NCBI GenBank assembly: GCA_038087875.1
Contig: CM075988.1
Coordinates: 11,038,001 to 11,102,000 of the forward strand
Reading direction: 5' to 3'
Source: Malacoraja senta
Lineage: Eukaryota
Length of the DNA: 64,000 nucleotides
The notes beneath the pieces are model-generated. The model was not told the origin of the DNA. It was given only the letters and a program-made list of their open reading frames with translations, and made no database searches. This document shows, piece after piece, positions 1 through 64,000 of the stretch. Position numbers and translations under genes: made by a program. Numbering within the stretch: the first letter of the stretch is position 1; every line of letters begins with the position of its first letter.

Positions 1-604
1 TGGCCTGCCAAAAACCTACAGGTAAAATATAAAATCATTGAATGCAGCAAAAGTCTTGTATCTCCCTCAAACTAATTTTACCTTTTTGAAATATTTGACT
101 TAAACTTGATTAATATTTAATCAAACATAACAGTGGAGTAAAATGATTACTTTCTGTTTGATTGCAAGGACGATTGATGGTAACGGTGAACAGAATTCAT
201 CAGGAAAGATTTAATATCAAAGTACATCTTTTTTTCCTTGGGTAACTTTACCTTTCTTGGTACAAATTGTCACTGCAGTTTGGATTGGTGCAGTGAAGGA
301 ACATCATGTACCATAATTACGTTGATTAAGGCAGATCTGTCATGCTTAAGTACGGTGATAGTTTTACTGTTTTAAGACCACAGAAAATTGCACATACAGC
401 CAATGACCGATGGTCTGTTGGGAGTTGTCAGTATCTCAGCAGAAACCGATTTGATGAACTTGCGGTGACTTTGCAGTATTAACAAAGCTGAGCTGACTCT
501 TTGAAGTGAGAAAAGGGACCAACTGAGCTCTGCATTCCGTATCCCACTAGGTCATGCATGCAACTGATAGCAACACAGAACGCTGCCCTTTACGAACTTT
601 ATAC

Positions 605-810
605 ATATTTCCTTTGGGCAGCTTATAACCCTGTGGGCTTGATTTCTCTGATTTCAAGTAACCACTGTATTCCCCCTCCGCCCCTCTCTGCCCCTCCCCC
701 CACCCTAGTAGTCCTACTAGTTCTCATCCATATAACCCTTCGTTATCACCTCTTCCACAGCCAGCTATGGACCATTGTGGGCTCTACCTTTCCTTGGTCA
801 TCGGTGCCGC
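605..810 (+). mobile_element. Penelope-like element 3' fragment (GIY-YIG ORF C-terminus plus 3' UTR)
   Basis: 605-661 translates IFPLGSL*PCGLDFSDFK*, matching the PLE endonuclease C-terminal motif IFRLGxLQPxGMN..FSxF; followed by a C-rich UTR. Confidence 0.65.
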
Positions 811-814
811 CTCT

Positions 815-908
815 GAACATGCAAACTCTGCGCAGACAGTACTGGTGATCAGGATCGAACCCAGGTCTCTGGTGCTGAGAGGCAGCAGCTCGACTAACTG
901 CTCCATTG
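815..908 (-). mobile_element. V-SINE (HE1-like) 5' fragment
   Basis: Reverse complement gives a tRNA-derived head (GGGTTCGATCC B box) and the start of the V domain. Confidence 0.75.
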
Positions 909-2258
909 GTCCTCAAGGTTGGTTGGCCATTGGCAGATGTGCCGAGATAGTTTTGTTTTATGCACTATCCATTCAAGCTATACCGTACAATCGAGGAATA
1001 CACGTTCAACAGGCAGAGCAAAGTGAAAAATAACCAGTGTAGAATGTAGTGCTGCACCATTACTGTGTTACAGAGAAAGGGAAGTTAAGAAAAACCTGCA
1101 AGGGCTGCAATAAGGTTGGTTCATGGGCAACCTTGTATGCATTCATGGTCACCATCTCCTTGTGTACCACATACTTGCTGGTCATTTCAATCTATCATCT
1201 TCACCATGTTGTTCCTAATCCTTGGTTCTCCCACAATCTTCCCACAGCAGCTTCACGCCAAAGCTCTCAGCCAATACAATGTCTGTAGATGCTTTGGTTT
1301 TGTGACTTACCAATTCAAGGAGGTGAAGAACTGCTCCCAGTCAGGTGTTTGTGCTGAAAATGGTCACCTCTCGAGTAAAGTACAGTGGTTGTACTTTCAA
1401 CATGCTGAGGTCATGATGATGGACATAATTCATATAGGTACCCTGTTACTTTATAGAGAGCAGAAATTAATTACTATAGTCTTATTTGCACTTCACTTGC
1501 TCGAAGAAGCCTTGAGAATGCAATCAATAAAGGGCGGAACAAAATTACAGTCTCCTTATTGAACTGCTTGTTGTCGATGGCATTTAGCAATTTCCGTTCC
1601 TCATTTGGATCCATAACTGTTGCCCAAAACAAGTCGGGGAGCCAATTAACACAATTCTCAATCGAATGCAACATTTAATGTTTGCATAAGCTGTGTCTTG
1701 TCGCAAGAAATATATACAGTTCATCTCTGCATCATTTAGGAATGGCTTTTAGATGAAAGCAAAACCGCCTTCGTGCTCCTTACATCTATTTCATTTAATT
1801 CAATTTTAAGAATGCTATTGTGCTTCAACTTTGAAGCAATCAGGTGCCTGGTTATCGGCAGCTCCCAGCACATTTATTTTGGCAGCGTTGCATCTTTTTT
1901 CACACTGCTCCTGTTTAACTTGGAATTGATGCTGCTTTTTTCAGTTTGCATACTCATTCCTTGGCACGGTGTGATTCATAGGGAATCCTTCATAGTTTTG
2001 GACGATTGCCTCTCAAGGAATATTTTATCTGTAAGTCCAAAAACATTGTTGATGAGGCTGATCAGATGCAACTAAAACTTTGTAACATAACTGCGGACAT
2101 GGATGGGCCTGGATTGTTAACCTGCTCAATACATTGTTTCTGTTCTTCACACTTTTTCCACACATTTCAGGTTACTATTACGTAGTCTGGGTGTTGAACC
2201 ACAGTAGTTTCTTGTCTCGGCTAACTATGTTTGGCATTGTCCTCAATTGACAGTCAAT

Positions 2259-2511
2259 TGGGTTCGATCCCCACTATGAGTGCTGTCTGTATGGAGTTTG
2301 TACGTTCTCCCCATGACCTGTGCGGGTTTTCTCTTAGATCTTCGGTTTACTCACACACTCCAAAGACGTACAGGTTTGTAGGTTAATTGGCTTGGTAAAG
2401 TTGCCCTTGTGTGTGTAAAGGATAGTGTTAATGTGCGGGGAACGTTGGTTGGCATGGACCCGGTGGGCCAAAGGGCCTGTTTCCATGCTGTATCTCTAAA
2501 CAAAACTAAAC
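2259..2511 (+). mobile_element. V-SINE (HE1-like), 5' truncated
   Basis: GGGTTCGATCC, V domain GGAGTTTGTACGTTCTCCCC, CR1-type 3' end GGGCCAAAGGGCCTGTTTCC, (CTAAA)n tail. Confidence 0.85.
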
Positions 2512-3003
2512 TGTGTTCAAACACATCAAATTTTCTAAATGCACTCTACTAGGAAGGTGAGAACAGTCACAGCAAAGTGTTGTACATGTTGACTCAATGC
2601 AGAGCTAATTCCACTAATGCCTTAGGATGAAAATGGAGCATTTGTATCGTCCCTTAGTGTACATCCATGGTGTTATTCACCCTTGTTTGCTAAATTAGTG
2701 AAACTGAGCAATTTAACATCCATTCTATGGACGATTGCAGAGCAATATTTGATCAATAATCAATAATCAATTTGCATTTTCTCTGATCGCCTGTGACATT
2801 AGGGCTGGTGTCAATCAGATGATACTGTTGACTTAATTCCATCAATGATAAAATCATTTTTTTCTCTTTGGATGAATCCTTGGATCAATTACTGCAGTGG
2901 AAGAAACTCGTTATTCAACTTTGATTACTGAAACATCACTGGAGAATTTGGATTCCACAAATCAGCAACTTTACTGATGTTGAGATTGACTTTATAAATT
3001 TTA

Positions 3004-3253
3004 TAGATACAGCGAGGACCCTTCATCCCACCATTTCTGCGCTGAAGATTTTTTTTTACTGAAGCCAGTTAACTTACAAACATGCACAACTTTGGAGTGT
3101 GGGAGGAAACCAGATCGCCCAAGGAAAACCCATGCAGGTCATGGGGAGAACGCACAGACTCTGTACAAACAGCATCTGTGGTCAGGATCGAACCCGAGTC
3201 TCTGGCGCAGTAAGGCAGCAACTCAACGTATATCTGCATCACTGTGCCGCCCT
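3004..3253 (-). mobile_element. V-SINE (HE1-like)
   Basis: Reverse-complement match to the 57883-58201 copy, with an internal deletion. Confidence 0.8.
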
Positions 3254-3456
3254 AAAATGCTGCACTAAAGTTTAATCTATGTACTGGAATACTCAATATT
3301 ACAGCTTCATTAATGATCGTGGAAGATGCATCCTATCTGCAGTGCCAGACAGAGTGAGGCAATGAGGAGAGAGATTACATTACTTTTGCAATGACTAAGT
3401 GAATGACTGAGAGAATGATAATCAAAAATAGAAATTGAGAAGATGAGAGAGAGAAG

Positions 3457-3551
3457 GTCTGGAGAAGGGTCTCGACCCAAAACATCACCCATTCCTTCTT
3501 TCAAGAGATGCTGCCTGTCCCGCTGAGTTATTCCAGCATTTTGGGTTTATC
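3457..3551 (+). mobile_element. Penelope-derived pLTR repeat with decayed hammerhead motif
   Basis: CTGGAGA-AGGGTCTCGACCC-AAAACATC followed by the family body GAGATGCTGCCTGTCCCGCTGAGTTA. Confidence 0.75.
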
Positions 3552-4421
3552 TTAAGGACAAAGGACAAAGGACATTTATTGTCACATACACCAATTGGTG
3601 TAGTGAAATTCGACTTGCCAATGCAGCACATGAATAAAGATAATACACAACATTAAAGAATTTAACAGAATTTAACAATAAACATAAAAACATCCCCCCA
3701 CAATGGTTCCCACTGTGGGGGAAGGCAGCAAAGCCCAGTCCCATCCCCAGTTCACCCATAGTCGGGGCCTATTGAGGCCTCTGCAGTCGCCGCTACGGCA
3801 TCCCGATGCCTCAGGTCCTCTCGCCGGATGATGGAGCTCTGGCGTCGGGTGAACACTCTCAGCGGCCCGGAGTGTCTGGAGCGGCCGCTTCCTCCCAGTA
3901 GACCGTGGCTCCCGAAGTCCGCGAGCCGCGCTGGTCGATGCTCCGACTTTGGCGACCTCGTCGTCAGATCCCAGGCTCCGCGGTGTTTAAAGTTCAGCGC
4001 CGCCCGCGGCTGGAAGCTCCACCGACCGCAGCTCCACGATGTTGGTGCCGGCGGTCACAGCACTCCGGAGCTTACTGCACGGCGACCCGGGTAAGGCATC
4101 GCCCGCTCCGCGATGTTGCTTCAGCGCTGTGCCGCCGCCGAAGCTGAAGTCCTGGCCGGTCCCGGCAGGAAAACGCCGCTCCAGTCTGCCCGTAGGCCGC
4201 GAGGAAGGGGCGAAGATACGGCTCGGAGAAAAACTGCATCTCCGACCAGGTAGGGACTGAGAAGAATAGTTTCCCCCTTTCCCCACCCCCCACCCCCCCC
4301 CCATAAAAAGACTAAAAGACCTCCAAACAAAACACTTTTAACTAACTAAAAATAAAAAAAGGGTGAAAAGACTAACACTAGCTGCTGGCAGGGCAGCCAT
4401 ACTCGACGGCGCCCCAGGTGG
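3552..4421 (-). mobile_element. ~870 bp GC-rich non-coding retroposon with Rex1/Babar-like 3' end
   Basis: Minus strand ends ...GTGACAATAAA followed by a short TGTCCTT-type tandem tail; 5'-truncated copies at 6079, 10014 and 18026; no credible ORF. Confidence 0.7.
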
Positions 4422-5228
4422 ACAAGACTCTTAAGTGATAAGAGTTCAAATTTTGTACTTTTCAACTGAGCTTAGTGCTGCATCTCATTTTCTCTTTGCA
4501 CGTTGTGGTCCAGTGTAATATGGTGTTAAACTTTTGTTATTTTTTAGAAATGAATAATCCCTCTGTGCTGATGATTTCATTCGATCTTGCACTCAAAATC
4601 ACAATATTATCAAATAACTGTACTCTGCCTCCCTTGAGCTTTATTGTTCTGGATTTTCATTTCCAAGTACATTGTGAGATGGTACCTCATAAAACCGACC
4701 CAGAGGCGCGTGAAACTTCAAATTGATTAATGTTTATTAGAAACTGCCAAAAACCTGCTAGGACCTACAGTATCTTTTCAGTCAGTGTAAGCACTGAGCA
4801 TGTTGTCTTACATATGATAATTGCTGTAGGTGTTGCCCTTGTGAACATCATTCCGATTTAACCTCACGTCATTGCTCTGGTCAGTAATCATGACTTACAT
4901 CATGATGTGAATGACACCTTTTCTATACAAAGCACATTTACTCAAACATTCAACAATGCAATGAAAATATATTTTTCAACCATTCCTTTCAAAGATAACA
5001 TTTGCAAACAATTCCAATTGGTTACTTAATTTTATGTCTGTAATATTTGGGATCTGCTTATGAATGATTTATTTAGTCACATCCTACAATATTTATATCT
5101 GAATTGCAACTAATTGGGAGTAAAGCTCCTTAATGGCTATATCACTCATTAATGTGCTGCAAAGTAGTTTGATTCCTGGATCTTTTGCTAATCACATTTT
5201 TTTTCCACTGGTGAATATATTTGAGCTT

Positions 5229-5726
5229 CAGATATAGCACGGAAATGGTCCCTTTGGCCCACGGAGTCTGCGGCGACCAGCGATCACCCCGTATAATAGC
5301 ACTATCTTAATTACAAGTTTACATTTTTCAGAACAAATAAAGCACTATCTTATTTACAAGTAGTCATTGCTTTCTCTTTCTTTCCCCTCCCCTTCCCAGC
5401 TCTCCCACAGCCCACTGTCTCTGCCTCTTACTTTCTTCTTCCCGTCCCCCCCTCCCCCACATCAGCTCCATAGATGCTCCCTCACCTGCTGAGTTTCTCC
5501 AGCATTTTTGTCTACCTTCGATTTTACAGCATCTGTAGTTCCTTCTTAAACCTACAAACCTGTACTTCTTTTGAATGAGGGAGGAAACCGGAGCACGCAG
5601 GGAAAACTCATGCAGTCATAGGGAGAACATACAAACTCCATACAGACGCCACTCATAGTCAGAATCGAAATTGGGTTTCTGGCACTGTACGGCAGCAACT
5701 CTACTGATGCGCCACCGTGCTGCCCC
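5229..5726 (-). mobile_element. V-SINE interrupted by a Penelope-like 3' fragment (~5355-5550)
   Basis: SINE 3' half at 5229-5340 and 5' half at 5551-5726 flank a pyrimidine-rich UTR plus the GATGCT..CTGAGTTTCTCCAGCA..GCATCTGTAGTTCCTTC body. Confidence 0.75.
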
Positions 5727-6078
5727 TTAAGACCAATGATGAATTAGCATCCCAGGAACATTCCCAGGAAAATGTTGAATAATTAATAGGCACATACTAT
5801 GCTCCATAGAGCTGACGTAACTTCTCAGCCAAACACTTAAGACTCATGGTAGAGTAAAAAGAAAAGTGAATTCTTTGAAATTTACCTGCAATTCTTTATT
5901 AGAAAATGTATTCAATAGCTTTGTTCTGTATATTTTCCAGATGTTGCCTGACCCATTGAAATACTCCAGCACCTTGTCTTTTTTTTTTAGTAAATCAGCA
6001 TCTGCATTTTCTTGTTACTTCAATAGCTTTAACATCTTATGAAAAGTTTAAAAAAAAAATATATGATATAATTTTTAC

Positions 6079-6203
6079 TACAAAGGACAAAGGACATGTA
6101 TTGTCACATACACCAATTGGTGCAGTGAAATTTGAGTTACCATGCAGCACACTGATAAGATAAACACAACACCATAGAATTCAACATTAAACATAAAAAC
6201 ATA
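6079..6203 (-). mobile_element. 5'-truncated copy of the 3552-4421 retroposon (duplicated at 10014-10138)
   Basis: AAAGGACAAAGGACA..TTGTCACATACACCAATTGGTG shared with the 3552 copy. Confidence 0.75.
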
Positions 6204-7933
6204 GCTAATCCATGCAGGAATCTTAAATAGATGCTTCACATTGTCATGTGACTGTTGGGACATAGTGTAATGTAAGTTGCATTAACTAATTGTAAATATG
6301 AAAAGGAACATTATGCAAGTATAGGGTTGGATTCGTGCCTCTTGTTGAAGCACATTCACTGAAAATGAACTTTAAATATGACGCTGGTAACAGTGTAATT
6401 TAGTTGAATTTTAAGATGGTGGCAGTAAATAGCACTAACTTAAATTCCAGTTTATTATACTTTTCCCTAGTACTTGAGGCAGCATTGAAAGTAAATGTTA
6501 ATGAAGACATAATGACCCAGATTATTCTGGGGAGTTGAGTTGTCGACATTTTATTCTTTTGGACCTTTCACATGGAACAAAACTAGGAGAACATTATGAT
6601 GGAATGTATTGGCCTATTAATTATTTTGTTCAACATTTTCTTGGGAATTTAGTGCTTTGATTCATCATTACCCTGACCAAAGCAGTTCATGTTTTTAATG
6701 TTGGTCTACAGTGAATTCAACATTGGACACATTTTTTCCTGCTATTAAAACCATTTTCAGAACATTGTCATAATAGAGAAGAAATAATGTAAGTAGTTTT
6801 TGCATGATACTGAGTTAAAAATGGTAAATCAGATGATTACTTTTAACCAAGTTTTTAGTGAAGCAGAAATTAATTGTGAACATAAAGAATAATAGTTTGC
6901 TTTCTGAGCATAACTCGCTTTCACTGAGCCCAAAACATGTTGAAGTGAAATGTTGGAAGGTCAGCTAAGTATTGCTTTTGGCTAAAAATCAATATCGATT
7001 GGAAAAAGTCTCTTTATTTACCGATTATTGATCCAATGAAAATTAGCTTCTGAGAAGTTGCTGTCTCTGTAAAACGTAGTTATCAATGGAATTTGCAGTT
7101 CAAATGAAGCTCCATTTGAAGCTCTAACGTAAAGAGTCTTCAATGATACCAGTACTTTATCTTCATTTAAAATAAAAAAGAATGAAAATTGCATTCCAAA
7201 GTGAGTTGTTTTGAGTTCCCAGCATCAAGCTGGAATCCCAACCCGAAAAGTCACCTATCCATTTTCTCCAGAGATGTTGCCTGACCCGCTACGTTACTGC
7301 TGTAGTTTGTATCTGTCTTTAGTACAAGCCAGCATCTGCACTTCCTTTTTAATACATTATATAATTTATTATATTCTTTTATTGGCTTTTTGGTTCAGTT
7401 GCTTCTTGTCAATATCCTGCTTTGCTGTCTAAATTCAATGAATGGACAGACCTATTATGATTAATTTAATTTTTCTATTTACAGATGTTGCCCATTTTGC
7501 CAAGTCTTTTCAGCCTTTTTCCATCTTTAACCAGGCTGTGACTTGGCATGTTCACAGACAAAATATGTAACCGATGTGAAAACTACCAATGTGGTTTCCC
7601 ACTCTCTATAAAATGCTTAGCATTGACTGCAATATGTAGGCTTAGGTTGAGCATTAGCCATATTTTGAATTGACACAGGATTGTGAACAGGACAGATTCC
7701 ATGACTTGTATGCATGCATCAACTTCAGAAACAGCACCATGCCTGTGAAGAATCTGGATAGTTTGATGGAGTCTTGTGAAATATCCAGGCTATTGCATAG
7801 TGGGTGCCATACATGGAAGAAAAAATATGTTCTTGCAGCAGTAAGGCAAGGCCGACCGTGAAAGCCAATTCATTGGCCTTGCTCATGCTGAAGTATCACA
7901 GATAGATATTTTAAAGCTTTAAGTTTGAATTAA

Positions 7934-8368
7934 TCATAGAGTCTCAGTTATACAGCACAGAAATGGACCTATCAGCCCAACTTGTCCTTACCAACCAAGA
8001 TGCCACACCTAAGCTGGTCCCATTTGCCTGTTCTTGCCCAATTACCTTATAAACCTTTCCTATCCAAGTACATGTCCAAATGTCTTAAATAGTATTTGCT
8101 TTAAATACCTCTATTGGCAGCTCGTTCCATATACCCATCACCCTCTGAATAAAAATCTTGCCATTCTCACCTTAAACTTATGTTCGCTTCCCCTTAATTC
8201 CCCTACTCTGGATAACAATCTATTCCCCTCATGATTTTATACACATCTATAAGATCACCCTTCAGCCTCCTGCGCACTTAGCTTGCACATCCTCTCACTA
8301 TAGCTTGGCCCCTCAAGTTCTGGCAACATCCTCGTAAAGCTTCTCTGCACCTTTTCCAGCTTAATGAC
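7934..8368 (-). mobile_element. CR1 LINE 3' fragment (duplicated at 11869-12303)
   Basis: Reverse complement matches the CR1 ORF2 end and 3' UTR seen at 59170-59652 and 62050-62575. Confidence 0.8.
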
Positions 8369-8392
8369 ATCCTAAGATTCCATGCATTATGA

Positions 8393-8690
8393 GCGGCATG
8401 GTGGAGCAACAGTAGAGTTGCTGCCTTGCAGCGCCAAAGACACTGGTTTGATTCTGGTTACGGGTGCTTGTCAGTATGGACTTGGTATGTTCTCCCTGTG
8501 ATCTGTGTGGGTTTTCTCCGAGAACTTCAGTTTCGTTCCACACTCCAAAGACGTACAGGTTTGTAGCTTAATTGGCGTGGTATAAATGTAAAAATTGTCC
8601 CTAATGTAGGATGGTGTGCGGGGATTGCTGGTCGGTGCGGACCAGGTGTTCCAAAGGGCCTGTTTCCGCACTGTATCTCTAAACTAAAGT
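8393..8690 (+). mobile_element. V-SINE (HE1-like), full length (duplicated at 12328-12625)
   Basis: tRNA head GCGGCATGGTGGAGCA, V domain, CR1-type end, CTAAA tail. Confidence 0.85.
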
Positions 8691-9281
8691 AAACATAGTG
8701 GGGGAACATGAATCAAAGTCAAGAAACCTATTGAAGATTACTTTGTGAATCTTATTGCATGTTTACAGGATACTTTTGTTCTATGTATCTCTTCAGTGCT
8801 GATAGATGGTATGCATTAACATTCATGAGGGGTGTTTGTATTGATATTAGTATACAGTTCCATGGGCTAGACTGTAAGAAACCAGGCTGGTGATAAAACA
8901 TTTCCTCATTAGTGATGTTCTGCACTGTTAGGACCAAGCATTCATCTTCCAGTGGCATGAGGTTTGTGTTTCAGTTTGCAGAAGAGGAACATATATCAGA
9001 ATTCAGTTCTCAACACACCACTTACAAATTAATAGTTCACCTGGTCACCATATTCATATTGGGGAATGCAACTTGGAGCACACATGATGAGCCTTATGCT
9101 GTAAATAGTCTAAATTCTGTACTGCTATGAAGTTGTAGCTTTGGTGCAAAGCTAATCTGTCACTATCTGATGATCGTGCCACAAAATGAGGAAGATTGTT
9201 TTTCGTATCTGTGTACTCTGCTTAATCTTGTGTGGAGGATAGAGAGGTATATGCAAACTATGGATATCATTGTGCATTGTG

Positions 9282-12200
9282 TATCTTATTTACAAGTAGT
9301 CATTGCTTTCTCTTTCTTTCCCCTCCCCTTCCCAGCTCTCCCACAGCCCACTGTCTCTGCCTCTTACTTTCTTCTTCCCGTCCCCCCCCTCCCCCACATC
9401 AGCTCCATAGATGCTCCCTCACCTGCTGAGTTTCTCCAGCACCTGTCTACCTTCGATTTTACAGCATCTGTAGTTCCTTCTTAAACCTACAAACCTGTAC
9501 TTCTTTTGAATGAGGGAGGAAACCGGAGCACGCAGGGAAAACTCATGCAGTCATAGGGAGAACATACAAACTCCATACAGACGCCACTCATAGTCAGAAT
9601 CGAAATTGGGTTTCTGGCACTGTAAGGCAGCAACTCTACTGATGCGCCACCGTGCTGCCCCTTAAGACCAATGATGAATTAGCATCCCAGGAACATTCCC
9701 AGGAAAATGTTGAATAATTAATAGGCACATACTATGCTCCATAGAGCTGACGTAACTTCTCAGCCAAACACTTAAGACTCATGGTAGAGTAAAAAGAAAA
9801 GTGAATTCTTTGAAATTTACCTGCAATTCTTTATTAGAAAATGTATTCAATAGCTTTGTTCTGTATATTTTCCAGATGTTGCCTGACCCATTGAAATACT
9901 CCAGCACCTTGTCTTTTTTTTTTAGTAAATCAGCATCTGCATTTTCTTGTTACTTCAATAGCTTTAACATCTTATGAAAAGTTTAAAAAAAAAATATATG
10001 ATATAATTTTTACTACAAAGGACAAAGGACATGTATTGTCACATACACCAATTGGTGCAGTGAAATTTGAGTTACCATGCAGCACACTGATAAGATAAAC
10101 ACAACACCATAGAATTCAACATTAAACATAAAAACATAGCTAATCCATGCAGGAATCTTAAATAGATGCTTCACATTGTCATGTGACTGTTGGGACATAG
10201 TGTAATGTAAGTTGCATTAACTAATTGTAAATATGAAAAGGAACATTATGCAAGTATAGGGTTGGATTCGTGCCTCTTGTTGAAGCACATTCACTGAAAA
10301 TGAACTTTAAATATGACGCTGGTAACAGTGTAATTTAGTTGAATTTTAAGATGGTGGCAGTAAATAGCACTAACTTAAATTCCAGTTTATTATACTTTTC
10401 CCTAGTACTTGAGGCAGCATTGAAAGTAAATGTTAATGAAGACATAATGACCCAGATTATTCTGGGGAGTTGAGTTGTCGACATTTTATTCTTTTGGACC
10501 TTTCACATGGAACAAAACTAGGAGAACATTATGATGGAATGTATTGGCCTATTAATTATTTTGTTCAACATTTTCTTGGGAATTTAGTGCTTTGATTCAT
10601 CATTACCCTGACCAAAGCAGTTCATGTTTTTAATGTTGGTCTACAGTGAATTCAACATTGGACACATTTTTTCCTGCTATTAAAACCATTTTCAGAACAT
10701 TGTCATAATAGAGAAGAAATAATGTAAGTAGTTTTTGCATGATACTGAGTTAAAAATGGTAAATCAGATGATTACTTTTAACCAAGTTTTTAGTGAAGCA
10801 GAAATTAATTGTGAACATAAAGAATAATAGTTTGCTTTCTGAGCATAACTCGCTTTCACTGAGCCCAAAACATGTTGAAGTGAAATGTTGGAAGGTCAGC
10901 TAAGTATTGCTTTTGGCTAAAAATCAATATCGATTGGAAAAAGTCTCTTTATTTACCGATTATTGATCCAATGAAAATTAGCTTCTGAGAAGTTGCTGTC
11001 TCTGTAAAACGTAGTTATCAATGGAATTTGCAGTTCAAATGAAGCTCCATTTGAAGCTCTAACGTAAAGAGTCTTCAATGATACCAGTACTTTATCTTCA
11101 TTTAAAATAAAAAAGAATGAAAATTGCATTCCAAAGTGAGTTGTTTTGAGTTCCCAGCATCAAGCTGGAATCCCAACCCGAAAAGTCACCTATCCATTTT
11201 CTCCAGAGATGTTGCCTGACCCGCTACGTTACTGCTGTAGTTTGTATCTGTCTTTAGTACAAGCCAGCATCTGCACTTCCTTTTTAATACATTATATAAT
11301 TTATTATATTCTTTTATTGGCTTTTTGGTTCAGTTGCTTCTTGTCAATATCCTGCTTTGCTGTCTAAATTCAATGAATGGACAGACCTATTATGATTAAT
11401 TTAATTTTTCTATTTACAGATGTTGCCCATTTTGCCAAGTCTTTTCAGCCTTTTTCCATCTTTAACCAGGCTGTGACTTGGCATGTTCACAGACAAAATA
11501 TGTAACCGATGTGAAAACTACCAATGTGGTTTCCCACTCTCTATAAAATGCTTAGCATTGACTGCAATATGTAGGCTTAGGTTGAGCATTAGCCATATTT
11601 TGAATTGACACAGGATTGTGAACAGGACAGATTCCATGACTTGTATGCATGCATCAACTTCAGAAACAGCACCATGCCTGTGAAGAATCTGGATAGTTTG
11701 ATGGAGTCTTGTGAAATATCCAGGCTATTGCATAGTGGGTGCCATACATGGAAGAAAAAATATGTTCTTGCAGCAGTAAGGCAAGGCCGACCGTGAAAGC
11801 CAATTCATTGGCCTTGCTCATGCTGAAGTATCACAGATAGATATTTTAAAGCTTTAAGTTTGAATTAATCATAGAGTCTCAGTTATACAGCACAGAAATG
11901 GACCTATCAGCCCAACTTGTCCTTACCAACCAAGATGCCACACCTAAGCTGGTCCCATTTGCCTGTTCTTGCCCAATTACCTTATAAACCTTTCCTATCC
12001 AAGTACATGTCCAAATGTCTTAAATAGTATTTGCTTTAAATACCTCTATTGGCAGCTCGTTCCATATACCCATCACCCTCTGAATAAAAATCTTGCCATT
12101 CTCACCTTAAACTTATGTTTGCTTCCCCTTAATTCCCCTACTCTGGATAACAATCTATTCCCCTCATGATTTTATACACATCTATAAGATCACCCTTCAG

Positions 12201-13216
12201 CCTCCTGCGCACCTAGCTTGCACATCCTCTCACTATAGCTTGGCCCCTCAAGTTCTGGCAACATCCTCGTAAAGCTTCTCTGCACCTTTTCCAGCTTAAT
12301 GACATCCTAAGATTCCATGCATTATGAGCGGCATGGTGGAGCAACAGTAGAGTTGCTGCCTTGCAGCGCCAAAGACACTGGTTTGATTCTGGTTACGGGT
12401 GCTTGTCAGTATGGACTTGGTATGTTCTCCCTGTGATCTGTGTGGGTTTTCTCCGAGAACTTCAGTTTCGTTCCACACTCCAAAGACGTACAGGTTTGTA
12501 GCTTAATTGGCGTGGTATAAATGTAAAAATTGTCCCTAGTGTAGGATGGTGTGCGGGGATTGCTGGTCGGTGCGGACCAGGTGTTCCAAAGGGCCTGTTT
12601 CCGCACTGTATCTCTAAACTAAAGTAAACATAGTGGGGGAACATGAATCAAAGTCAAGAAACCTATTGAAGATTACTTTGTGAATCTTATTGCATGTTTA
12701 CAGGATACTTTTGTTCTATGTATCTCTTCAGTGCTGATAGATGGTATGCATTAACATTCATGAGGGGTGTTTGTATTGATATTAGTATACAGTTCCATGG
12801 GCTAGACTGTAAGAAACCAGGCTGGTGATAAAACATTTCCTCATTAGTGATGTTCTGCACTGTTAGGACCAAGCATTCATCTTCCAGTGGCATGAGGTTT
12901 GTGTTTCAGTTTGCAGAAGAGGAACATATATCAGAATTCAGTTCTCAACATACCACTTACAAATTAATAGTTCACCTGGTCACCATATTCATATTGGGGA
13001 ATGCAACTTGGAGCACACATGATGAGCCTTATGCTGTAAATAGTCTAAATTCTGTACTGCTATGAAGTTGTAGCTTTGGTGCAAAGCTAATCTGTCACTA
13101 TCTGATGATCGTGCCACAAAATGAGGAAGATTGTTTTTCGTATCTGTGTACTCTGCTTAATCTTGTGTGGAGGATAGAGAGGTATATGCAAACTATGGAT
13201 ATCATTGTGCATTGTG
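9282..13216. repeat. Tandem segmental duplication, copy 2 (3935 bp)
   Basis: Junction ...TGCATTGTG|TATCTTATTT; only about 7 small differences from copy 1 seen by eye. Confidence 0.97.
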
Positions 13217-14164
13217 CCCCAACACCACGGATGAACATAGAAATTGCTCTGTGTAGTCCTGGTGGTGCCGATGCAAAGATACTATTGATCACTGTTATGG
13301 CGTTAGATTCTCCAGTAGATTGTCTTGAATTTAACTGAGCTGTATATCAAAGGATAAGGGTATTTTGCAAGTAAAGTATGCCCAGTGCTTGTTATTTGCC
13401 AGGATTTTTAATAGTGATTGGAGGATATTAACTTGAGTTCCGCCCTGCTCTCCTCCTGTTTTCAGTGACAGGTTTACACTCGTATAGAAGTTGTATTGTA
13501 GTACCACATTCTTAACTCTTATAAGCATAAATCCTGATGGGTCATAGTTCTTGACTTTCGCTGCCAGTAGGAGATGATGTCAAGGTGCATTTATGTCAGC
13601 AGCTTACATTCTAGTTATTATTTCAAACTGAAATATGTAGTTGACTAAGTCTTTGATACTTAAAAACTTTGTATACTATTGACTAGATTTATGGTTGAAG
13701 TGACACATGTCTCGAGGCTAATGGCTGTAGAATGGCAAGAAAATTAAAACTTAATGATAACCCTCAATGCGTTGGATATTATTATTCTTTAAAAATAGTA
13801 GCTGAGGAATTATTGCAAAATTTAAAGCGTATGTCAAAATGCCTCTGTAACATGCCGCGGAGCTTTTTGTTTTCTGAATGCTGTGACGCACAATATGTGT
13901 TGAGCACAAAAGCTGCACAAATGTGCATAATAATTGTTGGTTTATCACAAATTGTTTTGACTAGCCTTAACTGTAAACCATAATCTTCCAACGTGACTGG
14001 AGTATCACTAGTTCAGTGGGAACCATTGGTTCAAGTAGCAGGGCTGCCTTCAAACAAATTTGTCTTTCAAGTGGTAGGCATATGATGAGAGTGGCCATTT
14101 GATGGCAAGTACCTGGGGCAAGGATCTTAGTTGCTGAGCGAACACATTCTCCTCCCCCCCAACT

Positions 14165-14290
14165 CTGATCATGAAAAGGATGTGGGCCAAAACGTGGACA
14201 AATAAGGCTAGTTAGATGGGATATTTTGGACGACATGAATTGGTAAGGCTGAAGGGGCTATTTCTATGCTGTATGACTCTATGCCTCTAT
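14165..14290 (+). mobile_element. CR1 3' UTR fragment
   Basis: GGATGTGGGCCAAAAC..GGCTGAAGGGGCTATTTCTATGCTGTATGACTCTATG. Confidence 0.65.
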
Positions 14291-15837
14291 AAATTGCCTT
14301 CAATAAAAATGATTGGACCTATCTGTTAAATTTCCAGGGTTGTGAAACAGGCTCACTTAGACAAGGACAACTAAGTGTGCACTGGAGTAGATCTTCATCT
14401 TTTATTATTGACCGACTGTTGTGCAGAAGATCCACTTTATTTCTTACGCTCATACAGGGCACTAACATCAGTCAGACATTGAATATCAATTGCCTTCCCA
14501 TCAGCCTCTGTACACAATTGCATTACATACATGGATCACCGTGACATATTGTGATATTATGAAATGCAAACAAAATGATCAAAAACAGATGTCCTGTGCC
14601 TGTTAACATTGTACAAAACCACCAAAAACTCGAACCCATTGTCTCTGAGGTGTTGCATAAAGATGTATCGTTTGTCAGAAATTTCTTAATGGGGAGGGGG
14701 GGTGGTGGGGGGGGTGAAGATTTATTTATGAAACCGTGTCCACATTCAGGATCAGTGACATTGGTGCATTTGTCTATAGGGTTTAGAGACCATGCAATCA
14801 AGCTGGAGAAGGCCGACCGTGTAAATTAACCTTGTTTTGTTTCCACTCCGCAATGTTGTCGGAATTCATGGTTTGATGACTGGACGATTCTGTTTTTATT
14901 TTATTAAGCTCCATCACTCTCAACTTGCACTGCGGTGCTGGACTCAGCAAATCCTCTTAATAGCACTGGAATTCATATAAATACTTTGAGTTAGTTAATC
15001 CGCGTTTAGACTGGATGTAACAAAAAAACAAAATCATAATCTGATGGTAGAGTTTCCCCCTTGGACACCGTGTAAAGTGACCAGGATTGCTAAGAACTGG
15101 TTTTTTTTTCCAATTCCTCCTCTTCTGCTCTGTCTCTGCCCAGAGGACTCACTAGTTTGCAAATGGTTAAATGCTAAAATCTACAAAGAATCAATGAAAT
15201 GAACAGGTTTTTAAACATAATTATGTGGGAAAAAATTGTGAATTATAAATTGGTGCTCTTCAATTAATACAGATGTAGATAGGATTGTCATAAAAAATTA
15301 TTTTAAATCGCTGTATTAATTCACGACCTGTATAAACCTTTCATGCATCAGTGATTCACGTTAATATTAGCTGCATTGATATCTCACACTTTTTCAATGA
15401 GTCGACTGGCATTTTTAAAAAGGAGAAAGAAAGATATGGGGGAAGTAATTTGACAAAAATATTTTAAATGTGTTATCTAAAGTCATCAAGTATATCATAC
15501 AATTTTGGCAAAAATAGTGGTTAGAAATATGGGACTATTTGCTATTTTGAACATGGAAAATTCTATAATAATTCACAAAGAAAGCCTTCACAGTATTTCA
15601 AAGTGTGTCTCACGATTATTTTTTACAGAAATGACCTTACTTCATTTTCAGTCTTTTTTGTAGAACAGCAAAAGGTCACAAACTCTGGCAAGTCCAATAA
15701 TGATTGATTTATTGTGTGGCAATGGTGATTAATTATTCTGCATCGTGGCCAGGGCCAGCTACTATCTTGACGTCTCAGGGAATTGCAGAAAACAACATGC
15801 ACGCTAGTGGTGCTGTGTGCAATTTACATCTATAATT

Positions 15838-15853
15838 CTGCCATCTAGTGTCT
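15838..15853 (-). promoter_or_regulatory. Candidate CTCF site
   Basis: Minus strand GACACTAGATGGCAG resembles the CCASYAGRKGGCR core; motif only. Confidence 0.3.
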
Positions 15854-16588
15854 TGGTTTCAAAATATTAGATCAGCTGGGGCAAGAAATACAATGAAATT
15901 CACCAGAACCTCCAAATATCATTACCCCTTTGTTCTCTTTCAGTCATTTATCAGAAACCAATGCTGCATGATATGTATTGTAATTTCTTACCTTTAAACT
16001 TTGCTGCCAGTGCTTTCAAGGGGAGTTGATACCAAGCAGTATTGAGGAAGGATTTTCATTTGAACTTGGACATTGAACTATTGTGTGTGACATTTTGGTA
16101 ATATGGTAGTTAACTTTGGTATGCAAGCTTTAAAAAATTTTAGTAAGACCACTTTTTCGTTGCTTTACTTTATAAAAATGTAGGGTCGATTCATGATTCA
16201 TTTAATAATTTGTGTGATATCGATTCAGCAGTCTTAATACTTGAATCATCTGAACGACTTGATACTTGAGAACTTAATTTTGTATTGTTTGAAGAACGGA
16301 ATATTCTACTGCAAAACCCAAATCAATAACACCCTCTCACGGGGAGGTGACTTATTGATGAGAGGTGTGGACAAGTGTTCAGTCTCTAAGTCACCTCCTA
16401 AACATTCAAACTTTTGGATGATGAATCACTCTGTTGGACAAGAACCTGGCAGGTTTGGGTGGACTGAAATTCCCATGTTTTCCTGTAAGATGTGAGGCAA
16501 AAAGAAAGCTAAATTGTGGTGCAGCAGTTAGTGCTGTTGCCTCATAGCTTCAGAGATCAAGGTTCAAGCCTGAGCATGGGTTGATATG

Positions 16589-16827
16589 GGCAACTGAACA
16601 TCCTACCACCAATTAGGCAGCGGTCTTGCACTACTATCTACCTCATTGAAGACCCTCGGACTAGCTTTAATCTGACTTTACTGGACTTTATATTGCACTA
16701 AACGTTATTCTCTTTATCATGTATCCGTACACTGTGGACAGCTCGATTGTGATGACTGGTTATCATGCAACAAAAAGCTTTTCAATGTACCTTGGTGCAT
16801 GTGACAATAAACTTAACTATAACTATA
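16589..16827 (+). mobile_element. Rex1/Babar-type LINE 3' UTR fragment
   Basis: Same sequence as 50170-50508, which follows the RFRNSFFPSAIR ORF end; ends GTGACAATAAAC plus a short repeat tail. Confidence 0.7.
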
Positions 16828-17948
16828 AATATGTTTCTAAATAAAGATAATGATGGTGTTTAATTCTCTATGTGGTCTATTTATGCATTGGTTTTATTTG
16901 GGTAAGAAATTGCAGTTCTTTCAGAAACCGATAAATTCTTTAAAATGTTCATTAAAAATGAATGGTAAATTTCTGAAAGGATTTATTACATATTGTTATT
17001 GACCAACTGACTACTGTTAACCTCATTGTATTGACCTTCTCAAAAGTTTAAAGCCTTATTATGCAAATAGATTGTAATTTTGTGTGGAACAATTATTTCT
17101 TTAAAAATTCAACAGAAAAAATAGATTATTGTCTACCTGGAAATGATTGAAAAGCTGAAATGAATCTGTGTTAAGGCAGCACCTTAAACTGTGACACCAA
17201 AGCTTAGGTAATCTCTGTATCTTCTTTGAATTTGAACATTAGATAGTTGTCTTAAATGCTGGTAACTTTTGTATCTTTTTTTTAATGGAGTGATTTGATT
17301 TGATTCTACCAAATAGAAAGCTATAGTTGGGGATATGATGGTGGAGTACTTCAAATTATGTTTTCAATTATTGTTAATATATCACTAATTTATTGGCAAC
17401 TGGGCTAAATATATGCAATGCAAGAACATCCTCGGTTATGCATGCAAATGCATCAACATTCTCCGAGGAGGAAGTAACTCGCTAGGGGTTGTAATGACCT
17501 TATGCAGCTTGAGCAAGAAAACTCAAGTGATTCATCAATGTCATCTCAGTGCCCCAGGTGAATTATTGACTTGGAACTATGTACACATTTGCTGTTTTTA
17601 CTGATCCATTGCTGCATGATCTGGTCTTTCTCCTTCCTTTCCTCCATTCTGCAGAGGAATAAGATGATTGATGGTACACTGCCGACTCATCTGAGCAAAT
17701 CATATAATCAGAAGTGAAGTTACATTAGATTTCTTTTCATTTATGTTGGAGCAAGGGCACATCAAAACTTATATATAATGTTGATATGCAATAGAACCCT
17801 GCAACATGCATATTTGGAACAAAGCTGTTCAGAAATGAATCATCCACATCACATTCGACAAATCTTATTATCATTCCCAAAAGAGCTCCAAACTTTCCTA
17901 GTTAGATTTTTATTTTTTGTTGTGTGGTGAACATTCACATTTTCTCAA

Positions 17949-18646
17949 ATAGACATCCCTAAAGCTGGAGTAACTCAGTGGGTCAGACAACATCTCTGGA
18001 GAAAAGGAATAGGTGATGTTTTGGTTCAAAGGACAAAGGACATTTATTGCCACATACACCAATTGGTGAAGTGAAATTTGAGTTGCCATTTGCAGCACAC
18101 CAATAAAATAAACACAACGTTAAAGAAGTATTTAACATTAAACATAAAAACATCCCCCCACGATGGTTCCCACTGTGAGGGAAGGCAGCAAAGTCCAGTC
18201 TTCTTCCTCTTGTTCACCCGTGGTCGGGGCCTATTTGAGGCCTCTGCAGTCGCCGCCACGACGGCCCGATATTTTAGGCCCTCTCGCCAGATGATGGAGC
18301 TCCGGTGTCGGAAGAACACTCTTCAGCGGCTTGGAGTGTCTGGAACGGCCGCTTACTACTGGAGACCGTGGCTCCCGAAGTCCACAGGCCGCGCTGGTCG
18401 GAGCTCCAACACTGGCGATCTCGGCGAAAGATCCAAAGCTCCGCGGTGTCTTACTTCTGACTGAGAGTCAGGGGAAAGGGAAATGAGGAAGATCATAGAG
18501 ATAGATTTCCCTAACTCTGTCTGAAGAAGTCTCCAACCGGAACATCACGTATTCCTTTCCTCCAGAGATGCTGTCTGACCTGCTGAGTTACTCCAGCTGT
18601 TTGTGTCTATCTTTGGTTTAAACCAGCATCTGCAGTTCCTTCCTGC
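17949..18646. mobile_element. Palindromic Penelope-derived insertion containing a nested retroposon (18026-18450)
   Basis: Inverted arms ~17949-18025 and ~18540-18610; 18 bp TSD with 2 mismatches at 17931-17948 / 18647-18664. Confidence 0.8.
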
Positions 18647-20914
18647 ACATTCAGATTTCCTCAACTTGAGCATCATTTAGAGACCACATCGACACATGCT
18701 GTTCATGAGTGAATTTACCCATTCATGAATACCTCAGTGCTGATTATCCTTTCATCAGTATTATGTCTATTGTTTACTTCAAATTGAAACAAGGCCAAGG
18801 GAACATAATCTCCTCTCTGCTTGCTTAAGATTAGTTTGCTTCTAATAGCATTTAATATTACTGATTAAATTTACAACTGTGAGTTTTTCTCCAGTAGATC
18901 CAATAGTTATTTATGCATTAAAATAATGTTATTCATTTAACGGTGAGGAAAAAATATATATTTGCATCTCCTGGATGATTTAGTGTTTTTTAAATTGAAT
19001 TGTCAAATAATTTGGTCCAATATAAGTTTAGTTCAATTTAATTTATAATGACATAATGTGACCAAGACAGTGAGGCAATGTGCTGAAATCTTTGCGAGAA
19101 CAAATGTCTCATTATTATTAAAAAAAAACAATTCATAAAATATTTATTGGCTCTCTGTGCTGATGCAATCCTCCCGTTTCTGGGAGTCTCTTGAAGATGA
19201 AATATGTTTTTGAGGATGCTGTGTTTGACGCATGATGGCATATGGTCTCATGAATACTGCCTGATGTGAAGTAGGACCATATGATTCAACCATTGTTTTT
19301 GCCAGGTGGTAGTGGAGATGAGTACGTGAACAACAAATTAACATGGGTAGTGGAGCTTCACCAGTGTACTTGATACCACACTTGACAGCACAGAACATAA
19401 CAGGATGAGCGAGTCAATAAGCCCTTTTTAATGTCTGAAATGTTGCAAGAAATATGTTGCGATCACCAAGGAACCAAAAATGGTTTATCTTTTAACAAGG
19501 TGATAGCAAAATTAATCTTTTGTTTTTGGTATTTAGGGAGTCTTCATTTCAACTAATAAATCCAAATCTGCATTGATTTTGAATTAAGTTTCCGAATTTA
19601 TTTTGCATCTGAACTGGCTGCTGGAAATCTACCTCTGATGTTAAATTCTTTGGGAGAAAATGTGTTCAGGGCACACATAACAGCTTTTATTAAAAAATTA
19701 TAATTCAAAATTGGCCACTATTTTGTATTGTGAATTGATGCACTAAACAATCCTCCTTGGAGGCACGCTATATATTAGATATGGGAAGTTTGAGGTATTG
19801 TTCAAATGCTTATCTCCAGGTATGTTTTTTTTGTGTCAGAATAGGGGATGCTTTTACCTTTTTTTCTGTGACTGCTCTGGCAGAACTGGATGTGGGTGAC
19901 AGTTTTGTGGTCTTCCATTTTAAAGCAGAGGATATTCTATTTCTTGATTACAAAATTATTACTGAAGGAATTCTGCTCCCTTATATAACAAGTTATCTTT
20001 CCACTGGGAAATGTGCTTGGTTGCTGTAGCTTCCTAATTAAATCTGTGGTCTGATGCCAAACATTTGGTACTACATCTAACGATATTCAGAATATCAACC
20101 ACAAATGATATCCTATTCAGCACAATGCTCTCTGTAAGCATGGAGGATATTTCTATAGATTCAATGCAGTATTTATATTTTGAAGAATACTTCAGCTATT
20201 CACGTTTAGATCTGCTTCATTATCTGATTCCATTTAAGTGCGTGAATTCTAAATCAATGTAGTATTTTCCAATTTAATTGCTAAATGCAGGAAGAGTGGT
20301 TTTGGTTTGAAATCTGCTGATGTGAAAACGTGGTTCAACCAAGCGCTGCATTAATTGTTTACAGATTATTTATTAGTCTTGCTGCCCATGTACAAATGCT
20401 GCCTGCATCGAGCGGTCAGGAAGGAAGTTTAACTTTAACCTCCAATGACAAGTGAGGACAATGTTGCTTGGTGAGGAGCTCCAACTGAATTACTGCATTG
20501 AACTCAAAATTGTTTTCACTCTAATCTTGGATGTTGTCAGCTTCCTGTGGATCTCTTCCAGAAGGTCAGAGAAAACAAAGAAAAAGATGTGCTCTGTGAG
20601 TCAGATGTATTGTGAAGGAATTGCTGGAGCCAGTTGGAACCACATAGCTTGCTAAATTAAGAAGACACCAGCCCATTGAAAACATTTCCCAGACAACGAG
20701 AGGCAACAAAATAACTTTTATTTCCTGATCGTGAAAGGAAGCTTTAACTCAGTAATTGGTGCCTGACGACACATAGCTTTGATGCCATCTTGAGGAGCTG
20801 TCAGCATTTCCAGAAGACTGGGGCAGCCAAGTGTGGGATGTTATCCTGGCACCAGTAGTTATTCACTTTGCCAACCCTCTTTCACTCTAAAAGCTTTCAT
20901 TTCTCATCTCCCTC

Positions 20915-21146
20915 CAATCAACAACTAGAGAGCGGTCCTGAGCTACTATCTACCTCATTGGAGACCCTCAGACTATCTTTAATCGGACTTTACTGGACTT
21001 TATCTTGTGCTAAATGTTATTCACTTTATCATGTATCAGTACCCTGTGGACAGCTCGATTGTAATTTTGTATAGTCTTTTCGCTGACTGGCTAGTATGCA
21101 ACAAAAAAGATTTTCACTCTATCTTGGTGCACGTGACACTAAACCA
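20915..21146 (+). mobile_element. Rex1/Babar-type LINE 3' UTR fragment
   Basis: Homologous to the 16589 and 50170 copies. Confidence 0.7.
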
Positions 21147-21524
21147 AACATCACCCCATCCCCACCAAGAAATTGTTGAAATAATATCACCAGTCAACAC
21201 AGGGTGCACAAGATACTTGCTTTTTCCTCTTGTTTGATTGATGTTTTTCATTTTTATTTATGAATTTGTCTTTCAGCTCCTTCACAAAGAATTTCAGAAT
21301 TGAGAGGGTACAGTAATCAATGGTGGTAATATTGGTTTGTTATTCCAAATGTTTGTAGTAATGATCTAGAGTCATTAACCTAGGAAACAGTTGTGGAATT
21401 TAAAGGGAGACGGAAAGCATTAACTCAACATCTCAGGAGAACATGGATTGGTGAGTTTTGGGGCTGCGCCCTTCAGACTGATTGTAGCGGGGGGAGAAAG
21501 CTGGAAGAGAAGAGGGGCAGCACA

Positions 21525-22100
21525 AAGAGAGACAAAAAAAGTTGGAGTAACTCAACGGGACAGGCAGCAACTCTGGAGAGAAGGAATGGGTGATGTTTTG
21601 GATCGAGACCCCTCTTCAGACTATTTAACACTACAAATAAGCTCTAAACTACATGGACTTGGGGGCATTGATTTTGGCATGGACTTGGCAACACCAAACC
21701 TGGCAGGTAATGGGTTGATACAGGTTGGTGTGAGTTGGGGGGGGGGGGGTGTTAATGGGCTATGGTTGGGGAAAGGAGGCCAGAGATAAAGAGACAGGTG
21801 TGACACAAAAGGATTGAAGCATTGGGCATTGTGAAACTAGAGGAGGGAAGAAATAGCTATGAATCAGGTGGAGTACAGGGGTGGAAGGGAGGGAACAAAT
21901 AGGAGGTATATGGGAGAAAAAAGGAGTGGGGCAGGGTTATATAGTTATTTAAATTGGAGAATTCATTGTTCATAACGTTGGGTTAGGTACCAAAACAGAA
22001 TATAAAGTGGTATTCTTCCAATTTGCATGTGGCCTCACTCTGGCAATGGAGAAGGTCTGGGACAGAAAGGCCAGTACAGGAATGGTAAGAGGAGTTCAAT
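21525..22100 (-). mobile_element. Penelope-like element 3' fragment: GIY-YIG C-terminus, UTR and pLTR with hammerhead remnant
   Basis: Minus 22100-21945 reads NSSYHSCTGLSVPDLLHCQSEATCKLEEYHFIFCFGT*PNVMNNEFSN; downstream at 21622-21525 lies GTCTGAAGAGGGGTCTCGATCC-AAAACATC plus the family body. Confidence 0.8.
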
Positions 22101-22165
22101 TGTGGAATTTTATGGTAGTTTAGTTTATTACATGTATCCGAATGGAAAGACTACTCTATGTAATG

Positions 22166-22376
22166 TGGAGGAAGGATTTGCAAATGCTGGATTAAACCAA
22201 AGATAGACACCAAAAGCTGGAGTAACTCAGCAGAACAGGCAGCATCTCTGGAGAGAAGGAATGGGTGACATTTTAGGTCGGAGTCTGAAGAAGGGTCTTG
22301 ACCCAAAACATCATCCATTCCTTCTCTGCATAGATGCTGCCTGTCCCACTGAGTTACTCCAGCTTATTGTGTCTAT
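22166..22376. mobile_element. Palindromic Penelope-derived mini-element
   Basis: ~80 bp inverted arms around GTCTGAAGAAGGGTCT; perfect 15 bp TSD CTACTCTATGTAATG at 22151-22165 / 22377-22391. Confidence 0.88.
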
Positions 22377-22699
22377 CTACTCTATGTAATGGTACACATG
22401 CATTATGGATTGTTCTATAAACACATCCAATTCTTTCATGTGCTTTTGAGATAGAAATTGGCCAATCTTGCCAAACTCTATAAAAGAAACACTGCAGATG
22501 AATGCAAATGTTCTGGGTCTATTGGAATGGGAAGAGACTGGTGAACCATTCCATCCTACTACAACCCACCATTAGATCATTTCCTTTACTCCATATTCAG
22601 GGGGATACTTGCCCAACAAGGACATCTGAAAATTTAGCACTGTAAACATAATGCTACCCTCATAATGTGTCCTGATCAAAGGTGTGGAGAAGATAAACA

Positions 22700-22938
22700 C
22701 AAGATGGTGGTTTACCCCAAAGATAGACACAAAATGCTGGAGGGCAAAACTCTGCGGGTCTGGCAGCAAAACTGGAGAAAATGTGTAGGTGACTTTTCAC
22801 ATCGGAACCCTTCTTCAGATTGCTAGCCTCGAACATGAAACATCACCAATTCTTTTTCTACAGAGATGCTGCCTGTCCTGTTGAGTTACTTCAGTTTTTT
22901 GTGTGTATAAACCAGCATCTGCAGTTCCTTCCTACACA
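22700..22938. mobile_element. Palindromic Penelope-derived mini-element (older)
   Basis: Diverged inverted arms; degenerate direct repeat GGTGT(G/A)GAGAAG on both sides. Confidence 0.7.
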
Positions 22939-24104
22939 AGGGTGTAGAGAAGTTCACATGTCCTTAATCAGAATTTCAATCCCTTTGAGGTGACAGACCT
23001 TTTGCGATTTTGCTTTACTTTCAAGCATTTCCACAATCATTTACTGAGCCATCTAGCCATCCAAGTTCCACTGACTTTCCATATTTCCGAGTCATGGATG
23101 AATTTCCCTTTCCCTGCTCCTAAGATGGATGTACTTGTGCCTGCCCACGAGGAACTCTCAATGTTTTTGACTAGTTTTAAATATTTGTCCCTTTTGGAAT
23201 ATTCCCTTGTTTGTCATGCCTGTTTTTTGTGAGATCATTAGATGGCTTCTACACAAATCGCTGCCTTCCCTCGTATAAGTCTGGAACTCATTTGGGGGGA
23301 AAGCCCAGAGATTCCATTGCATGCACTGTGGGGAAGACTGTCATATTCTGCCAATAACAGAGTGCTTAATTCCATCTCACTCTGACCTCTAAATCTCACC
23401 CTTGCCAACATATTTGATCCAAACGTTCTCAAATGTTCCCAAAACTCCACGCAAGCTAAATTTTCTATCTTTCATGGGAGCAATAGCCCTAATATTTCAA
23501 TTAGATTTCAATTAGGTTGCCGATCACAAATTCACTTTGTCAGCCTTCCTCCTGCCTAAGTCAATACCAGATCGAAGATTAAATATAAGATGCTGTATAG
23601 CTTTGCAATTTAAATTTTTCATGAGGTGAACGGAAAAACCATTTCAAAGTCAAAGGCAGAAAAAAAGCACAAAGTAATTTATTACTAAGATAGCTTGTGA
23701 ACATGCAGGCCATCAGTAATAATTCAAGCTTGTTTCCATGAATTAAAATGCTCCCTTGTGGAGTAGAGAAATATTAATAGAGCAAATCCTCAGCTCCAAT
23801 GCCAACACTTCTATTACTTGTCCATGTTCCTCTGAGGAAACCACACCAATGTAGAGTAAAGCTGGTGACGGTCTCTTCTTCACTTCTGTGTCTGCTGCTG
23901 GTTGGTCCTGCATTATTCAGGTGGAATTCCATATTTGTCGAGTGGCGCAGTGGGAATTTCAATGGGCTTCCCAGCCTCCTCACAAGAAATCTGACTGCAA
24001 AGCCTCTATCAGTTCAGTAGGTCTGGCAATGTCATTAACATAAATGGGAACAAATTACTTTCCGAACAACTCTAAGGAGACCTCTTTAATTTTGATTGAA
24101 AGAT

Positions 24105-24362
24105 GCAGCATGAAACCCGGTCTTTCAGTTTGCCGAGTCCATGCCAACCATAAATCACCCATTGTATGTTATTCCAATTTGCACCCACTCCCCACACAGT
24201 TGGGGCAATTTACAAAGGTCACTTAACTCACAAATCCTCATGTCTTTTGGATGTGGGCAAAAACTGAAGCACCCAGAGAGAAAATGTTCAAATTCCACAC
24301 AGGCAGCACCTGAGGTCAGGATGGAACCTGGATCACTGTGTTGCCCAAATGCCACTGTCGCC
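24105..24362 (-). mobile_element. V-SINE, diverged
   Basis: Degenerate match to the family across the tail, V domain and head. Confidence 0.65.
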
Positions 24363-24642
24363 ATTAATTCCATTGAATTCAGTTAGTTTTAATGTATTAA
24401 TTTTGTGAAACTGAACTGAACTGATTTTTCCAATTTAAACTTAAAATAATTAAATAAATATTTAATAGATCCCAATAGTTTCTGACTATTTGTGAAAGTC
24501 AAAGTCAATCACAAGCATTGTATTTCTGAGGCGAGCGAGTCCTCGCCCACAGCGGGCGGGTCCTCCGTCGTCAGTTCGCAGCGGCAGAATTGCTTCATTC
24601 ATCCACTGTTTCAGTTGAGTAAACCAACCTTGCCTATTGAAT

Positions 24643-24915
24643 TTTGTTTAGAGATGCAGTATGGAAGCAGGCCCTTCCTGCCCCCCGACCAATGGCCACC
24701 TGTGTGCTACACACTGGGGGCAATTTTTACACAGGCCAATTAACCTAGAAACCTGCACGGCTTTGGAATGTGGGAGGAAACCAGAGCACCCGGGGAAAAC
24801 CCACGGGGTTACTGGGAGAACCTGCAAACTCCGTAAAGACAGCACCCATAGTCTGGATCCAACCCGGGGCTCTGGTGCTGTGAGGCAGCACCTCTACCTC
24901 TGCGCCACTGTGACG
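24643..24915 (-). mobile_element. V-SINE (HE1-like)
   Basis: TTTAGAGATGCAGTATGGAAGCAGGCCC..GGGAGGAAACCAGAGCACCCGG..CTGCGCCACTGTG. Confidence 0.85.
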
Positions 24916-26038
24916 CTGTCATTCTTGCTTCATTCTTAAATTAAAATTACCTTTTACTGTTTTTCCAACAGCAAGTTTACATTTAATGAAAGGTTGTTCT
25001 ATTATCCGCTGTACCCAGTTCCTTATGAGAACACATCCATAATGCTCGGTGTATAGATTGACTGTCTTTCTGTGACATCACATCTGGAGTACTGTCATGC
25101 TGAGAACTCTAAGCCGACTAGAACATGTTTTAACTTAAATTCATAAAAGAAACGTACGAGCATCATTCATTTTCAGATGGAAGGCAAAAATGGTCACAAA
25201 TACTGCCTGGTTACCAATGGACCTAATAGGATTTGATGACTCAAATTGTTTCACCATGCAGAGAATAGTGATGACTTGAAATTAAGAAAGGAATGCCAAG
25301 GATTGGAATTGTGGTAAAACTGAGGGAATAAAACAAAGTAACTGCTTATTACTATTTTAGGAAAATCTGACATTCTTTGGCAAGAAATAGTTAAATACAT
25401 GAGTTGACACCATTAAAAGAGGATGTAATTAGCATCTAAGAGATATTAGGGGTTATGGATATTAATAGCACCGCTTGACTTTTTTGATGAGCCAAATGAC
25501 ATTTTCCGACTGCAGATTTAAATAAATTACAGAGTGCTGTGGTAGCTAGTTTCTATGAAAATGTCGAAGGCTTCATGTAACTGTGCACTGATGATCATGC
25601 TTTAGACAGCAGATTTAATTAGGCTATTCGGAAAGCAAAGATTGATTAAAGTATCACTTTATTCCGAAATTCCGAAAGAGCTATTTAGAAATTGTAATTC
25701 AACTCCTATTTATTTAAATATAAACAGAGTCTTATGTTGATGCATAAATGAGTCTTCATCTTGCACCTATGTAACTTTGCTGGTTCAAATTACCAGCACT
25801 CCTTGATGAATACAGTTGCAAGAATTAGTTGAATAGTTATTCATCAGACATGAGTGGAATTTACAATACCAACTATTTGTTTGAGTTATTTTAGCAGTTC
25901 TGCTCACTGCGTGCATCCTGATTGTTTATTTGACACAAGTTTGAAGAAATACACCTTTGGAAATCATTAAATACATTTCAGAAAGTTATACTTGATCTTT
26001 GGGTGTTTTTCTTTAACAGAGAAGTGCCAATGTCGATA

Positions 26039-26226
26039 GACACAAAAAGCTGGAGTAACTCAGCGGGTCAGATAGCATCTCTGGAAAAATTCTGGAGACC
26101 CGAAGAAGGGTCTTGACCCAAAACGGCACCTATTCCTTTTCTCCAGAGATGCTGTCTGACCTGCTGAGTTACTCCATCTTTTTGTGTCTATCTTCGGTTT
26201 AAAGCAGCATCTGCAGTTCCTTCCTA
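26039..26226. mobile_element. Palindromic Penelope-derived mini-element
   Basis: Inverted arms; CCGAAGAAGGGTCTTGACCCAAAACG core; 12 bp TSD CCAATGT(C/A)GATA at 26027-26038 / 26227-26238. Confidence 0.82.
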
Positions 26227-27047
26227 CCAATGTAGATAATTACTCAAGAGATGAAGGCAAATTGCAGCATTGTTGCTTGCGAAGGTAAATCTAAATCTGA
26301 TGTCAGTCAAAATGTGATACAGAACTCTTCAGACTACATGCACTTTGCTCACTTTCAAATATGTTTTACTTTAAGAATTCGAGTACAGCTCTCACCATGA
26401 GAATCAGACCAGGGGATACAACACATCAAACCCACACATTAAAATAGTTTGCTGGAGGCACCTCACTTTACATGGCATCCCAGCAGGAAGTGTTTGACTG
26501 AACTGACAGATTGGATATCCAAATGTGAGCATTTTCATTTCATACAAAAGTAAGGAGGTGATTTTCATTTGCTGCTTATATTGACATAAATTGATTACTG
26601 AGCCTGAAGAACATGAATACGTTGTCAGAAAATGGGAGGTTGGAGCTAGGGCATTCAAATCCTCCACTCAATTGTGCAATTCATGTCCCCTCTGAAGCTC
26701 TGCAACACATATCCCTACTGTATAGAAATTGCCAACCATAACCCAAATGATTGATTGTCATGTTCCTCCAAGTGCAAAATGTGATGCATGATTAGATATT
26801 TAAATTACCATCATGTTACACTTGCAGATGAAGCTGTTTGGTGTATATGCTCCATCAAGGTGCATATGTTTTGCCTTTCCAGTGTTGAAGGGACATAAGA
26901 GAGAGTTTGCGGCTGGTCACAAAGTGAAATATCTGGCGAGTTCAATCTGTCACATCTGTTTCTGGCAACTAAGGTGACGGGGGAACGATTATATCGGAAT
27001 ATGAGGGTGGTGGGTGTACGGAACGAGCTGCCGGCGGAGGTTGTTGA

Positions 27048-28304
27048 CAATAGACAATAGGTGCAGGAGTCGGCCATTCGGCCCTTCGAGCCAGCCATTC
27101 AATGTGATCATGGCTGATCATCCCCAATCAGTACCCCGTTCCTGCCTTCTCCCCATATCCCCTGACTCCGCTATTTTTAACAGCCCTATCTAGCTCTCTC
27201 TTGAAAGCATCCAGAGAACCTGCCTCCACCACCCTCTGAGACAGAGAATTCCACAGACTCACCACTCTCTGTGAGAAAAAGTGTTTCCTCATCTCCGTTC
27301 TAAATGGCTTACTCCTTATTCTTAAACTGTGGCCCCTGGTTCTGGACTCCCCCAACATCGGGAATGTCCCTCCTCAAATTAGGGGACCAAAACTGCACAC
27401 AATACTCCAGGTGTGGTCTCACTAGGGCTCTGTACAACTGCAGAAGGACCTCTTTGCTCCTGTATTCAATTCCTCTTGTTATAAAGGCCAACATGCCATT
27501 TGCTTTCCTCACTGCCTTCTGCACCTGCATGCTTACTTTCATAGACTGATGTACAAGGACCCCCAGATCCCGTTGTACTTCCCCTTTTCCCACTTGACGC
27601 CATTTAAATAGTAATCGGCCTTCCTGTTTTGCTACCAAAGTGGATAACCTCACATTTATCCGCATTAAACTTCATCTGCCATGCATCTGCCCACTCCCCC
27701 AACCTGTCCAAGTCACCCTGCATTCTCATAATATCCTCCTCACAGTTCACACTGCCACCCAGCATTGTGTCATCTGCAAATTTGCTGATGTTACTTGTAT
27801 CCCTTCATCCAAATCATTAATGTATATATACCACACCGAGCCTTGCGGTACCCCACTAGTCACTGCCTGCTTTTCTGAAAGGGACCCGTTAATCCCTATT
27901 CTTTATTACATGTCTGCCAACCACTTCTCTATCCATGTCAGCACTCTACCCCCAATACCATGTGCCCTAATTTTGCCCACTAATCTCCTATGTGGGACCT
28001 TATCAAATGCTTTCTGAAAGTCCAGGTACACTACATCCACTGGTTCTCCATTGTCCATTATCCTAGTTACATCTTCAAAAAATTCCAGAAGATTAGTCAA
28101 GCATGATTTTCCCTTTGTAAATCCATGCTGACTCGGATCGATCCTGTTACTGCTATCCAAATGTTTGGCTATCTCATCTTTTATAATTGACTCCAGCATC
28201 TTCCCCACCACCGATGTCAGGCTAACTGGTCTATAATTCCCTGTTTTCTCTCTCCCGCCTTTCTTAAAAAGTGGGATAACATTAGCTTAACAAAAGTGGG
28301 ACAA
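27048..28304 (-). mobile_element. CR1 LINE, 5' truncated and internally deleted, nested in a plus-strand CR1 3' fragment
   Basis: RT peptides [67 protein letters not shown]-repeat tail; host halves at 26975-27047 and 28305-28478. Confidence 0.92.
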
Positions 28305-28698
28305 TGTTGAGGCATGTACTATTGCAATATTGAAGAAGCAATTTGATAGGTACATGGATAGGACAGGTTTAGAGGGATTTGGGCTAAACGTGGGCAAGTG
28401 GGACTAGTGTAGATGGGACATGTTGGTCGGTGTGGGCATGTTGGGCTAAAGGGCCTGTTTCCACACTGAATGACTCTTTCACTCTAACTTCACAAATCTT
28501 GTTTTTGACAACTTACTAAATCCCTTATTAGTCTCAGTTCTGAGTAAACCCTACAGTTACCCTACCTTACTCCCCACACAAACTTTAGCTGGGAGTTTTC
28601 TGTGTTCTTTAGGGTAGAAATACATGTTGAATTGAACCTGGGTGTTGCCAAATCTGTTTTGATTTTGTACTCTGGAGGGAGCAATGTTGTAACGTGCA

Positions 28699-29485
28699 TC
28701 AAGCCTTACCCCACTACTCAAACCTCATGTCAAAAACCTTGGCGTGATATTTGACTCAGCACTGAAATTTGACAAACAAGTCAATGCCGTGGTAAAACCT
28801 AGCTTCTTTCAGCTTCGGACGATAGCTAAAATAAAACAATTCCTCCACTTTGATGACCTCGAAAAGATCATCCACACATTTATCTCCTCCCGCCTAGATT
28901 ACTGCAACTCCCTTTACACTGGCATCAGCCAATCTTCCCTGTCCCGCCTGCAACTGGTCCAAAACACCGCAGCGAGACTCCTGACGGGCACCCGAAAAAG
29001 GGACCACATCACCCCGATCCTGGCCTCTCCCCACTGGCTCCCTGTGCGGTTCCGTATACATTTCAAGATCCTCCTCTATGTCTACAAAGCCCTCAATGGG
29101 CTTGCCCCCACCTACATTAAACGTCTTCTCACCCACCACTCCACCTCCAGGTCCCTCAGATCGGCCGACTTGGGGTTGCTGAATATCCCGCGGTCTAGGC
29201 ATAAGCTCAGGGGCGACCGCGCCTTTGCGGTTGCAGCTCCTAGACTGTGGAACAGCATCCCCCTTCCCATCAGAACTGCCCCCTCCATCGACTCCTTTAA
29301 GTCAAGACTAAAAACGTATCCCAAGCCTTTCTTGACATCCACTGAGCGAGGGCTATATGTATATATATATATATATGTAGTTTGTTTGTTTATATTATTC
29401 TTATAACAAATGTAAAGCACTTTGGCCAACGAGAGTTGTTTTTTAAATGTGCTATATAAATAAATGTGACTTGACTTGATTTGAC
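28699..29485 (+). mobile_element. L2 LINE 3' fragment (ORF2 C-terminus)
   Basis: KNLGVIFDS..SRLDYCNSL..LQLVQNTAARLL..HITPIL..HWLPV..RAFAVAAPRLWNS; AATAAA plus (GACTT)n tail. Confidence 0.93.
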
Positions 29486-30699
29486 ATGCAATGCATTGTG
29501 CTGGAATGGCAAGCTTTTGTGTGCTTGTGCACTAAAACCATGGTGGGTCTGTGGTCATCTCTCTTCTGTGCTTTTCTACCAAGGCAAGATCTCTAGAAGT
29601 AACTCCTCCAAGATCCCTGAAGAGAGCTACTGTTTGCAATAGCATGGTCTCTTGAAGATCAAGAATACATTATTTCTGAGGGAATAATCGGCATGCGTAT
29701 CAAGCAACTCTCCTGGCTGGTGGGATATTGTGACATTGGAACTGATCTCTTGGGGCTGCAATAGTGGTTGGGATAATAGGAATGAACGTCAATCTTCTAA
29801 CATCACTGGAGCAGGCTTTAACCTTCCAAGGTTGGACATTGGGTGTTCCCAGATGTGCCCAGTGTCACTGAAGCAATGTATCTAGGTCTGACATACCAAG
29901 GTCAAGGTGAAGTGCACTTGTACACCCACGCATAATTATGAATTAATCCAAATAAAATGTTCTCTTTTTCTTCATTGCATCGACAATGCAAGCTGCATTT
30001 CTTCAGGTCTTCAGTGCAAGCTGCATTTAAAATCAATGAATTATTTCCCTTAGGCATCAATGATTACAGTAAATCAACCCTTCATGTTGGTATCATGCAC
30101 ATTTGGTTTGGCATCCTTCTCTATAATTTTTACATTAGCAAAATTTTGAACACTATGTTGTAAACAATTTACAAAAACATTCAGAGAAACATCTAATAGC
30201 GCCGTATCATTGTTTTTGTTGTAGTTCTTAATTAATATGTTTGACACATTGCTAAATGTCACGAATTCCTCGGTAGCTAGCTCTAGTTTGCCTTTTTTTT
30301 TATTACTATCTATCTTGACTTTCATTTCACACCACTCTTGCATCTAAACTTAACTGCGTCTCTTTCAAATCCCTTATCATCTCGCCCCTTTTCATGTTTC
30401 CCTTTGGAAACTTCCCTGTGCATTCATCCAATGCTTACATTTTGAGATAATGTAACGTGGTATCTAACTTCAGCAGAGTACTCCATCATCAACCCTGCAG
30501 CGCTGGGACTACTGCACACTGAGGTGACCCACTGTCCACAGGTTGCCCAAGGTTTGACCTTGCACTGCCCAGATGATTAATTAAACCACAAGGTTCATTT
30601 TTGCACATTTCTGCTGTGTTTTCAAAATGGAAGTTTAATGGTTAATATGTTTACGTTATGGGTAAGCTGCATGATGGACGTTGTGGTTTGTGTTCTCTT

Positions 30700-31190
30700 T
30701 AAACTTCCTGTGCTTTCCATTGCCTGTGTCTTGTTTGCACTAGATTTGGTCGTCAATCTCTTTTGCATCCTGACTTCAGATTGTTCACTTCTCTCTGGCC
30801 CTCAGTAATACTTCCTGTATTGCTTTTGGTTTTCGTTCATGGTGGTTTTAACCAGTCTTAATCAATAACTTCCATTTGCTTTAGTGCTCCTATTTTCCAA
30901 CATGTGAGTATCCTCCTGTTTCCTGACAGCATTGGAGGTCATTTGACAATTATGTCTATGTCACAGTATACTTGGATGTTTGCCACCTTGTCATCTCCAC
31001 TGGTATCTTCATGTACAACGCTCCATGATGAGCACGTCCAAGTGTTATGCCAAAGCCATGCATCTGTAATTATTACCTTCTGCATTCTTCTTGTTCTTAA
31101 TTGTCATCTTGACCTTATGTCCACAACATGAATAACATGAATAACTCTATTCCCCATTTTGGGAACAATGATGGTGCTGTACCCATTGTA
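30700..31190 (-). mobile_element. Possible highly decayed Gypsy pol relic
   Basis: Minus-strand peptides STIIVPKMGNRV..CG...KMTI (cf. TPIVVVPKKDGSVRICGDFKVTV) followed by VIITDA (RNase H TDAS-like); many frameshifts. Confidence 0.3.
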
Positions 31191-31532
31191 AGCTCATGAA
31201 ATGCAATGTGTCAGATTTTAGGTCAACCCAAGAACCACGAATTCTAATATCTGTGACAATTGAAGATTTATGTGTGGTCAGCTGGCATTACTTTGTGTAG
31301 AAGACAGTTAAAAAACATTCTTCTGCCACTGCTCCTTGGGTTGCTTTCTGTACTGTGTAATGAATTCCACAGATCCACCACCCTCTGATGGAATATATTC
31401 CTCCTCATCTCATCCAGATGAGACTAAGCTAATAACAAACATTTCTTTATTGAAATCACTCGTTCTCAAGTGGCAAGGTTGTTCCACAAGGTTGATTGAA
31501 GGTTTAATCGTGAAATGGAGCATTGTTCGTTA

Positions 31533-32010
31533 AAGGCCTGTCTCACGAGTCTGCGGTCATTGGCGGCGAAACAGGAATAATCTACCGCTCCTGGGCCGCC
31601 ATAGACCGCGCACTCGGTCAAACGCCCACCGCCGGGGCCGTGCGGCGTTGTTCCCAACACCGCACGGTGCTAAAATAAAACCAACACTGTTCAAAAATAT
31701 GTTCCTACCGCACAGCCGCCGCCAGTGAGGCACGAGTGCGGCACGGTCACCGCCACAGCCGCCGCTAGTGCGGCATGAGCGCCGTGCGTCGAACTTGCAC
31801 CGCCACAGCCGCCGCCAGTGAGGCACGAGTGCGGCACGGGCACCGCCACAGCCCCGCGATCTGAAAGCCGAAACAGCAAGCTCGTGGAACCGGCCGTATT
31901 TGGCCCCCCGCGCAGCATCCGTGCGGCGCTCTCGTGGTTGCCGTGCGGTCCCCTCTTCCGGCGACACCGCGCTTCACCGCCAACGACCGCAAACCCGTGG
32001 GACAGAGCCT
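31533..32010. mobile_element. PIF/Harbinger-type MITE (478 bp)
   Basis: ~38 bp imperfect TIR AAGGCCTGTCTCACGAGTCTGCGGTCATTGGCGG / CCGCCAACGACCGCAAACCCGTGGGACAGAGCCT; TTA TSD at 31530-31532 and 32011-32013; internal ~55 bp direct repeat. Confidence 0.88.
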
Positions 32011-32013
32011 TTA

Positions 32014-32190
32014 GTGATAGGAGCAGAATTAGGCCATTCGGCTCATCAAGTCTACTCCGCCATTCAATCATGGCCTATCTATCTTTCCCTCTTAACTCTA
32101 TCCTCCTGCCTTCTCCCCATTACCCTGAAACCCGTACTAATCAAGAACCTATCTATCTCTGCCTAAAAAATATCCATTGACTTGGCCGCC
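32014..32190 (-). mobile_element. CR1 3' end fragment
   Basis: GTGATAGGAGCAGAATTAGGCCATTCGG..CCATTCAATCATGG, similar to 27060-27150. Confidence 0.75.
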
Positions 32191-32904
32191 TATTTTGACC
32201 ATGAAATATCAGTTCTCGTCTCATCTAACAAAGAATTTCAGCAGTATTTTAAAAGAAGCAGCAACAAATGAAGCAACAGCAACAAGTGGTGCTCCCTAGA
32301 TGAACTTCCCTTAGCTGGGTCAAATTGCCAATTTAGTGCCACACTAAGGGTGCCACTGAGCTGTGATAATACTACTGCAGTGAGCTGTCAGAATTATTTT
32401 AATAAAAATGCTCAAAATCAATCTATCCGAGCAAAAATGGAAGCAAATTGGCACAGATGAAAATCCCTATGAGTTTCCTATTGCCAATCTGCCTGCAGAC
32501 TAGATTTTGAGATTCTTGTTGGGAATTGTAGTTCTGAAGTTTCATCGGTTTAGTTTTCTTCAAAGACTGATTAGTTTGTGTTTCTCACTTTAGGTTTGCA
32601 CTTGAATTACACCTAGGGAATAGCGAATAATATATCTGTATTTGCCCACTATGATGGATTTACCGTAGGATTTATAGTGAGTGGTTGCTATAAAGAAGGG
32701 GGTGGAAATTTCTGAGGGGGTTGTGCAGCTTGGACATGTGGAGACTTTGCTCAACTGTGTTCCTGTCTGAGAGTGGCTTCACATCTGAGATGAGAGGCTG
32801 ATTTACAGGAATAAGTCTTTTCAGAAACATTGGGAGAATTTCATGCGGGAAGCTTCTGATTTTCCCATTCATCTTGTTGGCAAGATAAGGGATGGAAAAT
32901 TAAA

Positions 32905-33031
32905 TTAGTTTATTATTGCCACGTGTACCGAGGTACAGTGAAAAGCATTTGTTTGTGTGCTAACCATTCAAAGAAAAGACGATACATGAATACAATCAAG
33001 CTGTCCACAGTGCACAGATAAATGATAAAGG
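32905..33031 (-). mobile_element. Rex1/Babar-type 3' end fragment
   Basis: TTATTGCCACGTGTACCGAGGTACAGTGAAAAGC is the reverse complement of the family tail. Confidence 0.7.
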
Positions 33032-34494
33032 CTGCCAACAAAGGCCTCTCTACTGTTAAAGCCTTTTGTATTGATTTAAATGGTTGGAGATAATTAAATA
33101 TTAAAATGCATTTAAACAATTAAAATTAGTTCAAGGTACAATTTAAAAGATTTTCAAGTACCAACAAAAAATTGAAAGTCGCATCATGATTCAAACACCT
33201 GCCTTACGTTATTTTCCACCTGTTCTTTGATCCTGTTCAAATGAGATGGGTTTGCGCTCATCTGCCAGTGTTGATGTGAAACTGAGGGGTCAGATACATC
33301 TCCTCTGCCTGCCACTATATTCAGGCCACCGCTAGTTTCTGCACTGAATCCACTGATAGAGCTGAAGGCAGATGCGCCTGCTTTTGACCCTCTATCTTTC
33401 ACATTTGTGGAACAAGCAATTTGAACAAACAACTAAATGGCTGGCAACCGACATATCTCTGTGGAATCAATGGCTGTTCATCAACTCAATTTGGCTCCAC
33501 ATTTGTCATTTGGCCAATGAATGAAACTGTGTGTGATGTATCTTTGGCTGTTGGTACAGGTTTTTTATTAACTGTCTATAACAAGCCCAAAATCATACCC
33601 AGCCTTGAGCTGGAACATAAATTGGACATTTTACCGAACTATTTGCAATGGCCATCCACTTTATACAGGTTAATGGAACGCTTTAGCTGCAAGCTTGCTT
33701 TGCTTGTCGAAAAACTGCCAGGAATTAGCAATGTTCTTGACCTAAAATCTGTCATTATAATGGAAATTATTATTCCATGCTGTAAACCAACTGCCACGCA
33801 TGATAAAACTCTCTGGACTGGCAGCACATGAAAGCTGTTTGGTTCATCTTGTTGCGAAATGGTAATCAAATTGCTGATATGGTATGAAACTGCAACTTGA
33901 AGCTTATTCAGTTTCTCATTGCCATTTAGGAAGTTTCTTGGAGTTTATCCAGCTAAGGTTCTTCCTCATACAAGGTGCAAGCTGCAAATTATATCACCAG
34001 TGACCCCCTGCATCCCAGTTGTACACTTCATGAAGAATTAAGTTTAATTTGTACTGTTTCACACAGCTGCAACTGTCTTGTCACAAATGCAGTGCTAATA
34101 TGATCCGTTATGCCCTGGATTGAATTTTAAAGATGGTTGTATAACACTCATTGAACATAATCATTGCTGGCACTTCGGGCTTGGAAAAAGGTCGTAATCA
34201 GCTGCAAACCTAATAAACTGGACAGATGTGCTGATAATCGTGGAGCAAAATAAAAATAAAACTACTGGTGCAACCCAGCAGGCTGGCAGCATCTATGGAG
34301 GCCATGGCAGAGTCAATGTTTTGGGCCAAGTCTCGGCATTAGGACCACAAATAAATCTGGTCAAGCCTACATAATCTGTGCTTAGAATTTCTATGTTTGA
34401 CTGTAATTGAAGCCTTCCTGTAAGCAGTGTACTGCAGTTATTGCACCCATTGTATGTTCAGGGATGATAAATTTCTTTGAGGTTTCATCATAAA

Positions 34495-34715
34495 ATAGAA
34501 CATAGAACATTACCGCACAAGAACGGGCCCTTCGACCCACAATGTTTATTCCAAACATGATGCCAAGTTAATCCCATCATCTGCTGGACATAATCCATAT
34601 CCCTCTCTTCCCTGCACTTTCATGTGCCTATCTAAAAGCCACTTAAACGGCATATTGTATCTGCCTCCATCACCAGCCCTGGCCCCAGGCCCCACCACGC
34701 TTTGTGCAAACCCCC
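34495..34715 (-). mobile_element. CR1 3' fragment (same subfamily at 48848-49110)
   Basis: (TAGAACA)n tail, GGCCCTTCG, CCATATCCCTC motifs. Confidence 0.7.
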
Positions 34716-35537
34716 CGCCAAAAAAACAACGCACCTATTTGCTTTGACCACACCAGTTCCATCAATGGTGCTACTTTGCCTTCTCTCATACTTCTGATAA
34801 TGATCGAAAGAAGCGTTTCATGGGGAAAATAGCTCACTATCATTACATCCCTAACAATTTCTTCTCCTGGACTATGAAACCGGATTCAATTTGTAGACAA
34901 TCCTAGAGGATTGGAAAAAATATTTCAGCTCCAACAAACATGTAGATTTCATTAAAAAGCTGTGAAAGAAAATGGGTTTGGACAAAAGGGACAACGTTTT
35001 GTCTTATGAGGCTAAAGATGGGAGATAAGGAAGGGAAGAGTTTTTATGCAGTAATTAAGGCAGCATGTGTTAACATGACCCTCTTATACTGCAATTACAT
35101 AGGTTTCTGATGTCATGACATACCCAAACCAAGCTTTACACCTTGACTACCAATCGGCACTTCTAGCAATCCTGCTCTTTTTTCTATGTAACAACGAAAT
35201 GTCAGCCGAAATTATGTGTTAAGCAATAGATTATTACTCCAACTATGAACTTCCTACGATCGAAGCCAAATCAAATGTGAAGGTATGGAGGTTTGTCTGG
35301 TAAACCATGTATTTTAATGGGAACCAAGCACAATTAGTTGATCCAAATAAATTACAAATGAATGTATAAACTAACTTGCCAAAATCAATTTCTCTGCATG
35401 GATTCTGTTAGCTATTAACAGTTTTATGTTCTTTTTAATGGAATGTGAACTCTGATCTCTGATTGAACTTGGAAATAAATGGGAAAAACATCAAATCAAT
35501 ACTCAATATGATGTGGTGTTACGTAGGTGGTGGTAAG

Positions 35538-35737
35538 NNNNNNNNNNNNNNNNNNNNNNNNNNNNNNNNNNNNNNNNNNNNNNNNNNNNNNNNNNNNNNN
35601 NNNNNNNNNNNNNNNNNNNNNNNNNNNNNNNNNNNNNNNNNNNNNNNNNNNNNNNNNNNNNNNNNNNNNNNNNNNNNNNNNNNNNNNNNNNNNNNNNNNN
35701 NNNNNNNNNNNNNNNNNNNNNNNNNNNNNNNNNNNNN
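35538..35737. other. Assembly gap (200 N)
   Basis: Run of exactly 200 N. Confidence 1.
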
Positions 35738-36394
35738 GAAACATTCGGTTTACTTCTTCACATGCTGAGTGTTTCCAGCAGATTGTTTTCCCAGATTTCA
35801 ATCATATACTGATTTTGTTTTATTTTCATTTACTGGGAGAGCTTCAAAGGATGTGGGAAAGCTTTGATTTTCCAGCAGGCCTTGTCTCACTGCCCGAATG
35901 TTGTTGTTTTTCTCCTTCTTTTTATCAGCTGCCCCTCGTACATCGTAACAATCACATCCGGGAGGTCTGGTCTACCTAGCTTAGGTTTGGTGCGTTTCTT
36001 TGGAAAATTTAAACATCAGATTGATCAGCTTTGTTGCTGCTGTATGGAGTTTGATTATCCAAACTCATCTTCGCCTGACTGCTTCCAAAATCAGAGGGTC
36101 GGCTCCCTTTCCCGTGAATGACAGGAGCTCCTGCGATCCGTCTCTATCCCAGTGATAAGTTTAGTCAATTGCTTGATGCTTTCTGACATTATGTTCTAAA
36201 TACAAAGGCTGAAGTGACAGAGGTTGTTGCCCTCTGTCTGTGTGGAGTTTGCATGTTCTCCCTGTCGCCGTGTGTGTTTCCACCGGGTGCGCACATAAAG
36301 ATGAAATAGGGTGCGGTGACATCCTGCAGTGCAGTGTTCGTGCTTTAGGACATCACACATGTGTTCTCAGTCATGTATAGCTGAAGGCACACCT

Positions 36395-37152
36395 AATCTG
36401 AAGACTGGAGCTTCATGTTCACATCCAGATTATTGGCAGGTGATCTACATTGACACTTCATTAAGGTACTGGGTGAGTACTGTGCTGGTTGAGGTGAAGT
36501 CTTGGAGGTGAGCTGTTGAAACAATTGTCCCGTCAGATTGATGTAATAGCATCCATGGTATATTTTGAAGGAGTGTGAGATCTCCATTATGGTTTAGTTT
36601 AGTTTAGAGAGACAGCATGGAAACAGGCCCTTCGGTCCACCGAGCCCACATGGACCATCGGTCAACCACTCACAATAGTTTTATGTTATCCCACTTTCAC
36701 ATTCACTTCCTACGTACAGAGGCATCTCACAGAGGCTAATAAACCAAACAAACATATACATGCACTGCTTTGGGGATGTGGGAGGAAACCGGAGCACCCC
36801 GGTATAAACCCACATTGTGTCAGGGAGAACATGCAAACTCCACACAGACAGTACCCGAGGTCAGGATTGAACCCAGGTCTCTGGTGGTGTGAGGCAGTAG
36901 CTCTGACAGCTGCGCCACTGTGCCACCCTTTATTTGCCACATTAATTTTCCGATATTAACCCCTAACATCAAAATCGGCAGATTATTCAGCCGTTGTCAT
37001 ATTGCTCTTGGTAAAGAGATTGCTGTGGGCACTTGGGCTGCCCTGAATGTGTGTACCTTCCAGTGATTGCATTTCAAAAGTACATCACTGTGTGTACATC
37101 ACTTGAGAAATCCTTTTGTCTTGCAATTAACCACATAAAATGCAAGTTCCTT
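36395..37152 (+). mobile_element. Old DeuSINE (SacSINE1-like) split by a V-SINE
   Basis: Deu-domain-like 36440-36590 (TGACACT..GTACTGGGTGAGTACTG..GAGGTG..GATGTAATAGCATCCATGG) and tail TTCAAAAGTAC..TAAAATGCAAGTTC. Confidence 0.6.
36592..36928 (-). mobile_element. V-SINE, full length
   Basis: (GTTTA)n tail through to the head CTGCGCCACTGTGCCACCC. Confidence 0.88.
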
Positions 37153-37448
37153 ATTTTATTCCTGAAGCAAATCTTTAGCTTGAATAAACCTTTCAACATT
37201 TGTCCCTGAGGATTGCAGAGCTGGGGATAATAATAATGCAAGTGTCAGTTCTTTTAATTATTGTGGGTTTTAAAAAAAATGATTTTTGATATTTCAGTCA
37301 TTGTGTTTTATTTTGACTTGATTCTCCATGTTTAAAGGACTTTTTTTTTTCTTATTCATAAATGTTGGGAATCTTGCAAAGTCTGATAGGTGCTAAACTG
37401 CAGGTGGATCCTTATCAGCAGTCAAAGGTTTTCAGAAGAAGATTCTTA

Positions 37449-37722
37449 TGCCCCTGTCCCACTTAGGAAACCTGAACGGAAACCTCTGGAGACTTTGCGC
37501 CCCACCCAAGGTTTCCGTGCGGTTCCTGGAGGTTGTTGTCAGCCTCCCTAATGGTCGAAAGTGGTTTCCGCTTCGTCTATGTTCTGCCGATTATTTCAAA
37601 AAATTCAAAACCGGCCGCGACTAAAATAGGTTGCCGTTTTAAAAATCAGTAATTTTTTGGTTGAAGCCGGTTGCGATGCTAGTTGAAGGTGGTTGCCGGA
37701 GGTTGCAGGTAGTGGAAGGTAA
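37449..37722. mobile_element. Harbinger-type MITE, one terminus only
   Basis: TTA followed by TGCCCCTGTCCCACTTAGG, the same terminal motif as 31533 and 53745; no partner TIR found. Confidence 0.6.
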
Positions 37723-37775
37723 GACCTCCCTGGTGGAATAAACTGGGTGAAAAAAAGGTCTGAGGAGATTCAGCA

Positions 37776-40730
<2,955 letters not shown>

Positions 40731-42344
40731 CTTGAGTTTGTTTCAAAAGAACTAAACATGAATCTATAAACCTAGCAAGAAATGGTTGCAGCAGTGCATG
40801 TATGTATGTGGTATTGATTGTAAGTGGATGAACTAGGTGATTGAATGTTACCAGACCCCACTGTCTAGTGTGTCTACTAGCGTGATACAGAGTTGTTATT
40901 GTACAGGGGAGGGCTCCATCCTTCCTGCACATCACCATTGACTAAGATGGATGAGACTTGTCCAGGTGCTGCCTAAGGAGCCGCCAAAGCATTTGTTTCC
41001 TAGTTCACAATTCGGACATGTTTTGTAGAGATTGAACAAATGAAGTGTGAGTTAATATTCTAATCCTGCTGCCCAGATTCCAGTTATTTTCTGACCTCTT
41101 CATTTGTGGTGCAGTCTGCTCAGAGTAGAGGATGTAAACTGTAGCACCAGACCCATCCAGCATGGTTATAAAATAAATAGCCTATTTAACCAATTCCTGG
41201 TGATCTTTTGTATTGATTGAATATGTTGAAGTATTTAACTGAAATACATAAACACATATATTCTTAACGTTAGGGGGGTGTGGGGGGTGTTAAACATTTT
41301 CACGACTTGTTTGCTTATATTGAGCACAGGACAAATTCAGTTAAAGTTTTTCTTTACACTGTGGAACTAAACATCTCCACCAGAGCAGCCCGTTGCATGG
41401 ATCAGGCACTGTGCCTCATGAGCAGAGAGAGAGGTCTAGGTCTGGCTGCAATCAAACTGATGAGTCAGCGAGAGGGCATGTGGGCAATTTATCGAGCTGT
41501 CTGGTAAACAAAGAATGAATGTGTGGGCGATAAGGGATGAAATGAGGCTGGAGCTTAAATTGGAAAGTTCCTGTCTCTTAAGGCATCCCCTGCAATTAGA
41601 CGGTTTCGAAGGCGGTGTAATAGTTGATGATTCGGGTGTGAATATAGAATAAACACAAGAAAAGATCCGGGCAAAGTAAGAGAAAGATGACGCATCTTGA
41701 GACTCGAACACAAAAGCAGTCCAAAGTCATCACGTTGTACCCGAGTGCTCTGCCAAGTACATTGGTGAGACTGTCACAGCACAGGCAACAGAGCTAATAG
41801 ACAAAGCATCAATTAGAATTACCATGAGGGTGTTTTAGACTGGCGAAAGCCCTGAGCATAATGCTATTCTTGGTTTCATCCATTATATTAGAACAGGGGC
41901 TAATGTTCAGAAGTTTTACTCAATAAATGGAGCACTTTTTCATTTCCTTTTATCTGGAGCTGTGTGGCAGCTGCACTGCCCACAACACTATTGTGCTGCA
42001 CTACAACTAATTTCTGAGGAGTACAGTTAAGTTAGGCAGAACTTTTTTAATGCGGGGTAAAATGTTTAGGGAGGTTTGATACCGAATGGGTCACATCAAA
42101 TTTAAATGTACTTTGCCAATAGCAATGCAGCACTGTTTAAATGTAGCGTTGATCTTTCACTATCTAATAAACAAGTTTTGTCGATTTACTGACAGAGGTG
42201 GTTGAAAAATGTAACTTTATAACGAACTTTGGATAGTCGTTCACGAAAAACAGTTTCTTTTTGTCAGAAGTTTAATCCATTCCGACTGTCAACCATGCGT
42301 AAATTGATGCTTTTCGTTACATCCCTCCCCTTTCTTATCCTCTT

Positions 42345-42772
42345 AGAGTCACAGTCCTAGACTGATATAGCATGGAAACAGGCCCTTTAGCTCAACTTGC
42401 CCACACCGGCCAACTTGTCCCAGCTACACTAGTCCACCTGCCCACCTCCCTCCAAACCTGTCCTATCTCCGAATCTGTCCAAATGTTTCTTAATGTTGGG
42501 ATAGTCCCAGCCTCATGTGGCAGCTTGTTCCATACACCCTCTGAAAAAGTAACCCCTCTGATTCCTATTAAATCTTTTCCCCTTCACCTTAAACCTGTCC
42601 TCTGGTCTTCGATTCACCTACTCTATGCCTCTACCCGATCTATTCCTCTCATTATTTTATACACCTCTATAAGATCACCTCTCATCCTCCTGCGCTCCAA
42701 GGATATAGAGACCCAGCCTATTTATCCTCTCTCCTTCGGTCAGTCCCTCTAGTCCTGACAACATCCTCGTGA
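42345..42772 (-). mobile_element. CR1 3' fragment
   Basis: Reverse-complement match to 62170-62575. Confidence 0.8.
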
Positions 42773-43071
42773 AGCCTCTTCTCAATTGAAAGGATCAACG
42801 TGTTCAGAATGCGGCTGGAACTATGGACACTGGCCTTGACTGAAATAGTCATTGATCAATAAACCAAACAGTTTTATGTGGAGAAATAGGTCACTTAAGA
42901 GGCCAGTGATCCCCGCAGGCTATCTGCCGTCTTGCACACAGTTTATAGTAATCGATCCCCTTCCAGAAGAATACACTTGCAATTATTAATTCTTCTCTTC
43001 AACAAAGACAACTTCAAATCCCACAAATATCACCCATCCTGGGAATGAGCTAGGGAAGCAATAGTTAGACT

Positions 43072-43335
43072 GTTTAGTTTAGTTTAGAGATACAGCATGG
43101 AAGCAGGCCCTTTGGGCACCGAGACCACACCGACCAGCGATCCCCGTACACTCACACTCTCCTATGCACTAGGGACAATTTACAATTTTTACCGAAGCCA
43201 AATTAACCTACAGACCTGTATGTCTTTGGCGTGTGGGAGGAAACTGGAGCACCTGTGGAAAACCAACGCATTCTTGGGGAGGACATGCAAACTCCGTACA
43301 GACAGCACCTGTAGTCAGGATCAAACCCGAGTCAC
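43072..43335 (-). mobile_element. V-SINE
   Basis: (GTTTA)n tail, V domain, B-box region. Confidence 0.85.
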
Positions 43336-43799
43336 TCGTGCCGCTCCCAGTACTGCATTACACGTATTTTAAGTTTACATCATGTTCCACCCATTCCAGC
43401 TGGGTAATCTCAAGTTTAATAGTCAAAATATTTGGATTTTTGGAAGATCTTTTGAGAGTCGGATGATTGAAAATCCGTCAAGGCAGCTGCCCTTGTGTGG
43501 CAGGTGTTCAGAGGTCGTTCTACCCTGAGGCTATCATTTCTCTGCCACTGTTAAATGTTCTGTATTAGATCCAATTACAATTAGATAAAATGCCACTGCC
43601 ACAGATTTTATCTCCGATTATTATACATCACAACAAATTGCATAGAGAACCATGTGTGTTTGATTTGTTTAAAACTGCTGGGAATTAATGCCAAGGGTGG
43701 CTTTGAGGTCCATATGTTTTCATCCTTAATAATAACTAATTTTAACAAGTTAATTTCTTGTGGTTTTAACAGATATCTTTTTTACTTCATTCAAAAGGC

Positions 43800-44465
43800 A
43801 AAATATCCATTTGAACCTATCCTTTTCATGGAAGTCCAAATATTTTTCAAACGTTGTGATAGTACGTGCTTCAACTACCTCTTTCTATATACCCACCAAC
43901 CTTTGTATAATAAAAACATTTGCTCCTCGGGTTCCTATTAAATCTTTCCCCCCTCACCTTAAATCTATGTCTTCTGCTTCTTGATTCCCCTACTCTTGGA
44001 AAAGACTCGGTACATTTACCCTATCTATTCCTCTCGTGATCTTATGTACCTGTATAAGATCACCACTCATTCTCCTGCACTCCAATGAATAGTCATAGCC
44101 TGCTCACCCTCTCCCTATAGCTCAGGCCCTGGAGTGCTCGTAAATCCTCGTAAATCTTCTCTGAATGTGGAAACTGCAACAGATGTACAATGTCTTCAAG
44201 GAAAGGATTAGAAAAACAATTTTTTTGTTGTACTTCTGAAGTTAATTGCAGCAAGAATTGCTTCTCAAACGAGACCATGCAGAGATAAATGTTAAACACA
44301 GAAAGCCACACTTTTCAATGAATGGGAAGGGTAATGAATAGGAAAGGTTCTGAAGGATATCGGTCAAACGCAAGTGAATGCGACTTGCGTAGGTGGGGCA
44401 TCTTGGACGTCACGGGTGAGTTAGGCTGAAGGGCTTGTTTTTGTGCTTTGTGATTCTATGTGTCT
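43800..44465. mobile_element. CR1 3' fragments (minus 43800-44165; plus 44330-44465)
   Basis: TATAAGATCACC..CTCCCTATAGCTCAGGCCCT and GGATATCGGTCAAACGCA..GGCTGAAGGGCTTG. Confidence 0.7.
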
Positions 44466-46495
44466 AAGTGTGATAACAATGCTTGACGTACACACAAGTC
44501 ATGGGGTGTCTGATGAGATCCTTGTGCTTGGTCAGATGACGGCCAGTTTGAATGAAGGACTTGTTGAAAATCTCTGTTTGTGAATGAGACCACTTTCTTT
44601 ATGGGGGTCACAATTTACAGAGGATAGGGATTGATGCAGTGAAGTATTAGACGCAACACCTAAAATACAACCGTTGTCTGAAGGTGAAGATGAACTTGCG
44701 CAAATAAAACATGCTTGAAAGAAAGTCAATGCTTGTAGTTGGAGGAAGCTATCAAAGTGACGGGGTCCTTTATTATATATTGACCATTTTTTTGAGAAGG
44801 GAAGGGTAATTAAGTTAATTAAATGAAAGTTAGTGTTTTCACTTACTGTCTATTAATTAAAGCACTTAATGAATGATACCCAATCTTGTTTCACCAATCA
44901 TTGCAGTGAATCAAACTCAAATCATGAGCGGTGCCACACAGTTAGAAATCTGGGCTATGATAACATAGGTTGATATTGTGCGGAACCTTGAATAAATGGT
45001 GTGCAAACTTTATAACTAACCTGCAATTGCAGTGTTTGGACACCTTGGGTGTGATCTCAATTTAGAATGTATCAAAAATTAAAATTATTAAAATTAATTG
45101 TTCAACGCTGATTCTTATGTCAAACATCTTTTTCATCTGACAATATTAATATATTTGGTATTCCTTCCTCACTAATCTAGTTAGCTTATTCTTTTTAAAA
45201 ATGCTTTGAAACAATGTCGGACTTAAGGTCCAGACAAGGGGCAACATTACATAAAAATGCATTGCATATTAAAAACATCATAAACTACATATAAAATGTT
45301 AGTATATCACTTATAAAAGCATCATAAATTATATATTTAAAAAAACAACACAATACATGAATTAAATTCCAGAATAAAAGAATGATCAATGTCCTACAAC
45401 GAGACAACGATACCAGTATACCAGTGTCCCCACAGCTGGGACTAGTAGCATGTAGTTCTAAACCTTATGTTTGACAAGGCCACAATAATCACATTTTTAG
45501 AGTTATTTATCCTGCAAATTAATTTATACATATGATTTCTTAGGATAGCTTCTAAAGTACAGACTCCTGCAGCCACAAACATGTTGCTAGCACCACACCA
45601 TCTAGGTTTCCTTAGCAGTGTTCTCATGGCATCATTATATGACACCTTTAGTCTCTGCAAACTTGTCTTTCCGTAGTTCGACCACAGGTGCGCAGTATAG
45701 AGTGGTGTGCAGTATGCTCTAAATAGCCACATCTTCACCACATCTGTACACGCACCAAACTTACGCAAGAGAGTATTCGCCTGTACATACGGCAATCATC
45801 GTTGCCTATAAATATCCTCATCATCTGTCATTTGTTCTGTAATAAAATGCCCTAGATATTTTACCTTATTACAGACACTAAGATTATTGTCAGACAATTT
45901 AAAATCAGGAAATTTTAGACATTTATCCTCTTTGCTTCTACAGATCATAACAGCACTCTTACAAGCATTATATTTAATATCATGTTTCACACCATACACA
46001 GAACATATAGTAAGGAGTTGCTGGAGACCAGCGCTAGATGGACTAAATACCACAAGATCATCTGCATACATAATATGGTTCACTAAAGTATTACCTATCA
46101 TGCACCCAGTATTACAGTCATTCAATTGTTTGGACAGATCATCAATATAAAGATTAAAAAGGACTGGGGACAAAATTCCCCCTTGTCTAACACCATTGCT
46201 AACCCCAAATGGGGCTATTGCCCCATTTTATTTGCATAGTCTGGTGGGCATACCAGTAGGCCAGAATTCTCACAATGTATTTAGGCACCCCTCTTTGACT
46301 CATTTTAACAAACAGCTTTCTGTGATTAACATGGTCAAAGGCTTTGGAAGCATCAATAAAGCACATAAGGATTGAAGAGTTTTTGCCTCTATATTTGTTT
46401 ACAATCTCCTTTAGGGCATATATGCATAAGTCAGTGCCATGTTTAGCTTTAAAACCAAATTGGTTATCTGTGGAGTTAACAAACTCATTTATTCT

Positions 46496-46545
46496 GAGGA
46501 AGGGTCTGAAGAAGGGTTTCGGCCTGAAACGTTGCCTATTTCCTT
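46496..46545 (+). ncRNA. Minimal type I hammerhead ribozyme motif
   Basis: Helix I GAGGAA-GGGU / GCCU-AU-UUCCUU, core CUGAAGA(A) at 46506-46513, helix II GGGU-UUCG-GCCU, GAAA at 46526-46529, palindromic AACGUU helix III, predicted cut after 46533. Confidence 0.65.
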
Positions 46546-46599
46546 TGCTCCATAGATGCTGCTGCACCCGCTGAGTTTCTCCAGCATTTTTGTGTACCT
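46496..46599 (+). mobile_element. 104 bp Penelope-derived insertion
   Basis: Perfect 11 bp TSD TCATTTATTCT (46485-46495 / 46600-46610); removing it restores the host RT frame VLERVLRDRINEFVNSTDNQFGFK. Confidence 0.92.
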
Positions 46600-46954
46600 T
46601 CATTTATTCTATCCCGCAGAACTCTTTCTAAAACTTGTTTCCAATTTTGACCATTCTCTGGAAAAAATAGTTTACTTCTGAATTCCACGTGGATTCACTT
46701 ATGTGCTGCTTATTTTGTGAGATCCACTCACAATTCCATACATCTGCTCCACACCTGTCTTATCATGATGTCACAATCAGAGTTGGCCTTCATCTAATTT
46801 TGTGAAGAGCCCAAGTCTATTGAATTCTTCCTGAGAGCTTTGGCTCTGATATCTTTCTCAGGAATTTGGTTTGCACCTTCTCCAGTACTTTGAGGTTATA
46901 ATTCCTTTGAAAACAGAACTGATCACAATAGTCTATAGAGTGACATAATTCAGG

Positions 46955-47163
46955 TAGTTTCTACGTTCTACCTGTGACCATGTGTGTTTTCTGCAGGTGC
47001 TCCGGTTTCCTCCCACACTCCAAAGACGTGCAGGTTTGGAGATTAATTGGCTTCAGTAAAAAAAAAGTAAATTGTCCTCAGTGTGTGGGATTGGCCGAGT
47101 GTACGAGGTGATCGCTGGTCAGCATGGACTCAGTGGGCTGAAGGTCTGCGCTATATCTCTGAA
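46955..47163 (+). mobile_element. V-SINE, 5' truncated
   Basis: GGTGCTCCGGTTTCCTCCCACACTCCAAAGACG V domain and CR1-type end. Confidence 0.82.
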
Positions 47164-48197
47164 GTCCCATGAGCTTGCTGGCAACATGTACTTGTATATT
47201 AAATAAGCCCACGCTTCTTTCCCCATCTACAAAGAGTTAAGTTTAAAAACTAAGTTTCTTCCCTAATGCTACAAACAGGGGTTAGTCATTGCACTAGGAG
47301 CCGAGCTATTCTCGGTTGTCTTTTGAAAAACCAAGTTTATCTTTGCTTATTACGATAGTTTCTTGCAGCCTCGTGACCTAGAGCCTCATGGACTATAGGT
47401 TTCAAGGCTTCATGATTAACTTGTTTTTCTAAGTGAGCCACTTGCTTGCTTGCTTACTCAGCTTGGGTGCTATTAGCTGACAAGTCCATTTTGGATGAAA
47501 ATTGTGTTTTAATGGGGCGGTTGGCAGTAGTGGACCAGGCACGTTGAAACTCAGTTTCCTCCTCCTCTGCATTTCCCTTTGCCTCTGCGACAATTTTTTT
47601 TCTTCTGCTGCTCTGTAATGCTGTGGTATCCACACCAGTTTTTTCAGCCAGATCTCTTCCGAATGCCGCAGAATTTAAAACAGAGAAAAATTAAAGGAAC
47701 ACGGAGATTTCTAGATAAGCTGGAAGATGCATATTTGTCACAGACAGATATGTTTGTGAAAATGTAGGATTTGGAAATAAATTATTTTGTTTTTCTTTTC
47801 AATATTTGTCCCAAATATTCCAAAGGACTTGGTTATCTCTGTCAAGTGTAATTGATTTTCATAGCTTAACATTTAAGATAAAGAAAACAAACTACTTTTT
47901 CACTCCAGTTCACTGTCTCAAAATGTCACCGTTATGCTTGTTTTCAGTACAGTGAGAAAAAGCAATGGCCTCCAGGTGTGTACCAGTGACTTGAGTAATC
48001 TTATGTTAGTTTTTCTGAGCTTGGAGCTTGGAACTGATTTGGTCTTTCTTGAGTTTATTAAAATTATTTATTTAATGCAGCAAATGGAATGAGTCTCACT
48101 ATTTAAATGCAAGTCTATTTTAGGGTCCTACCAGTTCCGGTCAATAGTTGAACATGGGTTTCGGCATAAAGAATGCAGCTCTAGCCCATGAGCAAAA

Positions 48198-48336
48198 ATG
48201 TGTAGGAAGGAACTGCAGATGCTGGTTTTTTCAGACTGCTGTGTCTGAAGAAGGGTCTTGACCCAAGACGCCACCCATTCCTCTTCAGAGATGCTGCCTG
48301 TCCCGCTGAGTTCCTCCAGCATTTTGTGTCTATCTT
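48198..48336. mobile_element. Penelope-derived insertion with inverted 5' segment
   Basis: TGTAGGAAGGAACTGCAGATGCTGG (inverted end), then GTCTGAAGAAGGGTCTTGACCCAAGACG plus the family body. Confidence 0.8.
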
Positions 48337-48514
48337 CTGCATGAAGTTGTGGAAACACCATCTTATAAATGAAAAGAAACAATTATGCCATATTACTGTA
48401 TTAAAATCACATTTTTAAATCGGGCTGATAAATAAGGTATTTATTAAAAGCAGGTAAAAAAAAAAACCAAGGACCATTGTTACTAATGAGTAGAAAGATC
48501 ATTTTTGTTTTCAT

Positions 48515-48845
48515 ACACCACCTCTCATAACCTCTAAATTATCTCAATGTTGTCTAGCTTTTGAAGTAATCTCCTTTCCTGCATCAGGAACCCAACAGCT
48601 AATGTGCACAACAAGAATAAATGGAAAAAAAGTTTTGGGGAAAAGAAGAACATTTGGATTTCAGGTATAGCACTAAGGAGGCTTTCTTTCTCTCTTTAGA
48701 ATTTTGATCCAGGATACTTTAATATCCACCTGAGAGGGTAAACAGGATATTAGTTTAACCTTAACAGAGAGTTGTGACCTCTGATTGTGTTGCATTCCCT
48801 CAGTAATCCATTAGAGTATTGCACTAAATTTTAATCTCCAAAATA
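48515..48845 (-). mobile_element. Old DeuSINE (SacSINE1-like)
   Basis: ATCCACCTGAGAGGG..GTTTAAC..CATTCCCTCAGTA..GAGTA..TAAATTTT is the reverse complement of the Deu domain; homologous to 36440-36590. Confidence 0.6.
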
Positions 48846-50124
48846 GAGTATAGAACATAGAACAGTTCAGTACTAGAACAGGCCCTTCAGTCCGCAATGC
48901 ATGTGCTGAACGTGATGCCGACCAACTCTTATCACCCCCGCCCCACACACATAATCCATATTCTTTCATTCCCTGCATATCCATATGCACATCCAAATAT
49001 CTAATTAAATGTCACTATCATATCTGCCTCAACTACCAACCCTCTCAATGGTTTCCAGGCATTCACCACCCTGCCGTGTACAAAAAAAATAACTTGACTT
49101 GCACATCTCCTTTAGCCCCTCTCATCCGGAATATCTGGAATGGGGGTGAGGACGCATTGAGGCATTTGATTTTATGATGGTCTTATCAAGGAGGAGAACT
49201 GACAGCAACTGCAATTTATTTAATATTCGGAAAATGGATTATTTTATTTTGCAGGTGTAACTGCTGATCAAACAGGTTGATGCAGAATTAGCCTGATGAG
49301 TATTGAGCGGTGTGGTACCGAAGCCCTGAATATTTTCCACATTTGCTTGGCAATCAATTAAAATAGCTGATCCTTACAGCGTTTAATGACATGGATGTGA
49401 ATTGAGTGATTTCACCAAGGTTGTGAAGGAAGTGCTCAGTCCATGAAGGCTGCCTTCTGTGAAACCGAACATAATGAAATCAGACCATGTACAATTATTG
49501 TTGTCCATTATCTTTCATGTATTTTGCATGGGGGTGGAAAGACCAAAAGGGGAAAATTATATACAAGGTTAAAAAAAAAACATTGATGCAAATTAATCAT
49601 ATTCTGGCATTTTAGAAAATTGAATTAGTTCATGATTTATTACCTGAAATGGCTACTCCTTCATGCTCATCTCTCCTGTTCTTGATTTATAGGTGGATTA
49701 ATGCCTTCATTTTCACAATAAGGCTGTTGGGAATACCATGGGCCTATCAAGATTAAAACATGTTCAAAAAATAACTAGAAAAGAAAACATGAAGAATAAT
49801 AATGTATGATTGGTTAAGGCCGTTCATCAAATTGTCCCTTTTTCTGACAAGAAAATGTAAATGAGAACCAGTGTTATTCATCTTCTCATCCTCTTCAAAA
49901 AAAATAAGTCAATCGTCCTTGCTTTTGTTACCTATGAGTTTGACAAGCCCATTGCTAACCATATTTATTAGAATATTTACCTGTTTCGTGCCCTAATGAG
50001 AAGTCTCCACACACCTCAGCTAAAAAAAAGCTGCTTTTGAACTTGGCTAAAATAAAAATATGGCAATTCAAAGTATTGGCATTCTTTCATCTTTATTTCT
50101 TTAATTCTTCAGAAAATGCATTCC

Positions 50125-50508
50125 TCTAGATTCAGGAACAGTTTCTTCCCAAGTGCTATCAGGGAACGGAATCACCAACTGGACAGTAGTCTTAATTTAC
50201 CATCCACCTCATTGGAGACCCTCGCATTATCTTTAATCAGACCTTACTGGACTTTATGTGTATGAAAGAACTGTAGATGCTGGTTTAAACCAAAGATAGA
50301 CACAAAATACTGGAGTAACTCAGCGGGACAGGCAGCGTCTCAGGACAAGAGAAAGAATGGGCTTTATCTTGGACTAAATGTTATTCCCTTTATCATGTAC
50401 CTACCCACGGTAGATGGCTTGATTGTAATCATGTATAGTCTTTCCACTGACTGGATAGCATGCAACATAAAAAGCTTTTCACTGTACCTAGGTACACGTG
50501 ACAAACTA
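50125..50508 (+). mobile_element. Rex1/Babar LINE 3' end with a nested Penelope-derived insertion (50258-50360)
   Basis: SRFRNSFFPSAIR ORF end; CTTTAT duplicated around the insertion. Confidence 0.75.
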
Positions 50509-50589
50509 AAAAATCGTGACATTTGACAATATTTTGTTTCATTTTAATTTCATTTTAACTCAAAGGGCTCTTTTTTATATAATAAGTAT

Positions 50590-52270
50590 GGAGGGAGGGT
50601 CAGTTCTGTGTGTTCCAGAGTTGGCAGCATCCAAGATTTCCTAGAAGGTCCTTGTGATCTGGTTGACCTTATTGGCAGTGAAGTATGTATGATTGACTAG
50701 CTTGAAGCACCATGAGTTGGAGTTTGAATGGTGGTTGGAGGCACCATAATGATTCTACAAGACTGAGATTACATGGACGATGCATTTCTAAATACAGTCA
50801 CATTGCAGGTTAACAAACTGTGGTCAAAAAAGAGATGGACAGAATGAGGCAGAAGAAAGGAGGCAAGCAGGTTGTTGGGGAAGGGTCGCATTGCATCTTA
50901 CTTCAGAAGCATTCTCCCATGTTTGAAAAATGGTGGGTACGAATATTGCTTTCGAGCATGTAACCCAACCCAAGTTTGCAGCTCTTGGGGTGGTGAGCAT
51001 TGATAAGGAGAGCAATTGTGATTGGAGTCTTGGCAATAAGAGGATAGTGCGAGGAATAGATGCTTCTGTAGACATGCATATGATTTCAGGATAGTGCATT
51101 GCCTCCCAGGCACCAGGGTCAAGGATGTCACAGAAAGATTTCAGGTAATTCACTTAGAGTTTTGTTGTCCACTTTCATATGATTGACAAAAGTGAAATGA
51201 GGGATGTGATTCTGCAACTTGAAATTCAGAAGCTGGGTAGCAAATTATTTTAAAAAAGCAACAGGACCCATCAATTGTAATATCTCAACTACTTCCAGTT
51301 TCATGTGCTTGTGAGTAAAAGAAAAGGAGAAGAGGTTAATGAGCGTGCGGTTGTAGCAATGGTACAGGAGACGGGGTTTTAGATTATCAGAATCGCCAAT
51401 TCCACTTGTAGGAAAAACAGGGTGAGATTTACACTTGAAATTGAATGTCCAGCCTCCTTGCAGGGGAGGTTGGGGGGGGGGTTAATGGGGGGGGGCTGGA
51501 ATTCTTGTGCTCTTGGTGATAGTAAACCAATTTGGCTTGGGAGCAGGACACAGAATAGCACATTATTGGGCAAGGAAGAGTCAAACATCAAAGGTAAACT
51601 AAATGTTGGCAAAATCTACATCGATAAAATCTACATTACCTGAAAATTGGCATTGTTGTGAATTTAATCTGTGAAAAATTGTGTTTGGCGAGGATGAATA
51701 GGGCAAGCATGTAGATATGAATGGTAGGATATTAGGAGTACTGAAAGACAGGGAAACTTGGTGTATATGTCCAAACACCCTTGAAGGTATGAATTAGGAC
51801 ACAGATGGAATATTGTGATCAGCAAGGGCGAGTTACCAGAATTTTGTCGGAGATGGGATTTCATTGATGAGAGAACGAGTGGGCTTGATATGTTTTTTTT
51901 TGTAGTGGAAAATGGTGAAGAAGGACCTGATTGAAGCATACAATATGACAGTCATTGATAGTGCAGACAGTAAGAATGTGTCCCCTTAGCAGAGGAGTCT
52001 AAGACTAGAGGACATGTGGTGTAAGCTAAAGGGCAGAAGATTTAGAAGGGAATTGAAGATTTTTTTCACCCACATGGGAGTTTGAAATCTCGAGCATTTC
52101 CTGAGTGGTCAGGGGAGGCAAGTGCGCTCATTACATTTAAGAAGTGCTGAACTTCGCAGTTCATGGCGATGGTAGACGATGAACAGAGTGGTGGGAAATG
52201 GACTTAGTCTAGAAGGGTAGTTGATTACCGATGGTGTCTCTGGGCTGAAAGAACCAGTTTCTGTGATGCT
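50590..52270 (+). mobile_element. Old degenerate CR1 with ORF1 esterase remnant and 3' end
   Basis: GNKRIVRGID and RIVHCLPGTRVKDVTE at 51030-51135 (cf. GDSIVRG..VCCLPGARVxDV); ORF2 end SKTRGH and 3' UTR at 51860-52270. Confidence 0.7.
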
Positions 52271-53066
52271 CAACACCAAATTATTCACGTTTTATCAAAG
52301 AATTAACACAGAAATTTAAAGACATAACACATAGATGGTAAGCAACATTGGAAGAGGTTTTGTTTAGATCTTCATATTAAATAGCATTTGCAAGGAGGGT
52401 TTCACAGATTTTAATGTCATCTATTGGAACACAAAATTAACAGATGATAAAAGCAAGGATTTTGATAAAAGGATTTTTTCAGTCAAGCATGTATTTCAAG
52501 TTTGCTGGCATGTAACTCCCTAATTAAAGAACAAGAAACACTTCACAGAGAATTTGTACTACAAAACTGCAGCTTTAAGTGTTTTGGCTATTTCAGTCTT
52601 AGCTTGTCTCTATTAATTGGTAGAGGAGTCTCCAAGTGGTAAATTGTCAGTGTAGTCTAGGAACATTTTTAGAAAATGCAAAGATTTACTGCTACCAGGT
52701 GATTGGTCATGACTACTAGCTTGGATAGGGTATCTGTTTTTACCTGTTATGTGACACTCCTGTTGTTTGAAAAAAAAAGACTCCAAGCCTCCTTCAAGGA
52801 GAAGGATTGCACTGCCAGTTCCTTCAGTGTTAGCATCCCATTCACCAATTGTATCCGTGCTTGGACAACTCAACTGAATCCCAAACCTGCAAAATTGTGG
52901 TTTTAATATTCAAATATCTGTTATCAATACCTGTTATCAAATCTCCAAAATGGCCCTTGTCCATCCCTTTCTCTGCACCCCCATCCAGCCTTCTCCCAGT
53001 TTCCTGCTCTTCTCCAATTGTTGCTTGACCATCAATGGATCCAAAATCATGGAATGCTTTATCCAG

Positions 53067-53345
53067 AGTGGTGCAGCTGACAGAACGTCTGCCTCACAGT
53101 GCTAGAGACCCAGGTTTGATTCCGACCTCGGTGCTGCCTGTGTGGAGGTTGCACATTCCACCTGTGACCATGTGGGGTTTTCTCCAGGTGCTCTAGTTTC
53201 CTCCCACATCGCAAAGATGTGTGGGTTTGCAGGTGAATTGGCCTAAAAATGGGATGACATCAAACAGCTACTAACGGTTGTTCGATGGGCAAAGGTAGAC
53301 TCGGTGGGCCAAAGGATCTGTTTCCATTCTGTTTTTTCAATCTAT
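53067..53345 (+). mobile_element. V-SINE variant
   Basis: tRNA head GTGGTGCAGCTG..GGTTTGATTCC, V domain, CR1-type end, CAAT tail. Confidence 0.8.
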
Positions 53346-53744
53346 CAATCATTTCACCAAAAGAACTGCAGAGTTCATCACTATTTTCTGAAGGATCAAT
53401 TAGAGATGACAATAACTGCTTGTCTTTCCATAGATATCCATTTCTCAAATAATTAATGCATTTTTATTTTTATAAATTCCTCTAACCATTTCTTCATCTG
53501 CGTAGATCATTTGTTCTCCTACACATACCCTTGAATTCTCTGTTCTGATTTGGCATGATATTTAAATCCAATGATTATGATTAAGACAGTCTAATTTTTT
53601 GCTGCACGGTAAAATGTCAGAATGTTAAAAGTGCAACGTTAATATCAAAAACCAACATCTGAACCATTTAAAAACACCTGGACAGGTGGATTGGAAAGGT
53701 TGGGAGGGATATGGGGCAAGAGCCAAGTGGAACTAGCTCAGTGA

Positions 53745-54582
53745 TGGGCCTGCCCCACATAGGCGCATTTTTAGGCGAGTGCAGGAGACTCCACGCTCGC
53801 CACATGGTCGCCACATGTTCGCTGATGGTCTCTGGTGAGTCTCCTTCATGGTCGTGAGGAGTTCCCGTATTCTGGGAACTAGTCGCGGCCTCAGTATGGT
53901 CGCCGCAAATTTTTCAACATGTTTAAATTTTTTCTGCCACCAATTATTGGTCGCCATGGAGAAAATCGATAATCCTGTAGTTGTAGGTGCAGTGGTAGTG
54001 GGGTCGGCATGTAGGTATAGGTAGTCGTTGGTAGTTTTAGTTAATCGCCTTTGCTGACCGGTCATTTTCATTGGCTCATTGGGGGAAAAAAACGTAAGCA
54101 GGAGTTTTCAGAACCAAGGATAACGGACCAGTAATGTTAAACTTCACAGCTTTGTATCTCTGGCTTATTAAAAGTTGTCTGCTTCTTAAAAGTTCTCACC
54201 TCCTTTTCCCCCCTCTCCTCCCCCCTCTCCTCCCCCCTCTCCTCCCCCCTCTCCGCCCCCCTCTCCTCCCCCCTCTCCATCCCCCCTCTCCATCCCCTCT
54301 CCCCCCTTTTAAAGGACTTACCGTACACTGTGCTAGCCATCTTAATTACAGCTCCAACCATCCTGTTCATCGCGGTGTGTGTCTGTATCACCTTGGCTTT
54401 GTACCATGTGAATTTCAGACAGCGCTCCCCCGTTTGCCCTGGCCACCGCCTTTACGATGTGTTTGTATGTGTGTGTTCTACTCTGACAGTCGCCGTTCTA
54501 GTTCCTGGTTTTTCAGGCGACTGCCGGGAACTTGACATTCGCCGGCAGTCCGCTGAAAAATCGCCAAAGTGGGACAGGCCCA
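53745..54582. mobile_element. PIF/Harbinger-type MITE (838 bp)
   Basis: TIR TGGGCCTGCCCCACATAGGCG / CGCCAAAGTGGGACAGGCCCA; flanks TGA / TTA; internal C-rich minisatellite at 54205-54306; sits at the end of a CR1 3' UTR piece. Confidence 0.82.
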
Positions 54583-55476
54583 TTAGGTTCAATGATGTGG
54601 TCTCTGACTCAATATAACAGTGAAAGTAGGTTTCCCCAATGAGAAAGTGGGCCAAACATTTTCAAGTGACACACAATGCAGACACAGGGATCTAGCTTGA
54701 AGGGATAATTTGCATGTAACAGGATAGTTTAAGACAAAAGAGTGTTTCTCTTTCAGAAAATAAATCAGAATTGTGCAAATCAGGATAAAAACAAATGTCC
54801 CACTAGAAACTCCTCTTGGTGATGCCCCTCCCTCTTCCAATCCCCCCTGTGGTAAGCTAGAAGACTGAGGCAGCAGGGATGATTGTAAGGTAGTCCATGC
54901 AGCCATCTCTGTCGCAACCGGAACCTGGATTTGGGCAAGACGATGATATATGGAAGAAATACACGGTGAGGGTGAAGGGAACTGGAAGAATTAAATAATA
55001 GAACACATCATAAGTGATATGGAAGGCCCCCAGAGCAGTGCAGAAATTGGAGGAACCATGCTTGCTCCTCGTATTAATGCTCCTCATATGAAATGCCTTC
55101 ATGAACAGAGGGGTGCTTTATGCATAAGGCCACTCGACTCCAAATATAAGGCTATGGTCTGTAAACCCAGTGAAAATCATGCAAGGAGGTTGATGTGAGA
55201 AGCGACTGATCATGTAGCTTCTCATCTTAATAGAGTAGGAGTATGTGGTACAGAATGGTGAGGTGGATGGACGTCCTTTCCCTTGAAGTGAAACATTGAT
55301 GGAATAAATATGTTTCATTTTGCCCTTTGAAAAAACACTGAGTGACTCCCTTATACAATATCAGTACCAATGAGGAATGTTTTGGTTAGTAAATCTGTCC
55401 AGCGGTCAAGGTGTTACTGGGACCAATTACGGCTAATTGGATCAGTGCGAGAGGAAAGCTGACCAGAGGTTGCAAC

Positions 55477-55632
55477 AAGATGCTGGAGTAACTCAGCGGG
55501 TCAGGCATCATCTCTGGAGGAAGGGAATATGTGATGTTTTGAGTCGAGACCCTTCATCAGACTGAGAGCCAGGGAAGGGGAACCTTGAGTTATGAAAATG
55601 TGCCTTCAGCATTTGCAGTTCCTTCTTACACA
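55477..55632 (-). mobile_element. Penelope-derived insertion with CTGATGA hammerhead remnant
   Basis: Minus strand GTCTGATGAAGGGTCTCGACTC-AAAACATC; inverted end CAGCATTTGCAGTTCCTTCTTACACA. Confidence 0.78.
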
Positions 55633-55795
55633 GATGTAGTAACATCCTAACTTAGTGCAAAAGACTCTGGGCAAAAAGTTCACATGTGTAGACATTGGAT
55701 ACTGACAGAATCAGATCTGGTGGTCTAGTATCAAGTAATTTCTCACAATGCAGAGCTGAAGTTTGTATCCAAAAACTGTTTGCCATCACAAGGTA

Positions 55796-57602
55796 CTGTT
55801 TACATCCAAGGGTCTTGAGGGAGATAGCGGTGGGGATTGTGGATGCATTGGTGATAATTTTCCAAAACTCCCTGGAGGCAGGAACGGTCCCAGTGGATTG
55901 GAAAATGGCCAATGTAACACCTATATTTAAAAAAGGAAGTAAACAGAAGGCGGGTAACTATAGACCGGTTAGTCTAACATCGGTGGTGGGTAAAATGTTA
56001 GAGACAATTATTAAAGAAACACTAACGGGGCACTTGGATAAACATGACTTCATCGGACAGAACCAGCATGGTTTTGTGAAGGGGAAGTCCTGTTTAACGA
56101 ATCTGCTCGAATTCTTTGAGGAAGTAACAACCCGGGTGGATAAAGGGGAACCGGTGGATGTGGTATACTTGGACTTCCAAAAGGCTTTTGACAAGGTGCC
56201 ACATAAGAGACTATTGCTAAAAATAAAAAATTATGGGATTGGGGGTAATATATTAGCATGGGTAGAGGATTGGCTAACAAATAGGAAGCAGAGAGTGGGG
56301 ATAAATGGTTCATACTCGGGATGGCAACCGGTAACTAGCGGGGTTCCGCAAGGGTCGGTGCTGGGACCCCAGTTGTTCACAATTTATATAAATGATTTGG
56401 AGGAGGGAACCAAGTGTAATATATCAAAATTTGCGGACGATACAAAAATGGGAGGAAAAGTAGGGGATGAGGAGGATAGGAAGAGTCTGCAAAAGGATAT
56501 AGATAAGCTAGGTGAGTGGGCAACAACTTGGCAGATGAAATTTAATACTAATAAATGTGAAGTCATTCACTTTGGGAAAAAAAATGATAGGGCAAGTTAT
56601 TTTCTAAATGAGGTGGAGCTGCGTTGTAATGCAACGCAAAGGGATCTAGGGGTAGTAGTACATGAATCACTAAAAGTTAGTATGCAGGTGCAGCAAGCAA
56701 TCAGGAAGGCCAATGGAGTTTTGGCCTTTATTGCTAGGGGGATTGAGTATAAAAACACGGAGGTCTTGCTGCAGCTGTACACAGTATTAGTGAGACCACA
56801 TTTGGAATACTGTGTACAGTTCTGGGGTCCATACTTAAGAAAGGATGTACTGGCCCTGGAGGCAGTGCAGCGAAGGTTTACAAGATTAATTCCTGCAATG
56901 AGGGGATTGACATATGAGGAAAGGTTAAGTAGGCTGGAACTCTACTCTTTGGAGTTTAGAAGAATGAGAGGCGATCTCATTGAAACATATAAGATCGTGA
57001 GGGGCCTTGATCGGGTGGATGCACCGAGGATGTTCCCAATGATCGGGGAAACTAGAACTAGGGGACATAGTTGTAGAATAAGAGGGGGCTCTTTTAAAAC
57101 TGAGATGAGGAAGAACTTCTTCACCCAGAGGGTGGTTAATTTATGGAATTCACTGCCCCAGGGAGCAGTGGAAGCAGAAACATTAAATATATTTAAGTCT
57201 AAAATAGATGTTTTTTTTAGCTGCCAAGGGGATAAGGGGCTATGGGGAGAGGGCAGGGATATGGACCTAGGTATGGTTAGTATAGTAAGACCTGAGTGAT
57301 CTCCTGGACAAGTGTCGATCGCCTGGATTGGGGTCGGAGAGGAATTTCCCGGATTTTTTTCCCGAATTGGACCTGGGTTTTTATCCGTTTTTTTGCCTCC
57401 CCCAGGAGATCACGCGGTTCTTGGGGTGGAGAGGGGTGATAGCGATATAAAGGGGAGGGTAGTGTCTTGTGTTCTGTGTCTTGTGTCTACTGTTTGTGGG
57501 TAAGGGTGTCTGTTTAGTGTTCAGCCATGAGCGAATGGCGGTGCAGGCTCGATGGGCCTGGTGGTCTACTCTCGCACCTACTTTCTATGTTTCTATGTTT
57601 CT
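55796..57602 (+). mobile_element. Young CR1 LINE, 5' truncated; uninterrupted RT domain of ORF2
   Basis: ~470 open codons NYRPVSLTS..DFQKAFD..SGVPQGSVLGP..KFADD..RTRGH; (TTTCTATG)n tail; AAGGTA TSD at 55790-55795 / 57603-57608; probable +1 T frameshift near 57210. Confidence 0.96.
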
Positions 57603-57882
57603 AAGGTAGCAAGGGATGACTAGAACCTTGGAACAATATCAGAAGCAACAATCATTGCACATTCATGGGAGATAGATGAATAAATGAGAGATTTTTTCCC
57701 CCAAGAGGCCTCCTTTATTTACTTGCCAGCTCCCTTGATGCTAGCTCTGACCTCAATTATAACATGGAATATTATTTTTAAATAAAACATAATCGACTTT
57801 CTTTTCACTGAATATTTCATTCCTTAGCATCATTATAATGTACCTGAAGGAACATTATAGTTGTTGTACTGAAGTTTCACAA

Positions 57883-58201
57883 GGGTGGTCACGGTGGTGC
57901 AGCGGTAGAGTTGCTGCCTAGCAGCGAATGCAGCGCCGGAGACCCGGGTTTGATCCCGACTATGGGTGCTGTCTGTATGGAGTTTGTACGTTCTCCCCGT
58001 GACTTGCATGGGTTTTCTCAGAGATCTTCGTTTTCCTCCCACACTCCAAAGACGTAGAGGTTTGTAGATTAATTGGCTTGGAGAATGTAAGAATTGTCCT
58101 TAGTGGGTGTAGGATTGTGTTAATGTGCGGGGATCGCTGGTCGGCGCTGGCCCGGTGGGCTGAAGGGCCTGTTTCCGCGCTTTATCTCTAAACTAAACTA
58201 A
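57883..58201 (+). mobile_element. V-SINE (HE1-like), full length
   Basis: A box TGGTGCAGCGG, B box GGTTTGATCC, V domain, CR1-type GGGCTGAAGGGCCTGTTTCC, (CTAAA)n tail. Confidence 0.92.
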
Positions 58202-58462
58202 GAGCCATGCCTAAGCACTAGATCCTGTCTAGTTTTGTAATTGCATCATCCATTTTTAATTTGTCAAAGGAAGTTAAGGACATGGAGCATAATTCACGGC
58301 CCACTTTTTCTGTTCTAAAATCTTCCAAATAAACCCTGGACCTGCACAGCGTCATACGCCACATGTTTGGTCACCATTCTCTAATTTCTTGTTGGAGAGA
58401 TGTTCCTGCTGCAGCTATTCCATCAGAAAGCTTTTCCGATCAGCTGAGAAACAGTCTTTATT

Positions 58463-58770
58463 TTTAGTTTAGTTTAGAGATACAGCGGGGAAACAGGCCC
58501 TTCGGCCCACCGAGGCCGTACCGATCAGCAATCCCCGCACATTAACAGTATTCTACACACATTAGGGACAATTTACATTTATACCGAGCCAATTAACCTA
58601 CAAACCTGTACGTCTTTGGAATGTGGGAGGAAACCGAAGATCTCAGAGTAAACCCATGCAAGTCATGGGGAGAACGTGCAAACTCCGCACAGACGAGCAC
58701 CTTTCAGAATCGAACCCGGGTCTCTGAAGCAGTAAGGCAGCAGCTCTACCACTGTGCCATCATTCTACCC
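58463..58770 (-). mobile_element. V-SINE (HE1-like), full length
   Basis: Reverse-complement match to 57883-58201. Confidence 0.9.
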
Positions 58771-58849
58771 CAAAACTTCAGTGTGACTTTTTTTCCAGAG
58801 CAGGCTCTGCACTGAAACTGAGAACCAGCCAAGGGTAGGTTTCTTTTAA

Positions 58850-59020
58850 CATCTCTGGAGAAAAAACGATGAGTGACCTTTCGGGTCGATGTCGGAAGAA
58901 GGGTCCAGACCCAAAATGTCACCCATTCTTTTTCTCCAGAGATGCTGCCTGACCTGTTGAGTTACTCCAGCACTTTGTGCCTATCTTTTGTATAAACCAG
59001 CATATGCAGTTCTTAGTTTC
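58850..59020. mobile_element. Partially palindromic Penelope-derived insertion
   Basis: Perfect 14 bp TSD TAGGTTTCTTTTAA (58836-58849 / 59021-59034); inverted 5' arm plus decayed hammerhead core. Confidence 0.88.
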
Positions 59021-59169
59021 TAGGTTTCTTTTAATTTGGTTATTGGCTGGTTCCCATATTGGTTACCAACCCTTGCTGAGAAACTAGCTGAGTGTAGAAA
59101 TTGATTATTTAAAGCTCCAAACATTGATATAATCAATGAGTGATATCCTCTGCAAATTTGGCAGCAATT

Positions 59170-59652
59170 AGCCATGTTATAGAAAATATGTTGTTAAGCT
59201 GGAAAGAGTGCAGAGAAGTTTTACGAGGCCGTTGCTGGGATTTGAGGGTCTGAGCTATAGGTTCAGGTTGGGCAAGCTTGGACTTGATTCCTTGGTGCAG
59301 GAGAATGAGAGGTGATCTTATGGAGATGTATAAGATAACGAGGTGGATAGTTAGGATAGATGCACACAACCCTTTACCCAGAGTATGGGGAATCAAGAAC
59401 CAGGGGAATTTGGTGAGAGGGGAAAGATTTAATAGGAACCTGAGGAACAACTTTTTTGCACAGAGGATGATGGATATACAGAACGAGCTGCCAAATGAGC
59501 CTATGACAACTTTTAAAAGACATTTGAACAGGTACATGGATAGGAAAGGTTTAGAGGGATATGGGCCAAACGTAGGCAGGTGGAACTAGAGTAAATGGGG
59601 CATCTTGGTCGGCATGGACAAATTGGGCCTGTTTCCATGCTGTATGACTCTA
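59170..59652 (+). mobile_element. CR1 3' fragment
   Basis: RRMRGDLMEMYKI..GERFNRNLRNNFF..MDRKGLEGYGP. Confidence 0.88.
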
Positions 59653-61406
59653 CAGCCCTTCTAGGAATATTTAACAAGATAGCCCAGCAGAAGCAATAAA
59701 TGTTTTGCCTGCCACGGAAGGGGGAGAGGGAGACAGAGAGAGAAAGATTCAGCAGGGAAAGAAATAAACTATAACTATGAGCTGGACATTTGGGTTCAGC
59801 AAGCACATATCAAGAGGATGATGCAATGCTCAGGGAAATCAGGAGGTCTTCAACTAGAAGTTTGTGGGAGGAGTGAAAGGCTGACCTCCAGGAGTGAATA
59901 GCAAAGAACATGGGACTGTCCAAAAAAACCCATGATCTCAGAATATTATGAATGAATTGCAGTAATTTAACCACCTCCACAAGAATACTCTGAAAAGCAG
60001 ACGTGCCATACATGAGTGCATATGCGAGGTCTTTCAAACCATGGAGCCAATTGATTAACAATATTAGCAGTTAACTGCAATAATTCTTCTGGATTTCAAT
60101 ATTTTAAATAACCGCAAAATGGTGGGATAGTTGGGAAAGTGGGTCCTGAGGAGTTCTGGATCTTACAAGGCTCGATAAGAAGATTAAAAAAAGATTAGAA
60201 GTTCATAAGGCTGCTTTCAAACATGTGTAACTAAAGCAGAGGAATAATTAACAAAACCAATCGAACAAGATGACAAACATTCCTACCCACCCCCCTACTG
60301 TAGTCCCAAAGTAAAACGGAATACAAATTGGAGATGGTATTTTGACCATATTGAGTTCTGTTAGCCCTGGTGGTGTCATAGATAACCAGACAGATAGTCT
60401 TGCTGCCGATGAAACACTCAAATACCAGATGATGTTGGAAGGTCCATAGAATTCTCCAGGGTTATGTATTTGAGTTATGAAACCGTAGATTTTCATCTTA
60501 TAAAGGAACAATGGAGTAGTGAATTTGTGAGTTGTGAATCATTGGACAACATATCAATTTGGCCTGCATTGTCCAGGGGGAGAGAGTGTGGATGGTGAAT
60601 TAATTATGATTTGCACTATAGATTTTCTCAACCGTAATTATCTTGTGTTTGAAGATTATAATTTTTTTAAATGATATAGTTGACAAGAAAATCTAGTGTT
60701 TTGATCAAAATGATCATGAGTATATAAAATACCAGCTAGCATCATTTTTACTAAATTAATTAGTTCAGGATAATTGAGGTAATTGTTAAATCTGTTGACA
60801 TGTAATATAACCCCTCTGCTCCTTTGGAGACAGCTCCACTGAATTAATGAAAATGTTTAATAGAAGTTGAAATTTCTTATTATTGTTCACTTATTGCTTT
60901 AAATTGCACATTGAATCCATCTTCAGGGGAATGAACAAGTTATTTGACATCAAACACAGTTATTAATGTAAATATTTCAAAGAATAAGCAGAAGAACAAA
61001 ACATGCCTTAATTGAATTTAGGATGGTCTCATTCACATCATCTTCCCTGAAGGCCGGAGTCAGTTCCATATGTATTTATTAAATTGTGAACCATGAACCT
61101 GCAACATATTTCCCTGCTGAAGGCAATTTAATGAAGTTAAGTGAGAGTTTAATTAAGTCATGCAAAAGATTGTGGATATGTTTCTGTTTTCAATAAGTTA
61201 GTATTAAATATATAATTGATTTGATTAATTCTGCCTCTTTACAATGTTGGCTCCAATTGTCATGGCTGCAGCTTTTGTTTTTTTTCCCCTCCAAGGTAGC
61301 AATCTTGCACCAAAACAATGCAGAAAGTAGGTTGCTATAATTTAATTAATCATATTGTTGCATACATTGGGCCAGATAGCATTGATCCCAGCCTGCTCCT
61401 CACAGA

Positions 61407-61482
61407 ATCAGTCTGAAGAAGGGGCCCAACCTAAAATGTTGCCTATCCGTGTCCTCCGGAGATGCTGCCTGATCCTTTGAGC
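61407..61482 (+). mobile_element. Penelope-derived pLTR fragment (older inverted piece at 61650-61780)
   Basis: TCAGTCTGAAGAAGGGGCCCAACCTAAAATGTTGCC..GAGATGCTGCCTGA. Confidence 0.65.
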
Positions 61483-62049
61483 ACGATTTCATCGCTTACA
61501 GGCCTCCTCACTGTGTCTCCTCACAGTATCCTGTGTTTAAAGTTTTGTGGCTTTGCAATACCAATGTATTGCTGATGTGGCTCCACAACCCATCTGTGGA
61601 AAGCAGTGAGTAGCAACCGGGTAGTAGGCAGCAGGATCTAAGAAAAATACAAAATAGTTACAAATGCTAGAAATCCAAAATTTAAAAAAGATAAAGTCCC
61701 AAAACACCCAGCAAGTCAGGCAGCATCTGTCGGAACAGAAACAGATTTAATGTTTTAAGTCAAGTGCCCTTTCAACAGAAATAAGCTTCTCCCAATCAAC
61801 CATACTGTTGCCATTAGGCCTTTTCATTGATGATAAAAAATGTCTTAAAAACTAAAAAAGTTGCGGAAACCGATTTCAAAAATAATAATGAATGTTTGAT
61901 TAATAGTTACATTAATTTTCATGGTGAAAAACGTGCTGCTAATTAAATATAAGCATGAGTACAGTGAGAAGTAAAGAAACACTGGAAAAGCTTGAACTTG
62001 CTTTTGAAATGAAGGTTGGCAGTCGGGTTTGCTCGATTTGAGGTCGACG

Positions 62050-62575
62050 GGAGGTCATGTTGCAGTTGTATAAGACGTTGGTGAGACCGCATTTGGAATA
62101 CTGTGTTCAGTTCTGGGCACCATGTTATAGGAAAGATATTGTCAAGCTTGAAAGGGTTCAGAAAAGATTTACGAGGATGTTGCCAGGAGGGTGTGAGCTA
62201 CAGGGAGAGGTTGAGTAGACTGGGTCTCTATTCCATGGCGTGCAGGAGAATGAGGGGAGATCTTATAGAGATGTACAAAATCATGAGAGGAATAGGACAA
62301 AGGTTCCAGGTGTAGGGGAAAAGATTTAATAGGAATCCGAGGGTAACCTTTTCACATAAAGGGTGGTGGGTGTATGGAACAAGCTGCCAGAGGAGGTAGT
62401 TGAGGCTGGGACTATCCCATCATTTAAGAAACAGTTAGATGGGTACATGGATAGGACAGGTTTGGAGGGATATGGACCAAGCGCAGGCAGGTGGGATGAG
62501 TGTAGCTGGGACATTGTTGGCCGGTGTGGGCGAGTTGTACCGAAGAGCCTGTTTCCATCACTCTATGACTCTATA
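62050..62575 (+). mobile_element. CR1 3' fragment
   Basis: [54 protein letters not shown]. Confidence 0.9.
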
Positions 62576-63175
62576 GCTGGGAGGAAAAAAATATTATGTT
62601 TATCCAGCGTCAGCCATTTGCACAACTCCCCGAGGTTTAATGGTGAGCCTGGGGGCAGAGTGAGAGGTCAGAAATGCATGATTTGAAGTGCAGCATATTG
62701 CAGAATTGCACAAGCAATGTTCAGAATGAGCCACTATGCACACTGCAGTCATCTGCAATTTTTTTTCTCCACATAACCATGCGCTAGCTGTCTGCATGGG
62801 CCCGTTTATTAATTTTCTTCACATTTTTGTTGCTTTTTACAGCAGAATATTTTTTTCAATATAACCTGTAGTTTGTCCTCCATCTGTTTAAAAATTCATT
62901 CAGCACCATTTCAGAAGTAACATATTTGGAAATGATATTTTGCTGAGTTTTGTTTCATCAATTCCACCTTGAATGCATTTTAATTCAGTTTACCAAGCTC
63001 TCGGTGATAATGCTCTCAGTTTAATGGTACCTGATCATTTGTTAAAAAGCCGAGAGCTTAATTACCAAAAGCCCTTAATTGGCAGAAAAGTACACTATGT
63101 GCAACATAACTGGTGCAGTGCATCCCTCGATCTCGCCACTTACACTAGGGCTGCATTGTATCTTCATTGCAACAG

Positions 63176-63239
63176 AAATGGACTTGTGAAAGGAAATAGC
63201 AACAAGCTTCAAGAACCTCCTCTGAAACGTGTGAAATAA
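63176..63239 (+). CDS. Candidate terminal coding exon of an unidentified host gene
   Basis: Acceptor TGTATCTTCATTGCAACAG, phase-2 frame (R)NGLVKGNSNKLQEPPLKRVK*, NLS-like end; no homology recognised. Confidence 0.2.
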
Positions 63240-64000
63240 ATGATTATCCAGCTGTCCGACCTGGCGACCACGAACAATAAGTACATAAATAATGTGTACA
63301 TTGAGATTAAACCAAGCTTCAGAGGAGACATCAGGAACTGCATGATACATGGACATTTATTTTTTAATTACATTCAGCATTCGTGCTGCCTGCTTCGGGA
63401 GCTTCTGCAATGCAGCTGGCACAACCAAGCCCAGGGTCCGAATATTTTGTATTCCAGGCAGACACTGCTCTGCATACTGTGCCAGCACAGATTTGGAATA
63501 TTAACAGTGACAGTCAGTTCAAAAAGAACAGTGAAAGGCTATTTGCTCCAATTCCCAAGGCATCTTAATTCATTGTACTGTACCAGTTTAATGCAGAGTC
63601 TGTTTAAATCTATTGAGCTCATCATAACTGTTCTCACACAGCACAATTAATCTGCTATTTCTCCAGGAAACTGCATATTAATTGTGTTAAATTCCACAAT
63701 CATGTATTGCCTTTAATTCCATGATTTTAATTCATATTATGCAGTCTCAGCTTTTCATGCCTTGACTCTAGTTGGATTTACAGTGATCTAATCTTCAGCT
63801 GTGTTTAAATTGACTTTCAGCAAAGAAACTGGACTATTTGCACCCACAGGCAACGTTCACATTAATATGATTTCTGAGAATTTTGATGTAATCTAGGATA
63901 ACTGTGGAAGATATGTGCTGTTCATTTTTGAGAAGTTTATATCATTGTATATAGACAGTGTACCTGCCTACATTATTTGATAAATATTGACTTTTGTGTT

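What the first reader, a model, noticed from the sequence alone, without database searches (positions are those of the whole stretch)
22151..22391. Family of short palindromic, TSD-flanked, hammerhead-bearing retro-insertions
Seen: about 15 related copies in 64 kb (3457, 5355, 7230, 17949, 21525, 22166, 22700, 26039, 46496, 48198, 50258, 55477, 58850, 61407). Many are fold-back structures with the ribozyme core at the loop. TSDs are variable in length and sequence (15, 18, 12, 11, 14 bp). Inversion breakpoints differ per copy, so each palindrome appears to form during insertion. They look like MITEs but have TSDs typical of retrotransposition. Inference: either 5'-truncated PLE insertions with template-switch inversion, or a non-autonomous retrozyme-like RNA mobilised by a Penelope RT/GIY-YIG protein. 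Either way they seed long dsRNA hairpins.
Basis: partly seen in the sequence, partly recalled or inferred. Interest (0 to 1): 0.7.

Follow-up and report, generated by a model that had tools for sequence, protein, structure and literature searches.

The report
Fold-back stumps of Penelope retroelements
These short mirror-image insertions in a shark- or skate-like genome are old, mostly dead end-pieces of a known kind of jumping gene (Penelope-like), and the way their two halves start and stop suggests the enzyme copied its RNA from both cut DNA ends at once.

Summary
Real, but a known kind. A ~135-nt unit (minimal hammerhead, body, ~35-nt tail) occurs as 25 arms at 18 loci. Seven loci are head-to-head fold-backs; 9 of 18 have 10-18 bp TSDs, two backed by empty-site tests. 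One copy ends a broken GIY-YIG endonuclease gene related to whale-shark Penelope-like (PLE) proteins. Inverted pLTR + tail + TSD + minimal hammerhead is the published PLE insertion layout. Not a MITE. Not a retrozyme: no tandem arrays. One clade for fold-backs, or a short-versus-linked split, is rejected (AU p 0.018, 0.004). Corrections: only 2 of 19 arms keep the linear ribozyme core, and 22151 has lost G12. Transcription is unshown. Of interest: 3' ends fall at two sites, one arm per fold-back carries the tail (7 of 7), two fold-backs have non-overlapping arms, and 9 of 25 arms start at the hammerhead's 5' edge, not its cut site. This fits priming from both target ends on an RNA that starts there (inferred). 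The scan found this kind before in other shark-like genomes.

The parts
22151..22165 (+). left TSD copy (15 bp)
   Evidence: exact repeat of 22377-22391, p<0.0002
22166..22281 (-). tail-bearing arm, about u10-17 to u131; 4 nt of the TSD continue the tail
22282..22376 (+). tail-less arm, u0 to u94, starts at the hammerhead 5' edge
   Evidence: 67 of 78 identical to the other arm
22285..22312 (+). decayed minimal hammerhead: first core box intact, G12 and G16.2 changed to A
22377..22391 (+). right TSD copy
21953..22099 (-). broken C-terminal end of a Penelope-like GIY-YIG endonuclease (one in-frame stop)
   Evidence: phmmer hits at 57% and 51% identity; 41%, E 9e-10 to P0009, which has RVT_1 + GIY-YIG; tblastn hit by 33 matches from the homologue set
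21421..21952 (-). pyrimidine-rich 3' region and own decayed pLTR (21421-21480) of that ORF-linked copy, interrupted by a second copy
21523..21622 (-). single short arm (u1-99) nested in that 3' region, with ~75 nt of unassigned sequence upstream
   Evidence: nesting read by inspection
17931..18664 (.). fold-back with 18-bp TSD; both arms reach 13-30 nt into the upstream UTR; minus arm split by a 420-bp unrelated repeat
22677..22952 (.). fold-back with 16-bp TSD; arms only 64 of 98 identical
26027..26238 (.). fold-back with 12-bp TSD; arms u45-91 and u5-128
48197..48340 (.). head-to-head pair with disjoint arms (u104-135 minus, u1-97 plus), 7-bp palindrome at the junction, no TSD found
55464..55644 (.). 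head-to-head pair with disjoint arms (UTR to u87-91 minus, u108-133 plus); doubtful 14-bp TSD
58836..59034 (.). fold-back with 14-bp TSD; arms u16-54 and u1 to about u128
46485..46610 (+). single arm with 11-bp TSD inside a LINE RT frame; the only arm with full core plus helix II
50248..50367 (-). 5'-truncated arm with tail inside another repeat; empty paralogues at 16632 and 20944
61396..61530 (+). single arm with 14-bp TSD
5911..6030 (+). 5'-truncated arm with tail, 12-bp TSD (duplicated at about 9850)
5355..5550 (+). arm with ~110 nt of pyrimidine-rich UTR, hammerhead deleted (duplicated at about 9290)
3457..3553 (+). single arm u1-99, 3' end abuts the 420-bp repeat
7236..7350 (+). single arm u14-128 (duplicated at 11171)
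34246..34334 (-). old diverged arm
   Evidence: E 1.5e-9
61706..61770 (-). old diverged arm
   Evidence: E 1e-5

Best explanation
They are short, dead insertion products of several subfamilies of an endonuclease-bearing Penelope-like retrotransposon, probably Neptune type, in a cartilaginous fish. The unit is the pLTR (beginning with a minimal hammerhead) plus the ~35-nt tail. SHOWN: PLE origin, staggered-cut insertion with variable TSD, head-to-head arms, two 3' end positions, no single fold-back lineage, decayed ribozymes. INFERRED mechanism: the PLE protein cuts both target strands 10-18 bp apart. Each DNA end primes reverse transcription inward from one of two internal start sites on the element RNA (end of pLTR about u97, end of tail about u133), and the two cDNAs are joined in the middle. 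Many cDNAs run off at an RNA 5' end just before the hammerhead, so they are only 100-135 nt long. The fold-back is therefore built at each insertion, with the tail on one side only. The ribozyme is a passenger, not the maker of the ends.
For: Endonuclease link. TSDs at 9 of 18 loci, 10-18 bp. Removing insert plus one TSD restores a LINE reading frame at 46496 and matches two empty paralogues at 50258. 3' ends: 10 of 25 at u91-101 and 11 of 25 at u125-133 (hand-curated list; raw profile ends 8 and 12). Exactly one arm bears the full tail in 7 of 7 fold-backs (75; 0.5^7 = 0.008 if independent). The u91-101 end is also used by single TSD-flanked copy 46504. Arms are not nested in 4 of 7 and disjoint in 2 of these. 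9 of 25 arms start within about 8 nt of the hammerhead 5' edge without upstream UTR (binomial 1e-7 to 1e-4 by assumed range); 0 of 25 profile ends lie at the cut site. AU tests. Literature: both strands cut and extended, two internal RT starts that delimit the tail, predicted dimer, ribozyme not needed in vitro (PMC11167929); inverted pLTR, tail on one side, 8-10 bp TSD (PMC3846280; PMC8557442); minimal hammerheads 100-700 bp apart on opposite strands (PMC4209133).
Against: No full-length element or genome was available, so where the RNA starts is not shown. Only one locus links to the ORF and two subfamilies to a long UTR; the subfamily of 22151 has no linked member here. Non-nested arms could come from later deletions at unstable palindrome centres. 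The two disjoint cases lack a firm TSD, and the tail arm of 48197 looks like an internal deletion next to a 7-bp junction palindrome. Two of 7 fold-backs are nested, and the short arm of 58850 ends at u54, at neither site. The in vitro data are from a Poseidon-clade element and report no homology at initiation, while junctions here share 0-5 nt with the unit (partly circular for 17949). The tree has no starred branch, and the groups were tested after a first tree was seen.
Confidence: 0.62

Rival explanations
1. Same PLE origin, but the second arm is made by fold-back self-priming or a template switch of one nascent strand (or on an antisense template, as proposed for rotifer PLEs); non-nested arms result from later deletions.
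For: Nested arms at 26032 and 58850. Short junction palindrome at 48197 (9). Inner ends near helix II in three fold-backs. The two arms of an element are nearest neighbours in 3 of the 5 fold-backs with both arms in the table (22151, 26032 minus arm, 58850). Self-priming is proposed in PMC3846280.
Against: Does not explain why the tail-less arm stops at u91-101 in 5 of 7, the same end that single copies use, nor the disjoint arms at 48197 and 55475 without extra deletions.
Confidence: 0.2
2. At least one subfamily is a self-propagating non-autonomous short element (SINE-like or retrozyme-like) that borrows the PLE protein.
For: Short copies far outnumber ORF-linked ones (1 of 18 loci reaches the ORF). 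5' ends cluster sharply. The 22151 group has no UTR-linked member in the window. Retrozymes are reported in one chondrichthyan and derive from pLTRs (10.64898/2026.07.22.740005).
Against: No tandem units. 5' ends are not at the cut site. Short-versus-linked split rejected, p-AU 0.004, and one fold-back clade rejected, p-AU 0.018. In PAc about 55 nt beyond the RT start are needed on the template and are not copied (read), so stumps should be unable to move again (inference across clades).
Confidence: 0.12
3. The 5' clustering reflects a 3' splice site (pyrimidine tract + CAG) at the hammerhead edge, not a transcription start; templates are spliced or cut there.
For: Four UTR-bearing arms have 70-90% pyrimidines before CAG at that edge. 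In D. virilis the intron 3' end maps to the 5' end of helix I (PMC4209133; intron described in PMC2377424).
Against: The nine edge-starting arms share no upstream exon beyond 1-2 nt (56). This rival concerns only the 5' ends and is compatible with twin priming.
Confidence: 0.2
4. A MITE (non-autonomous DNA transposon).
For: Small palindromes flanked by TSDs.
Against: TSD 10-18 bp and variable, unequal termini, 11 of 18 loci single-armed, link to a GIY-YIG fragment.
Confidence: 0.01

Closest known systems
EN+ Penelope-like element insertions with inverted pLTR and tail (Arkhipova 2013, PMC3846280; Craig 2021, PMC8557442; passages read)
   Same: Head-to-head inverted pLTR, 30-40 nt tail on one side, TSD, strong 5' truncation, palindromes at the junction.
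   Different: Here almost all copies are reduced to pLTR+tail with no ORF between the arms; TSDs are 10-18 bp against 8-10 bp in the rotifer examples.
[quoted passage not shown]
   Same: Extra base between positions 9 and 10.1, G10.1-C11.1, palindromic helix III without a loop, short helix I, many solo copies, pairs on opposite strands.
   Different: Helix I is only 2 bp in the unspliced genomic context (by inspection); nearly all copies here have lost G12 by CpG decay.
PAc (Poseidon of Anolis) in vitro mechanism (Frangieh 2024, PMC11167929; parts 1-2 of 4 read)
   Same: Two fixed 3' ends that delimit a tail; both strands used; AT-rich targets (TSDs 66% AT against 59%).
   Different: Other clade (this one looks Neptune-like through its homologue). 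The text read explains the tail but does not discuss inverted arms.
Non-LTR retrozymes (PMC7229834, passages; Li 2026, 10.64898/2026.07.22.740005, parts 1-3 of 5)
   Same: Type I hammerhead, pLTR-related, long TSDs, no ORF.
   Different: Retrozymes are head-to-tail tandems of 150-450 bp with intact ribozymes that yield circular RNA; these are solo or head-to-head and decayed.
LINE-1 twin priming (recalled, not read here)
   Same: Second target end primes internally and gives a 5' inversion between TSDs.
   Different: In L1 the second priming site is arbitrary and the arms do not overlap; here both sites are fixed and the arms often overlap.

Membership tests
EN+ Penelope-like element | ORF with C-terminal GIY-YIG endonuclease directly upstream of the pLTR | tested here: met
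   21953-22099 matches the C-terminus of P0009 (RVT_1 + GIY-YIG), followed by UTR and a pLTR arm at 21480-21421; one locus of 18
EN+ Penelope-like element | PLE-type RT in the same ORF | tested here: inconclusive
   No convincing PLE RT in the window (one E 0.006 hit near 5300; other hits are CR1-type RT); shown only in the homologue P0009
EN+ Penelope-like element | direct or inverted pLTR with optional 30-40 nt tail | tested here: met
   7 head-to-head loci, tail on one arm each
EN+ Penelope-like element | TSD of variable length | tested here: met
   10-18 bp at 9 of 18 loci
Neptune clade | Zn-finger-like linker between RT and EN; placement in an RT tree | tested here: inconclusive
   Cys-rich linker seen in whale-shark homologues P0006 and P0009 (47); the window fragment does not reach it; no RT tree built
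minimal type I hammerhead | two core boxes, helix II, palindromic helix III, NUH site | tested here: met
   Met in 46504 and ancestrally, since the G12 and G16.2 columns are CpG-decay columns; not met in the 22151 copy itself or in 17 of 19 arms
minimal type I hammerhead | self-cleavage (as a dimer) | not testable with these tools
   needs an in vitro assay
non-LTR retrozyme | head-to-tail tandem of at least two units with complete ribozymes | tested here: not met
   no tandem array of the unit (70, 71); same-strand neighbours are nested or separate copies
non-LTR retrozyme | monomer ends at the cleavage site; circular RNA | tested here: not met
   0 of 25 profile 5' ends at u29-33 (66), one by eye at about u32-34 (50); circular RNA not testable
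non-LTR retrozyme | own lineage apart from autonomous copies | tested here: inconclusive
   overall split rejected, p-AU 0.004 (81), but one subfamily has no linked member in 64 kb (52)
MITE | fixed TSD and fixed terminal inverted repeats | tested here: not met

The most novel reading that the evidence does not exclude
These stumps are a genomic record of how PLEs integrate. A dimer cuts both strands, and each half primes at its own fixed site on the 5' leader of the element's mRNA, so the tail length is the spacing between the two primers. The cDNAs run off at a start site just before the hammerhead, like a strong-stop DNA that gets integrated. This would explain the inverted pLTR and the one-sided tail with one mechanism, and would make 100-240 bp palindromes the main product of PLE activity in these fishes. 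I found no paper stating this in searches.
Probability: 0.4. Interest if true: 0.55.

Novelty: new member of a known kind. Interest (0 to 1): 0.3.

Why it matters
The layout is published and the scan has seen it in other shark-like genomes, so the family itself is ordinary. Its use lies in an open question: papers on PLEs say the origin of tandem/inverted pLTRs is still undefined (PMC8557442). With about 18 loci per 64 kb, a whole genome would hold enough copies to test twin priming against self-priming by counting arm ends. It also warns annotators that MITE-looking palindromes in these genomes are retroelement stumps. A dsRNA role remains possible for a minority of copies but has no evidence here.

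Tried and rejected
No genome is held, so the genome-wide census could not be run. A motif of the unit found 0 matches in metagenome, viral and prokaryote contigs, and P0009 found no related loci in the same three. The first word-based protein search with the window fragment found nothing; the exhaustive search gave 3 hits, of which P0001 is a repetitive spurious match and was dropped. Rfam: 0 at gathering score; one chance ctRNA match at 46510. Sequencing runs: 23 holders in 11 studies, only one with half of the words, no RNA holder listed, which is no evidence on expression. Laying reads from relatives returned no result, so orthologous empty sites are untested. Empty-site search inside the window: 12 loci tried, 1 had empty paralogues (50258), and 1 was tested by reading frame (46496). 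Host gene: 33 + 150 + 71 ORFs scanned against Pfam gave only four LINE RT matches and weak noise; short exons could be missed. The idea that the arms of 22700 come from two different templates is not established (p-AU 0.20). A shared spliced first exon upstream of edge-starting copies was looked for and not found. A cap-derived extra G fits one junction only (22283) and was set aside. A constrained dimer fold crashed; unconstrained folding was used instead. Supplement text of PMC11167929 held no searchable matches (figures not held); bioRxiv supplements of Li 2026, which may list the chondrichthyan families, were not seen. Repbase and Dfam are not searchable here, so an existing name for this family is neither found nor excluded.

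Full report
Setting. The window is AT-rich, repeat-dense DNA with LINE RT fragments. No whole genome is held. The closest named relatives of a protein fragment in it are whale-shark predictions, so the host is taken to be a cartilaginous fish. A skate or ray is my recollection from its SINEs and comes from no call.

The unit. All listed copies share a ~135-nt unit; u1 is the G two bases before hammerhead C3. It has a minimal hammerhead at u3-30, a body to about u97 and a tail to about u133-135. A profile from 13 arms finds 31 arms at E<1 and none in the reversed window. After removing E>0.01 and a 3,937-bp segment repeated at 99.7%, 25 arms remain at 18 loci: 7 head-to-head pairs and 11 single arms.

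The named element. 22151-22391 has an exact 15-bp TSD, a minus-strand arm from about u10-17 to u131, and a plus-strand arm from u0 to u94. The arms are 67 of 78 identical. It folds at -128 kcal/mol, z -13.2.

TSDs. Seven of 18 loci have a flanking repeat at p<=0.011 against 5000 random pairs. An eighth passes with a wider window. A ninth, at 50248, is statistically weak but is confirmed by two uninterrupted paralogues of the repeat it interrupts. Removing the 46496 insert with one TSD restores an open LINE RT frame. Lengths are 10-18 bp. One more is doubtful (55464) and eight loci have none. Variable TSDs, unequal ends and single-armed copies rule out a MITE.

Link to an autonomous element. 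21953-22099 (minus) encodes a broken peptide. An exhaustive search gave two real hits at 57% and 51% identity (a third, P0001, is a repeat artefact). P0003 led to 40 longer relatives. Of 12 scanned, 5 match GIY-YIG (3 at or near the cut-off) and 2 match RVT_1 below its cut-off; P0009 has both. The window peptide aligns to the P0009 C-terminus at 41%, E 9e-10. Downstream lie a pyrimidine-rich UTR and a decayed arm at 21480-21421. The listed copy at 21523 is a second insertion inside that UTR (read by eye). So the unit is the pLTR plus tail of an endonuclease-bearing Penelope-like element. Neptune type is suggested only by the Cys-rich linker of the homologues (criterion from PMC8557442).

The ribozyme. 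Rfam does not detect it. It matches the minimal hammerhead described for metazoan PLEs: an extra base after A9, G10.1-C11.1, and a palindromic loopless helix III (PMC4209133). The G12 and G16.2 columns are CpG-decay columns. Both core boxes survive in 2 of 19 arms, and only 46504 also forms helix II. In the named copy G12 is lost and the 3' half of the core is paired in the long stem. These are fossils of a ribozyme, not working ones.

Lineage. In a 23-arm tree with CpG columns masked, fold-backs fall in several subfamilies and short copies pair with UTR- or ORF-linked ones (46504 with 5466 at 93/94; 7236 with 21474 at 93/46). Two tail-only arms were left out. One clade of fold-back arms is rejected (p-AU 0.018), as is a short-versus-linked split (0.004). 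No branch is starred and I had seen a first tree, so this is moderate evidence. There are no tandem arrays of the unit, which is the defining feature of non-LTR retrozymes (PMC7229834; 10.64898/2026.07.22.740005). The subfamily of 22151 has no linked member in this window, so non-autonomy is not excluded for it.

Ends. 3' ends fall at two places: 10 of 25 at u91-101 and 11 of 25 at u125-133 (my curated list; 8 and 12 by raw profile ends). In all 7 fold-backs exactly one arm carries the full tail. Arms are nested in 2 (26032, 58850), borderline in 1 (17949), offset in 2 (22151, 22700) and disjoint in 2 (48197, 55475). For 5' ends, 9 of 25 start at the hammerhead's upstream edge with no UTR, 5 continue into UTR, 4-5 stop near the helix II loop, and none by profile lies at the cut site. 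At that edge the otherwise unrelated UTRs converge on a pyrimidine tract followed by TCAGTCT. That fits both an initiator (consensus recalled) and a 3' splice site like the one at helix I in D. virilis.

Mechanism. The Anolis PLE protein cuts and extends both strands, starts at two internal RNA sites that delimit the tail, is predicted to be a dimer and does not need ribozyme cleavage in vitro (PMC11167929). Applied here, each end of a staggered cut primes at one of the two sites and copies toward the RNA 5' end, and the two cDNAs meet in the middle. This gives head-to-head arms, a one-sided tail, a variable junction and a TSD. If the RNA starts at the hammerhead edge, the products are only 100-135 nt. 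These steps are inferred. The main rival is fold-back self-priming (PMC3846280) with later deletions; the old, 8-15% diverged copies here cannot exclude it.

dsRNA. Long stems are predicted for 22151, 26032 and 17949 only. No host exon was detected among 254 ORFs scanned, and nothing here shows transcription.

Novelty. Inverted pLTR, one-sided tail, TSD and minimal hammerhead are all published PLE features. Earlier notes of this scan describe the same palindromes and the same 5' clustering in other shark-like genomes (unchecked notes, used as leads). I found no paper joining the two-site, two-strand biochemistry to the inverted pLTR in searches; searches showed none on this family in skates or sharks. 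The library lacks most subscription papers. Verdict: new member of a known kind, interest 0.3; the mechanistic reading has probability about 0.4 and would deserve about 0.55.

Noticed in passing
window 5346-13216: Head-to-tail duplication of 3,937 bp at 99.7% identity: a recent tandem duplication or an assembly artefact. It doubles three copies of the unit.
   Followed up: partly
window 3562-3986, 18030-18450, 6084-6202: A ~420-bp repeat with a short tandem end occurs at three independent places, and all three lie in or within 70 bp of a unit copy. Possible target preference, or chance.
   Followed up: no
window 55692-57299: Uninterrupted 535-codon LINE RT frame (RVT_1 E 1e-33), with a decayed relative at 27300-28290; CR1 type by recall.
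   Followed up: no
window 45445-46800: LINE RT fragment on the minus strand, interrupted by the 46496 copy.
   Followed up: partly
window 57971-58694: Two copies of another abundant SINE-like repeat form a 231-bp inverted pair, 85% complementary and 262 bp apart: a longer potential hairpin than any of the fold-backs. HE1-type SINE by recall.
   Followed up: no
window 37776-40726: 2.9-kb (TC)n-rich microsatellite; a 200-N gap lies at 35538-35737.
   Followed up: no
window 31540-32010: GC- and CpG-rich island with a 43-bp unit repeated 3.4 times; unassigned.
   Followed up: no
window 46496-46504 and 22693-22705: Small re-copied pieces at element ends (u5-13 repeated before the 5' end of 46504; about u87-99 repeated outside the minus arm of 22700) suggest RT jumps at the start and end of synthesis (by eye).
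   Followed up: partly
window 21623-21700: About 75 nt of unique sequence upstream of the nested 21523 copy has no match elsewhere in the window.
   Followed up: partly

What the first reader, a model, noticed from the sequence alone, without database searches (positions are those of the whole stretch)
46485..46610. 104 bp mobile insertion carrying a core-intact minimal hammerhead ribozyme, inside a LINE RT ORF
Seen: a perfect 11 bp TSD, and excision restores the host RT reading frame, so this short unit was itself inserted. It begins with a complete type I hammerhead layout: helix I, CUGAAGA plus an extra A, a UUCG-capped helix II, GAAA, and a self-complementary AACGUU helix III. Established: Penelope-like elements carry minimal hammerheads in their pLTRs, and a palindromic helix III is associated with dimeric cleavage. 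Inference: this is the least decayed copy in the window and may self-cleave when transcribed on the + strand. Caveats: the 10.1-11.1 pair is G-U rather than G-C and the cleavage triplet is GUU, both of which should lower activity.
Basis: partly seen in the sequence, partly recalled or inferred. Interest (0 to 1): 0.75.

Follow-up and report, generated by a model that had tools for sequence, protein, structure and literature searches.

The report
Penelope retroelement end-piece with minimal hammerhead
This is a real, fairly young 104-base insertion carrying a complete minimal hammerhead-ribozyme motif, but it is one truncated end-piece of a very abundant Penelope-like jumping-gene family, a known arrangement, and it is probably inert where it sits.

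Summary
There is a perfect 11-bp target-site duplication, the exact empty site is seen in reads from other LINE copies, and this is the only complete minimal hammerhead in the window (3 hits in 200 shuffles). The 104 bp is not an element in its own right. It is a 5'-truncated, tail-less copy of a very abundant repeat (21 fragments in the window; 45,000-48,500 contigs laid per DNA run). The family shows Penelope-like (PLE) pLTR hallmarks: an optional ~33-nt tail, inverted 5' partners and 8-16-bp duplications. No PLE ORF was found, so membership rests on anatomy. Corrections: the G·U at 10.1-11.1 is private CpG decay (C in 81-87% of relatives); GUU is the subfamily norm; most of helix I comes from a 12-nt junction duplication; productive helix III is 4-bp ACGU. 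The ribozyme fold is predicted at 2-4%, no intact partner lies nearby, and family RNA reads show no end pile-up. Published PLE minimal hammerheads do not cleave as monomers. Verdict: known kind, probably inert here; the scan noted the same kind in shark genomes before. Two leads remain: 5' ends cluster at a splice-acceptor-like site, and core CpGs decay towards ribozyme-killing alleles.

The parts
46485..46495 (.). Left target-site duplication; its last bases TCT also match the start of the element's TCTGAAG (5' microhomology)
   Evidence: (tandem 12-mer starts at 46493)
46493..46516 (+). 12-nt tandem duplication TCTGAGGAAGGG / TCTGAAGAAGGG at the 5' junction; 46496-46503 is non-native and supplies most of the apparent helix I 5' strand
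   Evidence: native upstream table 7; 46498 reads A in 90-94% of covering depth, 34-49 contigs per DNA run
46502..46505 (+). Helix I 5' strand in this copy (GGGU, pairs with 46534-46537); only G46504 and U46505 are native
46506..46513 (+). Core C3-A9 (CUGAAGA) plus the extra A between 9 and 10.1 typical of PLE min-HHRs
   Evidence: sequence; PMC4209133
46514..46525 (+). Helix II GGGU-UUCG-GCCU; U46525 (11.1) is a private C->T CpG decay
   Evidence: C in 81-87% of covering depth or reads in 4 of 4 runs
46526..46533 (+). G12-A14, palindromic A15.1-C-G-U16.1 (dimer helix III), U17; scissile bond 46533/46534
46534..46599 (+). Helix I 3' strand and pLTR body, ending at the family's tail-less 3' end; second private CpG decay at 46546
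   Evidence: (tables 3, 7)
46600..46610 (.). Right target-site duplication; first 2 nt (TC) also match the element's native continuation TCGATTTT
45409..46636 (-). Host: 5'-truncated, broken non-LTR retrotransposon RT fragment (relatives carry APE endonuclease + RT; clade not determined)
   Evidence: RVT_1 E 7.5e-18 and 1.9e-9; 154 homologs; tblastn; depth falls to single copy past about 46636

Best explanation
A Penelope-like element RT/endonuclease made a staggered cut in an AT-rich site of a dead LINE and reverse-transcribed an uncleaved pLTR RNA. It began at the family's inner (tail-less) initiation site, at 46599, and stopped about 95 nt later, just 5' of the hammerhead core, where most copies of this family stop. 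The 5' end was joined through TCT microhomology with a 12-nt slippage, and repair left an 11-bp duplication. The copy has since lost two CpGs. The hammerhead is a passenger inherited from the pLTR. In the parent element it probably cleaves only as a dimer or with protein help; here it is alone, weakened at 10.1-11.1, mostly misfolded and most likely silent. Shown: boundaries, TSD, empty site, family size, family anatomy, private mutations. Inferred: PLE enzyme as mobiliser, TPRT, slippage, inactivity.
For: Optional 3' tail in 9 of 19 copies. Many contigs leave the family at 46598-46600 into unrelated AT-rich flanks while others continue natively (X1 152+152+193 vs 291; X4 251+274+325 vs 372; table 7). 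This matches the 30-40-bp optional tail between two RT start sites (PMC11167929, PMC8557442, PMC3846280). Three inverted composites have 12-16-bp TSDs, and 7 of 16 units score 8 or more for a flanking repeat; A. vaga PLEs show 8-10-bp TSDs (PMC3846280). The extra base after A9, G10.1-C11.1 and palindromic 15.2-16.2 are the published min-HHR traits. The copy keeps sequence 5' of the scissile bond, and 11 of 11 copies with a 5' core end within 0-6 native nt of the same point, so templates were uncut; in Anolis Poseidon, uncleaved RNA is the main substrate and no RNA-seq ends map to the cut site. Helix I/II pair probabilities are 2-4% and the MFE buries GAAAC. No end pile-up in 6,740 RNA reads.
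Against: No PLE RT or GIY-YIG sequence was linked to this family: a six-frame motif scan found none, no genome is held, and pattern scans of viral, metagenome and prokaryotic collections gave 0 loci in 5 of 5 scans. No ORF starts at stem II as in PAc. Nearest-neighbour folding also disfavours the hammerhead fold for read-majority versions (helix II at most 10%), so it cannot separate this copy from live ones; the duplication actually raises helix I above native. The RNA run is poly(A), short-read, 6% sampled, from another organism (C), and cannot see 5'-OH ends well. The TSD search had no chance control.
Confidence: 0.8

Rival explanations
1. This particular copy is an active ribozyme in vivo. 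The junction duplication gave it a 4-bp helix I, and it cleaves host + strand read-through RNA, dimerising in trans with abundant family transcripts through ACGU.
For: Complete core. Helix I probability is higher than in the native context (3-4% vs about 0). Family RNA is plentiful in a relative's transcriptome. PLE hammerheads cleave weakly as dimers or with protein.
Against: G·U at the conserved 10.1-11.1 pair. A competing GUUUC/GAAAC helix buries the core, and the double-hammerhead dimer lies 29.6 kcal/mol above the dimer MFE (core tertiary energy not modelled). No end pile-ups. 8 of 9 Xenopus dimer elements tested did not cleave (bioRxiv 10.64898/2026.07.22.740005). No evidence that this locus is transcribed.
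Confidence: 0.1
2. The ~96-nt unit is a self-standing non-autonomous element (retrozyme- or SINE-like) amplified from short masters or RNA circles by PLE enzymes, rather than by repeated truncation of full-length PLEs.
For: Very uniform 5' ends and 3' ends. Head-to-tail joints 46598/46600->46504 occur in 3 of 3 DNA runs (1-6 contigs per joint row). Copy number is enormous. PLE-derived retrozymes were reported in one chondrichthyan.
Against: Unit ends are not permuted at the scissile bond, as circle-derived copies would often be. Head-to-tail joints are rare against 45,000+ contigs. Copies with 40-140 nt of native upstream sequence exist (5305-5465; second unit near 21480). Core is minimal, not canonical. 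Inverted composites are typical of PLE insertion. This rival is compatible with PLE origin and differs only in the template.
Confidence: 0.2
3. The hammerhead-like layout is chance sequence in an unrelated SINE.
For: No Rfam hit. No covariation above shuffles in the window's copies (70.8% paired vs 69.3%, 160 of 500 shuffles as high). MFE z-score +0.70.
Against: Descriptor hit rate 3 in 200 shuffled windows. All published min-HHR traits are present. Pairing is 70.8% vs 6-43% in slid controls. U-A and U·G both occur at the top of helix II (46522 A in 17-29%), and U-A/U·G at 2.1-1.1. PLE anatomy.
Confidence: 0.03

Closest known systems
Minimal hammerheads (min-HHR) in pLTRs of metazoan Penelope-like elements (Cervera and De la Pena 2014, PMC4209133; Lunse et al. 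2017, seen only as cited in PMC6765202)
   Same: Type I layout, no helix III loop, palindromic 15.2-16.2, extra base between 9 and 10.1, G10.1-C11.1 in the family, short helix I, mostly dispersed single truncated copies.
   Different: Helix II is 4 bp rather than the 7-8 bp of schistosome motifs; native helix I has 2 contiguous pairs; this copy has G·U at 10.1-11.1 and a duplication-made helix I. Cartilaginous fish were not among the genomes named in the parts I read.
Poseidon of Anolis carolinensis (PAc; Frangieh et al. 2024, PMC11167929)
   Same: Two alternative 3' ends defining an optional tail downstream of the hammerhead, AT-rich targets, inserts that keep the uncut ribozyme, no RNA-seq ends at the cut site.
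   Different: PAc's ORF starts at stem II; no ATG lies there in this family. Clade (Poseidon vs Neptune) not determined.
Non-LTR retrozymes (Cervera and De la Pena 2020, PMC7229834; Li et al. 2026 bioRxiv 10.64898/2026.07.22.740005)
   Same: Short, non-coding, type I hammerhead, PLE-related, monomer copies dispersed.
   Different: Retrozymes are tandem arrays of 2 or more hammerhead units that give circular RNAs; this is a single 104-bp copy with a minimal core, and head-to-tail dimers are rare.
Drosophila virilis Penelope pLTR with 5'-UTR intron (PMC2377424; PMC4209133)
   Same: A 3'-splice-site-like signal (78-89% pyrimidine tract + CAG) abuts helix I, as the Penelope intron end does.
   Different: Splicing here is inferred from sequence only; no donor site or spliced read was identified.

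Membership tests
PLE minimal hammerhead (min-HHR) | CUGANGA ... GAAA + UH core | tested here: met
PLE minimal hammerhead (min-HHR) | Extra nucleotide between 9 and 10.1 | tested here: met
   A46513
PLE minimal hammerhead (min-HHR) | G10.1-C11.1 pair | tested here: inconclusive
   Met by the family (C in 81-87%; GC in 11 of 18 scored window copies); not met by this copy (G·U)
PLE minimal hammerhead (min-HHR) | Palindromic 15.1-16.1 allowing a dimer helix III | tested here: met
   ACGU
PLE minimal hammerhead (min-HHR) | Compensatory changes across the family | tested here: inconclusive
   No excess over shuffles in 19 decayed copies; wobble/WC exchange at 46517-46522 in reads
PLE minimal hammerhead (min-HHR) | Self-cleavage as dimer or with protein | not testable with these tools
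   Needs an assay; indirect RNA evidence negative (table 6)
EN+ Penelope-like elements | ORF with telomerase-like RT and GIY-YIG endonuclease flanked by this repeat | tested here: inconclusive
   None in the window; no genome held; collections gave 0 loci
EN+ Penelope-like elements | Optional 30-40-bp 3' tail | tested here: met
   9 of 19 copies with tail; bimodal ends in reads
EN+ Penelope-like elements | Inverted 5'-truncated pLTR next to the direct one | tested here: met
   Three composites near 22165-22378, 22690-22938, 26035-26226; absent in this copy
EN+ Penelope-like elements | Variable TSD, AT-rich target, no poly(A) tail | tested here: met
   11 bp here; 8-16 bp in 6 other units of 16 examined
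Non-LTR retrozyme | Tandem array of at least two hammerhead units | tested here: not met
   Single unit; nearest same-strand relative 1.6 kb away with a broken core; rare tandem joints elsewhere
Non-LTR retrozyme | Unit-length circular RNA | not testable with these tools
   Only a poly(A) library was available
Rfam hammerhead families | Score at or above gathering threshold | tested here: not met

The most novel reading that the evidence does not exclude
In this lineage the hammerhead works against its own copying. The RT needs uncut RNA, so ribozyme-dead or splice-remodelled templates out-replicate live ones (or hosts purge live copies). Two patterns fit. First, 5' ends cluster at a polypyrimidine-CAG acceptor abutting helix I, so splicing could strip the helix I strand and switch the ribozyme off. 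Second, the two core CpGs are lost more often (5 of 34 kept vs 15 of 36 at non-core CpGs) and mostly to the killing G->A allele (CA:TG 18:6 vs 4:12). With a family probably numbering in the hundreds of thousands, this would give a population-scale test of what PLE hammerheads are for.
Probability: 0.12. Interest if true: 0.6.

Novelty: new member of a known kind. Interest (0 to 1): 0.2.

Why it matters
As a single locus it matters little: one of very many short PLE-derived insertions, in a dead LINE. It is a clean illustration of the PLE insertion mechanism (inner RT start, uncut ribozyme, microhomology/slippage 5' join, TSD) and a possible lineage marker, since organisms B and C seem to lack the host LINE at this site. 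The family as a whole may be useful: the role of PLE hammerheads is still open, and a very large natural copy set allows tests of selection for or against cleavage.

Tried and rejected
Rfam scans found no hammerhead; the ctRNA hit at E 0.22 was rejected as chance. No genome is held, so no genome-wide alignment or search for an autonomous partner was possible. Pattern scans gave 0 loci in 5 of 5. A regex scan of six frames for GIY-YIG/PLE-RT motifs gave 4 isolated weak hits, none convincing; a full Pfam scan of all six frames was not achieved. Covariation: one search used a misregistered structure string (my error, disregarded); the corrected one search shows no excess over shuffles. No TSD was found for the host LINE. 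A splice origin of the 12-nt duplication was considered and rejected: a donor at AAGG|GT would give an 11-nt repeat with two G, not the observed 12-nt repeat with three. The second CUGAGGA box at 46494-46500 has no helix I partner by inspection. The sigma-70 scan was uninformative. Depth ratios suggest about 3-12 x 10^5 copies, but the tool warns that summed contig depth is no copy number. Lunse et al. 2017 is not held. A supplement search of PMC11167929 found nothing; its Figs S1-S2 were not seen and bear on tail coordinates; bioRxiv supplements (which chondrichthyan, which families) are closed. Searches for a description of this family in cartilaginous fish listed no such paper; Repbase and Dfam were not searchable, so it may well be catalogued there.

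Full report
Observation. The 11-mer TCATTTATTCT lies at 46485-46495 and 46600-46610, cannot be extended, and occurs nowhere else in the window. The 104 bp between interrupt a minus-strand RT fragment (RVT_1 hits). Removing insert plus one TSD restores ...VLERVLRDRINEFVNSTDNQFGF, which matches intact relatives (154 homologs; first 25 motif-bearing ones printed). Reads confirm the pre-insertion state: a joint skipping exactly 115 nt is in 1 contig of run X2 and 3 reads (1 start) of RNA run X23; these come from other copies of the multi-copy LINE. The filled right junction is present without differences in run X1 at single-copy depth (record 8). The LINE is itself 5'-truncated at about 46636 and has further breaks, so only about 8 codons are restored beyond the insert and the RT stays dead. 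In organisms B and C the unique flank matches only from 46635 outward while their contigs run on in other sequence (records 16, 24), which suggests the LINE, and so the insert, is younger than that split (flank differences 8 in 259 and 6 plus 2 gaps in 266); this is inference.

The hammerhead. C3=46506 to A9=46512, extra A 46513, helix II 46514-17/46522-25 with UUCG, G12-A14 46526-28, A15.1-C-G-U16.1 46529-32, U17 46533. A descriptor I wrote after seeing the motif finds this one hit in the window and 3 in 200 shuffles. Rfam has no match, which is unsurprising for loop-less minimal forms (inference). Among 19 aligned copies (of 21 nhmmer hits at E<0.001; two near-identical duplicates left out) it is the only one with full core and both helices.

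The family. Family fragments cover about 3% of the window. Laying four runs on 46150-46900 at 85% likeness gave 48,534, 45,072 and 47,097 contigs and 6,740 RNA reads, with depth overwhelmingly on the insert. From recalled repeat types (CR1-like LINEs, an HE1-like SINE near 46990) the host is probably a cartilaginous fish; this was not tested. Relatives extend beyond both ends of the 104 bp: upstream ...CCCACATCA|G, downstream GATTTTCCAGCATCTGCAGTTCCTTCTTAA (table 7). The 3' end is bimodal: 9 of 19 window copies carry a ~33-nt tail and 10 do not, and many contigs leave the family at 46598-46600 into unrelated AT-rich sequence. Three copies have an inverted 5' partner and the composites are bounded by 12-16-bp TSDs; 7 of 16 units score 8 or more for a flanking repeat, without a chance control. 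Optional 30-40-bp tails, inverted 5'-truncated partners and 8-10-bp TSDs are published PLE traits (PMC8557442 and PMC3846280, passages; PMC8969392, passage). In Anolis Poseidon the tail is the stretch between two internal RT start sites (PMC11167929, main text read). No PLE ORF could be tied to the family, so membership rests on anatomy.

U46525 is C in 81-87% of covering depth or reads in 4 of 4 runs, and T46546 likewise (83-90%); both are CpG decays private to this copy. G10.1-C11.1 is one of the traits listed as conserved in min-HHRs (PMC4209133, parts 1-2 of 4 read). GUU is the norm among close relatives (GUC 1-8% in DNA, 33% in RNA reads). Bases 46496-46503 are not native: with the TSD's last TCT they form the first copy of a tandem TCTGA(G/A)GAAGGG. 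The same duplication seems to recur, with A at 46498 in 34-49 contigs per DNA run. It supplies a 4-bp helix I with two G·U pairs, where the native context gives 2 contiguous pairs. A14-U17 pairing in the six-base palindrome would be non-productive (inference from hammerhead numbering).

Is it active? ViennaRNA gives helix I and II pair probabilities of 2-4%; the MFE pairs GUUUC with GAAAC and buries the core. The double-hammerhead dimer lies 29.6 kcal/mol above the dimer MFE, but read-majority versions are 25-29 kcal/mol above too, so this does not single out the copy and ignores tertiary energy. The nearest same-strand relative is 1.6 kb away with a broken core. Family RNA reads lie on both strands about equally and show no place where many molecules begin or end (table 6); the library is poly(A), short-read, 6% sampled and from organism C, so this is weak. 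In print: a schistosome min-HHR monomer showed no cleavage and dimers little; PAc's ribozyme needed protein, was dispensable for insertion and left no RNA-seq ends; 8 of 9 Xenopus dimers did not cleave (bioRxiv 10.64898/2026.07.22.740005, parts 1-3 of 5 read). Dimer cleavage in Lunse et al. is known to me only through PMC6765202 (passages) and recall.

Mechanism. Most likely a PLE enzyme cut an AT-rich site, primed at the inner start site (2-nt TC match at the 3' junction), copied an uncut pLTR RNA for about 95 nt, and joined the 5' end through TCT microhomology with a 12-nt slip. All 11 window copies that keep the 5' core stop within 0-6 native nt upstream of it (two start indices were off by one, which does not change the range), not at the scissile bond; at most 1 other copy (50390-) may start there. 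Shown: ends, TSDs, mutations. Inferred: enzyme, order of steps, inactivity.

Leads. Native upstream sequence is a 78-89% pyrimidine tract ending in CAG directly before U2.1, like a 3' splice site; the D. virilis Penelope intron also ends at helix I (PMC2377424 passages). Core CpGs are kept in 5 of 34 cells against 15 of 36 at two non-core CpGs (Fisher p=0.017) and decay CA:TG 18:6 against 4:12 (p=0.003). This is post hoc, on few and non-independent copies, and flanking-base effects or subfamily structure could explain it. Covariation in the window copies does not exceed shuffles.

Known or new. It works like, and by anatomy belongs with, PLE pLTR minimal hammerheads described in 2014. It fails the tandem-array test for retrozymes (PMC7229834 passages). 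Four searches listed no paper on this family in cartilaginous fish, but repeat databases were not searchable. The scan noted the same kind three times in shark genomes (unchecked notes); look-ups by sequence and place returned nothing. Verdict: real, new member of a known kind, probably inert; interest 0.2.

Noticed in passing
window 46199-46603 (-): The antisense of the insert is stop-free and, from an ATG near 46603, reads in frame into the LINE RT remnant (134 aa ORF); probably chance, as the RT breaks downstream.
   Followed up: no
window family copies (alignment A1): Core CpGs are lost more often and mostly as G->A on the ribozyme strand, unlike two non-core CpGs.
   Followed up: partly
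window 5425-5465 and 21440-21530 (-): Native sequence upstream of the hammerhead is a polypyrimidine tract ending in CAG, and copies' 5' ends cluster there; the copy at 5442 has lost the whole core by a deletion starting right after this CAG.
   Followed up: partly
window 22151-22391, 22677-22952, 26027-26238, 58836-59034: Inverted pLTR composites with 12-16-bp target duplications; in two of them the tail is on one arm only.
   Followed up: yes
window about 5300-7400 and 9250-11300: A segment of several kb occurs twice about 3.9 kb apart (family copies 5442/9379 and 7216/11151 with identical flanks; ORFs 9131 and 13066 share their start), either tandem duplication or assembly artefact.
   Followed up: no
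window 46504-46600 in runs X1, X2, X4: Rare head-to-tail joints of ~96-nt units, and frequent short joints 46545->46504/46513 of unknown kind (tables 5, 5c).
   Followed up: no
window about 46980-47160: A SINE-like repeat resembling the elasmobranch HE1 SINE (name recalled, not tested).
   Followed up: no
window 55692-57299 (+), 27906-28286 (-), 28693-29406 (+): Long RT-like ORF pieces of other LINEs (535 aa CR1-like ORF; labels recalled; tblastn hits to the first two).
   Followed up: no
window 37640-40940; 35538-35737: A ~3-kb (GA/CT)-rich simple repeat and a 200-N assembly gap.
   Followed up: no
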